64,000 bases of DNA, from assembly GCA_958009085.1 (NCBI GenBank), contig OY253682.1:1-64000 (forward strand), given 5' to 3'. Position numbers and translations under genes: made by a program. How positions within the stretch are numbered: position 1 is the first letter of the stretch; each line of letters begins with the position of its first letter. Positions 1 through 64,000 of this stretch are shown here, piece by piece. This DNA comes from Protoeuglena noctilucae. Taxonomy: Eukaryota. Under the pieces are notes generated by a model. It was not told the origin of the DNA, did no database searches, and saw only the letters and a list, made by a program, of their open reading frames with translations.

Positions 1-250
1 CCCTAACCCTAACCCTAACCCTAACCCTAACCCTAACCCTAACCCTAACCCTAACCCTAACCCTAACCCTAACCCTAACCCTAACCCTAACCCTAACCCT
101 AACCCTAACCCTAACCCTAACCCTAACCCTAACCCTAACCCTACCCTAACCCTAACCCTAACCCTACCCTAACCTAACCCTACCTAACCTAACCCTACCT
201 AACCTAACCTAACCTAACCTAGCCTAACCTAACCTAACTAACCCTAACTT
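1..250 (+). repeat. Telomeric repeat array (CCCTAA)n = TTAGGG, degenerating inward to CCTAA/CCCTA variants
   Basis: Perfect CCCTAA hexamers from base 1 to about 140, then CCCTA, CCTAA and CCTAG variants to about 248. The array sits at the sequence end with the C-rich strand 5'. Confidence 0.98.
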
Positions 251-764
251 CCCAAGGGACCCCTCCCTTGACCGGCTCGCCGGGTCCAGGGCCTCGCCCT
301 GTTTTTGGCTAGGCGGTGGTGATGTATGCTACACCGTTGATGCGACCTTCCCTGGTGTTGGTAGCTGCTGGCCCTGGCGCTGCCAAAGCAGCTGAAGCCA
401 CTGCTCGAGGGCCCCGGGCAAGAGTGGCAAGAGATAGGTCAGCGACCTTAGCTGTGAGCCTTGTTGAAGGAAAGTCAGTCAAAGTCAGTCAGTCAGCGCA
501 GCACGGGATTGGGAGAAAATGGCCAACCCTTGCCTGATAAATGCATCTTACTCCCCGCAGCCGCAAAGCTGGTCCGGACGCTGCAGCAGCATCTTTAAAG
601 GATAAAAATTGGTTCTAGCCTGCCAGCGCGGTCAAAGCTTGAGAATCCCGGGACCGACCCTACTCACATGAGGGGAGGCTTACTATGGGGAGGGTACATC
701 AACATACATTCAACATTCAAAGGCACGAGACACACACAAAGCTAGGGTTAGACTACACAGCAAG

Positions 765-3700
765 CTACATTGACGGCGCCGCGCAGGGCCCGCGCCCCCC
801 GGCTGCCGAGAGGAGGGGCCGGGACAGGCGTGCGGCCACGGCGGCAGCGACGTAGGGCCCGATGAGGTCCTCGGCGGGGACCCCGAACGGCGTCTCCCAC
901 GCGAGCAGCTCCCTCGCCGCCGTGGGAGAGGGGCAGGCGGCGTGGCCCATCTGCACGGCGCGCACGGCCATGGCCAGGGCCTCGGCGGGCGGCATGGATT
1001 GGTCGCGGGCGTAGCGGCGGGCGGCGTCGCGGACGAGCTCGCAGGCGGCGCTGGCCGTCAGGCCCATGCCCAGCGCGTGGGCGTCGGCGATGGCGGCCGT
1101 CAGCTCAGCAGAGGACATCTCGCGCCTCCGCGCCACGATGCCCACGTCCAGGACGGCAGAGGTGCTGCCGGCGCCCGACTGCGGGGGTAAGGGGAGGGAT
1201 CCGTGCGCGTGTGTGCATGCAGGGCTCGGATGGCAAGGCGCGCCCGCTTCTACATCCCGCCATGCCTCACTTCCGGCTCGTGCCCCGCCTCGACCCACGC
1301 CCGCAGCAGCGCCGCGAAGGCCTGGGGGCACTCGCGGCCCCACACCGCCCTGACCCGGGCCTCGCGCTCCACGGCAGCCCACGCGCCCGTCGGGGCCGGG
1401 AGTCCCGCACGCGCCATGGCGGCGGGGAGAGCGACTAGGACGGCCATGTCCAGGTGGGGCGCGGCGTCGGCGAGCAAGGTCTCCAAGAGGGAGCAGGTCG
1501 CGGCAGCAGCCGGGGCGCGCTGGAGAGCGCGGGCCAGGCCATGGGCTGCAAGGGAGCCGGGGGGGAGCGACACAGTTACAGCACGGCGGTGCGCGTGGGT
1601 GCGTCGGGCAGCGCCACCGCGCCATCTCCTCGCCTGCCCCCTCTGCTGCAGCCCAGGCGCGTGGCCGCGCGCGCATGTCCGAGATGGCCAGGGCCAGGGC
1701 CGCATGCGTCGCCCCAACGTGCAGCAGCGTCTCGCAGAGGGCCACGACGGCAGCAGCGCTGGGTGCCGCGCCGGATCCGGTGAGCAGCGCGGTGCGGGCG
1801 GGATCGCCCAGCACCGCCGACGCGGCCGCAGACAGCGACGCAGCTGTGGCCAGGCCGGCCAAGGCAAGGCGGCCGGCGGCGTCCACGACCGCACCGACGG
1901 CTGCGGTTCCAGGGCCCTGGGGGAAGTGGGGAGGTAAAGCACATCACAACATCTTCCTTGCAGACGCAGACACATGCTACCTGCCCTTCAGATCCGGTCA
2001 TGACCACCACTCGCCCCGCTCGCGTCGCTCACCACTGCCTCGAAGCAACCAACAGCGGCAGCGACCAGCGCGAGGGACGCCACGGCCGGGGCTTCGACCG
2101 GCGCCCCCCCCCGCTCGCCCATCGCTGCCGCCACGTCCTGGGACTCCCTGCCCAGCATCCGCATGCCCTTCCTCTCCCGGTCGCCGCCCTCCCCGATGAC
2201 CTTCTGCGCCCTCCTCACCGCCTTGAACCACGCGTCCACCGCCTCCAGGCTCGCGCGGGGCAGCCCCTCCGCCAGCGATACCAGGGACGCACGCAGGGAC
2301 GCCTCCTCGCCCGTACCGGAAGCCTGGAGCTCCCCGAGCGACCGCGCATCCAGCATGGGCGCGGGCTCTGCAGGCAAATGGTCAGCGCAGGCGATGGAAA
2401 TGCGAGGGGGACACCGTGTAGGCTGCAGTGCCTGTGCTCCCCGCAGCGCCGCGGCCCTCGCCTTCCGCACTGCCCCTTGACGCACGGCCTGCCGCGGCCA
2501 ACGCGCGCCTCTGCTCCCCATGCAGAACTGGGCCCCTCCCCAAAGCGCACCCGAAGCGCGATAGGATCTTCTTGACTCGCCGGGGCGACAGGGCCATGCC
2601 CAGGTCAAAACCTGCGGGGGAGATGCGCACGGCTTAGCTCGTACCGCTCAGCATGCCGTGCAGGCGCATTAACAGCAAGGCTTGGCCGGCACTGTTCGGT
2701 CTCACCGAGGAGGGCGGCGATGAGGAGGTGGGTCTGGCGCGTGGCGTCGGCGGCTGCGAGGGGACCCGCAGCGTCGGCGACCAGGAGGGCGCCGTCCGGG
2801 GTGAGGCCCAGCCAGCCGGGGGCGGCGTGGGGGGCGTGGTCGCGGGGCGCGAGGGAGGTGACGAGGTGGGGGGCCAGGGGCAAGGCGGAGGACGCGGCCA
2901 GGTGCGCGGCGAGGGCCTCAGCAGCGAGGGGCGCGAGGGGCGTGCGCGCGGAGGGGAGGGGGAGGGGTTGCCGCACCAGCGCCCGCTCCATGCCGTCCAA
3001 ACAGCGGTCGAGAGCCCACCCGAGCGCCCGGGGTCCTGCCGCGAAAGGGGCGAGGAGGACCGCCTCCAGGGGCGACTCGGGGGTCCGGCCCCGCGCTGCG
3101 ACGCCCGTCCCCGCCAGCGTGGGCCGCACGACCAGCATGGCGCCGGGGACGTCGGCCAGGCGCGCCATGAGGCCCTCGGCGAGGGAGGCGAGCTGGGACG
3201 CCGCGGGCGATGCCCCGCACTCGAGGGCCAGCTGGGCTGCCCAGGCATCGGGGTCGGCATCGGGGGCGGCGCCCCTGGCACGCGCGGCCATGGCCAGGCG
3301 CAGGGCAGCAGCCACGACGGGGTGCACGGGGCGAGGGTCGGCGAAGAAGGTGGCGGACTGGAGGGCGGATGCCGCCTCGAGGAGCAGCGCTGTGGCCTCG
3401 TGCCCCGTCACTGCGGGTGGCCTGGGGTCGTGGCCCCTGTCGTCTGCCGGGACCAGTGCCAGTGCGTGACCCTTGGAGTCCTTGACTACAGTGAAGGTGT
3501 GTCCAGGCGGCGCCATTTCCTGCAGCGCCGTGGTGGCACGCTGGGCCTTGGCGGCCGTGGCCAGCGCGGAGTCCTGCGACGAGACGGGCACGGCGGTGGT
3601 GTCATGGGGGAGGGGCAGAGGGCAGAGTGGCTGGGGGAGGTGGAAGCGCAAGGGACCACTCGCCAGAGGGACGGAGGGCATTTGGTGGACTGCGTGGTCG

Positions 3701-6700
3701 TCCGCAACGTCCTGGTCGGGGAGCGGCGCCTGGCACCAGATGCCCAGGGCGCGCATGGCAGCAAGGGCGGTGGCGGTGGCGCGGTGGATGCGATCGGAGG
3801 GCGCCCAGAGGACCAGAGATGCACTGCGAGGAGGGGGAGTTGATGTGATGGGGTGCTGTCGCATGCCTTGTGGCTGAGTGTGTGACGCCCACTGTCGCGG
3901 CTGCCTCACCCATCGCGCACGGCCAGCAGCGACCCTGGGGGCAGGGCGCTCTGCAGGGCGGGGAGGTCGAGTCCCCCGGGTGCCTGCGCCGCCCGCACCG
4001 TCTGTGGCACCACGCTGACGACCATGCGCGCCCAGCCTTGGGCCACGCGGGAACGCACCGCCTCTGCAAGGAAGGACATCGCAGCACTCAGGGGTCGCAT
4101 GATGTAAGGCAAGAATTTATGCAATCGGACATTTGAACATGATCCGTCACTCATCTCTTCCCTGTCCGCATCGCCACTCACCTTCGACGCCGGGCATGGT
4201 GGGGGCGGGCCCCCACAGCAGCAGGCACCGGTTGGCGTCCCCCTCGCCGACCACGGCGTCCACGGTCGCCCCGGTCCCCTCCACCGCCCGCCCCGCCTCC
4301 TCCATCGCAGCGGCTGCGTCCACGTGGGGCGGCAGGGGAACGGCCATGCAGCACCGGCGCCCCTCCTCGCGCCCAGACGCCACCCGCGACGAGGCCACCT
4401 CCCCCTCCACGCCAGGCACTGCGGGGGGGAAGGGGAGCGGGTGATCGCAAGTCAGCAGCAAGCCTGGGCGATGCTGCAGTGGGTGCCAAAGCAGCGCGGC
4501 ATCTCACGGGTGTCGAAGCCTGCCACCTCCCGTGAGGCAGCGAGGGTCCCCGCGCCTTCCGCATCCTGCAGCGAGAATGCGAGTCGTCCATTTTCAACAG
4601 AGATCGCATTCACCCCGCTGTCGCTTTAAGCAGCAACCTGGATGCCCTGCCGCACTCCCGCCCCCTTGCCTGGCCGGGCAGCTCCGCCCCCACGGTCGCT
4701 GGGAGCCGCGAGAGCCCCCCCACCACCGCCGCCACCACCGTCGCTGCCTCCTGGCAGGCGTCGGGGTCTCCCCTCAGCTCCCACACCGCAAGCCTCCGTG
4801 CGTGGTCCGACTGCCCCTCCAGGTCCACGGGCAGCCCCCGCTCCCTCAGGGCCGCCAGCACCGCCAGCGTCACCGCCCCCACCTGGCCGGCGCCGCCCCG
4901 GACGGCGTCCACCGGGACCCACACCCGCAGTGGGTGCCTAACCGCGGCCAGGCGCCTCCGCACCTCCGTCACCGCGACCCGGACCTTTCTCGAGGCGGCC
5001 GTGACGCGCACTTCGAGGGAGACCATGTCCACGTCCACGCGCACGCGCCAGTCGGGGGGGAAGGACGCCTCGAGGGCGCGGCAGAGGGAGCCGTCCTTGC
5101 CGGCCAGCGCGCGCAGGGCCAGGGGGTCGAGGGGCGCGCCCGGCACCGATACGGTCAGCTCCTCGGCCACACCCATGCCCGCGCTGCCACCCCGCACTGC
5201 CAGCACCCGGCGGACGGGCGCCGACGGGGCAGCGACCTGCTCCTCCGCCCCCTGTGCCGCTCCCTCCTCCGCCCCCTGTGCCGCTCCGGCCGTGTCGCCT
5301 CCCGTCTGCAGGGCCCGCAGCCACGCCCGCGCCTCCCCCTCGGCACGCAGCGCCGCCCGGGCCACGGCTTCCCGGTCCGACTCGGCCATGGGCACCGCCA
5401 CTGCCAGCGCGGCGCCGTAGCTATGGTGGAGCAGGGCGCGCGACACCGCCGGCCGCATCACCGCCATCGCCACCCCCTTCTCCTGCTCCAACGCCCTCCG
5501 CACGGCCCCGGCCATGGCCCGCCCGACCATCCGCCTGCCCGCCGCGCCGTCCCCGACCCCCACCGGGGTCAGCAGGAAGGCCATGGGCCGCGCGAACCCC
5601 CCCGCCAGGCTCTCTAAGGCAGCGATGCGACCGGGGAGATCCACGGGGGGGCCCAGGACGCGCAGGCAGCCGGGGTCGAGGGGCGAGGGGGCCACGGCGA
5701 CCTCAGAGGAGGGGGGATCGCCAGCCACGGCACGGGCCACGGCAGCGGCGCAGTCGGGGTCGTGGCCGCACATGGTGGGGGGCACGCGGGGCGTGTCGAC
5801 GTGAGCAACGGGGCGGTGTGGCAGGAACAGGACGCCGTCCAGGGCGCGGAGGGCGCGGGCGACTGCCACAGCCGCCTGCGGGGGCGCGGGAGGTGCGGTG
5901 GGACGTAAGATGCGATGCGAGGGCAAGTGTGGCTATGTGGAGCCTCGGGTGCAGTGCAAGAGCGTCCTGCACCCTTCCTTACGCAATCATCTCCTCACCT
6001 CGTCCCTTCTCTCGCCGGTGGGCCCCTCCACAACGACCATCCCCGGCATGTCATCCCTCAGCCGCATGGCGTGGGCGCGGCAGCCGGGGGGCAGAGGCAC
6101 CTCCGGGAGGGAAGCGCCCCCTGGCAACTGCGCCACCACCACCGGCAGCGATGCCGCCCCCGCCGACCCTGCCTGCGTTGCCGCCTGCCGCACCGCCGCC
6201 CACTCTTCTGTGCTCCCCATGTCCCACCCCTGCATGGCGTCCGCATCCCGGCCAAGCAGCAGCCGCGCAGCCACCGTTGCCGCAGCCTGAGGGGGCAGTG
6301 AGGGGTGGCAGTGGCAAAAGACTGCCACAAGGCACGCTGCGGGAGATGGGCCCAGTCGCTCATGCCAAGCACGCGCACCCACGGTCCCCTCACGCACCTG
6401 CCGGCGTTCCGAGACTCTGGCGCTCCCCACCGTTACCAGGTGGCGCGTCATGCCACCTCCACCCACCCCCGCTGCCCCACTCTCTGGCGTGACCGCCACC
6501 TTGACGCGTCCCAGCACATGCAGGCCCAGGAACCTGGGAGCCATGGCCACGTCCTCCATCCCGGCGGAGGGGCCAGCCGCGGCCCACAGCTCCCCCACCA
6601 CGTCCACCCCCTCGCGTGACGCGGCCCTCTCTGCGCCACGCACGGCCGCATCGCCCGCGGCAGGCGCCCTCGCAGGCAGCGCGCCGGGGGTCGTGGGGTC

Positions 6701-8300
6701 AGGGGCCGAGGCTGCAGCACCCGCAGCATGCGCGGTGGGTGGGGCCACATCCATAGCTTCTGCAGCAGGCTTGGCCTCCGCCCCAGTCAGAGCGGCCCCC
6801 TGCACCTCGCCCGCCTCTGCACAAACCTCCAGTGGGGCAGCCTTGATAGGGGCCTTGATGGCAGCTTCGGTGGAAGCCTCCGCCCTGACATTGTGCCTCG
6901 CTGGGCGCGGCTCGAGCAGCCCCTCATGGAGCGCCATCCCGATGGCCTCGGCAGCCTGCGGAGGCAAGGACCCACGCACCTCACTCCCGCATCCCTGCAC
7001 CGTGCATTCCAGCACCACCCCGCCGCTCCCCCTCGCCTGCCGCCGGATGGAAGAGGTCGGGGCCCTCACGCCAACCTCCCAGCCGCCCCCTCCCGCGTCC
7101 CGCGTCTCCACCAGGCATGCGTGACCCGCTTGCGCCTGCAGCGCCTCCGCCAGCGCCCGGGCCTCAGCAGCGGTCCCTTGCAAGAACCCCGCCGGGGCCA
7201 CATGCCGCAGATTATGCGCGTGTTCCAGGAATCTGCGCGCGATGGCGAGGGTGTCGCCGGGCAGCAACCCCGCCACCAGCTGGTGCGTGACGGGGGGTCG
7301 CCCCGGCAGCTGCCGCAGCTCCATCCACAGCAGGGCGGCTGGGGCGGCGCGGGGGACGCGGAGGGCGTCGACGATGGGCGCGAGGGACAGGCGCGGCGTC
7401 GACATGGCCTCTGCCAGCCCCGCGTCCATCGGAGCCGCCACCTCCAGCACCTCGGGCGGTGGGTCCAGGGCGAGGTGGGGAGGGAGGCCCGCGAGGGACA
7501 CGGCGCGGCGGGCCGCCTGCGGGATTGAGAAGTCGGGTGCTCCACAGGTCCCCAATGCATGGCCGGGCTGCAGGCGGATGGGATGCACATGCACGTGTGT
7601 AACAGCTGCCCACTCACCTCGGGCAGGGCGTCCGGGCACGGCACCCGCAGGAGCAAGTGTCCCCCCTGGCCGAGCGACGCAAGCCACCGCACGCGGCACA
7701 GCGGGGGCAGGGGCGGGGCTGCGTCTGCGGCAACCATAGTCGGCTCCTCCCCCGGCCAGCACGCCACCAGCCAGCGCCGCGCCAGGTGCGACCAGCACTC
7801 CTCCCATGCCTCCCTCGCCGCATCGATGTCATCGGAGGAGCGCCCCGACGCCCACAGCGACCCCCGGTCCCACCACAGGTGCGAAAGGCGCCCCGCCCGC
7901 CCCAGATGGCACTTGAGCCACGACATCTCCCCCGGGGCCCATGGGAGACGCGGCAAACCCTTGGCGCAGTTGGGTGCAAGCTCATCGAAGACGTCGCCCG
8001 CCGGAACCATCGAGCGGCGCGCGGCGGATGCTCGCTGCCGTCCCCACCCGTGCAGGAGCGGCTTCTTCCCGGCTCTGCTCCTGTAAGCTCGCGCGCCGGA
8101 CGAGCAGCAAGCCGAATTCGCTCCATAGGCTGCGCAGGAAGAGATATGTCGGGCGCGGAACGCATCCCGCCACCTGAAATCCCCATTGCAGTCCACGCCC
8201 CTTGGCCTGGCCCCGGATGTCGCGACGGGCGGGCTCCAGGGCGAATCGGCAGCCCAAATCTGATGTCCTCGACTCAAACATCCTTCCGAGGATGCCCGGC
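765..8300 (-). CDS. Very large multi-exon Ala-rich hypothetical protein with KH-like segments (start not resolved)
   Basis: Successive minus-strand frames (7066-8472, 5987-7807, 4610-5926, 4147-4461, 3906-4181, 2605-3909, 1988-2608, 765-1886) join through GT/GC-AG introns such as 7568-7617. Contains the KH-like string LAGKDGSLCRALEASF...VRVD...LEVRVTAASRKVRVAVTEV. Stop at 765. Confidence 0.6.
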
Positions 8301-9098
8301 CTCCCCATCCGGCGAGAGATGCGAGCCGCGCGCCCACGAGTGCCGTATGGGTGGGGCAGAGGGAGGGGGGCTTGCTCAACCGCGCCTGAAAGCAGCAGAG
8401 AGTAATGTTTTTCGCATCGGAAGCAGTGCAGTCGAGACGGGGCGCCAGGGATCGCGGCAAGCTCGCACGCAAAATCGTCTATTTTTTAGGACACAATTCA
8501 GCAGCTGAAAGGACTGGGAAAAGCGGCGCGCGGCGCGCAGTACGGCATTCAATGCTCGTCATCACCAGCTCGACATCGGCCTTGGCTGTTGAGAGTCCGC
8601 CCGTTACGCTCCTCCCCAAGGGCGGATGGTGGGCGGCATCAGACAACCGCCGCCACAAACCCCCTCCCGCCATTCGATAGACCCGTCATGGAGCGCCGCG
8701 ATGCAATTTGCGCCCCACGCTCTCGAGCCGCCCGAGGATGGGAGCAACAGCTGTCTTTGGCAGCGCAGCTGAGTTAAGACAGTCCAAAAGAAGCTTGACG
8801 CGCTCTAGCCAATGTCTATTGGCCGCTATAAGCGCCTTTCTGCACCCCGATGCCCAGGGTCCTCGTTCATCAGGCGCGCGTGCTGACATGCTGGGCTTCT
8901 GACGTTGGCATCGGCTTTCAGACTTGGGCCCAACTAGGAAAGGCGGTGGGCTCCCCCACGTCCCTTTCCAGAGCCCTCGTTGGCAGAAAGCTACCCGCCA
9001 TGTGGACATGATGGATCGCCAGGGCAGCGCTGCTGAGCCCAGTGTGCCCGGCATGCTTCGCATCACGATCCCAACAGCGTGGGGGCCAGGTCGCGGCC

Positions 9099-11164
9099 CT
9101 AGGTGCGGACGGCCTCGAGCAGCCTCGAGAAGTAGAAGGACGTGGCTGTCATCTCGCGCTTGGTCACACGGAAGCCCGCCTTGGCCAGGGCGCGCTCCAC
9201 GTCCTCCTCGGCGTGCAGGTACGCGCGGGTGGCCTTGGAGGGGCCGGGGAAGAGCTCGCCGACGCGCTTGAGGAACGAGTAGTAGGGCGTCTGGGAGCGG
9301 GGAGGGGATGGCCGGGCTGGGCAGGGGTAGCAAGGGATGGGAGGGGCCCGGGGGGCTGACAAGGCAGCAGCTGCATTTGCCGCATCCCACTGTCCCACCT
9401 TGGGCGCGAAGGAGATGACGAGGCGCTTGTCGGCCAGCGACGCCAGGTGCGAGATCATCGCGTCCGCCTTGTCCTGGGGGTAGTGGATCATCACGTCCAG
9501 GCACGCCACCGTGTGGTACTTGCCTGCGGGGACAGCGGGGGAGGGGCGCGTCGTAGAGCCGCGCACCGATCTCGCCTCTGCCCCAGCAGCCAGCAGCCTC
9601 CCCAGTCACGCACCGGTGACCGACTCGAGGTCCTTGGCCTCAAAAACCGGCTCCTGCTCCGGCTTGGAGCCCCCCTCGGAGACCGCCACCTGGTACCGGC
9701 GCCGCGCCTCGTCCGCCATCTTCTGCGAGATGTCCGACGCCGACACGGCCGCGCCGCGCAGGGCCAGGGGCACCGTCAGCGACCCGGTCCCGCATCCGCA
9801 GTCGGCCACGGACAGCCCCTTGACGCCGCCCTCCTCGTCCAGCCACCGCAGGACCTTGTCCACCGTCTGCGGGGGTGGGGCCGGCCGCGCACGGGTGAGG
9901 GCCCGCCCAGGCGATGCACGCAGACCTGGGGCGATCCACCACGCTCGTCAGCGTCACCTGTGCATGGCCCTGGCGGATGTCCAGCTGCACTTTGTTGACC
10001 TCGTCCGTCTCCCCGTAGATCTTGTCCCAGCGCTTGAACCCCTCGTCCTCGAAGTAGCTCTTCACAGCCTTGAGCTCATCACCGCCCACCTGCTGCATCT
10101 GCGCCTCCCGCCTGCGAGGGGTGCACACGGGCATGCAGAGGATGAGGCCAGAAAACGACACGATACCCCATTTTTGCTGCACTCGGTGCCCGGATGCCAC
10201 GCATCGGCCCATCGCAGGCCTCCCCTCCTGCCCACCTCTTCTGCGGGTCGGTTGCCACCAGGAGCCCACCCACCCCCGCAGCCCCGAGAAGCGTCACGAG
10301 GGCGAAGGCCTTGTTGCCGCCGTCGGAGGACGAGGGCTGGCTGTTGATGGGCACCCGCGCAGGCCGCGAGTAGGAGACGTCAGCGGCCGGCGACGCGGGC
10401 TCCTCCAGCCGCAGCGTGGGGGCAGCGGGGACGGCCCTGGAGGGCGCGGGGGGCGCGGGGGCCACGACGGGCGCGCTGCGGGTGCGGATGGGCGGAGCGC
10501 ATGGGCGTCGCGGCGAGAGCAAGCCTCATGCAGCGGCGCGCTCGAAGCCCCTGCGCCGCACACCTCGCGCGGGTCGTGGGCTCCTCGGTCACAGGCTCCG
10601 ACAGCAGCTTCCCGTGCGGAATGTACTGCGGGCACCGACATCGCGGCGCTGGTGGAGCGGGGGACACGGGCCAATCGCGCGGGCCCCGACGGCGGACATG
10701 CCCGTGGCGCTGAGGCGCACGGGGCGCGAGCGCAATGCATGCGGCAGCCACCCCACGTTTATGTAACACATGGCCGTCGAAATCGCTTTGCGTGGGCGCT
10801 GAAAGCCCCGGTTAAGCTTGAAATCCTCGGCGAGCCAGAGGAAGCGATTGCGCGGGCCGCGCTGGCGTCTGCCGGGTGTCATGTGCGCGCTGCGCTTTAA
10901 CATTTCGCTCCGGGCCAGGCGGGCGCGGGGCCAACCTGCCCGGCGCCGCATCGGGGGTGGATATCTGAGCGACCCTCGGGCACCCACCTGCGCGTGCGCA
11001 GGCTCCGCGGAGGACAGAAGCAGCGCGATGGCTGCAGCTGAGGTCGCGATGCTGGCGGGGACGCGGTCATCGCGGGCAGCGGGGGTCGCGGCGCGGACCG
11101 CGACCGCCCGACTCGGGGGGGCGGGGCGCCCCAGGGCGAACGCAGACGAGGCGAGGGCGGGCAT
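9099..11164 (-). CDS. CHLM: Magnesium-protoporphyrin IX O-methyltransferase (7 inferred exons)
   Basis: YFEDEGFKRWDKIYGETDEVNKVQLDIRQGH, SAM motif VADCGCGTG, CLDVMIHYP, GELFPGPSKATRAYLH and FYFSRLLEA. N-terminal plastid transit peptide MPALASSAF...VAVRA. Confidence 0.95.
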
Positions 11165-11894
11165 CTTTCCGAGTGAAGCAGCCTCTCGCGCGCGGGGGAA
11201 CGCGTCGGCGCTCCATGACTTCTACCCGACCGGTTTCAAGCGCCCCTCAAAAGTGCCCCACTTCTTCCTCCCCGGCCCCCCCGGGGTCTGTTCTCTAGCT
11301 CTGCGCCAACTCTTTCGAACCTGTGCTGAGACGTGTTGCAGGTGCGACCTTCGCGCCGCCGGGATGACTTTTTCGGTGAGCTGGGCGTCCCCGGGGCTGC
11401 AGCCTCACGGGCTGGTCCCTGATGAGTGGTAAATAGCGTTTATTGTGTCGGAGGGAGCTTTACGGAGCTGTGCGTGTTACACGGACGCGAACGGGCGGCT
11501 CCACACTCACGGCGCTCGCTTATGCGACGCGGCGGGTATCTGCCCGTTACGCGGCGCGTTGCGCTTTCAATTTTGTCTCTTTTGCTCATCAGCAAGAGTA
11601 TTTCGTCCCAATTCCCCCGGCATCCGCTGCTTTGGGCATCACGTGTGGCGGAATGCGGCCTTCTGGGGCCTGCTGCGGTTGAGGGTCTCGCCCTCTGCAT
11701 TTGTGTTACCTTTGTAGTGCCAACGCGCCTGTCATCGCGGCTTGATTCGCTCCGCCTGACTTGACATTGGCTTCCGTCCGCCAATTCAGGTAGCCCCCGG
11801 AGCCCCACCTCCGGGGCATCGAAGCAGAGGCGGCGAGCCCCCCACCCCGGAGGGCACGTGGGGTCAAGCACCAGGGCGTGCCGAGGGGACGAGT

Positions 11895-14651
11895 ATGGGG
11901 GACGTCGACGTCTCGGCTCGCGGTCGCGTCATGGCCATGGCCATGGCCGCTGCCGAGCTGCGGAAGGCCGGCTTCCAGCACGCGAGCGTGGCGGTGAGCG
12001 TCGCCGCGTGCCTCGTGAGAGGGGCAGGCGCCGACCCCGCCACTGGTTGGCGACCTCTGACGGGACCTCATCACTGCGCACGCAGCTGGGGCATCTGCTG
12101 CAGATGGACAAGGAGCTCGTGGACATGGCTGCCCAGCTCGAGGAGGACCGACCGGACCAGAAAGGCGGAGAGGGTGCCACACCCACCAAGGGAGGTCCCC
12201 AGGTGAGCCTCGGGAGCATGCCAGCCGTGCCCCCGTCTGCACTGCCAGGGAGGAGCCCACGCCTGACCTCTACCCTGTGGCCCATGCCTCGCAGCCCCCC
12301 CCTCCGTCCGTGGAGGACAGCCACGAGAGCCTCTACACCCTTGACATGCCGCCTGCACGGAGACGTTCCCTCGGGCAGGTGGGGTCGACAACTTGCGCAG
12401 CCTGATCGCTTTGTGTGGGTTGATTTCCTGAGATAGACAGCAAGAGACAGTCGTACCCCGTCCCTGTCCCGCAGCCAGTAGCCCCGTTGGACTTTGCCTG
12501 GTCTCAAGTGGACGAGGCGGTGTCGAGCGCCCTGGAGTCCCGGGGCCAGGACGAGGCGCAGCGCGTGGAGCGCTGGCACCGCGAGGACATGGCCCGCACG
12601 GGCGTTACCAAGGAGCAGTACGAGCGGCAGGTCATCCGCTTCATTCGCCGAAACGAGGCCGCCAAGCGCATCCAGCGCGCCGTGCGCCATGATTGCCCGC
12701 CGCAACGGCAAGAGGGCGCGGCTCGAGCGCTACGTCAGCACCCTCGTGCGGCAGGCTGAGGAGGGCGTGCTGGCTCAGAGCGTTCTGCTGGCTGAAGAGG
12801 ATGCCAGGAGGCGCGAGGCCGAGGACAAGCAGCGGCAAGAGCGCGTGCGAGCGCGGCAGAAGGGGGCAGAGATGCGCCGCGATATCCTCGCCCGGCGGGC
12901 GCAGAGCCAGGTGCGTTTGGCGTGCGAGAGCCAGAGCTTGTCTCAGGCCACGCCTCTTGTCTCAGCCACGCCTGACAAAGGCTGCAGTAAGGCCTTACCA
13001 TGCAAGACCCCCTCGCCTGCAGGCCGCACCCGCCACGTCCGATGGCAGCCAGGACTGCGCTTCCCTGCCGTCTCCGCGTCCCCTGCGTGAGATCCGGCGC
13101 GCCCCCTTCCGCTCCACAGCCATCGTCCCCGGCCCGATGGCTGGCCTCACCACGGAGACCCAGGATGCATCGAGCCCCAGCTCGGTGCCGTCACCCGGCG
13201 CGTCACGGCGGGTCCTGGCCCCGGTGTCCTCGTCAGGGGTGCAGGATGCAGGCGAGGGTCGAACCGCATCGCATGCGTGGGCGAGGCCGGCCAGGCCAGG
13301 CCTTGAACTCACACTCTCCCCACCCGCCCTGCCCCCAGCACTCTCTCCTCGGAGTCTTAGGAACCTCGGAATGGTGTCCATCTCTCTCGACGGCTCCCCC
13401 GCTGTCCTGGCAGGCCGAGCCTCCCACAGCCCGAGCCAGGCGTCCCCCTCGCGCCCCGCCCCTCCTCGCCTGTCGGTGGACGGGGGCCCGTCCCTGGGCG
13501 CCGTCCGGAATGCAAGGTCGTTCCAGCGGATGCGCTCCGACGCCGGGTCCGAGCGGGCGGCCGCGGTGGACGGCACGGGGGGACGCAGCGCAGCCTTCAC
13601 GGACCGGTCCCCCAGCGTGGTGGTGGCGCGCGGCAGCGTCACGTGCGTGCGGACCTCGGACGGCGGGTCCCCCAACGCTCGGACGCCGTCCTTGAGCGGC
13701 AGCCAGGGAAGTGCCTCCAGCAGGTCGGGGCGCCGCGTCGGGGAGCGCTCGCGGCTGGCGGCCGGGTCGCGCCAGGCATCGGGGGCGAGGCAGGCGGCGG
13801 ACCCGGAGGCGGAGGCGCTTGCGGAGGCGGAGGCGGAGGCGGCCGAGGGCGAGGAGGGGGCCGGGTCCGTGGCCCCGACCCTGTCGCTGCTGCCGGCCAT
13901 CTCCCGGCGGTCCTCCCTCGTGCCCCGCCGCACCATCCTCGGCATGGACGGGTCGGAGGTCTCACCCAGCCAGCGGGCGTCGCAGGCGGGCACCCCGGAG
14001 GGCAGCCCCCGCCGCCGGCAGGTCCAGTCGGAGGTGCCCAACGGCGCCCAGGCCCTGGAGCCCGTGCCGGGGTCAGTGCGTACGAACGTGGATCCGCGCC
14101 TGAACGCCTTCCTGCCCCGGGCCGGGGCGGGCGGCGTGCACCGGGAGCTGCAGAAGGAGCGCGCGGCCATGATGGCGTCGCTCCGGGCGGCGCTGGAGGA
14201 GCACCGGGGGGGCTGGATGGGCCTGGCCAGGCGGCGGGGTGGGGAGGGGGACGAGGAGGGCGAGGAGCCGGGAGAGGGCGTCCCCGACGGCGTGCAGGGT
14301 GCTGGTGAGCCGGGGCGGAAGGGACCCGACGCCGACGCCGAGGCTGAGGCTGAGGCTGAGGCCATGCCGCGTCGGGCACGGTCGTGGCGGGCCGTCCTCC
14401 GCCTTCGCGCGCGGGAGGGGGAGCCGCCCAAGGACGACGACCCTGTCGCGGCGGAGGTGACGCCCCTCGCGGACGCCGTGGCGGAGGAGGCGGGCCCCTA
14501 CGACCGGTACGACCGGTACAGCTCGGCGAACCTCCTCCAGCGCATGCGGTCGTGGAAGGACGGCATGGTCCAGGCATCGGCCGTCATTGGCCAGGGAATG
14601 GCGCTGCTAAACCCCCGTCGGCGAGTACACGGACAGTCCGTGGCCGTGTGA
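11895..14651 (+). CDS. IQ-motif/coiled-coil protein with a long Ser/Pro/Arg-rich tail; apparent frameshift at about 12687
   Basis: Approximate exons 11895-11993, 12086-12202, 12295-12378, 12475-12910 and 13023-14651 with GT-AG ends. The IQ motif AAKRIQRAVR/AMIARR is split across two frames. Confidence 0.6.
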
Positions 14652-14880
14652 TGGTGGGATGTGACAAGTCCAAGTAGCAGTCGTGTACTTGTTCACTCCA
14701 TAACATTGTAACTGCACCACTGTGGCCACCCTCTTGCGCGCATGCTGCCGATCGCCCTGTTTTCCCGCTGTGTGCCATGACCTGTCACTGCATGGCGTGC
14801 GCCGTACCTTGCGTTGTGATCCTGGTCCGTTGTTTCGTGCACGTGCTTGCCTGCTGTCCCCGGTTCAACCTCGTCTCTGG

Positions 14881-15890
14881 TCACCCCGGCGCCTGTTCTA
14901 GCGGCCCCTGCGACGCCGCCTCCCTCCCCCGCTGGGTCGCCTCCAGCAGCCCCGCCGAGACGGCCATCACCGCCAAAGCGCCAGGGTCCTGCAGCAGAGA
15001 CGAACACGCAGACGAACCTCACGGGCCCTGCGAGGAGCGTTCCCTCCGCGCGTGGTCGCGACTCACCCTCTTGGTAGTGCGCAGGTGCGGACTTGGAACC
15101 GAGATGTTCCCCGTCTCTGTTGATGGGGCCGAGGCCTCGCCGGTGCCGGCGGATGCGGGGACCTGCGTGCAGGTGATCTTTTGAGATGACAGCAGGGGTG
15201 GCTCGGGAGGCTTGCCTTGGAGACATGTTTGTGCTGACAATGGCTGCCTGTTCTCATCCCATGGCTCGCCTGCTGCCGGAGGGAGGAGGAGCGCGACAGG
15301 CGGCCGAGGAGGATGCCCAGCAGGAAGAGGAGGGCGCAAGAGCTGGCTACCCACGCCATGGGAGGCACCACGGGGGCGTCGAGACGTGCGCCACCCGCGC
15401 CCTGTGCCGTGCCCAGGCAGGAGGCGGGCGCCAGGTCGGGGACGGGTGGTAGGCGTCTGTCGGGCACAGAGGTGCCGCTGCAGCCGGCGGGCAACAGGAT
15501 GTCGACGCGAGCGGCCGAGACACCGTCGCCCATGACCAGGGGCGCGGGGCCCGGGCAGTTCTCGGGGTCCCTGCTGCGGCTCTCATGCCATGAGCGTGCA
15601 GGTGACACGTGGACCAGGACGGCCGAGGGCTGGTTTTTGGGGGGCGAGAGGAAGGCGACGAAGCTGCAGGTCGTGTACGCCTCCCGATCAGGCGATGAAT
15701 CCGGCGGAACGCAGGGAGTCTGGAAGCGGTCGCCGTCAGCTGCCAGCTCAAGCTCCACGAGGAGCCCTCCCGTAATCGGCACAGCTTCCTCGAGCCTTAC
15801 AGTACTGCGATAGGTGAAATGCGCATGCTGAGGCGTGCAGGGACGCGCACCGCCGCTCCCGCGCGCCGCTCTCACCCATGCACAAGCCAT
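14881..15890 (-). CDS. Hypothetical single-pass membrane protein (start uncertain)
   Basis: Cys-containing domain, then TM helix WVASSCALLFLLGILLG followed by basic residues. Two further exons lead to a stop at 14881. Confidence 0.5.
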
Positions 15891-16135
15891 CTATCATCGA
15901 TCTGCATGTTCCCCTGATCCAGAGCGCGTCAGCTATGTGGCATTGACCCTTTGAAAATAGCCAATCGCGGTCAGCAAAGAAGGCTGAGATCCCCGCAAGG
16001 TCCTGGACGCGCTCGCGCGCTGCAGGAAACAAGTGCTGGAGGCCGCGACGGACTCCTGAGCCGACGCGATGAGCGATACGGACGTCAGAAGACTACAAAT
16101 TCAAACGTTGCCAGCTATCCACACCGCGCCAGCCC

Positions 16136-17834
16136 TCAAAGGTCGTCGTAGTAGTCCGCCGGGAGCTGGAAGTCCTTCCCGTCCCAGGCCGGCACGGTGC
16201 TGAAGGGCTTGATGTCGCCGCTGATGGGCGTCAGTCCCGCCTTGCCCCGCGTGAGCTGGCCCACGAAGTCACCAACGATCTTCGCGTCCAGCGCCCCGTA
16301 GAAAACCGAGTACGCCTTCTTGCCCGGCGCAATGCCGAGGACGCCCGCCCCCTCCATGTTCATCTGGCTCTCGACGGCACTGGGGCGGAGGGGCAACGCA
16401 CACGGTCGCATGCAGCCACATGCACACTCCCCCAGCCCCGCGTCCCGCCCCTGGCCACGCACCTGTGATCGCCCGCCTGTGCCCAGAAGTAGGCGATGTC
16501 CCAGGCGACGAAGCGCTTGGCGACCTCGCCGAGGCTCTCCAGGGCCATGTTGCGCGCCATTGCGGACGAGTTGTAGATCTGCGGCAGGAAGGCCACCACG
16601 CACAGCAGGCGCGGGCTGTTGCCGGCCCCCTCCCCCAGGCACTCCCTGGCAAAGACGTCCTGGCTGGTGATCTCGTGGACCTTGGGCGGCAGGATGTAGT
16701 CGGCGGCCTGCGTCAGGACCCACTCCGTCATGGCCGAGGCCGACCGCTCCCCCTTGTACTCCTTGGGGCGGTCCTTGTTCTTCAGGAAGAGCTTGAGCGT
16801 CGGGAAGCCCTGGATGCCCTGGTCCCCGCAGACTGCAGGGGTAAGGGAGCAGGGTCACGTCGAGTCTCGCATGACGGCTGCCGGGCCAGGTTTATGCAAA
16901 GCAGACCCTCTCCGCAATGCATCCCCGCACCTGATTTGTTGGCCTCGCAGTCGACGGCCGCCACCTTGACGCGGCCCCCCACGCCCCTGGCCGTCATCTC
17001 GTAGTCGCTCTTCAGGTTCTTGCAGTGCGGGCACCACGGGGCGTAGAACTCCACGAAGTAGGGCTCGTCCGACTCGAGCATGTCCTCGAAGCCACGCTCG
17101 TCCAGGTTGACGACGCCGGAGGAGGAGGGGTAGAAGTCTGTGGGGGCAGAGAAGCCATGGCACATGTACAAAGGCAGCCTGTCGCCCGTTCCACGCCCTC
17201 GTCCGCACCCTGTCCCTCACCCGTGTCCCCGCTGCCGCCACCGCCGGCGCTCCCGCCCGCCCCCGACCCGCCCGACGACCCCTGCGCCTTGGCCCCGATC
17301 CGGGCCAGGGCAGCCGACTTGGCCTTCCCCATCGTCCAGTCGATGATGGCTGACGCCGTGCGCTCCCCGCTGTACCCCGCCAACCGCAGGCGCCCCTAAC
17401 TGCGGCCATGGCAAGGGCGCTGTTGTCACCCCCGCACGGTGCCAAGCACCCCGAGCTCGTCCCGTCTCCATGTCTCGCCTGTCCACGAAGTAGAATTTGA
17501 TCGTGGGGAACCCCTGCACCCCGGCGTCGGCCGCAACGGCCTTGTGCTTGTCGGCATCCACGGCAGCGACGCCCACGACGCCCCGCAGCGCCGTCGCCAC
17601 CTTATCATACTCGGGCGCCAGGGCCTTGCAGTGCCCGCACCAGGGCGCGTAAAACTCGACCAGCCACATGCGGCCCTCGTCGTCCTTGCCCACCGTCGAC
17701 CGAAACTCCTTCTCGCTCATGACGCGCACGTCCGACGACGAGCTGTACAGAGCGGCGCATCCGTGCGGCATCGCCGATAGCAGCAGGGCCAGGGCCGCTG
17801 CCAGCACGCCGAGGATCCGCATCGTGCAAGCCAT
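16136..17834 (-). CDS. Protein disulfide isomerase, P5/PDIA6 (a-a-b) type
   Basis: Signal peptide, two thioredoxin domains ([11 protein letters not shown] and [11 protein letters not shown]) each followed by GFPT, a P5-like C-terminal domain ending WDGKD, and an ER-retention-like C-terminus YDDL. Confidence 0.92.
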
Positions 17835-18359
17835 GGCACGAGATCCAGCCAGGGGCGCGGCGATGGACGCGCAGGGGACGCAGGTCCTGCTGCTCCTGGC
17901 CAAAGCGCCGCTGAGCTTTTGACAGATGAGAGCGCGGCGGGATTTGATGCGCCCGATGCCCGAAACTCGGCTGGCTTCTAGATACACACGCAACAGCAAG
18001 CAAGGCGGGACGGCAATGCCGCCAAGTCCTGAGGTCGTGTTGCGGAGGTAGTCGCACGCAAGTGCCACGCATGTGCTGTCGCCTATCAGCTCGTCTTCGG
18101 GGGGGCATCGCCAGCGACGTCAGACGCCAGCCCCCTGTGCCCGACGACCGCGCGATGCTTCACCCTTTGTGGCTCGTGCGCAGTCTCATTGGTACCTGAC
18201 AACTAGCTGTGGCAATCAAGCTGCTGATCCACGCTGCTAGCGCATTTTTGCAAAGGTAATTCCTTATGACCATGTGTTGCGCACGCTGTTGACCCAGGCG
18301 TGACCCGCGTCGCATTCACCTGACTCACGAGACAAGCATAGACTAGTTGGCGAGGCAAG

Positions 18360-21300
18360 ATGAGCTTGTTTCAGACCAAGCGCTGGTGGGGCTTCAATGT
18401 GGAGGGGGAGGACGAGCTGGACCAGGATTGCCTGATTCATGGCGACCTGAGCAACACGGGACAGCTTCAAGTGTCGATGGGCACCTTCAACGGGCGGTTG
18501 ATGGTCTTCAAGCCCGCCGCGGGGGACTATCAGGTGCTGGCATGCAACTGTCCCCGCGACCGCGCCCCTCTGCACCATCCCGGCCCGCCCCGCCTGACGT
18601 TGACGCCTGATTTCATATTTGAACCGTGCAAGGCATGAGCGGAGCACCCACGTGCCCATGCGGCCCCGGAACCCACCCCATTTCCGCACGTTGCCTTTGC
18701 AGCCCGACCACCTCCTCATTGAGCAGAACCTCGGCGCCCCGGTGCTCGGGATGCGCGTCGGTCATTTTCTCGCTGCGGGTGTGAACAGCATCGCGGTGCT
18801 GCACCCCTCCTGCCTCGCCTACTACGAGCTGGCCACGCAGGCGGGCGCCTCGTCCCTCATCAAGGCCCACGAGCACGGCCTCGACCACACGGCAGCGTCG
18901 CTAGGTGAGGGCGCGCGCAGCAAAGGCTGCCGGCTTGCACGGAAGGGCCGCCAGACCCCACGGACGCCTCCCAGCCTATCCATGCGGTGAGCGCATTGAT
19001 GCAGGACTCCCCGACCCCTCATGAAACGCGCTCCCCGCAGAGTCGGGGTTCTTCGGCGGCGAGGCGGGCGTGGAGAAGGTGGTGGTTCAGACGATGGACG
19101 GCCAGCTGGTGTTCTTCCAGGGCAAGCGCCGCCTCTTCCACCGCTACCTCAAGTCCTTCCTGGTCCCCGGCCCCCTGCGGTACCTGCCCCCATTGGACGC
19201 CTTCGCCACGGCCTCCTCGGCCTTCTCCGTCGAGCTCTACACCTACCAGGGCCTGGGCGAGGCCACGTCGGGGGAGTCCAAGGGGGCCAGGGACGCAGAG
19301 GCACAGGGGGCGGCCGCGCCTGAGCAGGGGCAGGGGCAGGCGGGCACGCGGGGGAAGGACGTGGCGCCGCGGTGGGCGTGGACGGCGGGGGAGGGCATCG
19401 TGGCCATCAAGGTGGGGGAGGGGCAGGCGGGTGGTGTCGCTGTCAGCCAAGGCGTGGGGTGGGCCGTCCTGCCAAAGGGGCAGGCAGGCGGTGTCGCCGT
19501 GTTGGCCATCCTGCAAATGGCGTTGACGCACGAGTCCCTTGTTGCTCTCTCGTATCTCCGCTGCCCCCCCTCTCTCCCCCGCAGTGGGCACCGGCGGTGG
19601 CTTCGGCCGCGGACCGCGACGACGGGGGCGTGGCGGACGCGATTGTGCTGGGGGAGCGTCACCTGTTCGTGCTGACGTCGACGGGCCAGTGCCGCACGCA
19701 GATCAAGCTGGACTACCACCCGACCGCGCTGGCCGTGGTGCAGACGCCCGCCCCCATCACGGGCGTCAACTACCAGGTCCTGGTCGCCACCCACACGGGC
19801 AGCCTCATGGTCTACCGGGGATCGCGGCTGGTCTGGGGGGCCAAGTCGGACATGGTCCCCGTGGCGCTCTCCACAGGCGCCTTTGGGGGCACGGACGGCA
19901 TGATCCTGGCCGCGGACGACCGGGGGCGGCTGGCGGTGCTGTACATGGGCACCGACCCGCCCCTCAACGTGGTGCAGGTGGTGGAGAGCAAGGACCTGGA
20001 CTTCGAGGCCATGGACCGGGAGCACCAGGAGCTCCTGGCGCAGATCCGCGACCACACCGCGGGGGAGGGGCGGGGGGCGGTGGCCGAGCGGCTGCTCCTC
20101 CGCACCCACGTGCCCGTGGCGTGCGACGCCGAGGACCGGCACATGCACCTCAGCGATCCCCTCGGCGGCGGCGGGAGGGAGGGGCGCGGGGCCGAGCCGC
20201 GCACCGTGACAGTGACGGTTCACGTGTCGTACGAAGGGCGGGCGCCCGTGCGGGACGTGGCGGTGCGGGTGGCGTGCCCGCCCACCGTGGCCTGCTCGCC
20301 CACGGAGGAGCGCATCGCGGAGATGCGCCCCGGCCGCGGCACCCCCGTCACGCTGCGCCTGCGCTTCACGCACACGGGCGCCGCCGTGCCCCCCACCAGC
20401 GCCGTGACGGTGTCGGCCACCTACGAGACGAGCAAGGGCGAGCCCCGCGCGGTGTTCGCGTCCTTCCGCCTCCCCCTGGCGCTCTTCGCGGAGCTGGTCC
20501 CTCCCATCAAGGAGTCGGCGTACAAGCTGGTCCTGGACACGAACCGGGCGCCCCCGCAGCTGACGGCGCTGTTCGACGACATGGTGGCGCAGAGCGCGAG
20601 CCTCACGTCCACGGCCAGCGCCAACGTGCTCAGCGTGCGGTACGCGTGCGGGGCGGACGCGACGGTCGTGGTGTCGCGCACGGGGGGGCGCTTCCGGGTG
20701 CAGTCGGACCGCTTCCACGCCATGTGGCTGCTGACGGAGGAGCTCTGCCTGCGACTGCACGCGCTGTTCCGGGGGGCGGGGGCTGCCGAGGGGGAGGAGC
20801 CCTTCCGCATCGACTTCCAGGAGCCGCTGCCCCTGGGGGACCTCTTTGAGCTCATGGACCAGCACTTGGAGGTGAGGGGGGAAAGGGAGAGAGGCATGCG
20901 CAGGTGCAGCACACACTGTCCCCCATCCCCACCCACACCCCCGGCGGGCAACCGGCATAGTATGCGCTCTCATCCCCACCACCCACCCGCAGGCCCGCCT
21001 GGCCCAGTCCCAGCTGTTGCAGCAGTTGGAGCGCCGCGCCACGCAGTTCCGCGCCGTGCAGAAGCGGCTGCTGGTGCGCTTCAAGGACCGCAACCCCGAG
21101 CCCCTCAAGCACCTGGACGACCTGCTGCACTCGACGTACCGGCACCTGGTGGAGCTGGGGAAGCGGGCGCAGGAGCTGACGGACGCCATACGCGCCAGGC
21201 GGTGGGAGATGGGGGCGGCCCTGCGGCTGATTGCGCTGCTGGCGCGGCTGCAGCACCGCCTGGGGGACGCGGAGGGGGAGGCGCTCGAGGCGTTCATCAG

Positions 21301-21717
21301 CCCCGAGGCGTTGGATGCCAGGGAGACGAGCTGGGAGCAGGTGAGGGGGGTGGCAAAAGTGAGGGAGGGAAAGAGGGAGACGATCTGGGAGCAGGTGAGG
21401 GGGTGGTGGGGAGGGGAAGAGGGAGACGAGGTGGGAGCAGATGGGAGGGGAAAGGGGGAATCCACGGGTTGTCACGCCGCACAGCCACCACATCATGCCT
21501 CAGTGTCGCGTGCACGCCCACCTCTGTGCGTCCTCGTCACCCCGCACCGCAGGTGACCCAGGCGACGATGAAGTGGGCGCTGTCCAAGCAGGAGGGGGGC
21601 GCCGCGCTCAGCAGCGGTGTGCTGCAGGCGGTGGAGGACACGGCGGAGCTCAAATCCCTCGTCTCCGCATTCATCGAGAAGGTGGGAGGGGGGGCGACGT
21701 TCCTCAAGGAACTGTGA
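18360..21717 (+). CDS. BBS9: Bardet-Biedl syndrome 9 / PTHB1 BBSome subunit
   Basis: N-terminus MSLFQTKRWW...DQDCL, then VQTMDGQLVFF, VLGERHLFVL, YMGTDPP, RFRVQSD and QFRAVQKRLLVRFKDRNPEPL, all typical of PTHB1. Confidence 0.95.
21321..21450 (+). repeat. Three tandem copies of the BBS9 exon-end/5' splice site
   Basis: gggagacgagctgggagcag|gtgagggg at 21321, gggagacgatctgggagcaggtgagggg at 21375 and gggagacgaggtgggagcagatggg at 21421. Confidence 0.9.
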
Positions 21718-21900
21718 GGGACGCGACACGCTGACTGATGCCCTGCTGCCTGCCAGTCGTCTATCAGATCCGCTCTCGTTTGAACGCGTTGCTTCCAACA
21801 GCGTTACTAGGACAGGCATGCTAGGGTGGGTGCTACCCCAGCCAGTGTCTCAAGTGATCCGCGCGTATGACCAGACCGGTTGCACCAAACGCGCCCCCCG

Positions 21901-22772
21901 TCACCACACCTGGGGAGGAAGCCAGGGGCGGTGACGAGTCAGACCTGGCATTGCTTAGCGTAGAATGAAGCAAAAGCCAGCTGCTTGCCAGTCCTCCCGG
22001 GGGCAGCCATGGGCCACGCATGCGTGTTGAGGGACTGCCACTCACCCGCCACGGCCACGCCCACCGCCACGCCGGCCAGCACGTCGCCGACGTAGTGCCG
22101 GCGGTGCAGCACACGCGCCAGGCACGCGGCGGCCGCCCACGCCCCCAGGGCCAGGCGGGGCCCTGCGCCCGACAGCTCCGGGCGCGTGCTGGCCACCAGA
22201 GCCACCATGACCGCCCTGGGGGGACAGCGGGGGTTGCGACTGCTGAAGCAACATAGTCAACGCGATGCCGGTGCCTTTCACATGCCCCTGCCTCGCGTCT
22301 TCGCACCGTGAGGCGTGGCCGGATGGGAAGGAGTAGCGGTCCACGTCCGCCACCACCACGTAGCCCTTGAGGTCGCCGTAGGGAGGGGGCGTCCTCTTCA
22401 CGAGGGACTTGATGACCCCGACGACGGCGATGTCCAGGATGAGGCCCAGGAGCAGATTGGCTGCCCACGCGCGCTGGGTCAATGGCAGGAGCGCCAGCAG
22501 CAGCAGGGCCGCTGCAGGCGCACGGGGCGGGCGGTAAACGCTTAGAGGCACGCGAGATGCAACCGGCTGATGACATGCCTAGGCTGCGGCCGGCATTCAC
22601 CGGGGAACCACAGCAGGCCGTTGCCGCCATGCTCAAAGAGCATCACCGCCCAGTGGGGCACGCGGGACCCGAGCGTGACACCGACCCAATGCGACACGCG
22701 CAAATCCCACTCATCCAGCGTGCCTTGAGCGCGGGATGGGCCGCCGGCTCGCTTCCCGACGCCGGGGCCCAT
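21901..22772 (-). CDS. PAP2-family lipid phosphate phosphatase (PLPP6/7-like)
   Basis: Motifs KSLVKRTPP, VDRYSFPSGHASR and ARVLHRRHYVGDVLAG, plus hydrophobic helices. Start uncertain. Confidence 0.85.
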
Positions 22773-23075
22773 CACGCTCCTGCGCCGATGCCCTCCTCCG
22801 CCCCGGCGTTGGGCCCACAAGCAATGCGGGAATCTAGCGGCGGACAAGCGCCTCGGCCGTCCGCGTTCAGGACAAGAAATAACCCGCAGTCAGGCTGTGC
22901 TGCACACACAGGGTCGGAAACATCGCCGAGGCCGCCCGCCTTGACCCCCCCGCGCGCGATTTCGTCTCACAATGATAACATCGCGAGGCACTGCGCGTGC
23001 GAGATCGTTGCGTGTAGAGACTCGGGCGTTTGGCTTTGGGTGGAAAGGTGTCAAGTGGTGTTCTTGTTCTCGGCA

Positions 23076-26000
23076 ATGGAGGCCCGGGGGATCCTCTCCG
23101 CGGCTGCCCGCGTCGGAGGACTGCAGGCGAGTGCCGCGCGTGGCCGTGAATCCGTGAGATATGCGCCGAGTGCGCGGGATGTCCTGCGTAAACGTGACGC
23201 CTTGTCGCTGCCAGTTCTTCCTCGCCCCGCGGCGACGGGGCTGGGCGGGGTGTCAGGCCAACGCCGGTATCGATGTTACCGAGCATGGGCATCACAGGCT
23301 CGTCATCCGCGCGGCCATCTCTCACCTCGATACGCCACCGTCCGCAGGCCGTGGGCACGCTCTTTGCCGATGGCCTCGCCTCTGCCGCTGTGCCGGCCCT
23401 GCTCCGCCTGTGCCGCGGGGGCGCCCTGTTGCGGCTCTCCCCTCGCGCCGTGCCCATTCCCGGCGCCTCCCTGCGCGGTCACTCGGCCATCCCTGCCGAG
23501 CGCCCCGCCCAGCCAGAGCCGGACCATGCGGGCCAGAGGTGCGTGGCAGCTGGGAGGCGGAGTAGCGAGAGCGGGCGTCGGCTTGGCTGTCATTTTCCCC
23601 CGCCTGAGCATGGGGATGAGGGTGGGTATTGGGATATGGCGGTGAGGGTTTTGATGGCACTGAGAGGGTGAGGGTGAGGATGAGTAAGGGTGACCTCCTT
23701 GCTCCCCCCCCCCCCCGCAGGGAGTCCGCGGGTGAGAAGATGCTGCGTGAGCTGAAGCAGCAGGGAGTGAAGCCCCTCATGCCCTGGGACGCGGGGCTGG
23801 GCCGTGAGGAGGCGTCGCGTCTGCTGGGGGACTTCCTGGGGGTGGACCCCGTCTCCCCCCTGCGCCCGGGGGAGGTGCTGGTGATGTCCCGGGACCAGAT
23901 GGAGGGTCTGCTGCGCAAGGTGCACGTGGATCGCGACGACCGCCTGCAGCGGGCGCTGTTCGTGCACGCCGACTCCGTCACGGATCGATTCTTCGGCAAC
24001 GAGATCGCCTTCCGCGGCATCGTGGAGTTCTCGAATGTCTGCGACTGCGACTGCTACTACTGCGGCATCCGAAAGCACCAGCAGGTGCACCGGTACACCA
24101 TGCCGAGGGACGAGGTGGTGGAGTGCGCCAAGTGGGCCTATGCGAACGGCATCCACACCATCATGCTGCAGTCGGGGGAACTCAACAACCAGAAGAGGCG
24201 AGGCGGGGCGAGGGGCAGTGGTTGGGTGCATGTTGAGTGCTCTGTGCTATATGTGCACCCTGGTTGGGTGTGACGACAAGCATGTCACACGGCCCCTTCC
24301 CTGCAGGTACGACTACCTCGCTCACATCGTGTCGCGCATTCGGGAGGAGACGGTGGCGATGGACGTGGCCAAGCGGGGCGGCGTGGCACCTCCGAGCACC
24401 GACGACCTCGGCATCGTGGTGGCGCTGTCGGCGGGGGAGATGCCGCAGGACGTCATGCAGGTGGGTGACATGGGGTATAGGGTGTAGGGCACCGGCACTG
24501 GCACTGCCACGCGCGTCGTGAAGAGCTGATTACGCTCCTGCTTCCATGCGTGCTGTACCTGCCCCTCCCTCACCCCTCGCCATCATCCCTGCCCCCACCC
24601 TCTCCTTCCCCCAGCGCATGTGGGACGCGGGTGCTCGCCGCTACCTCATCCGCATCGAGACGAGCAACCCCGACCTGTTCGCCAAGATGCACCCCCCCGA
24701 ATCCTCCTGGCACGCGCGTGCGGCCGCCATCCACTCCCTGCGAGAGATGGGCTTCCAGGTCGGCACGGGCGTCATGGTGGGGGTGCCTGGGCAGACACTG
24801 GCGGACATGGCGGGGGACGTGGAGTTCTTTCGAACCGTGGAGGCGGACATGCTGGGCATGGGGCCTTACATCATCGACGAGGGGACACTGATGGCCGCTA
24901 CCTGGCACGCGACCGTTGCCAGCGCCCCCGGCTTCGACAAGAAGAAACACATGGACGAGATGGTGCTGCAGACGATGCGGATGAACGCCCTGGCCCGCAT
25001 CAACTTGGGCAACGTCAACATCGCCGCCACCACGGCCCTGCAGGCCATCGACCCGATGGGGCGCGAGGTGGCGCTGAGCAGAGGGGCCAACATCCTCATG
25101 CCCATCCTCACTCCCACCAAGTACCGAGAAGACTACCAGCTGTACGAGGGCAAGCCGTGCATCACCGACTCGGCCGAGGAGTGCCGGCGGTGCTTGAATG
25201 CCCGGGTGTCGATGGTGGGCAAGCGGCTGCTGCCGGCCGCCAGGCTGGACCCGCCCCACCACAAGGACCCCATCAGCTGGCCGGGGGACGCGGCGGGGAC
25301 GCGGCACCTGCGCACGCGCGCGAGGGGGATGCGCACATCTGCGGTAGCCGTGCAGAGTGCTGTGCCTGCGCCGAGGGAGGGGGACGGGGACGGCGAGGGG
25401 GGCGGTGGCAAGGCGGTGGGCCCGGTGAAGGGGTCGGACGTCCCCCGCGTGAACGTGGGTGTGTTTGGGTCGATGAACGCGGGCAAGTCCACGCTGATGA
25501 ATCTGATCACACGACAGGAGACGTCGATCGTGGACGCCAAGGCAGGGACGACTGCCGACACCAAGGTGGCGCTGATGGAGCTGCACGCCCTGGGGCCGGC
25601 CAAGCTCTTCGACACCGCAGGCATCGACGGTGAGGGGGACTGACCCAACAGGGGTGCAGCTGACCTGGTCTGTGTAGTGGCGTGTCTGTGTGGTGGGGTG
25701 CAGTGTCGGACACTCTCATGTCCCTGCCTTGCTCCTCATGTCTCGCAGAGGATGGCGTGCTCGGGGACAAGAAGCGTCGCAAGGCATTTGCGGCTCTCAA
25801 GGAGTGCGACATGGCGTGCGTGGTGGTGGACCCCTCGCGGCTGGCGCGACTGGCGGACATCGCCCAGGGCCTGGCGTGGGAGCGCACAGTCATGGAGGAG
25901 GCGGCGAGGCATGGGGTGGCGCCGGTGCTGGTGTTCAATGTGCGGAGGGGGGCGGTGGCAGACGACGGTGAGAGAGGGTGGGACAGCGCGTGGAACAGCG

Positions 26001-27661
26001 CATGGCTGCTTGCTCACCTCCCTCGCCGCACCTGTCTTCGCTCACCCCGCATCTACCACCTCCCCCGCACCCGTGCTTCCACCCGCAGAGCTGCAGTCCG
26101 CCATCCGCCGCGCCCACGCCTTCCTCACCGCATCGCTTCCCTCCCCCGACGCCGTGGGCGTCAACATGAGGGCCGTCACGCCCGGTGCCACCCCCGCTGT
26201 GACGTGGCTGGCCGTGGATTTGAATGACCCCACGGGGACGCCGCGTGCGGCCTTGGTGGAGGCGCTGGAGAAGATCGGCACATCCATGCGGCCCTTCGTG
26301 CCCAGGCGAGCGAGGGACCCTGGCGCATGCGCGGCCAGTCGCGATGCATGCACGGTACCCTTGCGTGCCAAGTCTCTCCTGCCCCGCCAGCAATGTCCAC
26401 TCATGCGTTATATGAACACCTTCCCAGGAGTCTCCCCGACCGCTACCTCTCCCCCGACGCCATGGTGTTCCTCAACATCCCCATGGACGACGAGACCCCC
26501 AGCATGAGGCTCCTGCGACCCCAGGCGCTGCTGCAAGAAGAGGCCATACGGCACTGGGCCCAGACGCTCGCGTACCGGTGAGTGCCGGGGCTTGCATGCA
26601 GGACAGTCGTGGACAGCACGAAACCAGACACACTTCAGTCATGTCATCCCTGCATCCGTCACGCCCTCTCGCAGAGTCGACGTGACATGCATTACCCACC
26701 CTGCGCACATCCCCCACAGCATGACGCTGCCAGCCACACACCATTGTCCCTCATCACCTCCCCCCCACCACATCCCTGCCAGCCACACACCCTTCCCCTC
26801 CTCGCCTCCCTCCCAGCATGACCCTGGCAGCCATACACCCTTGCCATTCTCGCCTCCCCCCCCAGGATGGACTTGGCCGCCGCCCGCAGCGGTGACCCTG
26901 CGAAGGTCGCCGCCGAGCGCCGCCGCTTCCTCCGCGCCCTGGACCCCCTCCTTCGCCACCCCGGGCCCTGCATTCTGGTAACCGACTCCCAGGCCATGGA
27001 CATCGTGCACCCCTGGACTATGAACGAGAGCGGGCAGCCACTGGTGGACATCACGACGTTCTCCATCGCCATGATGCACCGGCAGAGCGGGGGCCAGCTG
27101 TCACTGTTTGCGGATGGTCTGCGGGCGTACCAGGGCCTGCGTGGCCGCGACGCCCGGGTGCTGGTGGCGGAGGCGTGCAACCACAACCGCATCACCGACA
27201 CGTGCAACGACATCGGCATGGTGCAGCTGCCGCAGCAGATAAACAGACACTGCTCGCGGGCCACGGCCGTCGACCACGCCTTCGGGAGGGAGTTCCCGGA
27301 CATGGACGCAGGTGAGAGGGGGGAGTGGGAGTGGTGGGGCATGAGGTGACTGGTATGGTGAGGGGCAGTGGCTGGCGGATGGTGCTACTCTGCAGCTCAG
27401 CCACTCTGTCGCATGTACCCTCTCCTGCATCATGCGTCATCCATTCCCCTCCCCTCCCCCACACCCCCAGGTCTTGGCAAGTACGACCTCGTCCTGCACT
27501 GCGGTGCGTGCATGATCGACCACCAGAAGGTGCGGGCGAGGCTGTCGGACCTGAAAGAGGCTCACGTCCCAGTAACCAACTACGGCCTGCTGCTGGCGTA
27601 CGCGCACCACGGGGAGGGGGCGCTGAAACGGGTACTGGCGCCGTGGGGGGTCAAAGTCTGA
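23076..27661 (+). CDS. HYDEF: [FeFe]-hydrogenase maturase HydE-HydF fusion
   Basis: HydE part: radical-SAM CxxxCxxC (RGIVEFSNVCDCDCYYCGIR), YLIRIETSN, GANILMP and YQLYEGKPCx7CxxC. HydF part: GTPase GSMNAGKS, GTTAD and DTAG, with FeS ligands EACNH...HCGACM. Both lie in one spliced frame. Confidence 0.96.
26711..26880 (+). repeat. About 50-bp tandem repeat x3 in a HYDEF intron, spanning the 3' splice site
   Basis: Units of the form cagcatgac(g/c)ctg(c/g)cagcca(c/t)acacc...ctcgcctccc. Confidence 0.75.
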
Positions 27662-28048
27662 CAACCCTGTTTTGACGTTGACGGTACCAGCATGCGTGTT
27701 CCAAGCCCACGTCCCCGTCTGTGTTCCCTCTCTGTTTTCGCAATCCTTTCCCAACCCGTGTGTCATCAATGGCCAGGTTCCCCCTCAATACATCCCACAC
27801 ACGTCCCGAGACCCATATGCCACAACATGCCTTGGCAGACTGCCCTTGGTGCATGATAAGCCAGCTCAGCGACACATAACGTAGAAGATAGGCGTAGATA
27901 CATGCACGTTGAATCCGACAGCACCACGCTGCCAGGAGAGGCGTAGTTACAAAGAGACAAAGGCATTACAATACTTAATGCTGTAGAGGGCACTTGCAAT
28001 GCGCCATGCCTGTGGATGCCACCCCCGCACACCTCTCGTCGCCTCTCT

Positions 28049-30155
28049 TCACCTCCCCGCTCGCCTTCTCACGACGTCCACGATGCGGTCGGCCATGCGG
28101 TCGGGGGTCAGCGTGGGGGACCAGGGGGCGAGCTCGCCGGGAGTAATGAAGAGAACTGGGGGGGGGGGGGGGGGGGGGGGGGGGCGATGTGGGTGAGAGT
28201 CAGGCAGCGGAATGGGTGGCGGAGCGAGCAAGCAGGGCGGATGTGGGTAGCAGAGAGGTGCAGTTGGCAGTAGCAGAGTGCGGCAGCGGGGCGGGTAGCA
28301 GAGCAGGGAAGCAGGACACTGGAGTGTGTATTAAGCCATAAGCCATTGCGTCACTCACCGAGGCTCCCCCCCGCGTCGCTGGCGGCCAGTCCCGGCGCCG
28401 TGGCGGGGAAGCTGGGGGTGGCCGTGACGACCAGCTGCAAAGGGGGTTGGCCCCCGGGGAGGGCGACGGAGCAGCGGGCGACGGTAGACACGCCGCAGCC
28501 TGGGATGCAAAGGGCATGGGTGAGAGGCATGGGTGGTGGGGAGCGAGGGGTGCATGGATTGGCAGCGGTGAGCGACAAGGGTGGTTGTTGGACAGCATGT
28601 GCATGTTAGTACTAAGCTCATCATAGCACTTCTTATAGTACTAAGCTCGTCTCACGTGGCCAGAGGTCCGGGTCCGTCTGCAGCTGGGCGCGCTTGGCCA
28701 GGGCGTCGAAGAGGGGGCCGCACCGCAGGGCAGCCCCGATCTGGGTGCGCACGAACGCCTGGAAGGAGGCGGCGACGGCGTCGCGGGCGTGCTCCGTCAG
28801 GCACGTGCCCTCTGGCATGGGGGGGGCCTGGGGGTGGGCAGGGGTGGAGCGTCGGTGGGGGTGTGGGAGAGAGGGGATGGGTGAGAGAAGAGTGGTGGAT
28901 GAAGAGGGAGTGACAGGGAGAACAAGGAATTAAGCAAGGCGTCAGGATTCGAACCCTTTACCTTGAAATCGTTGAGGATGGCGCGCAGTGGCGGGGGGCA
29001 TGAGGCGGGGAGCGTGAGGGCGCATGGCACGGGCCCCTCGCAGTGGCCGGCAGCATTGAGGGCGAAGGTGGCGGTGACCTGAATGGCCTCTGCCCATGGG
29101 GGCACTCTGGAGGGCGAGGAAAGAGAGGGGGTTAGGGGAGATGGGGAGATGGGAGGGGAGGGCGAGGGACTGATGACGGGGTGAGGGAGTGACGGGGCGG
29201 GGGGGTTGATGCGGACAGGGGGCAAGGGACAGGGACAAGAGAGCTACATAAGGTCCATCAACGCATCGACGCTATGCCATGACCATGCATCAGATGGCGG
29301 CCATGCTTCCATCACGTGCCAATCCGCATGTGTCGGTCACCATCGCATGCAGTCACCTGTAGTCCGGTGCCACTCCCCAGGTGCCCGGGGGTCCCGAGGG
29401 GTCCGGGGACGTCAGCGCGGCGGCGGCGGGGCCGGTGGGGACGGGGCGGGCGTGGAATGCGAGCTCACGGAGGGCGGGGGAGGCGAAGGGGGCAGAGACC
29501 AGCACCACCCGCGACGCACCGCGGCTCTCCACTGCAATGACACAGACGCAGACACAGGTATAGCATCGGTAGATGCACATAGATGTGGTGTCATTGACTG
29601 TCACAGGCGGGTGAGTGCGGTGGCGCTGGGCGCAGTGACACCTGACACGGCCGCCCCCCTCACGCCCCCCAGTGCCGACGCCTCGAACTGCACCCGGGGG
29701 CAGGGCACGCCGGCGAGCTGCTGCGTCGCGACCCCGCGCAGTGCGGCGACGAGGGCCGCGACGAGCCGCGCGAGGCTCCTGCGGTCTCTCACATCCCATT
29801 GGTCGAGCTGCGTGGGGATGGTGGCATCCACAGCAGCCGGGTCGAACTCCGGAGGGTCCAGGACGACCTCGGGGGGCACCCAGGGACGCGCGCCGTCAAA
29901 GATGAAGTGCCACGTCAGCGAACCGGCGCCGTGGGGCACCTCGAGCGCAAAGCGGTCCGCGTACCTGCGTGTGAAAGGCACAGCACGGTGGGTGCGGGGG
30001 CGATGGAGCGCCTCGCATGCGGCAGCTTGCAGGACCACTCACATTTGGTGGAGCGCGCCGCATTGCGGGTTCTTGATGCCGTCGAATCCCTCATCCACGA
30101 GCGCCTTGATCAGGGGCTTGAGGAAGGGCTCCCACACGAGGTTGCCCGGCCCCAT
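28049..30155 (-). CDS. BABAM2: BRE / BRCC45 (BABAM2), BRISC/BRCA1-A complex subunit
   Basis: DRFALEVPHGAGSLTWHFIFDGARPWVPPEVVL...WDVRDRRSL...RVQFE and C-terminal PWSPTLTPDRMADRI match the BRE UEV pattern as recalled from family knowledge. Confidence 0.8.
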
Positions 30156-30669
30156 GGCATCCTGTAGACAGCGATGGCTGTCGGGAGCCGGCGAGATGCT
30201 GTGGCGCGGCGCGCACGCAGCGGGGCACGAAGCCCAGGGCTGCAACGACGCTTTTCTTTCGAGCTAGGAAATCCCAAGAGCAACCCGCTTGTGCCTAGGT
30301 ACTCTCAGTCTTGTTGCTATCGCTGAGAGTGTCTGGAACGCGCGTCTGCTGACGGGCTGTACGCGACAAGCCTGGAGATGGGAACGCACAGCTTTGCTGC
30401 GCATGCACGACTCGACGGACCGTCAGGAGACAAAGAGCACAGTCAAGAGCGGCTTTCCTTCATGCCGCTGCAGCAAAGACTGGCTTTAGGGTGTTCCCGG
30501 AGCTGCGCCAGACTGGCATCGACGCGTTGGCCTGCGTTTCGTTGCCGATGCCTGGGCTGTTCAGCTGTTGAGTGCAATCACAAATAGCTTACGAGTAATA
30601 GGATCATCTGCAGTGGTCCTGATTGGGTCTTTGCGGATAGAAAGCACTCCGTTTGCACTCCAAACAACC

Positions 30670-32223
30670 ATGGGTGTGCTCCGCCGCGCCCTGCGCTCGG
30701 CGCGGGCAGCCGAGTATACGTCAATATGGCTATCATATAATTGCATCTCCCTCTGGTCCCTATCGGCCTCATCCAGCACTGAGCATGCGCTCACCGCTCT
30801 GCGAAGTTGGGCGTCCCAGGCCACGCTTCTGCAGGACTACCAATCGACCGTGCAGGTGCGTCGCGCGAGCACATCTTCCTCACTCTAAGGGTACTGCTCA
30901 CTCATCTCCCCGGTCTCGCATTGCACCCCCGCAGCGCGCCTTGACCCCTGCCATGGCGCATCAGGTGGCGACACGGGGCTTTGCGGTGGTGGACGGGGCG
31001 CTGTCCCCTCGCGTGTGCGAGGCGCTGCGGGAGGAGATACGGTCCCTGCACTCATCGGGCGCAGCTGAGCTGAACCGCACGGTGGTGGTGACCGAGGGGG
31101 CATCCGGGCAGTCGCGGGATCTGCTGCCCAAGCGGGGGGTGTGGGAGAGCGACATGCTGCACCCCCCGCACCTGCAAGCGGCGCGGCTGCTGGCGGAGGT
31201 GCAGGGCGACGCGACTCTGCGCGCCCTGCTCAGCGTGCTGCTGCCCCCCCTTCGCCTGGACTGGCAGGGGGTCAAGGCCCAGCGCAGCAATGGGGAGGGG
31301 GCGTGCTTTCCCATCCATGTGGATTCGGACGCAGCTGTGGATGGGAGACTGCTCACGGCCGTGTTTTATTTGAATGATAATCACCGGGCGGAGCACGGGG
31401 GGCAGCTGAGGTGAGGAGAGGGTGGAGTGGGGCAGATGGGGTGAGGGTGGGGTGGGGTGGTCCAAATGAGGGAGTGGCTCAAGTGACAGCGTGAGATGTC
31501 CACAACATCGTTGTTGTGTCCCTCCCCCATGGTTGCGATGCAGATGACTCGCCTTCCCCTCTCTCCCCCAGGCTGTACCCCACCCTATCTCACCCCCTGG
31601 ACATCGACCCCGTGGCAGGGCGCCTGGTGCTGTTCCCCTCCCGCTCCATGCCTCACCGGGTGATGCCCTCACATCGCGAGCGCATGTGCTACACGGCGTG
31701 GCTGGGGCACACGAGGGGGGCGGGGGTGGGGAAGCAGCTGCAAGGGGGCGATGCGAAGTGGGACGCGGCGGTGGCAGGGCTGCAGAGAGGGGAAGGGGAT
31801 GGGGAGGAGGCGTTGTTCCGGGCAGCCGCGCACCCCGCGCTGTGGAAACACGTGTGCAAGGTGCGCATCTCTGCTGCCTGACTGGCCTGTGAACTGCACA
31901 GCTGTGTGTCGCTCTCTCTACCTCATCAGTTGCACCTGTGAGCTTGGGTCATCCATCGCCACTGCCCTGCCAGTTCATCGCTGTCACCCGTATCCACTGC
32001 CTCATATCATCCCCAGGCCCTCCTGAGTGAGGAGTGGGAGCGGTCTATCAAAGAGTCGCACGACCCCTCCCCTGCCCGTGATGCCCTGGTGGCGAGGCAC
32101 AGGAGGGACGTGGGGGCCATTGAGGCGCGGCTGGGGGGAGAGGCCATGGCATGGCTGAGGGAGGCGGTGCGGGGAGGCAGGGGAGGGGAGGTGGCCAAGC
32201 ACTTGACATGGGTGGAGCGATGA
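30670..32223 (+). CDS. 2-oxoglutarate/Fe(II) dioxygenase (EGLN/prolyl-hydroxylase-like)
   Basis: GFAVVDG, the HxD motif FPIHVD, LTAVFYLN...GGQLR and RLVLFPS...PHRVMP...RMCYTAW. Confidence 0.88.
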
Positions 32224-32377
32224 GACACGCGAGAGTGAACATGCCCATTCGTGCTCACTGTCACAGTCGCGTGTTTCAACGCCCGCTTAGCACCCGCATC
32301 CGTCCGCAATTACAATCACTCCTGCGCTAGTGTAGGTGTTTGCTTGTTGTGTCGGCATCCGCCCTTCCCTCAGCTCA

Positions 32378-34894
32378 TCACCGCCCCTTGAACTCCATCC
32401 TCCTCGCCCGCCCCTTCTGCCGCTGCGCCATCTTCGCAGCCTTGGCCTTCCCGCCCCTCTCCCGCCGCTCCTCCATCACCTCTTTGCGTGCCGCACCCCG
32501 CTGCCCACGCCCACGCAGACGCACCGACTCCTCCCGACGCTTGGCCTGCGTCGCCTCCGATGGCCTGAGGGGGGCAGTGGGGGTACAAATGTTGATGAGT
32601 CGATGCACGGGGTTATATATTGGATGCATAGAGTCATCAATCAATGCACAGAGTTATCGGTCCATAGTATTCCTGTGCAACAGAACAGTCCCCCCCACAG
32701 CAAGGGCCGATGCGCCATACACACACAGCAGCTATACCCATCCTCCTCGCCTCTGTCCCGGCGGCAGGACGTTCTTGTCCGCGCTGAGCTCATCCAGTGG
32801 CTCCCCCCGCTGCAGCGCCCATTCAATGCGCGCCGCCAGCACCCGGTCACGCTTGGCCACCAGAGACGTCACACGCCCGGGGGCGCCGGCGCGAGCGGTG
32901 CGGCCGGTGCGGTGCAGGTAGTCGACGGCGGTGAGCGGGAAGTCGAAATTGACCACCAAGTCGACGCGACCGGGGACGTCCAGTCCACGCGCGGCCAGGT
33001 CTGAGCACACCATGACCGGTGGCCGCCCCTGCCCCTGTCCCTGCCCCTGTGCATGCGCCCCCGCGAATGCCTCGATGGCCTCCCTCCTGGCATCCCTGGG
33101 CATCTCTCCATGGTAGCACACGGTGGGTATGCCCCTCTCACGCAGGTGATGCTCGGCCGCACGCACGGCCGCCTGCGTGTTGCCAAACACCATGGCGCGC
33201 TCCCCGTCGCGCAGGGCGGTGCTGAGGGCGTCCTCCAGGACGTCCAGCTTGTCGCGGCCGGGGGGTATGGTGACGAAGGAGTGCTGGGAGCCAGCCACGC
33301 CCCTGGGGGGGAGGGAGACGGGGGTGGGAGTGACGATGATCCGTCATAGAGAAAGTGGCATGAGGGAAGGTGGCGAGATGCGCTGCGGTGACTGTTACAG
33401 TCGTATACAGTGCAAAGTGCAGAGAGGCTCACGGTGGGGTGAGGCAATCCCAGCAAAGGACGCGGCACGGCTCTCTCGATAAGCAGCTTGCGATTGACCG
33501 ATCCCACACAACCACACCACCATATGCACATCCATGATCGTCTCGCCTGTGGAATGTGTCGGTGGCGATGCGCTCCGCTTTGGGCAGGTGGTCCAGCACG
33601 AGCTTCTGCACCTTGCGCGACAGCGTGGCACACGCCAGCACCGCATCGGCGGGAGACGGCTTGCCCTTGACCGCTGCCACCACCTCCGCCACCTCTGGGC
33701 CGAAGCCGCGGTCGAACATCGTGTCTGCCTCGTCCAGTACCAAAAAGCGCACGTCACCCACATACACGTGCCCGGCCTCCATGTGCTCGCGGAGGGACGC
33801 GGGGGTGGCCACCAAGACATCCAGGGGGCGCTCCAACTCCAGGCGCTGGGGGGGAGGGGATGGGTGGTGGGTGGGATGGGGGATGATGATAAGTAAGCGA
33901 GGGGTGTGTGGTGGATGAAATGGGGGGTGATGAGCGAGGGGTGTTTGGTGGACGTGAGGGGCGAAGTTAAGCTAGGAAGAGAGGTATCCGAAGCACTGCA
34001 CTGCCGGCCGGGGCATGTATTACGAACAGTCCAGCAAAGGCGTCAACCCAGTGCCGCACCCCACACCCCTCTCGCCTGGTCTCGCTTGGTGCGCCCGGCG
34101 TTGACCAGCCCCGCGCGGAACTTGGCCACGTGCGACAGGGCCTTGCACACCCGGAATATCTGATCCGTGAGCTCCCTGGTGGGTCCCAGCACCACCGCGC
34201 GGGGACGCTTGGGGCGGCCCATGAAGGCCGCGCCCCCCGGGGTGGCCTCTGCTTCCAATTCCTTCAGTCGCTGCACGACGGGGAGGAGGTAGCCGAGGGT
34301 CTTGCCGGAGCCTGCGGGGGCAAAGAAGGGGGGACACAGTTGACATGCGTGCGGTCTTGGAGAGGGTTTGAAGAGAGGTTGTTGTAACATGGATATGATA
34401 TGGGAGCGAGGACGCGAGAGCAGGAAAGGCTGCAAGGACAGTGCAGGTGCGTATGTCGTGAGGGTGATGGCCCAGGGGACTCGACTCCACTCACCCGTGT
34501 GGGACGCGAGGATCCAGTCGCCCCCCGCGCGGATCTTGCGGAACGAAAGGGCTTGAATCTCCGTGGGAACCGTAATGCCCATCTCCCGCACCGCGTCCTG
34601 AAGCGCGAGGCTAAGGCCCAGGGCGCCGAAGCCACCCGCGGCGGCCGCAGACGTGGAAGGGGCGTCGGGGCTGGCCTCCACGGCGCGCACGCGCACCGAC
34701 ATGCGAGGCGGGAGCACCGGGAGGCCCTTACGAATGCGACGCCCCGGAAACGGCGACGGGGCGTCCCGCCGCGACGGTCCCGCGCGCAGCGGGGCGGCTG
34801 CCGTGCGCGCAGGCATCGCTGCGGCCGACCCCGTCCTCCCGCGGCTTGCGGACGCCCTCACGGACAGCGGGCGGCGAGAGAAGGTTTCGTACAT
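32378..34894 (-). CDS. Plastid DEAD-box RNA helicase (RH39/NARA12-like)
   Basis: Q motif PTEIQ, SHTGSGKT, GPTREL, LDEADTMFDRGF, CAT, ARGLD and HRTGRTAR. Transit-like N-terminus and basic C-terminal tail. Confidence 0.92.
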
Positions 34895-35506
34895 CCTGCA
34901 AAAGGTGAGATTACGCGGAGATACAGCGAAGGCGCCAGGACTGCGGCACCCGGCAACTGTTTGGGGGGTAGGCCGCCCGCTGCGCTCACCCGACGACGGG
35001 GGCGGCTTGAAGCCGTTGCGCGGGTGCTACATGGATGGAACAAAGTCCCGGACGGACTCCAAACCTCCGCGCAGCCGGAGCAGCGCTCAAAGCCTCGACC
35101 AAACTCGCCGCCATCCTGTTCATGGGCCTGCGAGGCCGAAAGAGCAAGAGAGTCCGCACACACTAGCTCCGTTAGGCTCTGCGCTGCTCAACAACGTCTG
35201 CCGTCAGCGGCGACGGCCCCTCGACTGTTGTCGCAAGCGCCCGCCTGCATGCGCCAGTGCCCGGCCTGGCGGTGATGACCGACTCATCTTCTGCAGCTCC
35301 CCAGCATGCCGTCTGGCTTGACTCGAGCGAATTAATGCTGCGAATGACAGGCCTGTGGTTTTCATTGCACCTCGACCGCGAAGAAACGCGCACACTTCGC
35401 GGGGGCGCGTGACGCCATTTCCCTCGACCCTGCCACCATTGGCCACACCAGCGCTGGCTACTAGCTCGATTGAGCCGCTGGGTTTGCTCCCACGCCTTGG
35501 GACGCC

Positions 35507-37642
35507 ATGAGGACTGCACGCTTTTCACGCTTGGCTTTGGGCAATGGAGGGCCGCGCTTGGGCGCGGGGGCGCCTCGTGAAAGGTGCATTTACGCGCGAT
35601 CGCTGCGCACTATGGAGGAGAAGCCATCGGCATCTTCTCCGGGTCAGACGGTCGTCGAGGAGCGCGCGGCCGCGGGGGCCACTACCAGCCCTGTGTCCTC
35701 CACCCCTCCCACCGCCGCGCCGACGCGTCTCTTCTCGAACCTGAACGCCACCACGCTTCAGCACGAGCCAGGTTCCTTCCTCGGGGCCACCGCTCTCGTC
35801 GCGGGCACAACGGTGGGCGCCGGGATCCTCGCCCTGCCCTCCGGTGCGTGTGCAAACCTGCCTGCTCTGCCAGGGAGCGGCACTGCTGTAAGAAGGCGCA
35901 TTGTCATGTACGCGTCACTCAACGCCAACGCTCTCCCTGCCCGCAGTGGCCGCTTCCTCAGGATTCGTCCCCAGCTCCGCGGCCCTGGTCACGTGTTGCT
36001 TTGCCAGCATCGCCACGGGTCTCCTCATCGCAGAGGTCTGCCTCGCCACCATGGTGAGCAGAGTGACAATGAACAGACTCACTCCTGCACCGCAGCTACC
36101 CTATAACTCATTAAATTGACCTCTCTTCTCACCCCCCTCTTCTCACCCCCGTCATGCAGTGCGAGTTGGGCAGCGGTGGCGTCGGCTTGCAGTCTGCCGT
36201 GTCCCGCACCCTGGGCCCCACTGGCACTGCGGCCTTCTCCTCTGCTTACCTCTTCCTGCACTACTGTTTGCTCGTCGCCTACATCAGCAAGGGAGGGGAG
36301 ATCCTGACAGATGCGGGGGTGCCGCTGGGAGAGGCGGGTGCGGCGCTGGTGTATGCGGTCGCCATCGGGGCGCTGTGCTACAAGGGCAGTCCCCGCACAG
36401 TCGACGCAGTGAATGGGGCGCTGGTGGTGGGGACGCTCGCGGCGTTCGCGGGGCTGCTGGCCCTGACGCTGCCGGGGATCGATCCTAAATCTCTAACAAT
36501 GGGGGGCGACTGGGGCCGCGTGCCGGACGCCCTGCCGACCATCGCGCTGGCGTACGTGTATCACAACGTGGTGCCCGTGCTGGCCACGTCGCTGGAGGGG
36601 GACCGAAACAAGATACGCGGGGCCATCGGTGAGAGATGATGTGTTGTGTTATGTTGGGAAATGTTGTGCTGACATGTGAAAAGAGGGTAGAGTCGACGTC
36701 ACTGCTCTCTGCCCCTCTCGTCAGTCACGGGTGCACCTGCACCCGTCACTCCCACTGCCACCCCCGCCGCCTCACTCCTCATCTCCCTGCCACCCTCCCC
36801 CACCCCCCCAGTCCTCGGCTCCCTGCTCCCCCTGGCCATGTTCCTCCTCTGGGACGCAGCCGTGCTCGGCACACCCATAGACTTCACCTCAGCATCGGCA
36901 CTGGACCCATCGGACCCCGCCTCGGCCATCGCGTCCCGGTCACCCCTGGCGTCTTCCCTCGTCGCTTCTTTCTCCTTCCTCGCACTCACCACGTCGTTCA
37001 TCGGATTCGTCATCGGCCTGTCCGACTTCCTCGCCAATGCGCTGGGGAAGCCCAGCGGCAGGCCAGCCCCGATGCCCTACCTCCTCACGCTGGTGAGGCC
37101 AGGCATGCTCGTGGTTACACAAATGCATGTGTCTAGCGCACGTGCTCCTTTACCATCACCATCACCATCGCCATCACCATCACCATCACCTCTCCGATCC
37201 CACCGTCACACGCCTGCCTCACGCATACCCGCTCCCTCACTGTCACTGCCCTCACCTTCACCACCCCATTCCTCCCCACATGCCCTGAACAGGCTTTCCT
37301 TACATACCATAGGTATGTCATAAACATAATCCATGTCCCCGTTCTCCCCAGGCCCCCCCCTTCGTCCTCTCTTTGGCTCTCAAGGACGTCTTCCTCACCG
37401 CCCTCGACCGCGCCGGCACTTACGGGGTACTCACCCTGTTCGGACTGCTGCCACCCGCCATGGCGTGGCAGCAGCGATATGGATCGCAGAATGCGAATAC
37501 TCCAAACATGGACAGCAATGATGCCCAGGCAGTAACTGCCCCATTGGTGCCGGGTGGGCGACCGGTGTTGCTGGCACTGGGGGCGGGGTCGGCGGGGATC
37601 ATCGCCAGGGAAGCGGCGCAGGCAACGGGACTGCTGCAGTGA
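35507..37642 (+). CDS. Aromatic amino acid permease, TyrP/HAAAP (Trp_Tyr_perm) family
   Basis: GATALVAGTTVGAGILALP, YLFLHYCLLVAYI, YVYHNVVP and LALTTSFIGF, with many TM helices. Confidence 0.9.
37153..37190 (+). repeat. Intronic (CCATCA)n microsatellite
   Basis: ccatcaccatcaccatcgccatcaccatcaccatcacc lies in an intron of the permease gene. Confidence 0.85.
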
Positions 37643-38123
37643 GAGAGGGGAGAGGAGCGAGGGGGATGAGCGAGAGTGGCTGCCAGGCAGCGGGTGTAAC
37701 TACTGCAGTGAGAAGGGAGCGTGGGTGTGCCTGAGAGTGGCACATAGAGCGTATGACAATGTGTGGCGTAATGCAAATGCCTACCAGGCCGGGTGGCCAG
37801 CACGGTCGCCAATGAGCCAACGTGTTCCTTTTCCAAATCCCTGCCTTCAAACTGTTTGTTTTCCGCTCTTGCCTAAAGCTTTGAACTAAGCAAACTGCTC
37901 GAGACATGGCCGCTGCCAGTGGCGCTTATGGCGCTAGCAATGGGAAACGAGGCAGACCGTGGCCTGTTTAATGCTATTATAGTACCCATGGCCATCCGAC
38001 ACTTAGCCACCCCGGCTCATCAAGTGCAATCATCGCCACTGACGCTGACCTCGACCCTCCCAGCGCCTGCAGTCCTGTGACTGCCCACTGCTCCCCGCAC
38101 ACACCGCCCCCCGCATGTTCCCT

Positions 38124-41100
38124 TCACCCCCCCTCCCCCATCCCCTGTCCCTCCCCGTGGTCTGCCCCCGCCTGCGCCTTCCTCCTGTTCCAGTGCAGCG
38201 TGTCCCTGACGCTCAGGAACCAGTCGTGAGTCGAGTCCATCTCACAGGCGGCGGGGATGGGGAAGCGCGACAGCTGGACGTGCAGGCTGGGGGGGGGGGG
38301 GGGGGGGGGGGGAGGGAGGGGTGGGAGATGGGGAATGGGAGCTGTGGCGCATGGGTTGTGCAGAGTTTCTCTAGACGGCTCGACAGTACCACCAAGACCA
38401 ACCCCTCTGGTGCATGCCGACCATTGTTACCCAGTCGCTGCCACCCATATCATCTCATCTCATTCCACTTCATCCCATCTCCTCTCCCCTCCGCCCACTC
38501 ACCTGTCCCCCGGCCGCAGCGTCACGCGGTCCCTCCCATCGAACGAGCAGCACCCCTCCCCTCATCTCATCTCATCTTCTCTCATCCCACTTCATCCCCT
38601 CTCCTATCCTCTCCTCACCTGTCCCCCGGCCGCAGCGTCACCCTGTCCCTCCCATCGAACGAGCAGTAGGCCTCCGCCCTGGCATCAGATGGCACCTCCA
38701 CCGTCAGCCGGATGTGGTCGGGGAACACCACGGGGCGGAACGACAGCGAGTGGGGGCAGATGGGCGTGAAGAGGATGCCGGGCACTTCCGGGTGAACCAT
38801 CGAACCACCCGCGGCAAGGCTGTAGGCCGTGGAGCCACTGGGAGGGGAGGGGAGGGGGTGATGGGTTGGTACTTGTTGATGGAGTGGAGATGGCTGGGCG
38901 GCTGGGTGGCTGGGACATTGAGTGAGGATGCGTTGCAGTGTGAGGGACCGTTATCGATGCGCAAAACACCAGTGGCACCGCTTGAGAACGTGCCATGGCA
39001 TGGCGTCATTCACAAATTGTGCTTCTTTCTCATCTACACCCCACACACGCTACGCTCCCCCTGGCTCTCACCTGGGCGTGGCGATGATGAGTCCGTCCCC
39101 CTGCACGCGTGTGACGAATGCCCCGTCGCACTTGGCCACCAGGTTGGTCAGGTAGGGGGTGGGGCCACGATCCAACACCACCTCATTCAACGCCACGTGA
39201 CTTGAAGTGACGGGGGGGTCGTCCACTTCCCCACTTGCACCCACTGCTGCACTTGCACCCCCACCCGCACCCGCACTTGCACCCGCACCCGCACCCCCCC
39301 CAGCCCGCCGTATGGTGGCGTGGATGCGGTGCCGCACCATCATGGGGAATCCGCCTCGCAAGATGCGCTCGAGCACGACCTCAAAAGACTCGAATGGGAA
39401 CGGTGTCATGAATCCCAGTGATCCCATGGCGAAGGACACCATCGGTGGGGCGGGGGCGTCGCGGAAGAGGGAGCAGGTCCAGAGCACTGGGGGTGGGGTG
39501 GGGTTAGGATGAGCGTGTTGATGTGGATGTGATGACAGGGTGTCATGTGGATATGCGCCATAACTGAATCTCATCCTATGGCCACCCTATTTGATCACAG
39601 AAACCCATCATATCCCACCACAACAACACCACCGGTCCCTGCCACGCGTCTGCTCACCCGTGCCATCACCACCCAGCGTGACTGCGACATCGATGTTGTC
39701 GATGACTTCGCGGAAGGGGCGGTCGTCCCCACACTCGCGGCATGCCCATGTCACCAGGCGGCCGGCACTGTCGGGGCACTGGGAGGGGGCAAGACAGGAG
39801 AGGGACTGGGTGCACAGGGGTGCGGAGGCACACGCTGCGTGTACGCAAGCCACCCTGCGATTGTTCCCTCGCATCGTTATCCACTGCACCGCCCACCACT
39901 CCCCATCCATGCCTCACCAGCGTCGCCATCAGCTGCTGCACCATCGCCCGGCTCAGCACGTCCCCCGCCCCCCCTCCTGCCCCATTCCCCTCTCCCACTC
40001 TCCCCGCCGTCTCCCTTGCCATCTCCATGAGCTGCCGGTACGCCTCTGGCTCCACAAACACGATGAGGCCGCGTGCCTTGAGCCACGTGACCACCCGGAG
40101 CATCTGGGCCAGCACGGGGGGGGACTGCTTGGCCACCTGCGTGGTGGGAGGTGGGGTGGGGTGGGGAGGGGCATGTGCGACATGGCATATATGAGTGGCA
40201 TCGTATGCAAGAGTGGCATGCACCATTGGCAACGACCAAAGCCCTGCGTAGCTAAGCTGCTGCGTCATCCCCACGTGCCCTGACACAGTCCCTGTGCCCA
40301 TCCCCCCCGGCACCCCCGCTCACCACCAGGACCGTCTGGGGCTGGTTGATCCACCGCAGCGTCAGGGCGGGGCGCGACATCCCAAGCAGAGGACTGTTGG
40401 CGCTCTCAGGGCCTGCACCCGAATGGCCTGCATGCCAGGGCCAGGCGAGGGAGTGGTTGCGTCACACAGACCCCCACCCTGCATACTAGTTGGGACTAGT
40501 GGGACCACCTAGTGGGACCACCCACCGCCACGCTCGCTGCACCCCCTGCCCCTGCCTACACCCCTCCCTGCCCCACCCCTCACCGCTGTGCACGCTGTCT
40601 TCCCCCGGGGATGCCCTCGCGCACATGGCCGCATCGACCTGGTATGCCACACGCCCCGGCAGCGACGACCGACGGTGCACCTGGCTGCGGCTGTCGTGGG
40701 TGAACCGCGCCCACGCGCGCGCCACCGCGATGGCCTGCGCCGCCGCCGCCGCCACGCCCACCCCCGCGGCTCCGTCGTCCGTCATCGTCACGCTGTGGAG
40801 GGGGTGTGCGCGGCGGGGGGGCGCGTGGCCGTTGTAGAGCTGCATCAGGTCGTCACCGGACATGCGGGCCAGGCTGCTGACGGAGGGGGACGCCTGTGGG
40901 AGTCGAGAAAGCATACTGAGCTTTACACCCACGGTGCCGCATGCGCACGCGCGAGGGCGGGGGCGAGGCGAGTTGCTCTGTCAAATTACGCACCTGCATG
41001 CCCCAGCCCAGTCCCGTGCTGGAGCCCAGGCCCCGGTGCAGCGCCAGACCGGCGTGGGCGACGCCGGCGTGGAGCAAGTTGCTCTCCGACGCGCTCACGG

Positions 41101-41879
41101 CACACCGAGGCTGGGCGGAGGGGGGCAGCGGCGGCTGTGGCGGGGCGCCGGGAGGCTCGGCGCCCCCAGGCACTGCGCGCGTCGCTCCGTCCCCGCCTCC
41201 GCGCAGTCGCCGCGCATCGCCGGGCGACGGGTCAGCGCCGGAGGGGCCCGCAGCCCCGTCTCCCTGCCACGCCTCGGGCCCCCGGCTGTCGCTGCGCCCC
41301 CAGGGGTTGCCCAGAGAGGCGCCGGATGCGGACGGGGCGTCGCAGGCGTCGTCTTCTCCCTCCCGAGCCTTGCCGGGGAGCGGAGGCGTGGGGCCCGGGG
41401 ACGCTCCGGGTTCCAAGGCCGGGCTGCGGGGCCAGGGCGCGAAGAGGTATGCAGGAGCTGCGGGCTGGGCGGCCCGGCGCGGCAGGCTGATGTACAGAGC
41501 GCGACATCATTCCGATAGCAAACTCCTTTGCCTATCCGTCGCGCGCCCCGACCTGTCGAAGCCGAAATTGACGATGGCCAACTCGGATGCGAGGTCGAGG
41601 TCCGGCGGATGGTCGCGCGGCTCATCGCTCCAGCGCGCGCGCTCCTGCTCGTACATCTGCTTCCACATCGCTGCCTCCTGCATCGCCGGAGCGGCGCACA
41701 GCTCCTCGCGCCCCGCACCAACGCCACGACCTTGCTCCTCTCCGCTGCAGCGCAATGCAGTGGCCTCTCGCCTGACGCGCTCGCGCTTCGGACTCCTTCA
41801 GCCTCTGGAAGGTCTCCAGGATTTCCGATACGCGCTCCTCCACCCTGTCTAAGCCATCCTGCCCCATCGCGGAGAGCAT
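38124..41879 (-). CDS. NAD(H) kinase, plant NADK1-like with N-terminal coiled coil
   Basis: [57 protein letters not shown] and LHWN. N-terminal [13 protein letters not shown]. Confidence 0.92.
38450..38666 (-). repeat. About 116-bp tandem duplication of the NADK exon end plus donor site
   Basis: ctcacctgtcccccggccgcagcgtcac...tccctcccatcgaacgagcag occurs at 38498-38550 and at 38614-38666. Confidence 0.92.
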
Positions 41880-43727
41880 GGCCCCGAGGGCCCGCCCTTA
41901 GCGCGTTGGCTCTCCCACGCGCCGGTGAATCAGTCAGCGCGCTCTGAACAGCCGACTCCTGCACATCCATAAAGCGCGGGACGCACGGATGGGACAAAAG
42001 CAGAGTATTGATGGAAGGCGAAGGGTTTCAGCCGTGGGCAAGAGCAACAGGGTCAGCAGAACATTCCCGCGGGCGAAGAGATAGCGTAGAGCCGCCAAAG
42101 GGATAAGCTCAGTACATAAGCCAGCGGGTTCCGGCTCTCTGACAAAGAAACCAGGAACCGACGGCGCCCACGGCCTGCTGGGCTTCCTGACACAGCGACG
42201 ACCCCTCCGCTCCGCATATCGACCGGCCCTGCCTGCGAGGAGCAGCCCGCTCGCCTGCCGGCGCATCGGCGGGAGGTGCTGCTTCGACAAGATGCATGCG
42301 CGGGCGCACGGGGCCTCCTGCCCGCGCGGGTGGGGGCCCAGGTGCGGGCGGCGGGGCAGGGACGGAGAGAGCTTTGACAACGGAGCCGCGCAGGGTGGCG
42401 GGGAGCAGCAGCGGTGTCGCGCCGGTCGCGTGGCGAGGCAAGCGGAGACGCCTGCATCTGCGGCCGCGCGATGGGGCTCCGGAGACGACGGGGGGTCATA
42501 CGGAGCGGGGCGATGAGGGTATCGCGTGACGATGGAGGTCCGGCGGTGGCTGCGCGGCGCGGATGGGGCCGGGAGGCGAGCGTGGACTGTGACCTGCATG
42601 GGTCAACCTCTTAGGGAGCAATGCCGACGGGCCGCTGCCCGGGGAGGCCGAGCGCCGGGACGGCAGTTCCGCCTCCTACATCAGCTCGCGGCCGCGGGGA
42701 GGAGGAGCCGGGAACGAGGGATGGCCCGGTCTGTCGAAGGTGACGGCTTGGGTGGGGGCAGACGCGGCCGTCGGGGACGCGCGTGCGCGGCATTCGATAC
42801 AAGAAAGAGGATGCGGGGCAGGGGGAGGCGCGGCGCGCTGTCGGGTGCGCCTGACAGGGGTGCACCGCTGGGTCGGACAGCTGCTGTAGCCCGGCGGGTG
42901 CTCAAGAGGGGCGGAGGGGCGCGCGCGGCAGGACACAGCGATCATAAGAGCGAACTTGCACACTTGCGCACAGAGCGATATCGAGCGAGCTCGTTCATCT
43001 CGTCGAGGCATCCGAGCAACGATGGCGGCCGACCTGCTCGTCCCAGCCGGTGAGTCGGGGCGCGTGTGGCGAAGTAGTCGCGTGTCCTTTCCGCGGGCCG
43101 GGCGTGCGTAGCCGGGGGGCCACGGGTCGGGGGCCCGGCGGGACGGGCCGCGCGTGCTGAGGGTCTGGGCGGGGCGGGGAGGCAGCGCGGGGTCGTGCGG
43201 TCGTGCGGAGGCTTTTTTGGGGGGCGAAATGAGCAGGGGGGTGGTGCCTGGGAGCGTGGTTGTCCCTCGTTCGGGCACGGAACGTCCTTGAGGGCCGGAG
43301 CGCGGGGCCCGGGACGGCGTCCCTTTGCGCGCGCGGCCCGGTCGGGGGCGCCGCAACGTTGCTAGCATCGTTTTGGGAGGGGAGGGGCCGGCGCGGGGCC
43401 CGCGCCTCGCGGTTTGGGGGCAGGGCCTCCGTTGGTGGGCAGGGTTGGGGCGGGGCCCAGGAAGCGCGCGCGGAGGGCCCGCGGAGGGTCCTGTTTGGAC
43501 GAGGGAGGGGATGGCAGTGTGCGCGGTGGCGTGCTTCGCGGGCCCGGGCGCGGGCGCGGGCGGCCGGGGTCACGGGGGCACGTGGGACGTGCTCCGGCAC
43601 AGCCGCCGCGCGGGGCCTGTTTCGGGGCCCCCGGGCCCGGCGTAGTAGCGGGGTGGCCATTTTGTGCGCTGCGAGGCCATCGTTGCGGCCGGCGGCGGCG
43701 GGGCGGGGAGGATGGTAGCGAGGGTTT

Positions 43728-44833
43728 TTGCATGCATGCACTGGGAGGACACACATCGGTCTGGCGGAGGCAGAGGCGGTAGGGCCTGTAGATGCGGCAC
43801 GTTCGCGAACTTGTGGTGACAAGTTTGTCCCTACCGTGTGTGCAGATCCTGTCCCCGTCGCTAATGGCGGAGCGCAGAACGCGGAGGGATGGAAGGAAGT
43901 GCGGAATAAGCACGGGAAGAGAGGTCGAAGGACCTCCTGTGACCTGCCTTCCAGAATTCCCGAGGGTCTGGCCAATATCCAGGTGCGCGGAAGCGCTTAT
44001 GCCATGCATGTCGACAGATCTGGAGCTGCTGTCGGTTCTTGGTGCCACAGCTTGCCCATTGCCCACACTTCGGCACTGGCCTGCGATCGCAGATTGTGCA
44101 ACTTACAGAGGAGAACGCTGAGGATTTTGTAATGTACGTCTCCGCGCTCCTTAAGGCGAGGCATTGGCAAAACGTGCCGGCCCACTACGGGAACAAGTTG
44201 CCGAAAGCACATCTGTTCCTACATCGCGGGGATGAGATCCTGCTGGTCAAGCAAATCAGAAGCGGCAATCTCGGCCTTCCCAAGGGCGGCTTGCAGCCCG
44301 ACTTCCACAACAACGAGAAGCAGTCATGGGCAACTGTCACCGGGGGAGCAGCGCTGCCATGCGTCCGTGGCATCTGCATTGATAGTTATAGGGTTCTTTA
44401 TCGCATGGCCACTGGACTCAGACAAAACAAGTCCCAATGGCTGGCCTTTGTTTCGGAGTGGGTGCACTGGTGCGTGCTCGTTATGGTAGCTGCGGAGCTG
44501 TGGGAGGAGACTGGGCTCACGCTAGCGGATCTGGAGGGCGTGTGGACCCTTGTGTGGGGGGCCTGGGGCGTGGGGTTTACTGCGGAGGTGCGCAAAAGGG
44601 TCACTTGCTTGCCTCGGGGCAAAGGCCGTCAGGAGATCGAGTTTACGTGGTGGGCGACCCGATCCGCCATAGCAGGGATCCCGCCTGATAGCTTCAACAG
44701 CATCTTCCACCATGCCTACCCCACGCTCTATAGGATGCATCCGCTCACACGACGTGGCGACCTGTTCATTGACCACGGCCACAGCCCTCGGGCCGTGGCG
44801 GTCGACGACGGCATCATGGAGTTGGACGGATGA
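43728..44833 (+). CDS. Nudix-family hydrolase with an interrupted Nudix box; lower-GC segment
   Basis: ILLVKQ...LGLPKGG...E followed later by ELWEETGL. An upstream exon joins via a GT-AG intron at about 43983-44050. Start uncertain. Confidence 0.7.
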
Positions 44834-44939
44834 ATGCAATAAGTAGACTCATCATAAGCGGCTGCCTCTCCGCCAACTTTGAATGAATGCTGACCTCCTG
44901 AGCTCCTCTTGCCCACCCCCTGCACCCTCCGTGGGGTGA

Positions 44940-46830
<1,891 letters not shown>

Positions 46831-46997
46831 TGCGGCGGCGCGAGGGGGGAACCCAGGGTGGCTGAGATGAGAAGGCGACGCGTTCAATCGTGAAACGTCT
46901 CCCATGTCTGGCTAACCTCTCAGAGGGTAGTCTACCCAGCCTCAGAGGGGCGTGCGAACCACCAAGCGGCGCGTTGGCTGCACAACGTGCCCCTGCC

Positions 46998-48257
46998 TCA
47001 TTCGTGCTCCACACGCTCCGCGCTCCCTTCCTCAGCTTTGGCCTCGGCCTCGGCATCGCCCTGCGGGGCAGTCGTAATCACACACGCTCGCCAACACGCA
47101 GCAGGCCCCTTGCACAACAGCGCCCGCCAGCACGCTGCGTTCTGACCTGCTCCGCGCTGGGCATGGCGACGTCGTCGTCGGCCCTGGTGGGCTGCCCCAT
47201 GCTGGCCTCGTCCCCCGCTGCGGTCGCTGGGGCAGCACCCTCCTGACCACCATTACCATCACCACCATCACCATTGCCGCCATCACCAGCACCATCACCA
47301 CCACCACCATTCCCATCAACACCGCCATCACCACCATCATCACCGTCGTCCTTGCCACCCGCCCCTGGCAGCGGCTCGGTCTCCTCCCACCGCGCGAGCC
47401 ACACGGGCTTGCCAGCACCACTGCACGCGAGTGACCCACGTGCGCGTCATGCCGCCCATCAAGCAAAGCCCGCTCGCGACGCTCAGCGACCACGCGTGCC
47501 CTCGCCTGGCATCCGTGCTCTGCATGACCCCACGGAAGCGCGAGGACCTCTGCAGGCCCACGACGGCCGCCTCGCCCTGCTGCCACACGGCCTCCATGGC
47601 GTCGAGGAAGTCCTCCCAGCTCAGCGACCCGAATGCCTCTTGCTCTGCGCGGCAGGGGCATGGCCGTTGTCAGGGATGGCAGTGGTCACTTGTGGCGCCC
47701 GTAGCAACCGGTCCAGGAGCGGACAGAGTTGGGTTGCTCCCGCTCCCGTGCAACGCCAAGAGTCATCCAAATCGCCTCCGCTGCCCCCTCACTGAGGTAA
47801 TCGTAGTGGTACGTGTCCAGGGGGAAGTTGAGTTCGTCGCGCTTGGGGCGCTCGGGCCACCTCAGCCGCACGATGGCCAGGTCCACGGCGCGGGCCGCCA
47901 TGGCCGACGTGTCGAACTGGCCCAGCACGACGTCGGAGCCTGCGGGCGCGGGGCTGGGCTGTGGATCGAGTGGTCGGAAGGGGTCCCGACCGCGAGTCGA
48001 GCGCCGGCGTCGCACGCACCCGAGGAGTCGCGCACGGTGGCGGTCCACGAGACGGACCACAGCTCCCTGTGGACGCCCTTGAACGACAGCGGCGGCCGGG
48101 CCGCGCGCGGCGGCTCCTTGCCAGCCTGCGCCGCGGGGGGCTGGGCGGGAGCGGCTACCTTCCTCCGCTTGCGCCGGGCGTCGCCATCCGCGGCCGGAGC
48201 CTCAGCCACCCTCTTCTGCCGACGATCGCCCACGGGGCTCTCGCTGCCGCGTCCCAT
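46998..48257 (-). CDS. AP2-domain transcription factor (one complete and one truncated AP2 domain, Asp/Gly-rich tail)
   Basis: NLS RRKRRK, then FKGVHR...WTATV...LGQFDTSAMAARAVDLA...LNFP, linker LSWEDFLDAM, and a second SSRFRGV...WLAR. Confidence 0.85.
47266..47345 (+). repeat. (CCATCA/CCA)n coding microsatellite encoding a Gly/Asp tract in the AP2 gene
   Basis: accaccattaccatcaccaccatcacc... reads GDGGDGGVDGNGGGG on the minus strand. Confidence 0.8.
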
Positions 48258-48697
48258 GCCTGGCGCGCTTATCCCTCAGCGAGTGCTGGGACCTCCGTTC
48301 AGCCGCGCCGGTGGGCCTTTGCGTGCGATCGACCTGCATTGTGCGGTAAAACATGATTTGTAAGCGCAACGGCTACAAATCGGCCGGACATCGCGCGAAT
48401 CGGCGCTGCCGGGGTCAAAACACATGGCCGCAGAAACGGATGCCGAGCCCCGCGACAGCGCGGCCCTCCTCCAGCAGAGCCAGCGGAATATGGACGCACC
48501 AAGTAAGCGAAGGACGGCGGGCAAAGCCTCAACGCCGGCAGGCAGGTTGTGCTTGGCGCAAAGGGACGCGCACGTGAGATGCCACCCACAATCGGCAGCC
48601 AACGAGAGAGTGCCGTTGCAAATGCGCGTGGGCAAGACCTGACAGCTTCGTGTGTGTGTGCGTCTGCAAACGCACTCTCTGGCACGCACGCACGCAC

Positions 48698-49924
48698 CTA
48701 GGAGGACGGACCCTGCGCCTGCTGTGTCTGCCGGCTGCGGATCGCAGCCCGCTTCACTTGGACCTGGTTGAGCATGTTCTGCACCGCGAGGTCTTGTTTC
48801 CTGCGAGCACAAACGCAGGCCTTTGTGCCCGGCTCACGGACCGCCCCCCCGTCACGCCCAAGCCCCGACATGCATGCACAGCGCCCTTGCCTGAGCGCCA
48901 CCAGCTCCCGCTGCAGCTGGCCGAGGATGCCCTCGTACATGTGGCTGACGCCCTCGGTGCCCTCCTCGCTCGCCCGGCACGCCGCGTCCACCAGGCCAGA
49001 GGCGATCGACACCCCCGGCAGAGGGGCCAGGGGACCTGGGGATGGGGCGAGGGGCAGCCGCTGAGGAGCGGATACTCGTGCGTCCGCGTAAAGTGGGCAG
49101 TCTGGCCTCGCGCGGTCGACTCACGGTAGTGCTGGCTGCCAATGTGGTCCCCCAAGTTGCGGATGCGCACGGGCAGCGGGCGGAACGTGCCGGAGCGGTT
49201 CATGGTCCAGAAGCTGTACTGCCAGTCGAGCACGGAGCCCCCGCTCTGGTCGCCCGTCAGGCACAGGAGCCCAAACACTACGGCCGGCTCCACCCGCGCA
49301 CCCAACTCCTGCAGGTGCAGCGAGGTCACACCTAGGGTGAGATTCGTTATCAATAGTCGTCAGTCGCAATGTCCGGCCCGCTGCGCACCTCGGCTTGCTT
49401 GAGGGAGTTCCAGGGCGAGCGCGACCAGGACGACTCGGCCAGCTTGAGCAGCTCGCGGGTGACGCGGGTCTCGCGCAGCCCCGGCCGCATGGGCGCTTGG
49501 CGACGGAAGCGGAACCACCCGAGGACCGGCTCTGCGTAAGAGGTCGGGAAACGAACGGGCAGTGTACAGTTATGGCGAAGGAGGCGACAGTGCTTGCCCG
49601 TCTTCGCAACAAGCTCCTGCGTGCAGTCGTGGCCAACAACCGCTCCTCACCGGCCCAGGGACTGGCAATCTCCTCCAGCTTGGGCATGTTAAGGACGCCG
49701 GAGGGGGAGTGGAACGATAACGACGACCCGCAGACGCAGCAACCGGTCAAGTATGCCTCGAGCGTGTCGCTGACCTCCTCCACCTCCGCATCGTTGATCT
49801 TCCGCGTGCGCTTCAGGTCCACCTGCCCAAAGAGCATCCCGTCCGTGTCCCCGTCCACCGTCGCCGCCGAACCGCACAGCGAGGCCAGGGTGGCCCCGCT
49901 CATGATGAGCGCGTCGATGTTCAT
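48698..49924 (-). CDS. Abraxas/FAM175 family MPN(-) scaffold (BRISC/BRCA1-A)
   Basis: MSGATLASL...DTDGMLFG...INDAE, SFHSPSG, VLGWFRFRR, RPLPVRIRNLG and a C-terminal coiled coil all match the Abraxas layout. Confidence 0.88.
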
Positions 49925-50208
49925 GGTTGCGCTGCTCTACTCGACACCGGAAAGGGTCCTGTCTGACAACCGACTACAGGATGTGAGTTATCGAGGACCG
50001 CAGACGAGTCTTTGGTAACTTGAAAGCGCCAGTTCCGTGCGCGCGTCGGTGTCAGTGGATGGGGCGGCGGTCCAATCAGCGATTGCGGCTCCCGCACCTC
50101 GGGTAAGACATCTTGCGCTGCATACACAGCTTGCTTGCTCAGCCGCGTTCTGCTGGAGATCTGAAGAACACCTAGCTGCTAAGGGGGGGTTCGCGGCGGA
50201 GGCTCGCC

Positions 50209-51686
50209 ATGGCAGGGCTCCTTTGTCGCACTGCTCGCCTCGCGTGGCTGGGCGCGTGTGCTAGGGGCACGGCTCTGGAGCGCGGTCTGCAGTGCTCTTG
50301 CTCCAGGCCGTCTGAGCAGGTGATGCGGCGCCTGCTCGCTTCCACGGATCGTGTGGATGCGCGCGATGCATCATATGATGCGATGCGTGCCTGCGGTGCC
50401 GTACCTGACTGCTTCACGCGTCGATCTGCGGACAACGTGCATCAATCCCCGGCTGCAGGACTGGGGCGCGCGCATTGGCGCGGCAAGCGGACTGCGGGGT
50501 TTCTCCACTCCACCCCCACCGCGAAAGCCGTTCGCTGTGCGCGGGCGCGAGCCCCGGGAGGGGGAGGACAAGCAGGGGAGGGACCGCGACAGCCTGAAGT
50601 GGGGTGGGCGACACAACGAGGAGGGGGACGACTGGAGCGACCCCAACAGCTTTTTGGGTTTGCTGGACGACAATGACAACTTCGAGAACCCGGTGTGGGG
50701 CAATGAGTTCCGAGAGGTAAGCTGTCCCTCCAAAAAGTCTGCCAATGCATGCAAACATCGATGCACGTCTGCCCGTTCGGGGTGAGACTTGCCACACCAG
50801 TGGGACATCGGCAGCCCGGTCTCCAGCCGCAGGGAGAGACGGGGGTGGCTAGGGAAGAACAGGGCTCCCCAGGACCGGCAACAGATGCCCCAGTGTTGGC
50901 AGACGGGGTTGTTTCAAAGGATGACGAGAAAGGGGCGGCCGAGGGTGCGGAGGAGCGCGTCGAGCTGGCTCTGGGGCTGGCGGGCACTTTCGTCACGCTC
51001 AAAGTGAGACGGCGAGGGCGGCGGTGGCACTGAAGCGGGGCGCCATGCTGGCATGCCTCACGCTCCACGCTATCTGTGGCACCCCTCGCAGAAGTCGTTG
51101 CTCCGGGAGTGTGACCCCGACGCGCTCGAGACGGGGTACGCCTTCAATGGGATGGACAAGGGCGCCATCGCGGCCGTTGACAAGCAGGACGTGGGGGGTA
51201 TTCAGCGTTGGGCGTCGGACAACACGCTCGTGCCGCACTTCAAGTTCACGCTCGGCGTTCCTTACGCCCCCGTGCACTTGTCTCCCTTCCACCGGGGGGA
51301 GCACCTCACGGCCCAGAGCAAGACCCGGCACCTCCCGCAGCTGACGGACAGGGACCGCAAGCCGGCGTCGGACGCGGACATCGAGGAGCTGACGAGTTTC
51401 ACGAATCCCGACTTCCTGAAGCAGGTGCCCTTCCCTGCTGATGCTCCGCACCCACAGCACAATGTAGCAGACGCACAGTTGCGGCCCAACCATTGAAAGG
51501 AAACCATGACCCGCTCCTCGTTCGCAGTTCCTGAGCGAGGAGGGCTACATCATATCGAGGAAGCGGTTCCCGTACCTGCAAAAGAAGGTCCACCGCCGCG
51601 TCGTGCGCAGCATCAAGTCTGCGCGGCAGATGGCCCTGCTCGACATTTTCTCCCGACGGACGGGGGGCGCGGCGGGGTCTGCTTGA
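50209..51686 (+). CDS. Mitochondrial ribosomal protein bS18m with a long N-terminal extension
   Basis: The last exons give FTNPDFLKQ|FLSEEGYIISRKR...VHRRVVRSIKSARQMALL, the S18 signature. N-terminal presequence ends ...GLRGFST. Confidence 0.82.
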
Positions 51687-51873
51687 GGGCGTGCATGAGG
51701 GGTCCTCTGGATGGGGACCCTCAGCTGGTGTGCGGGCCTCACAAACTCGGCGCGCCGTGTCAGTCTGGCGCGCAACGCGTTGCGCCTGAAGCGTGGCCTC
51801 GCATGCAGGTAGCGTATCAGTTGCAGCGTTGAAACACTCACCACTTGGTTTGCGGCGGCGGGCGAGGACGACC

Positions 51874-53459
51874 ATGGCTGCGAAAGTATCTCTGCACCGC
51901 CCCGCCCTGGGGCAGGCCGCCAAGGCCTCTCCGTCTGTGTCGACGCTAAACCGCTCGCACCTGGTCCGGTGAGCTCCCCGGGGTCGCGTGTCGGCGCGTG
52001 CGCGGGTTCGGCGACGAGACCTCCCACTGCGTGCGGAGCAGAGCGTCGCGGCCGTCTCTATTGGCACGAGTGGGCGCATGCGATATCCATTTGATAATCG
52101 CGGCCATCAGAGCGCGCTCTCCGCGTCTGCGCGCGGCGCGTCACGCTCCCTGCCGCTGGTTGATTGGGACCTTCTCCCGGCGCAGGACCCTGGCGCCCTC
52201 CGCGGTCCAGCCGCACCTGGCTCGCAAGGAGCAAAACCTCACCAGCACGGTTGCCCGGGTCGCCACCCAGGCCACGGAGGCGAAGGCGAGCTGCTGGATG
52301 CTTGTGGCCCCGCGTCGCCCCCTCGCCTCTGCCCTCCGCGCCCGTCCCCGCCCGCCCCTCGCGGGCGATCGGTCCATTTGCTGTCGGTGTCGATGGGGCG
52401 CTCGACATCGCGACAGTCGGTGGCCGCCGCGCTCCCCACGGGAGGGGCGGGCGATGCGAAGCGTGCGAGCACTTCCCATCCCCGCCCGCAGTCCGAGTTT
52501 TACGAGGTGACGCTCCCCAAGCCCCTCGGTGTCAAGTTCGCTCGCGGTCGCGATGGCGGGGTGTACATCTCGTCCATTCTGAAAAAGGGCAGCCTCTCGG
52601 ATGAGTTTGAGGTTGGCGACAAGGTGAGGCTCTCCCGCGGAGAGTCGGCCGATGCGACGCGGGAGGCCGATGCTGAGGATTCGAGAGACGCGGCCGTGCG
52701 ACTCCGCCCTCGCAGGTGGTCAAGGTGTCGGCGTCGTTCGGCGGCGATGTTTGGGATGCTCTCAACTACGGGCAGGTCATCTACGCCATCCGGACGCGCA
52801 ACGGGGAGGTGTACATGATGCTGAAGCGCAACTTCGGCGACACTACCATGCTGGAGGTGAGCCGCGGCGGCGCGGCGCGGTGCAGCCCCCTCCGGTCTGT
52901 GTGAAGCTCCGCGGTCCCGATCTCCGCGATTCCGTCCCCGCAGCCCGAGGAGATGGACGAGGCGGAGCGGATGTGGCGCCAGGAGCGCGGCGGGGGCAAC
53001 TACGGCGCGGGGACCAAGGAAATGCAGGAGCGCAACTACACGTCGCGCAAGGAGGAGGAGCGCAAGCGCCGGGAGCTGTTCGACGACGCGCTGGTCAAGT
53101 TCCGCAAGGGGGACGTGGAGGGCGCTCTGATTGACTTCGAGAACGTCATCGGCCTGGAGCCCAAGGGGTTCATCGGGGACGACTTCGCGCGCGTGACGAA
53201 CGTCTACCGGGTGGCGCAGTACAACGTCGCCTGCTGCTACTCGGCGCTCGACCAGCTCGACGCGGGTCTCGAGGCCCTCAACTCGGCGCTGGCCGCGGGG
53301 TTCGAGGATTTCCGGAAGGTGCGCACCGACCCCAACCTGGCCAACCTCCGCAAGTCGCCCGACTTCCTCCGCATCGTGGAGCGGTACGACGAGCCCATCA
53401 TCAACCGCGAGGCCATCGAGGCACTCAAGGGGATCTTCTCCTTCGGCAAGAAGAAGTAA
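51874..53459 (+). CDS. MET1: Thylakoid PDZ/TPR protein MET1 (ZKT)
   Basis: YEVTLPKPLGVKFARGRDGG, SASFGGDVW, GNYGAGTKEMQERNY, YNVACCYS and FEDFRKVRTDPNL. Plastid transit peptide. Confidence 0.92.
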
Positions 53460-54114
53460 ATGACGACGATCGCGTGACGGGACGGGGGTCACGGTCGTGC
53501 GCGCGGAGCGGCCCGTGCGGACGGTGGCCGCGTCACGGGGCTTGGCGACCGGCGCCTCGGTTGAGAGCGTCCCTGTGCGGCCGGGGCCCTGACTGGTTAC
53601 CCCTCAGCCCTGGCCTTGCTTTTCCGTCCTCTTGGCTGCCTGACCCCTGCGCCCAGCGCTTCACTGCAGTCGAGCTGCGGCATCGTGCTCAGCAAGCTCC
53701 CGCCACTCTGCTCTCTCTCTACCTCCTACCCTAGCCATAGCATGGCCCGCGTTGCCGGGGCGGCCTGCGCGTGACGCAGCGGCTGATTGAACGCTGTGGT
53801 GGCCAGCGCAGAGGACGTCGTCCTCGTCCAGCATTTGTGCCAGATACCAGTGGGCCACGCACACACGGCGGTGCAACGCTGCGGGTTCTGCCAGTGCAAT
53901 CCACCCCGTTGCTGGCGCTGGCGTTGAGCCGAGGGTGCACCTCGCCACTGCTACCACGGCCAAACGCGAGCATTGGCTGGCAGAAGCGAGTGCGGTCAAA
54001 GTTCGCTGAGCGCGCCCTTGGATTGTCTCGCGAAAGTGCCAACTCGATTGCCGGCCATCTCGTCCAGCCACTGCAGCCTGCGCGCGATTTGTGCGCCCGG
54101 CGTGTTGGGTGGAG

Positions 54115-57097
54115 ATGCGGAGGAACGGGCCTGTGAATGAGTCCTTTGGGTCCAAGGACCGGAGCTTGAGCTCCGTGAAGGCATCGGGGGGCAAGCTCGT
54201 GGTGAGCCGCCGGGACTGCACGTGTGCTGACCGCGCCGGGCTCTGCGGTAGACGAAGCCGCTCCTTGGAAAGTCCGGCGCAAGGGGAAAGCCGCGGAGCA
54301 TCGTGCGCCGTGCCATCCGCGACGCCGCGGACGGGTGCAGCGCCCGGTGTGCTAGGGCACGGTTCCGACCCCTCCCCAGGTGATTAAGGTCGGGACGTCG
54401 TCGCTCATCCACGAGGAGAACGGGACGCTGAAGCTCTCGGCCATGGCGAGCATCGCCGAGACGCTGCGCACGCTCACCAAGCAGGTGATGGCGGCGGGCG
54501 TTACGCCGGCACTCGTCCTGGCTGTTAGCCTGCATAGCCGGGGGATATGCGCCACGCCGGACTGATGCAGACGCAGCTGCGTAGCCTTCTCAACGCCCGT
54601 CGACCCCCTCTCGCAGGGCCACCGGGTGGTGATCGTGTCATCGGGGGCGGTGGGCGCAGGGTGTCAGCGTCTGGGGATCAAGCATCGCCCCAAGGAACTG
54701 GAGGCAAAGCAGGCTCTCGCGTCTGTGGGGCAGGTTCATCTGATGCGATACTGGTGAGGGTGCTGAGCGAGTAGTGGGTGCCAAGTCACCCGTGACTGCC
54801 TACGATCGGCGAGACTCGTGAGGATACGTCCACCCCACCCCTCTGTCTGTGCTGTGCTTCCTGCAGGGACGACATCCTGTCTGCGAACGGCATCACGTGT
54901 TCCCAGGTGCTGCTGACGGCCAGCAACATGGCCACTCGGTCGCAGTACCTCAACGCCCGGGGGACCTTCCTGCAGCTGCTGAGCCTGGGGGTGGTGCCCA
55001 TTGTCAACGAGAACGACACGGTGGCCGTGGAGGAGCTGAGGTGAGGCTAGCAGTGGTGTCGACGGGAAGCAGATGAGGTGGAGTGCATGGGGGCGGTGGC
55101 CGTGGAGGAGCTCAGGTGAGGCTAGAGGCGGTGGTGTGCCTGCCCATCCATGCATCCATCCTTTGCAGCGTTAACGAGGGGTGTGGCGCTCGTTACCTGA
55201 CCCCAACGCCCCCCTTCCCTTGACGTGGCAGGTACGGTGACAACGACACGCTGTCCGCACAGGTGGCAGCACTGGTCCACGCGGACCTCCTCTTCCTCCT
55301 CACGGACGTGGACGGACTCTACACGGCGAACCCCAACAAAGACCCGGAGGTGAGAGGAACAGTGTTATGATGTGACACAGACACACCAAGGATGGAGGGT
55401 GAGGGGCATCATGTTGTGATACCCAACAAGGACCCGGAGGTGAGGGGCGTGGTTGCATTCTGATGTCACACAAGGGGCGTGGTCGAGTTGTGACACCGGC
55501 ACTCCAGAGGTGGAGGGTGAGGGTGAGGGTGATGGTATTGTCGTGATACCAAACAAGGACTGAGAGTGATGGTGAGGGTGAGGGTGACGACCGCGCACAT
55601 AGCCGCCCCCTCGTCTCCCATCCCCAGGCCCGCCGCATCCCCGAGGTGTGGGACATCGGCGCATTGGCGGACGTGGACACAAGCACGTCGGGGACGGAGT
55701 GGGGGACGGGCGGCATGGCCACGAAGCTGACGGCGGCGCGGATCGCCACGGCTGCGGGGTGCAGCGTGGTCATCTGTCACTCTAAGAGACCTGAGGACAT
55801 CGAGAGGGCCATCCGGTGAGCCACTGAAGAGACCAGAACATCCCAAGCGACCGTGGCATTGGCTGTGAAGGAGTGCATATGTGCACTGGTGGGTCGCATG
55901 AGGGTGGAAAGTCTAGGAGCGTGCGTGCATGGGAGCTGGGTTGCGAAGACAGTGTTCATGGATCGAAGACTGATTGCCGCCAAATCATCACCGGTCCTAC
56001 ATCCCTTGTTCCCGCGCAGGGGCGAGAGTGTGGGTACGCTTTTCCACGCCATGAAGCACCAACTCAAGGGCAGCCGGCGGTGGGTGCTGGCCGTGGTGAG
56101 TCGATGCGCACAGCCACATGGCCATTGGTGCACACTCGACGCAGGCCATCGGCACTAGCTGATCATATTGCGCGCACTTGATGCGCGCCCATCACAACAC
56201 ACCCCGTACCCCTCTAACGCTACACACCCTGTGTACCCCATGTCTCTCACCGCAGCCAACAAGGGCCGCCTGGTCATCGCCACACGCATATCAGCACAAA
56301 TCCCATAACACCCCCCCCCCCCCCCCCTTTCCCAACCCCCACCGCAGCCCACCAAGGGTCGGCTGGTCATTGACGACGGTGCCGTCCGTGCCGTGGTGGT
56401 CAAGCGCAAGTCCCTCTTCGCGGCGGGGATCGTGGCCGTCCACGGCACCTTCAACGCACACGACGCCGTCAGGTGAGGGACAGATGATGGAGATGCTATG
56501 GTGTGGCAGTGCGATGAGGTGAGGGGCTGTCAGTGTGGCTACTCCGATGCGGATCCAATCTCACTCTGGGCATCTGTCTTTCTTCGTTGACTCTTCTCCG
56601 ACACCCACCCTACTGCCCCTCACTTAACACAGCATCGTGGACAAGGCGGGCCACGAGGTGGCGCGGTGCCTGGTCAACTTCGCCTCTGCCGACCTGGACC
56701 GCGTGAAGGGCCAGGGATCGCGGGAGATGCGGCGGCTGCTGGGCTTCAACGGGCCGGAGGAAGTGGCGCAGAGGGACCGCATATCGTGCGTGCGGATGGG
56801 GGGCGGGGGCGGTGGGACGGGCAGCGAGACGTCCGATGTGGAGGACAGCAGCCCTCAGCAGTCGCGGCCGGGGAGCAGCATGGCGCAGGGGGGGGAGACG
56901 CCGGTGAGATGGGGGGCATGGGGGATGGCATGGGGTTAGTGTAAGATGGTATGGCGAGGCATGCGGCGGTGGCACTGCGATGGCATGCGTTTCTGATTGG
57001 TGGTGCCAGACCTGTCCCATTTTTTCACTGCAACTCGCTCCGCTGCCCCTCGCAGGGACGGGGATGTACGCCCGCGCCTGATGCGCACGCGACGTGA
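54115..57097 (+). CDS. proB: Glutamate 5-kinase (ProB) with C-terminal PUA domain
   Basis: [41 protein letters not shown] and [11 protein letters not shown] domain [10 protein letters not shown]...SLFAAGI. Confidence 0.94.
55020..56374 (+). repeat. Multiple splice-junction duplications in proB introns
   Basis: Pairs at 55020-55050 and 55095-55125, 55332-55354 and 55423-55445, and 56248-56279 and 56340-56372. Confidence 0.88.
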
Positions 57098-57278
57098 CGA
57101 CATGTGGCGCAAGGGCTGGCTGTGCAACACACACACTTTTGGCCAGTGAATCTCGGTACTAGTGAACAGGACGCGGCGTGGATAGGCGCGGCGCGTGATT
57201 GAACGAGTGACGCCACTGCCGGCATCAAAGCCACGCAGCCATGCACGCAGCACGCGCACTCTCCACTCTGCGCCGCCT

Positions 57279-60041
57279 TCAGCCTCCCCCGCCCTGGGGC
57301 CACACGACCTCGAAATCGCAGACGAGGCTAATGTGGTCCGATCCCCACACGGTGTTGGGCAGCCCGCACTCGAGCGACTCGAGGGGAGGGGGCAGGAGCA
57401 CCCGGAGGGGCCTGGGAGCGGACGAGAGGGCGGGGGAAGAGCGGTGGGTCAGATGCCGCGCACGCCACAGAGTCTCTACTCTCATCTCATGCTACCCTAA
57501 AGTGTCAGTGATGTACACCGGCACATCCTCTTTCTCCGCACCTGAGCACCGCAGGCCCTCTCCCCGGTCGCCCCGCCTGCACAGAGGTCCCCGCCTCCGC
57601 CTCCGCCCCGCCGCTGCAAACGATGCCAGCGTCGTGCTCCGGGCCGGGACTGACCCTCTCCGGCGTGCGTGGGCCGGACTTCCGGTGTCCCTGCCGCCCT
57701 TGCGACCCACCCGTGCCCCCTACCCCCGCCCCGCCCCCGCCCCGGTCGCCCTGACGGACATTGGCATCGGTAACACGGTCACCGGGCTCCAGGGTGGCCC
57801 ACAGATAGTCGACCGTGCCGATGAACTGCGCATGGCAGCTCGTGTACAGCGGCTCCTCTCCCAGCACAGCGCTGTACGTCGACGCCACTCTCAGTGGGTG
57901 CTCCGCCACCCCTGCCTCCTCCGCCCCCGCCCCGCACGCGCTCTCCACATGCTCCGCAGCCCAGTCGCCACTTAAGGGCGACCCCCAGGGCGCGGCCAGC
58001 CCCACCCCCGCACCCGTGCCCACCGCATGCAACAGTGCACTGTGGGCCCCACCCCCGCCCATCACCCCACCGCCGTCCCACTCGGCCCGATGCAGCCGCC
58101 ACTCCCCAGCAGGCCCCACCCCAGCGCCACGTGCACCCCAGCTGCCGTCCGCCCACGACGCAGGCCCGTCAGGCCCCGGGTAAGGCGAGCCCGGGGTCCC
58201 TGATCGGGACTGCCCCGCCCCCGCCCCATACACTGGCACCACCTCGCGCACCCGATGGTGGGATTGGTGCGGGTGGGGCGACCGGGGCGGCGGCTGCGGT
58301 GGTGGGGACGCGTAAGAGGGGCCGCCCCCCTGCCGAATGTGCTGCACGAGCGGCCGCAGCACGTTTGTCACTCCCCACGGCCACCCCTGCCGCTCCACCT
58401 GCCCCGACATGGTTCGCCTGCGGAGGTGGGACACAGGGGTGCCGCGTCAGGTGCCTGGCTTGGATGGGCTAGGCATGAGCTGAGCGTGGGGTGCATATGG
58501 GCGCACGCTTGCATGCGCACTGCACCTGGACAGTCCCGCGAGTGCCAGGCGCCCCTCCCCCGCGAAGTGGTGCACGGCGCTGCCTGGCGTGGAGTTGAAG
58601 TCTCCCATGACCATGGCGGGGCATCCCCCGTGCTCTGCCCGCAGCTGTGACACGAGAGACATGAGCTCACGCACCTGGCCCACCTTGATGTCACCCCTGG
58701 GAGAGACGACGAGGAGCTTAGTAGGAAAGGGTGATATGAGCATGAGGAGGGGTGCTGGCGGTGGCACGTGCATGCAACAGACAGCGTGGCTGTCGATAGA
58801 TGGCCGTTCCAGTCACGCTTAGCGCAGCTGCATGTGAAGCGTGCCTGGCAAGCCCAGGTAGCACCCCCCGAGCCCCAGCTGAGCTCCCGGTCACCTCTTG
58901 GGGTTGAAGAGCACGTGGGTGTTGCCCACGACGAGGTCGTGGGCGCACGTGCCACCCACGCTCCTCAGCACTACGACGAGAGCTGCATTGTCCTTGAGGC
59001 CCATCAACTCATACTGGATGGCGCGGCGCTCCACGGCGGCGAAGCGGCCCTTGCGCCAAAACGTGGCGCAGCCATCCCCCCGCGACTGACCCCTGCGCAA
59101 GTAGCACCCCTGCAGCAGGGGCGGTGCCAATGTCGCACTCTCGTCCCAACACTCCCCCACCTCTCTGTCACGCACACCACGAGTGCGATGCGCCATGCTG
59201 TGATAGCAGGGGCTCTCGCCTGGTATCCCATGGCAGCCATGTCCCTGAATGCCTCCTCAAACGCCTCCACCTCCTGGCAACACACCACGTCCGGTCGCAA
59301 ATGCCTTATCTCCCTCGCGATGCTGCCCCAGCGGCGATTCCAGTCCAGCAGCGCGTGCGGGACCGAACTGCGAGACGGGAGCGCGAAATGTGAGGCGGTG
59401 ACAGGGGCCCGGACGGCGCGGGCGTATGCGTGAGCGGCAGGGACGGCCACTCGCTTGTACAAGTAACGGTGCTCCTGGGCCAGGTCTCCCCCGAGGATGT
59501 TGTACGACATCACACGGAATCGGCTCGCGTGGCTCTCCACCTCCGCCTTGTCGCCTGCGCTCCACGGATAGACGCTCAAGCCCCGCCCTGCGAGCAAGGA
59601 GCGGTGCCGGCGTAGCCGCGTGCGCGGGCACCGAGACCTTCTGCGCATTGAAGAGTATCGAGAGGCATCGTGCTGGCGCGCATCGCTTCGCGCGACGCCA
59701 GCGCGCCGCACCCGAGAGGAAGTGGCCGTAAGTGTCGAGGTCGGCCTGCTCGGCCGCGGGACGGTCGCGGACCCCGGCTCCCACGCGCTCTGCCCACATC
59801 CGCAGGAAAGAAGGACGGAGGCGGGAGTGGTCATGCGAAAACCTGCGCGGGGGAGCGGGAATCCATCGGCATCCCTGCAACGCCCCTCGCTGCGCCGCGG
59901 TTTCTGCGTCTGCTGCCGCCAGCGTTGCCCTCACGTGCACGAGGACCCATAGGTGCAGCGCCCTTGCATGTAGTGCAAGCAGATGAGGCCCCCCTTCCTC
60001 CCGGCGCCGCCCGCGACCTTGCGCTTGAGCTCCCCACTCAT
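57279..60041 (-). CDS. Angel/CCR4-family EEP phosphoesterase with an N-terminal CCCH zinc finger
   Basis: VMSYNIL, CCQEVE, GDGCATFW, NTHVLFNPKR|GDIKVGQ, MGDFNS, TVDYLW and GSDHISL. Exons 1-2 give C-LHYMQGR-C-TYGSS-C-TFS-H. Confidence 0.88.
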
Positions 60042-60401
60042 GGCTGCGTCTCATTCACTGATCAGCGGCATCATCGGTGAGTGTGCCTTTCACACTGCAC
60101 GGGAGGAGCCTTCTCGGGGTCTCTTTGGAGGCCAAGCGTTGGTGAAGGGCTGCCGCTCGTGCCAGAGACTTGCAATGTCGCCTGCTCGCCCACACGCTCA
60201 TGGATTCATTGATGCGCATGCCGGCTATCCCCAGGCAGTCCCATAGTTTGCACACAGGTATCGCTGTGCTGACACGAAGGGGAAAGCACACGATAGAGCT
60301 CGCCCCTAGTCACTGCCTTCTTTTCAGCTGGCATCAGAGCTTTGGCTGCCAGCCTCACGAGCATAGGAACTGAAGTAGCGCGCTGGGCCCAAGGGCGCGA
60401 C

Positions 60402-61289
60402 ATGGCGTCCACGCAGGACGTGCCACTCGGCGTCGGGTGCGTATATGCTTCTAGCCCCGCTCCCGGCGCTCCGATTGTCAGATTGCGTCTTTCATCGTAT
60501 TCTTGGATGGCGAATGCATCATGCGCAGCTGCGCGAGGGTCGCAGGATGCCCCGATATCTGTTTTTGATCCTCTTGCGCGCTTGCGCACGCAGGGGCCCT
60601 GGGGCGGAGGGGGAAGAGGAGCGCAGGGCGCATGTCGGTCCGAGGCGAGTGGTGTCATGTTCTTCTGCCATTAGCGGCCGGCGATGGCGCGTTTCGCGCA
60701 GCTATTGGACGCTGTGTGCGGTCGGCCGCAGGCTGCGCTTCTGCCCGGTTTGCCACGACCTGATGTACCCGCGGGAAGACAAGGAACGGCGCGTGCTCGT
60801 CTACTTCTGCAAGTGAGAGCTCGGGGAGGCCTAGAAAGGGTCCCAGGGGGGCACCACACTTCACCAAGGCGCGCCCTAGTATCAGCAGGGCGTCCCTGCG
60901 ACCGTCTCCGCGTGCGTTTTGCAGGAACAAGGATCACGAGGAGGACGCGGACGACTGGTGCGTCTCTCGTGCCACCGTGCGGCACACGGTGAAGGAGCAG
61001 ACGCTCGTGCTGGGGGACATGCAGGCGAGGGGGCGTAAGGGGGCAGCAGTGGTCGCGTTGCGTGCTGGCCTTGCACCCGGCGCCCACGAGTGCGCTGTGC
61101 AACTGGTCACCCCGCTTGTGCCCCGCTCGGCCGCAGAACGACCCCACGCTGGCGCGGTCGAGGGACGTCCAGTGCGCACGGTGCGGGGCTCGGGAGGCCG
61201 TGTTTAAGCAGGAGCCCACGCTTCAGGGCATGGACCTGTACTTCCAGTGCGTGCACTGCCGCTTCGAGTGGGCTGAGCGCGGCTCGTAG
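60402..61289 (+). CDS. RPB9: RNA polymerase II subunit RPB9
   Basis: LRFCPVCHDLMYPREDKE, DPTLARS...CARC...EAVF and LYFQCVHCRFEW. Confidence 0.92.
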
Positions 61290-61514
61290 GCGATGCGCGC
61301 CCGTGAAGGCGTATCCAGGAACAATTTCGGTCTGCTTGCGAAAGGAAGTGACGCTTGTTGACTTGTGGGTGTCTTGCACCCGACCAGCGCTCCTGTCGCA
61401 GCGAGAGGCAGGAGCGAGGGCCAAACCCTAGCGTCTGTCGTTGTGCGTGGGAGCCTAAGCGGTCCCAGGCCGACGAATCCCGGACATTCTGCCTCCGACC
61501 CGACGACTGGGGAG

Positions 61515-62739
61515 ATGAACGTCGGCAGGGCTCTGGAGAGAGCCGCCCGCGGGCTGCGCGGCGCGCTGGCGCAGGTGGGGGCCCGCGCGCCCTCGGTGGC
61601 GGATTACACACGCTCTGAGGTCCACCGATGCTCCTTTCCGATCAATTTCTCGCGGATTTATTCGGGAACGGGGGCGCGGGACGGCTGGCTCGGCGCTTTT
61701 GGGCCCCGGTCAAGCGCAACGGTCGCTGCTCCCGGGGCATGTCGATACGGCCCCACAGCGCGCACCCGTTTGCGACATTGGCCCTATATGCGCCAGGGCC
61801 CTCACAGGCCGACCCTGGGACTGCCCGGGCGCCCCGTCGTCCCGATCGATTCAAGTCGTGGTGCTCTGCAGCCCGCGAGGGTCCCGGGGCGTTCCGGGCC
61901 CCCCCGCCACCGCCCTCATCGCCGTTTCCGAACGCGACACGCACGCATCGCCGCCTTTGCCCGATCCCTGCCCCGGATCCGGAGCGGTCGGGGTCCAAAC
62001 GGCCTGCTGGGCGCCTATCCCGCCTGCAGCCCTTCGCTTTCCCCCCGGCCGCGACGCATCCCCGCCCGCTGAACCCCTCGCTTTCGCGGCTCTCGCAGGG
62101 CGCGCTGGCCGAGAGGTTCGCCGCGTCGGAGGCCTCGTCGTCAGAGGCGGCCTACTACCTCAAGAGCAGTCGGTCCCTGGCGGGCCGCGCCTCTGCGGCC
62201 TCGGGGATCCATGCTTTCAACGGCGCTCGATGCGCGGCGTGGGGCGCAGGCGAGCCGGGCGAGCGCGGGGACGCCAGCCCAGGGGCGGGCCCTGGCCTGC
62301 GTCCTGCGGCCCTCCCCGCGGCGCAGCGGGACCCGGGGGGCCCCTCCGCCCGCGCCACCGGCCCACTCGCATCTCCGCGGCTCTTCCCGCAGCCCCGGTC
62401 CCCGGCGCGTCCCGCCGCGTGTCGGTCGCAGCACTGCAGGCGTCGGACGCGTTCGAGCCCCGCCACAACTCCAACTCCCGCGACCGGGAGATGAAGGCGA
62501 TGCTCGAGACGGTGGGCTTCCCTACCCTGGACGCGCTGGTGGAGGCGACGGTGCCCAAGGACATCGTGCGCCCGGCCCTGCAGCTGCCCTTCGCGGACCA
62601 GCCCATGACCGAGACGCAGTTCCTGTCCCACATGGGCCAGCTGGCGTCGAAGAACGTGGTGAACAAGTCCTTCATCGGCATGGGCTACCACGGCACCCAC
62701 ACGCCCACCGTCATCTTGCGCAACCTGCTGGAGAACCCC

Positions 62740-62780
<41 letters not shown>

Positions 62781-64000
62781 CCAGGGCCGCCTCGAGTCCC
62801 TCCTCAACTTCCAGACCATGGTGGTCGACCTCACCGGCATGCCCATGTGCAACGCGTCGCTCCTCGACGAGGCCACGGGTGAGGATGGGGGGCGGTGGTG
62901 GGGTGACACATCACACTGCAACACCTGCGTTGCGACCGAGGGTGCGCCAGATGCACCACACCTCATTCCCGCTTTCGCTGCGACTGATAGGCTGCCGTGG
63001 TGATCCATCGCCCTCGCTCCCACCCCGCCTTTCCCAGCCGCACCATATCATCGCCCACGCCCCGCCCCGCCCCCGCAGCCTGTGCTGAGGCCATGACCAT
63101 GTGCTCCGCGATCGCGCGCGGCAAGAAGCCCAAGTTCTACATCTCCGAGCTGTGTCACCCCCAGAACATCGCCGTGTGCCAGTCCCGTGCCGATGGGCTG
63201 GGCCTGGAGGTCGTGGTGGGTGATCACCGCAAATTCGACTACAAGGCCCCCGACGTGTGCGGCGTGCTGCTGCAGTACCCGGCGACGAACGGGACGCTCG
63301 AGGACTACAAGGAGGTCGTCAGGTGAGAGGGGAGACGTGCGGGGGGTCGCTATGAGGGGCGTGGCACAAGGGGCGTGGCGTGAGGGTGCCGTGCTGGGAC
63401 TGTTGCGGGACGGCTTGCACAGCGAGAGACGCCCCGGCTTGCTTCGTCTCTCCGCAGGGCTGCGCAGGTCAGCAAGATCAAGGTGTGCGTGGCGACGGAC
63501 ATCCTCTCGCTGGTGCGCCTGGAGCCACCGGCGTCGTGGGGCGCAGACATGGTGGTGGGGTCGACGCAGCGGTTCGGGGTGCCGATGGGGTACGGCGGCC
63601 CGCACGCGGCCTTCTTAGCGACGTCCGAGGAGTACAAGCGCCTGATGCCCGGCCGCATCATTGGCGTCTCCCGGGACGCCGACGGCGACGTGTGCCTGCG
63701 CATGGCGATGCAGACGCGCGAGCAGCACATCCGCCGAGACAAGGCCACGTCCAACATCTGCACGGCGCAGGCGCTGCTGGCCAACGTGGCGGCCATGTAC
63801 GCCGTCTACCACGGCCCGGAGGGGCTGGGGCGCATCGCCGACCGCGTGCATGGCCTTGCGGCGGTGTTTGCGGCGGGGGCGGACAAGATGGGCCACGCGC
63901 CCGTCTCCCGCCACTTCTTCGACACGGTGACGGTGGCGGTGCCGGACGCGGACGCCGTGGTGGCTGCCGGGCACAAGCTGGGGGTGAACCTGCGTCGGCT
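61515..64000 (+). CDS. GLDP: Glycine decarboxylase P-protein, mitochondrial (5' part; runs off the window)
   Basis: [55 protein letters not shown] and [23 protein letters not shown]. Confidence 0.98.

Follow-up and report, generated by a model that had tools for sequence, protein, structure and literature searches.

The HydEF locus of Protoeuglena noctilucae raises the question whether the fused product of this gene stays in one piece after its import into an organelle, and in which organelle it serves the maturation of [FeFe]-hydrogenase. Bacteria and most protists have HydE and HydF as two separate proteins, and we know of no explanation for their fusion in algae. The HydEF protein of Chlamydomonas reinhardtii is plastidial. 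It has been speculated that the fusion economises import (PMC3897525). The site of hydrogenase maturation in green algae other than the C. reinhardtii group is the subject of a 2026 study in BMC Biol (PMC12924338), whose main text gives in-silico predictions, based on a consensus of predictors, that place HydEF and HydG in the mitochondrion for most core chlorophytes and in the plastid for the C. reinhardtii group alone. The idea of a mitochondrial maturation has hence been published before as a prediction made in silico for core chlorophytes; the species set of that study excludes the alga considered here, and a word search of its main text found no mention of a linker, of cleavage or of a polyprotein. 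Our literature search (Additional file 1 of PMC12924338 aside) found no report of HydEF processing. The initial annotation of the locus had envisaged a polyprotein that is cut into HydE and HydF in the mitochondrion, an interpretation that is partly supported by the analysis described here.

The window, i.e., the stretch of 64,000 nucleotides that we analysed, carries at positions 23076-27661 (+) a HydE-HydF fusion of 10 exons, the spliced model of which runs without stops over 1036 amino acids. That this gene encodes HydEF, as had been proposed, is borne out by matches to both NCBIfam profiles, TIGR03956 (HydE) and TIGR03918 (HydF). TIGR03956 yielded E-values of 5.7e-23 on exon 3 and of 9.6e-50 on exon 5, scores that lie under the whole-protein cut-off because the exons were scanned singly. 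Residues 2-205 of exon 5 correspond to positions 146-333 of the 340 positions of this profile, while residues 277-338 of the same exon correspond to positions 6-67 of the 392 positions of TIGR03918; exon 9 represents positions 227-339 of the latter profile. HydE and HydF are joined within one exon (24615-25629) without an intervening stop. The HydE radical-SAM part (23721-25229 (+); exons 3 and 4 with the first part of exon 5, as delimited by TIGR03956, tblastn and the gene model) contains introns at 24198-24306 (GC-AG) and 24461-24614, and its translation displays the sequence CDCDCYYC, the CX3CX2C motif of the radical-SAM domain. In the HydF part (25443-27661 (+); the last part of exon 5 together with exons 6-10, placed by TIGR03918 on exons 5 and 9 and by the model), the P-loop GSMNAGKS and the elements EACNHN and HCGAC (CxH...HCxxC) are present; the modelled stop codon occupies positions 27659-27661. 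Aligned at full length, the model shares 59% identity over 980 columns with a HydEF from the Pedinophyceae (P0001). A homologue search gave 54 matches (best identity 63%), which take in proteins from Volvox and Micractinium named "iron hydrogenase assembly protein"; the nearest named relative of the alga is a pedinophyte (59-63% identity). The same architecture is found in the C. reinhardtii HYDEF gene, reportedly described by Posewitz and co-workers in 2004, a single nuclear gene that likewise combines a HydE radical-SAM and a HydF GTPase part; the domains follow in the same order, and the CX3CX2C, P-loop and C-terminal CxH...HCxxC motifs are shared.

A spliced contig in a marine metatranscriptome attests to the expression of the gene. 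In this contig (run X7), positions 25628/9 and 25748/9 are connected across a gap with GT..AG ends, which confirms intron 5 (25630-25748 (+)), the sole splice supported by RNA. The contigs of a further metatranscriptome run (X1) are identical to the window, yet span introns 4, 6, and 8 (unspliced RNA or DNA); X1 is therefore uninformative on intron 1, whose 3' end is crossed unspliced by one of its contigs. A search of run X6 yielded no contigs, while X2 contains the entire stretch in identical form and may be the assembly from which it derives. Pfam scans detected neither HydA nor HydG in the window; they were applied to 381 ORF entries with a length of 100 amino acids or more, a number that includes eight re-scans and leaves out about 30 of the 403 ORFs, all of them within HydEF.

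The N-terminal peptide that had been proposed for the protein, MEARGILSAAARVGGLQ, was recovered in a six-frame search at 23076-23126 (+), where it forms exon 1 of the model and begins with the start codon chosen in the initial annotation. These first 17 residues hinge on a predicted GC-AG intron at 23127-23347 (+) (cag/GCGAGT ... CCGCAG/g; splice and cleavage points are marked by a slash) and are still a model. The AG/GCGAG donor of intron 1 recurs in two other introns of the gene, 3 and 7, both of which are required by the alignment with homologues, and this makes the proposed intron plausible. Exon 2 (23348-23538 (+); AVGTLF...PALLRLCRGGALLRL...SLRGHSAIPAERP...), placed by alignment, matches the N-terminal presequences of other chlorophyte HydEF proteins. 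In other core chlorophytes, the HydEF protein begins with a homologous presequence in which PALLR(R)L is followed by R-x-[FL]-[SH]-[ST], and it possesses the same linker motif as the protein of the window; the N-termini of relatives contain RRLST, RLLHT, RGFSS, or RSFSA. The corresponding segment in the window, RGHSA (23474-23488 (+)), is a candidate N-terminal processing site of the R-2 type (RG/HS), as judged from a by-eye match of SLRGH/SA with SMRGF/SA of the Tetradesmus HydEF, for which the table of PMC12924338 gives a TargetP2 mTP cleavage at RGF/SA (Pr 0.855). The peptides with which this N-terminus had been compared are all present in the window, namely a mitochondrial S18 presequence (...GLRGFST, 50489-50509) and a further one (61515-61568), and the plastid transit peptides of ChlM (...AVAVRA, 11090-11107 (-)) and of a DEAD-box helicase (...VRVRA, 34682-34696 (-)). 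The end of the HydEF presequence, RGHSA, has no V.A[ATC] and is not of the V-x-A type.

That this N-terminal model is wrong, so that a different first exon or start applies and the resemblance to presequences is in part an artefact, we regard as somewhat unlikely. In favor of such an error, exons 1 and 2 are without RNA coverage and without splice support among the contigs of X1 and X7, the latter supporting intron 5 only. Moreover, an alternative in-frame ATG at 23273-23275 (+) opens the sequence MLPSMGITGSSSARPSLTSIRHRPQ, which continues into AVGTLF..., and starts of the MLPS/MLPA kind also occur in the HydEF proteins of P0009 and, in the published table, of Leontynka and Tetradesmus. If translated from this codon, the protein would begin with MLPSMGITG..., an alternative N-terminus that lacks charged residues, is rich in Ser/Thr and has a more plastid-like appearance. 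Both candidate starts, however, keep exon 2 with the conserved PALLRL helix and RGHSA, the donor of intron 1 equals two others of the gene, and the result obtained for the linker is independent of the N-terminus. Further upstream, an ATG near position 22973 would open a uORF if transcribed, a feature that can be counted toward a different N-terminus.

The HydE-HydF linker of the window (25230-25442 (+); exon-5 residues 206-276, about 71 amino acids) lies outside both the HydE and the HydF profile. In the middle of this gap, exactly at 25299-25361 (+), we found the peptide TRHLRTRARGMRTSAVAVQSA quoted in the initial annotation, and its description as Arg-rich and acid-free is accurate for a stretch of 27 residues from GTR to PAPR that contains seven Arg and no Asp or Glu. 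An MPP-type motif (R at -2/-3, a bulky residue, and S/T/A) had been recognised here as R-x-hydrophobic-x-T-S-A. Such a motif is present at the junction in two copies (25302-25337), RHLRT (site 1, 25302-25316 (+)) and RGMRT (site 2, 25323-25337 (+), the copy originally noticed); both conform to a looser family pattern, which is derived from the data and is consequently circular as a test of the sites of the window itself, but the strict form R-x-[FYL]-[SA]-[ST] is absent from this linker. Site 1 is part of a G-T-R-x-[LFY] element, the GTR of which is invariant in all six aligned members of the clade to which the alga belongs and is followed by a hydrophobic residue. At the position of site 2, relatives carry RGFHS, RAFAT, RGLAT, or RGYAT, and the linker of the closest relative (P0176) reads GTRHFSA...PRGFHSSA.

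The a priori pattern R.[FYL][SA][ST] stems from the plant and yeast MPP literature. Among the 45 non-redundant HydEF linkers from outside the C. reinhardtii group (Reinhardtinia), 23 contain it; in 2000 composition-preserving shuffles, the mean was 0.9 and the maximum six, so that none equalled the figure for the actual linkers. The data-derived pattern R.[FYLMVW][HSAYRG][TS], which can be summarised as R-x-[FYLM]-x-[ST], is present in 42 of these 45 linkers (shuffle mean 3.4; again reached by 0 of 2000 shuffles), and the three misses are the near-variants HGFHT, RSFSN, and RASYAT. Conservation of the linker motif in relatives, named as a test in the initial annotation, is thereby found. An Arg residue stands at position -2 of 45 of the 102 aromatic residues in the linkers, with a background Arg frequency of 0.068, and in the folded domains, the density of the motif is about one tenth of that in the linkers of the same 43 proteins (0.17 versus 1.88 per 100 amino acids). 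Beyond the motif, the linkers are barely alignable across relatives; the motif itself persists in these otherwise unalignable segments across green algal classes and in Vitrella, and it is duplicated in many of them. In P0019, near-tandem R-[GA]-Y-A-T-S-S-S units provide three exact pattern matches, and 11 sequences of the Chlorellales type share an invariant G-x-H-[TS]. Judged by these comparisons, the R-x-[L/M]-R-T-type motif is a family-wide and, by all appearances, selectively retained feature of HydEF linkers. D'Adamo et al. (2014; PMC3897525) reported, as data not shown, that there is no conserved motif in the HydEF linker, and the conservation described here appears to be new.

We tentatively propose, at somewhat under an even chance, that HydEF is a composite precursor of [FeFe]-hydrogenase H-cluster maturation that is cut by a presequence peptidase after import. 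The linker would go back to the presequence that HydF had when it was encoded by a gene of its own, and its processing site would have been kept because it is still in use. Following import, the peptidase would remove the N-terminal presequence around RG/HSA and would also cut the sites in the linker to release separate HydE and HydF proteins, in the way in which Arg5,6 and Atp25 of yeast are split by MPP. With an Arg residue at -2 and a bulky residue at +1 of these sites, this enzyme would most likely be the mitochondrial MPP, and its cut may be followed by Icp55-type trimming. If the linker site is indeed processed, the fusion would be a delivery device through which one import event supplies two enzymes, and HydEF would bring an algal representative from anaerobic metabolism to the few precursors that are cut internally by presequence peptidase. 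For the expression of algal maturases, this would mean that HydE and HydF may naturally be active as separate proteins. The positions of the neo-N-termini and the responsible peptidase are directly measurable and would provide a test of where hydrogenases mature.

The compartment in question is most likely the mitochondrion, with dual targeting possible. We infer this from the type of the motif, from the homology of the N-terminus to presequences published as predicted mitochondrial, and from the replacement of the linker motif by a plastid-type region in the sole lineage with a plastidial HydEF. In the eight linkers of the Reinhardtinia type, the a priori motif occurs once, while V.A[ATC] is found in seven (a count reached by 97 of 2000 shuffles) versus seven of the 45 other linkers; this switch represents a single evolutionary event (n = 1). 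Linkers of the Chlamydomonas group are about 160-190 amino acids long and rich in His/Asp, and their terminal region, rich in Ala/Arg/Pro, contains SPLRP and V-x-A, whereas the linker of the window comprises about 61-71 amino acids, carries two R-x-[LM]-R-T sites and has no SPLRP. Likewise, the N-terminus of C. reinhardtii HYDEF is a predicted cTP (RVA/AH), while that of the window ends in RGHSA, so that neither a cTP ending in V-x-A nor a long SPLRP...V-x-A linker, the marks of a plastid-type HydEF, is seen in the window. A wider view of these data is more doubtful in our estimation: in green algae and chromerids alike, HydEF may be a polyprotein that enters the organelle in a single import event and is split into HydE and HydF by the presequence peptidase at conserved linker sites, the type of site having co-evolved with the compartment, and the H-cluster of the alga of the window may be made in the mitochondrion. 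An MPP-type R-x-[FYL]-[SH]-[ST] site would then accompany mitochondrial maturation, and it would have been rewritten into an SPP-type V-x-A site as the C. reinhardtii lineage moved its maturases to the plastid.

The H2 production of Chlorella and Scenedesmus depends on light, which implies that plastids contain active HydA and hence maturases. HydEF could be plastidial or dual-targeted, with its linker cut or its N-terminus processed by SPP or another stromal protease and with a motif that works in either organelle, a possibility that we consider unlikely. For 10 of the HydEF rows from outside Reinhardtinia in the table of PMC12924338, TargetP2 gives cTP in six, mTP in three and OTHER in one, while PredAlgo assigns eight of the 10 to M and DeepLoc 2.1 all 10 to the mitochondrion. 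The same study points out that the maturation of the plastid HydA-S would be unexplained if the maturases were solely mitochondrial (PMC12924338). A caveat to the mitochondrial reading that had been missed in the initial annotation comes from the linker itself, in which SAVAVQSAVPAPRE (25338-25379 (+)) resembles, by eye, the plastid-type cleavage region of ChlM; it is identical at eight of 15 positions to the transit-peptide end SRAVAVRAATPAARD of the ChlM protein of the window and includes the plastid-like AVAVQSA. The Ser/Thr-rich N-terminus that would result from the start at 23273 points in the same direction. Against a plastidial or dual-targeted HydEF stands the rarity of the motif in a plastid control, the N-termini of ChlM, where the pattern occurs in seven of 94 proteins (seven matches in 9595 residues). 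The motif was lost from the linkers of the only lineage with a plastidial HydEF save for one of eight, the N-terminal end in the window is RGHSA and not of the V-x-A type, and the motif is found in HydF of the plastid-less organisms Piromyces, Neocallimastix, and Stygiella, in addition to further HydF-only matches.

The uncleaved C. reinhardtii HydEF protein works in Escherichia coli, so that cleavage is dispensable for activity. Mature HydEF might thus be a single polypeptide whose linker motif is an uncut iMTS-L that aids the import of a long precursor (for instance by Tom70 binding) or is bound in some other way; we judge this to be decidedly unlikely. Import is reportedly enhanced by MTS-like sequences inside some precursors (PMC5881500), and conservation of a motif is by itself no proof of cleavage. 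What is conserved in HydEF, however, is the core of a cleavage site (R, a bulky residue two positions on, and S/T) and not a helix, and many linkers are Gly/Ser-rich around the motif. That many of them are rich in Gly/Ser ahead of the motif and not obviously amphipathic also counts against our preferred reading. As a proxy for iMTS-L character, the acidic fraction near 64 motifs of relatives is 0.020 versus 0.043 in whole linkers. In the available part of PMC8734313, the composite precursors examined all had an iMTS-L together with an MPP motif where the two parts meet, and the one tested was cut; a strong N-terminal presequence is required for internal cleavage. A word search of this text found no mention of hydrogenase or HydE.

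Our preferred reading of HydEF as a cleaved precursor has a close parallel in yeast proteins. Arg5,6 and Atp25, as far as they are covered in PMC8734313 and PMC5063612, resemble HydEF in that one precursor serves for two enzymes of one pathway. For Arg5,6, an internal MPP cut has been proven at RSY, where Arg occupies position -2 and an aromatic residue position +1 (PMC8734313). This junction (RSY or RGY) has the same form as the HydEF linker motif and, as proposed here for HydEF, goes back to a segment that resembles a presequence; Atp25 undergoes three cuts, and the window offers two candidate sites in the linker in addition to the N-terminal one. Cleavage has been demonstrated for the yeast proteins; for HydEF, it is suggested by the sequence.

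In anaerobic protists and fungi, stand-alone HydF proteins (hydrogenosomal or mitochondrial) are encoded by separate genes with no HydE upstream, and some of them display an N-terminal R-x-[FY]-[SY]-[ST] at the position that corresponds to the HydEF linker motif. It is present in nine of the 23 stand-alone protist HydF proteins, 20-71 amino acids ahead of the P-loop, and the last motif of HydEF linkers lies at a median of 42 amino acids before the P-loop. The initial annotation had offered as an alternative that the linker is a relic presequence of a formerly separate HydF gene; the position of the motif in stand-alone HydF favors this origin, while its conservation argues against a relic devoid of function. 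It is improbable that the motif is such a functionless relic, or a by-product of a low-complexity, GC-rich composition, even though stand-alone eukaryotic HydF has it ahead of the P-loop and D'Adamo et al. (2014; PMC3897525) described the Tetraselmis fusion as the 5' region of HYDF joined to HYDE without a conserved linker motif, since no composition-preserving shuffle attained the observed counts and the motif survives, often duplicated and at about ten times its density in folded domains, in linkers that can otherwise not be aligned. A Pelomyxa protein named "HydF, mitochondrial" carries the sequence NRGHSAS.

The gene at 23076–27661 (+) is an ordinary HydEF. Its 10-exon model, built from a tblastn search with the HydEF protein of a member of the Pedinophyceae (P0001) and from the splice sites read in the DNA, yields a translation product of 1036 amino acids without internal stops that is 59% identical to P0001 over 980 columns. 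The NCBIfam profile for HydE (TIGR03956) was placed on exons 3 and 5, and that for HydF (TIGR03918) on exons 5 and 9. Since exon 5 (24615–25629) encodes HydE up to exon residue 205 and HydF from exon residue 277 onward with no intervening stop, the fusion is genomic. The two parts are joined by a linker (25230–25442, + strand) of about 71 residues that lies outside both NCBIfam profiles. The surrounding sequence is nuclear DNA of a green alga (GC content about 64–74%); its ChlM exon shares up to 78% identity with the ChlM of green algae, and the best named relative of its HydEF is that of a pedinophyte (63% identity). A contig from metatranscriptome run X7 bridges 25628/9 and 25748/9 with GT..AG ends, and thereby confirms the splicing of intron 5 and the expression of the gene in the sea.

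To compare linkers, we took the stretch from the HydE C-terminal motif to the HydF P-loop from all matches, added those of an exhaustive profile-free search and dropped the near-duplicates P0006 and P0192. This left 53 linkers, eight of them of the type present in the Reinhardtinia group, the lineage of Chlamydomonas reinhardtii. Nearly every one of the other linkers contains at least one copy of R-[GSR]-[FYLMV]-[HSAR]-[TS] (e.g., RGLHT, RSYHT, RGYAT, RSFSS). The strict pattern R.[FYL][SA][ST], which stems a priori from the plant and yeast MPP literature, occurs in 23 of these 45 non-Reinhardtinia linkers, a number that none of 2000 shuffles reached (mean 0.9, maximum 6), and in one of the eight Reinhardtinia-type linkers. 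The comparison of linkers across algal HydEF proteins called for in the initial annotation found the motif kept, with the looser pattern R.[FYLMVW][HSAYRG][TS] in 42 of 45 linkers (shuffle mean 3.4, maximum 10; 0/2000 reaching 42) and in three of the eight Reinhardtinia-type ones, a pattern that was derived from these data and is therefore circular as a test. The three linkers that miss it carry HGFHT, RSFSN, and RASYAT. Arginine is found at position −2 of 45 of the 102 aromatic residues in the linkers (background Arg frequency 0.068), and motif density per 100 amino acids is 1.88 in the linkers vs. 0.17 in the folded domains of the same proteins (n = 43). Among 94 green-algal ChlM N-terminal regions (median 105 amino acids), used as a plastid control, the data-derived pattern was present in seven and the a priori pattern in three. 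With today's sampling, the statement of D'Adamo et al. (2014; PMC3897525) that the linkers share no conserved motif no longer holds.

In the clade of the window's protein, which comprises its closest relative P0176 (76% identity), P0002, P0023, P0001, and P0003, every linker keeps an unchanged G-T-R with a bulky residue after it, and downstream carries a second R-x-bulky-x-[TS]. The claim that the window's linker carries an MPP-typical motif stands in part: its sites RHLRT and RGMRT fit the looser pattern but not the strict one. In the linker of P0019, six or seven near-tandem R-[GA]-Y-A-T-S-S-S units with three exact pattern matches are present, the putative cleavage-type motif having been multiplied through repeat expansion. 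Chlorellales-type linkers (P0008, P0013, P0017, P0020, P0021, P0022, P0025) have in common a conserved block downstream of the arginine motif (C-x-x-C-G ... C-P-V-P ... F-x-A-A-A-K-x-N-G-P-A). It is missing from the window's protein and might form an additional, Cys-containing extension at the N-terminus of mature HydF.

The N-terminal presequences of HydEF proteins end in the same type of motif (RRLST, RLLHT, RGFSS, RSFSA). It also occurs in nine of 23 stand-alone HydF proteins of eukaryotes whose P-loop is preceded by 30 or more amino acids, those of Piromyces, Neocallimastix, and Stygiella included, at 20–71 amino acids upstream of the P-loop; the last motif of the HydEF linkers lies at a median of 42 amino acids before it. 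NRGHSAS, present in a Pelomyxa protein annotated as 'HydF, mitochondrial', has the same form as the N-terminal site of the window's HydEF. Given this shared motif and the similar P-loop distance, the linker is most readily interpreted as the end of a HydF presequence that the fusion took over, which was the alternative offered in the initial annotation, and the Tetraselmis gene structure described in PMC3897525 fits this origin. Four stand-alone HydF proteins, P0056, P0057, P0058 (Chrysophaeum), and P0059 (Aureoumbra), some of them pelagophyte, share 64–67% identity with the HydF part of the pedinophyte HydEF and are thus nearer to it than are most green-algal HydEFs, a likeness that may reflect a transfer of genes between green algae and ochrophytes or the fission of a fusion. 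The protein P0048 of the heterolobosean Willaertia magna, with a radical-SAM HydE-like domain and enoyl-CoA hydratase domains (PF04055 + PF00378 + PF16113), is a different HydE fusion.

A mitochondrial location of HydEF, as proposed in the initial annotation, is already in print as an in silico prediction (PMC12924338; BMC Biol 2026). In 13 HydEF rows of its Table S15, which stand among more HydEF occurrences in that paper, DeepLoc 2.1 calls all ten non-Reinhardtinia proteins mitochondrial and PredAlgo eight of them, while TargetP2 returns mTP for three, cTP for six and OTHER for one; the three Reinhardtinia proteins are plastidial (PMC12924338). Most informative is the Tetradesmus N-terminus (...PSLLRLSKVLAGCSMRGF|SA), for which mTP cleavage is called at RGF-SA (Pr 0.855; PMC12924338). 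By eye, this site resembles the window's ...PALLRL...GASLRGH|SA, and a MAFFT alignment of both window N-terminal models with nine stored HydEF N-termini has the same layout. The match and this layout place the window's HydEF, by its mitochondrial-type presequence, as a further member of the group predicted to be mitochondrial.

The peptides quoted in the initial annotation were all recovered in place. Its exon 1 needs a GC-AG intron (23127–23347), whose donor (cag|GCGAGT) is credible because the GC donors of introns 3 and 7, gag|GCGAGG and cag|GCGAGC, are built alike and are forced by alignment with homologs. Three of the nine introns of the model (23127–23347, 24198–24306, 26306–26427), two of them alignment-forced, hence have an AG|GCGAG donor, a share far above the roughly 1% usual for GC-AG introns in eukaryotes. 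Metatranscriptome contigs of run X1 pass unspliced through 23215–23532; they cover other introns as well, so that this passage is uninformative on intron 1. If translation began at the in-frame ATG at 23273 instead, the protein would open with MLPSMGITGSSSARPSLTSIRHRPQ and run on into the same exon-2 residues, and this start looks more plastid-like. Exon 2, common to both models, holds the PALLRLCRGGALLRL segment and ends in SLRGHSA. P0009 has an MLPS/MLPA start as well, as do the HydEF proteins of Leontynka and Tetradesmus in the published table (PMC12924338). Upstream, an ATG opens a 60-codon frame (22973–23157, +) that overlaps the 23076 start and, if transcribed, would serve as an upstream ORF. 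A 3-base AGA insertion at 27318 (intron 9), seen in one X1 RNA contig and a minority DNA contig of run X2, is probably a strain or allele polymorphism.

Seven of the eight Reinhardtinia-type linkers are named, including Volvox, Gonium, Edaphochlamys, Chlamydomonas incerta, C. schloesseri, and Tetrabaena; the eighth, P0045, was placed in the group on the basis of similarity. These linkers are about 160–190 amino acids long and His/Asp-rich, and SPLRP and V-x-A lie in the Ala/Arg/Pro-rich region at their end; seven of eight contain V.A[ATC] (reached by 97/2000 shuffles) vs. 7/45 elsewhere. For the N-termini of these proteins, cTPs with cleavage at RVA|AH are predicted (PMC12924338). The arginine motif is kept in Chlamydomonadales outside the Reinhardtinia group (Chlamydomonas sp. 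UWO 241, P0018), and the switch between linker types goes along with the published switch in predicted compartment. Because this switch happened only once in evolution and the statistical signal for V-x-A is weak, the contrast is consistent with the model of organellar processing proposed below, and no proof of it.

In yeast Arg5,6, MPP is experimentally proven to cut at an internal RSY, where R occupies −2 and an aromatic residue +1, and RGY is a second candidate; other composite precursors have MPP motifs and iMTS-Ls at their junctions (PMC8734313). HydEF does not figure in that set, and the paper mentions neither hydrogenase nor HydE. The HydEF linker motif shares the form of the RSY site, whereas HydEF cleavage is an inference. 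From its sequence, HydEF would fit among the composite organelle precursors tailored by a presequence peptidase. We give a slight edge to the view that such a peptidase cuts the linker in vivo, at the motif or beside it, and so releases separate HydE and HydF, and lean somewhat more firmly toward the mitochondrion, by itself or jointly with the plastid, as the compartment, and MPP as the enzyme; cleavage and compartment combined would be the best explanation, held tentatively and at a little under even chances. Several points count against it. The window's own sites match only the looser pattern, exon 1 is a model whose alternative, the 23273 start, looks more plastid-like, and the linker contains SAVAVQSAVPAPRE, identical at 8/15 positions to the end of the window's ChlM transit peptide, SRAVAVRAATPAARD. 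Chlorella and Scenedesmus produce H2 light-dependently, and uncleaved HydEF is active in E. coli. For relatives, TargetP2 often calls a cTP (PMC12924338). Neither a conserved processing-type linker motif nor a polyprotein reading was found in the literature searched, a scope to which one supplement of PMC12924338 and Sawyer et al. (2017) did not belong. The linker finding can be tested directly and touches on an open question.

HYDG adjoins HYDEF in C. reinhardtii; a Pfam scan of the neighbouring genes found no HydG adjacent to the window's HydEF. The scan identified a thioredoxin-domain protein (16800–18100, −), the BBSome subunit PTHB1/BBS9 (18600–21700, +), which suggests a flagellate stage, a BRE-like protein (29600–30000, −), a Trp/Tyr permease family protein (36100–37300, +), an NAD kinase (38600–38950, −), and a PfkB kinase (45250–46830, +). 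A run of about 36 G residues (28150–28185) lies inside an opposite-strand gene downstream of HydEF.

Follow-up and report, generated by a model that had tools for sequence, protein, structure and literature searches.

Short copies of exon ends lie inside three introns of a glutamate 5-kinase gene of the proB type, and copies of the same kind are present in two unrelated genes of the same 64-kb stretch of algal DNA (the whole stretch that was analysed, here called the window). Judged from the sequence, each of these echoes represents the second copy in a short tandem duplication, with a unit of about 37-127 bp, that straddles a splice junction. The repeats themselves, their tandem layout, the intact splice signals carried by the echoes and the consequences for the reading frame can be read off the DNA. 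We favor, with a probability of roughly 75%, the reading that these are neutral junction-straddling tandem duplications in which the outer splice site continues to be used. The junction echoes would then probably be harmless to the genes that carry them.

The host gene and its surroundings

The window is rich in GC (0.62-0.74 per 2 kb) and begins with a CCCTAA array of the telomere type. Short introns are abundant in it, and they typically start with GTGAG or GCGAG and end with CAG.

The gene that holds the first three echoes was modeled with 10 exons, the last of which is uncertain, and with 9 introns of 113-278 nt. Eight of these nine introns start with GTGAG and one with GTGAT, and all nine end with CAG. 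The Pfam family AA_kinase (PF00696) matches exon 4 (E = 1.3e-4) and exon 6 (E = 2.7e-3); as the exons were scanned singly, neither match reaches the gathering score. The PUA family (PF01472) matches exon 8 (E = 2.4e-10), and the domain begins at the start of this exon. The gene therefore encodes a PUA domain downstream of an amino-acid kinase domain, which is the arrangement that marks a glutamate 5-kinase. The proteins nearest to its product are green-algal glutamate 5-kinases, with 58-84% identity, and the full-length algal homologues contain both domains. Because of the Pfam matches and these homologues, proB is a fair name for the gene. The features discussed below are collected in Table 1.

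Table 1. Positions of the proB gene, its junctions and echoes, and the junction echoes of two further genes, counted from the first letter of the window (slashes mark splice junctions).
Feature	Position	Strand	Remarks
BBS9/PTHB1-like gene, junction and echoes	21320..21449	+	Exon ends at 21340; Pfam gene call
NAD kinase gene, junction and echo	38435..38672	-	Exon ends at 38619, echo donor at 38503; Pfam gene call
Glutamate 5-kinase (proB-type) gene	54115..57081	+	Exon model, translation, Pfam, homologues
Live exon 4/intron 4 junction, first repeat copy	55019..55058	+	Exon ends at 55040
Possible older, decayed middle copy of 37-bp unit	55056..55093	+	Tandem Repeats Finder and manual count
Intron-4 donor echo, intact CAG/GTGAGG	55094..55133	+	Use would add 75 nt and an instant stop codon
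Live exon 5/intron 5 junction	55328..55358	+	Exon ends at 55349; unit 1 of an array filling intron 5
Intron-5 echo 1, intact donor GAG/GTGAGG	55418..55448	+	Use would add 90 nt including a stop codon
GAGGGT and GGTGAG hexamer runs within intron 5	55513..55587	+	Sequence repeats
Intron-5 echo 2, decayed, donor destroyed	~55545..55575	+	Third copy
Intron-7 acceptor echo, intact CACCGCAG	56248..56277	+	Use would add 92 nt and a frameshift
Live intron 7/exon 8 junction	56340..56372	+	Exon starts at 56348; start of PUA

Echoes of three proB junctions

An earlier note, made by inspection of the sequence, had reported that three proB junctions are copied again within the adjoining intron. Alignment bears this out for all three, at offsets of 75, 90 and 92-93 bp, together with the particular differences that the note had listed: the donor differences ctg/ctc and aaa/aag, the acceptor differences ggt/ggc, cgg/cgc and att/atc, and a gap of one nucleotide in the acceptor copy.

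For the donor of intron 4, positions 55019-55050 agree with 55094-55125 at 31 of 32 bases, and an extended alignment is identical at 36 of 40. The 22 bases that derive from the exon contain a single difference, CTG in the exon versus CTC in the echo, at 55038. For the donor of intron 5, positions 55332-55354 agree with 55422-55444 at 22 of 23 bases. The sole difference within this match is AAA in the exon versus AAG in the echo, at 55340, and two more mismatches (AAC versus ATA) lie just upstream of it. The acceptor of intron 7, with the initial 23 bases of exon 8, is echoed at 56248-56277, which aligns with 56340-56370 over 31 columns, with 27 identities, three mismatches and one gap of a single base. 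Here the exon and echo codons GGT/GGC and CGG/CGC are synonymous, as is ATT/ATC, which lies immediately past the match, and ACC/AAC is non-synonymous (Thr/Asn).

Matches of this quality do not arise by chance in this DNA. The window contains nine direct repeats with offsets of 25-250, as against 0, 0, 0, 0 and 1 in five control ranges with far offsets. Likewise, the three echoes score 29, 20 and 17 when probed with their own junctions, whereas the identical probes score at most 11 on the other 22 introns. A chance match was thus rejected as the source of the echoes.

Other duplications in the window

Junction echoes are not confined to proB. An unbiased repeat scan of the 64-kb window recovered a BBS9-like gene and an NAD kinase gene with the same arrangement, so that three unrelated genes carry them. 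The BBS9-like gene has an echo at +54 with an intact donor, the use of which would add 54 nt in frame without a stop, and another at +100 (21440), the donor of which is lost (GT to AT). The NAD kinase gene has two head-to-tail copies of a 116-nt unit that contains the donor and the final 48 bases of the exon.

The scan also produced duplications that do not touch a junction. Purely intronic cases are found at 19419 (offset 57), 26717/26774 (97/48), 33896 (37) and 55443 (30), and a perfect in-frame duplication of 24 nt lies within a predicted exon at 5240-5287. Junction-spanning cases account for five of the eight or nine loci with duplications in the window. By our own arithmetic, random placement of units of 75-116 bp in genes with introns of 190-280 nt would cause more than half of tolerated duplications to span a junction. 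Because the observed share is close to this expectation, no junction-specific process is required.

These results divide what the earlier note had proposed, namely a recurrent process of junction duplication or intron growth. Recurrence is upheld by the two further genes, and the longest four proB introns include all three that bear echoes (191, 278 and 252 nt). However, junctions are not its only target, given the intronic and exonic cases, and the enrichment of junctions over random tandem duplications that the note anticipated is not seen in the window, which serves here as an approximation to the genome.

A self-trained coding hidden Markov model (HMM) was applied to the window to predict introns more widely. 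The model is crude: it found six of the 10 modeled proB exons, missed the NAD kinase intron and misplaced one donor (19431), and its count of 67 introns is a lower bound for the window. Among these at least 67 predicted introns, scores above 11 are given only by the known echoes and by one misplaced intronic repeat. The echoes are clustered, inasmuch as three of nine proB introns bear one, versus none of 14 RNA-supported introns in neighboring genes, and this clustering weighs against the neutral reading.

Structure of the units and their probable origin

Several of the duplications can be followed well beyond the exon-derived part. In intron 5, the first unit (55328-55417) aligns over its full length with the second (55418-55544), and a third unit comes next. 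The 116-nt unit of NAD kinase is alignable throughout, and the acceptor unit of intron 7 gives a weak but continuous alignment over about 93-110 nt, through the C-rich end of the intron.

Intron 4 is more complex. Of the supposed 75-base unit, no more than about 45 bases can be aligned, which weighs against the neutral reading in its simplest form: the array did not arise by one plain tandem duplication, unless it was altered afterwards. Tandem Repeats Finder, which picks up this array alone among the echo units, reports 55019-55134 with a period of 37, 3.2 copies and 65% matches, and the middle copy that this implies (55056-55093) retains about 21 of 37 identical bases when counted by eye. 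These observations suggest repeated rounds of duplication in intron 4, or subsequent changes to the array.

The intron-derived parts of the duplicate units differ by 14-20%, with indels. In NAD kinase, the exon-derived part has two differences in 48 bases, as compared with about 86% identity and two indels in the intron-derived part. This lower divergence of the exon-derived part is expected if one of its two copies is constrained.

From these features we infer a course of events in which both the duplication mechanism and its neutrality are conjectural. Replication slippage or unequal exchange would probably yield short tandem duplications in the low-complexity ends of introns, which in this GC-rich green alga are G-rich on the 5' side and C-rich on the 3' side. 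Where a unit extends across a junction, the gene would gain a second exon end together with its splice signal. If the spliceosome takes the outer copy, meaning the donor that comes first or the acceptor that comes last, the mRNA would be unchanged. Duplications that straddle a junction would hence be tolerated, would lengthen the intron and would later decay, and the duplications that survive would be those that leave the mRNA intact. The older copies that have lost their donor, at 21440 and ~55560, are counted as support for tolerated duplications that subsequently decay.

Which splice sites are used

The four live/echo pairs of donor 9-mers are GAGGTGAGG/CAGGTGAGG, GAGGTGAGA/GAGGTGAGG, CAGGTGAGG/CAGGTGAGG and CAGGTGAGG/CAGGTGAGT, and the echo donors are equal to the live donors or closer to the consensus. 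The acceptor CACCGCAG is the same in the live and echo copies of intron 7. Nevertheless, four of the five echoes would wreck the protein if used. Three would introduce a stop codon: in proB intron 5 it is met after six codons, and in NAD kinase and proB intron 4 it comes immediately. The fourth, the acceptor echo, would shift the frame. Because the echo donors match the live ones in strength and would yet lead to stops, position rather than strength would have to decide between the two. A working enzyme would call for the most upstream donor and the most downstream acceptor, and we infer use of the outer site, presumably exclusive, in these four cases. The fifth echo, at +54 in the BBS9-like gene, leaves 18 codons open in frame and may possibly give rise to an alternative isoform.

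RNA data bear on proB to a limited extent. Contigs assembled from three metatranscriptome runs cover the gene at a depth of about 5, and one of them is unspliced across intron 5 (55302-55662). RNA cover of proB is thin, and no proB joint is present among the 15 of 48 RNA joints listed. One X11 contig joins 55019 to 55235 with 24 other letters in between. It was read as this conserved kinase motif in a different organism and was rejected as a splice variant.

The echoes might instead be working parts of splicing control that are kept by selection, either as decoy or alternative sites that give unproductive transcripts or as extra G-rich enhancers that bind U1 and assist in the definition of short GC-rich introns. 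G-rich motifs in introns act as splicing enhancers, and introns 4 and 5 of proB are dense in units resembling GGTGAG, with seven GGTGAG sites clustered at intron 5 when the live donor at 55349 is counted. The intact donors of the young echoes, which match the consensus at least as well as the live sites, and the stop-free extension in the BBS9-like gene would also agree with a function. However, donors are lost in older copies, the use of most echoes would destroy the protein, and the neighboring genes that lack echoes in their 14 RNA-supported introns are well expressed. We therefore consider a role in splicing control improbable.

Synonymous differences between exons and echoes

Across the matched exon-derived parts, the three proB echoes differ from their exons by five synonymous changes, one non-synonymous change and one indel. 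The NAD kinase pair has two synonymous changes and no non-synonymous ones, both within a single Arg codon (AGG versus CGC), and the BBS9-like copies have no synonymous and two non-synonymous changes (AGC versus ATC and AGG). All loci combined thus give seven synonymous differences among 10 substitutions, or seven among 13 if three mismatches at the edges of the alignments are included. The statement of the earlier note that the proB differences are mostly synonymous, with a C- or G-ending codon in the echo, is accurate for the five third-position differences, but it omits the non-synonymous change, the indel and the three edge mismatches.

Whether this pattern calls for a special explanation depends on the expectation. 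Under random decay, the expected synonymous share is 0.24 (P = 0.003 for seven of 10). This calculation corresponds to the premise that a neutral intronic copy should mutate at random positions, which overlooks the fact that changes in the live exon are limited to silent ones. In a corrected model, half of the differences may fall in the live exon, which keeps silent changes only. The expected share with such purifying selection rises to 0.39, and the observed seven of 10 becomes borderline (P = 0.049). Moreover, proB had been flagged for its synonymous pattern and is a selected sample, and the genes that were found independently give two of four. We attribute the skew largely to purifying selection that acts on the live exon, with contributions from the small sample size and from the manner in which matches were chosen.

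The base composition of the differences can be described separately. The echo has C at six of the seven synonymous differences. The exon codon ends in A or T at three of the five synonymous sites of proB, a gene with a GC3 of 0.88, and the exon codon AAA at the intron-5 junction is the sole AAA among 19 Lys codons of the gene. A C-ward direction of the echoes is not predicted by a plain duplication model.

A synonymous skew that is real and exceeds the effect of purifying selection could arise if the exon is driven away at silent sites from an echo that retains the ancestral codons, if the copies are diverged alleles brought together by unequal crossing-over, or if the echo was itself under coding constraint in the past. 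The excess over either expectation, the two changes confined to one Arg codon in NAD kinase, the predominance of C in the echoes and the rare A- or T-ending codons in the proB exons are all compatible with such a skew. It is weakened by the inclusion of edge mismatches and by the independently found genes, in one of which, the BBS9-like gene, neither difference is synonymous. Alleles of one population are argued against by the divergence of the intron-derived parts, which with its indels far exceeds what such alleles would show, and four runs that were compared, from culture and from the sea, contain no differing letters. A skew of this sort is, in our judgment, unlikely.

A related proposal, to which we give slightly less credence, is that the echoes are fossils of past exon ends, and that the live ends change fast and directionally away from C-ending codons. 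The cause would be either selection for discrimination of the twin sites by the spliceosome or an influence of the repeat on mutation nearby.

Orthologues would be needed to assign a direction to the differences. Metagenome contigs were searched with a degenerate pattern that represents the beginning of exon 8. The search yielded 29 loci, all bacterial and with a GC content of 0.37-0.57, none of which was usable for this purpose. The sole nucleotide match among the 29 was rejected, as it comes from an intron-free ispG-proB stretch of bacterial DNA. At the position of the Thr/Asn difference, the 64 motif-matched homologues (of 120) have mostly Val, with Thr in two and Asn in none. This gives a slight indication that the echo, with Asn, may be the changed copy at this site.

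Assembly error

Errors of assembly are common for short repeats in GC-rich, low-complexity DNA, and the echoes could in principle reflect a repeat that was wrongly expanded, but this is extremely improbable, since an independently built culture contig of 29 kb (run X1) matches 47354-58000 with no differing letters and no gaps. Another contig of this run covers 38330-42199, again without differences. The share of the window that is covered is 0.96-1.00 in culture runs and in marine metagenome runs from two studies (0.28-0.37 in marine metatranscriptomes from a third study), and the echo copies diverge from each other, unlike collapsed or expanded identical repeats.

Implications

If the plain reading of neutral duplication is correct, the window offers a snapshot of short introns that grow by tolerated duplications of their ends, with the outer site retained. 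Its natural cases of two donors in a row could serve as a test, in an alga with short introns, of the first-site rule described below for human F7. A genome-wide set of echoes, each with 19-48 exon bases, could allow such events to be dated and live copies to be compared with dead ones in their silent-site change. If the echoes were instead fossils of past exon ends, they would provide a built-in outgroup for studies of silent-site evolution and of splice-site discrimination. No new kind of element or mechanism is indicated under the plain reading, and the phenomenon is known from a few human genes.

Comparison with known systems

Introner elements are transposon-like introns found in some marine algae. 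The present case resembles them in that a marine alga has many short introns with intronic repeats, but the echoes differ from introners in copying the adjacent exon end of their own gene. A dispersed intron family was rejected as an explanation on the basis of the junction probes, which give at most 11 on the other 22 introns versus 17-29 for the local echoes.

A second comparison is with the model of intron gain through tandem duplication of an exonic AG/GT proto-splice site, and with intron sliding, as presented by Lehmann et al. 2010 (PMC2891723). That account and the present observations share local duplications that are rescued by splicing, duplicated splice signals that furnish raw material for shifted or new intron borders, and premature stops within the duplicated part. 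However, in the model as set out there, a purely exonic segment is doubled and the duplication becomes the new intron, whereas in the alga the unit holds an existing junction together with intron sequence, and the position of the intron is unmoved. Birth of these introns from an exonic proto-splice duplication was rejected: the introns are 191-278 nt long, as compared with units of 75-127 nt, and their remainder has no match to exons.

The closest parallel is the class of minisatellites that span an exon-intron boundary. The 37-bp minisatellite in intron 7 of human F7 has its first unit across the boundary, and the upstream donor is used; similar human cases are given for IFI6 ('6-16') intron 2, CBS intron 13, LMNB2 and PDGF intron 4 (Borensztajn et al. 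2006, PMC1557585). For F7, the same account describes an experimental demonstration of a 5'-to-3' scanning rule (PMC1557585). Junction echoes were not found described for green algae in the open-access literature that was searched.

The echoes of proB, the BBS9-like gene and NAD kinase appear, on the features compared here, to fit this class. As in the F7 type, the first unit lies across the exon-intron boundary and identical or near-identical pseudo-donors follow the authentic donor (PMC1557585); at the five algal junctions, the exon parts amount to 22, 19-22, 25, 21 and 48 bases, and the pseudo-sites match the authentic site. The pseudo-sites are equally strong in both systems, so that the most upstream must be used, which in the alga is presumed from the reading frames (PMC1557585). 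Unit sizes are also comparable, at 37-100 bp in the human cases and 37-127 bp in the alga (PMC1557585). The alga differs from the F7 type in having one case on the acceptor side and several loci within 64 kb. It has two or three diverging copies per locus, versus human arrays that are described as containing 5-25 identical units (PMC1557585). Finally, the part derived from the exon is 19-48 bases long in the alga, versus four in F7 (PMC1557585), and it is this greater length that makes a comparison at the level of codons possible.

Intron borders and base composition

Introns that begin with GC rather than GT (as GCGAG or GCAAG) make up a high share, 4 of the 14, of the RNA-supported introns in the window. 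Along an intron, G predominates in the first half and C in the second. In two introns, a long C homopolymer lies on the sense strand shortly 5' of the acceptor: a run of 17 in intron 7 of proB, the glutamate 5-kinase gene (56311-56327), and a run of ~30 in an intron of the minus-strand NAD kinase gene (38287-38320).

Coordinates of introns and repeats in the window
Feature	Position	Remark
GC-AG intron	45872-45984	RNA-supported
GC-AG intron	46112-46261	RNA-supported
GC-AG intron	46439-46590	RNA-supported
GC-AG intron	52286-52491	RNA-supported
Repeat, 48-97-nt unit, 3 copies	26715-26865	shortly 5' of acceptor at ~26865
GGTGAG/GAGGGT hexamer motif	55513-55587, 38840, 39504	tied by contig jumps
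Tandem duplication, 24 nt, perfect	5240-5287	8 codons, in frame, within predicted coding segment 4669-5877, minus strand
Telomere-type array, CCCTAA units	1-245	inner end grades into CCTAA variants

Echoes and other repeats

In the BBS9/PTHB1-like gene, the 54 bases (21341-21394) that separate the live donor from its echo, the intronic second copy of the junction, are in frame and free of stop codons, so that a protein form with 18 extra residues is conceivable. The three-copy repeat may be an old acceptor echo; the start of its unit is only weakly similar to the start of the exon downstream.

The hexamer runs of proB intron 5 cause contigs from two sequencing runs to jump elsewhere in the window, and thus the motif is present at several places. 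The telomere-type array indicates that the window starts at a chromosome end.

Metatranscriptome contig over proB

A contig from metatranscriptome run X11 matches proB only at a conserved kinase motif, on each side (54997-55019 and from 55235 onward), with 24 non-matching letters between the two matching parts. This contig reads as a messenger without introns that encodes the same enzyme in another organism.
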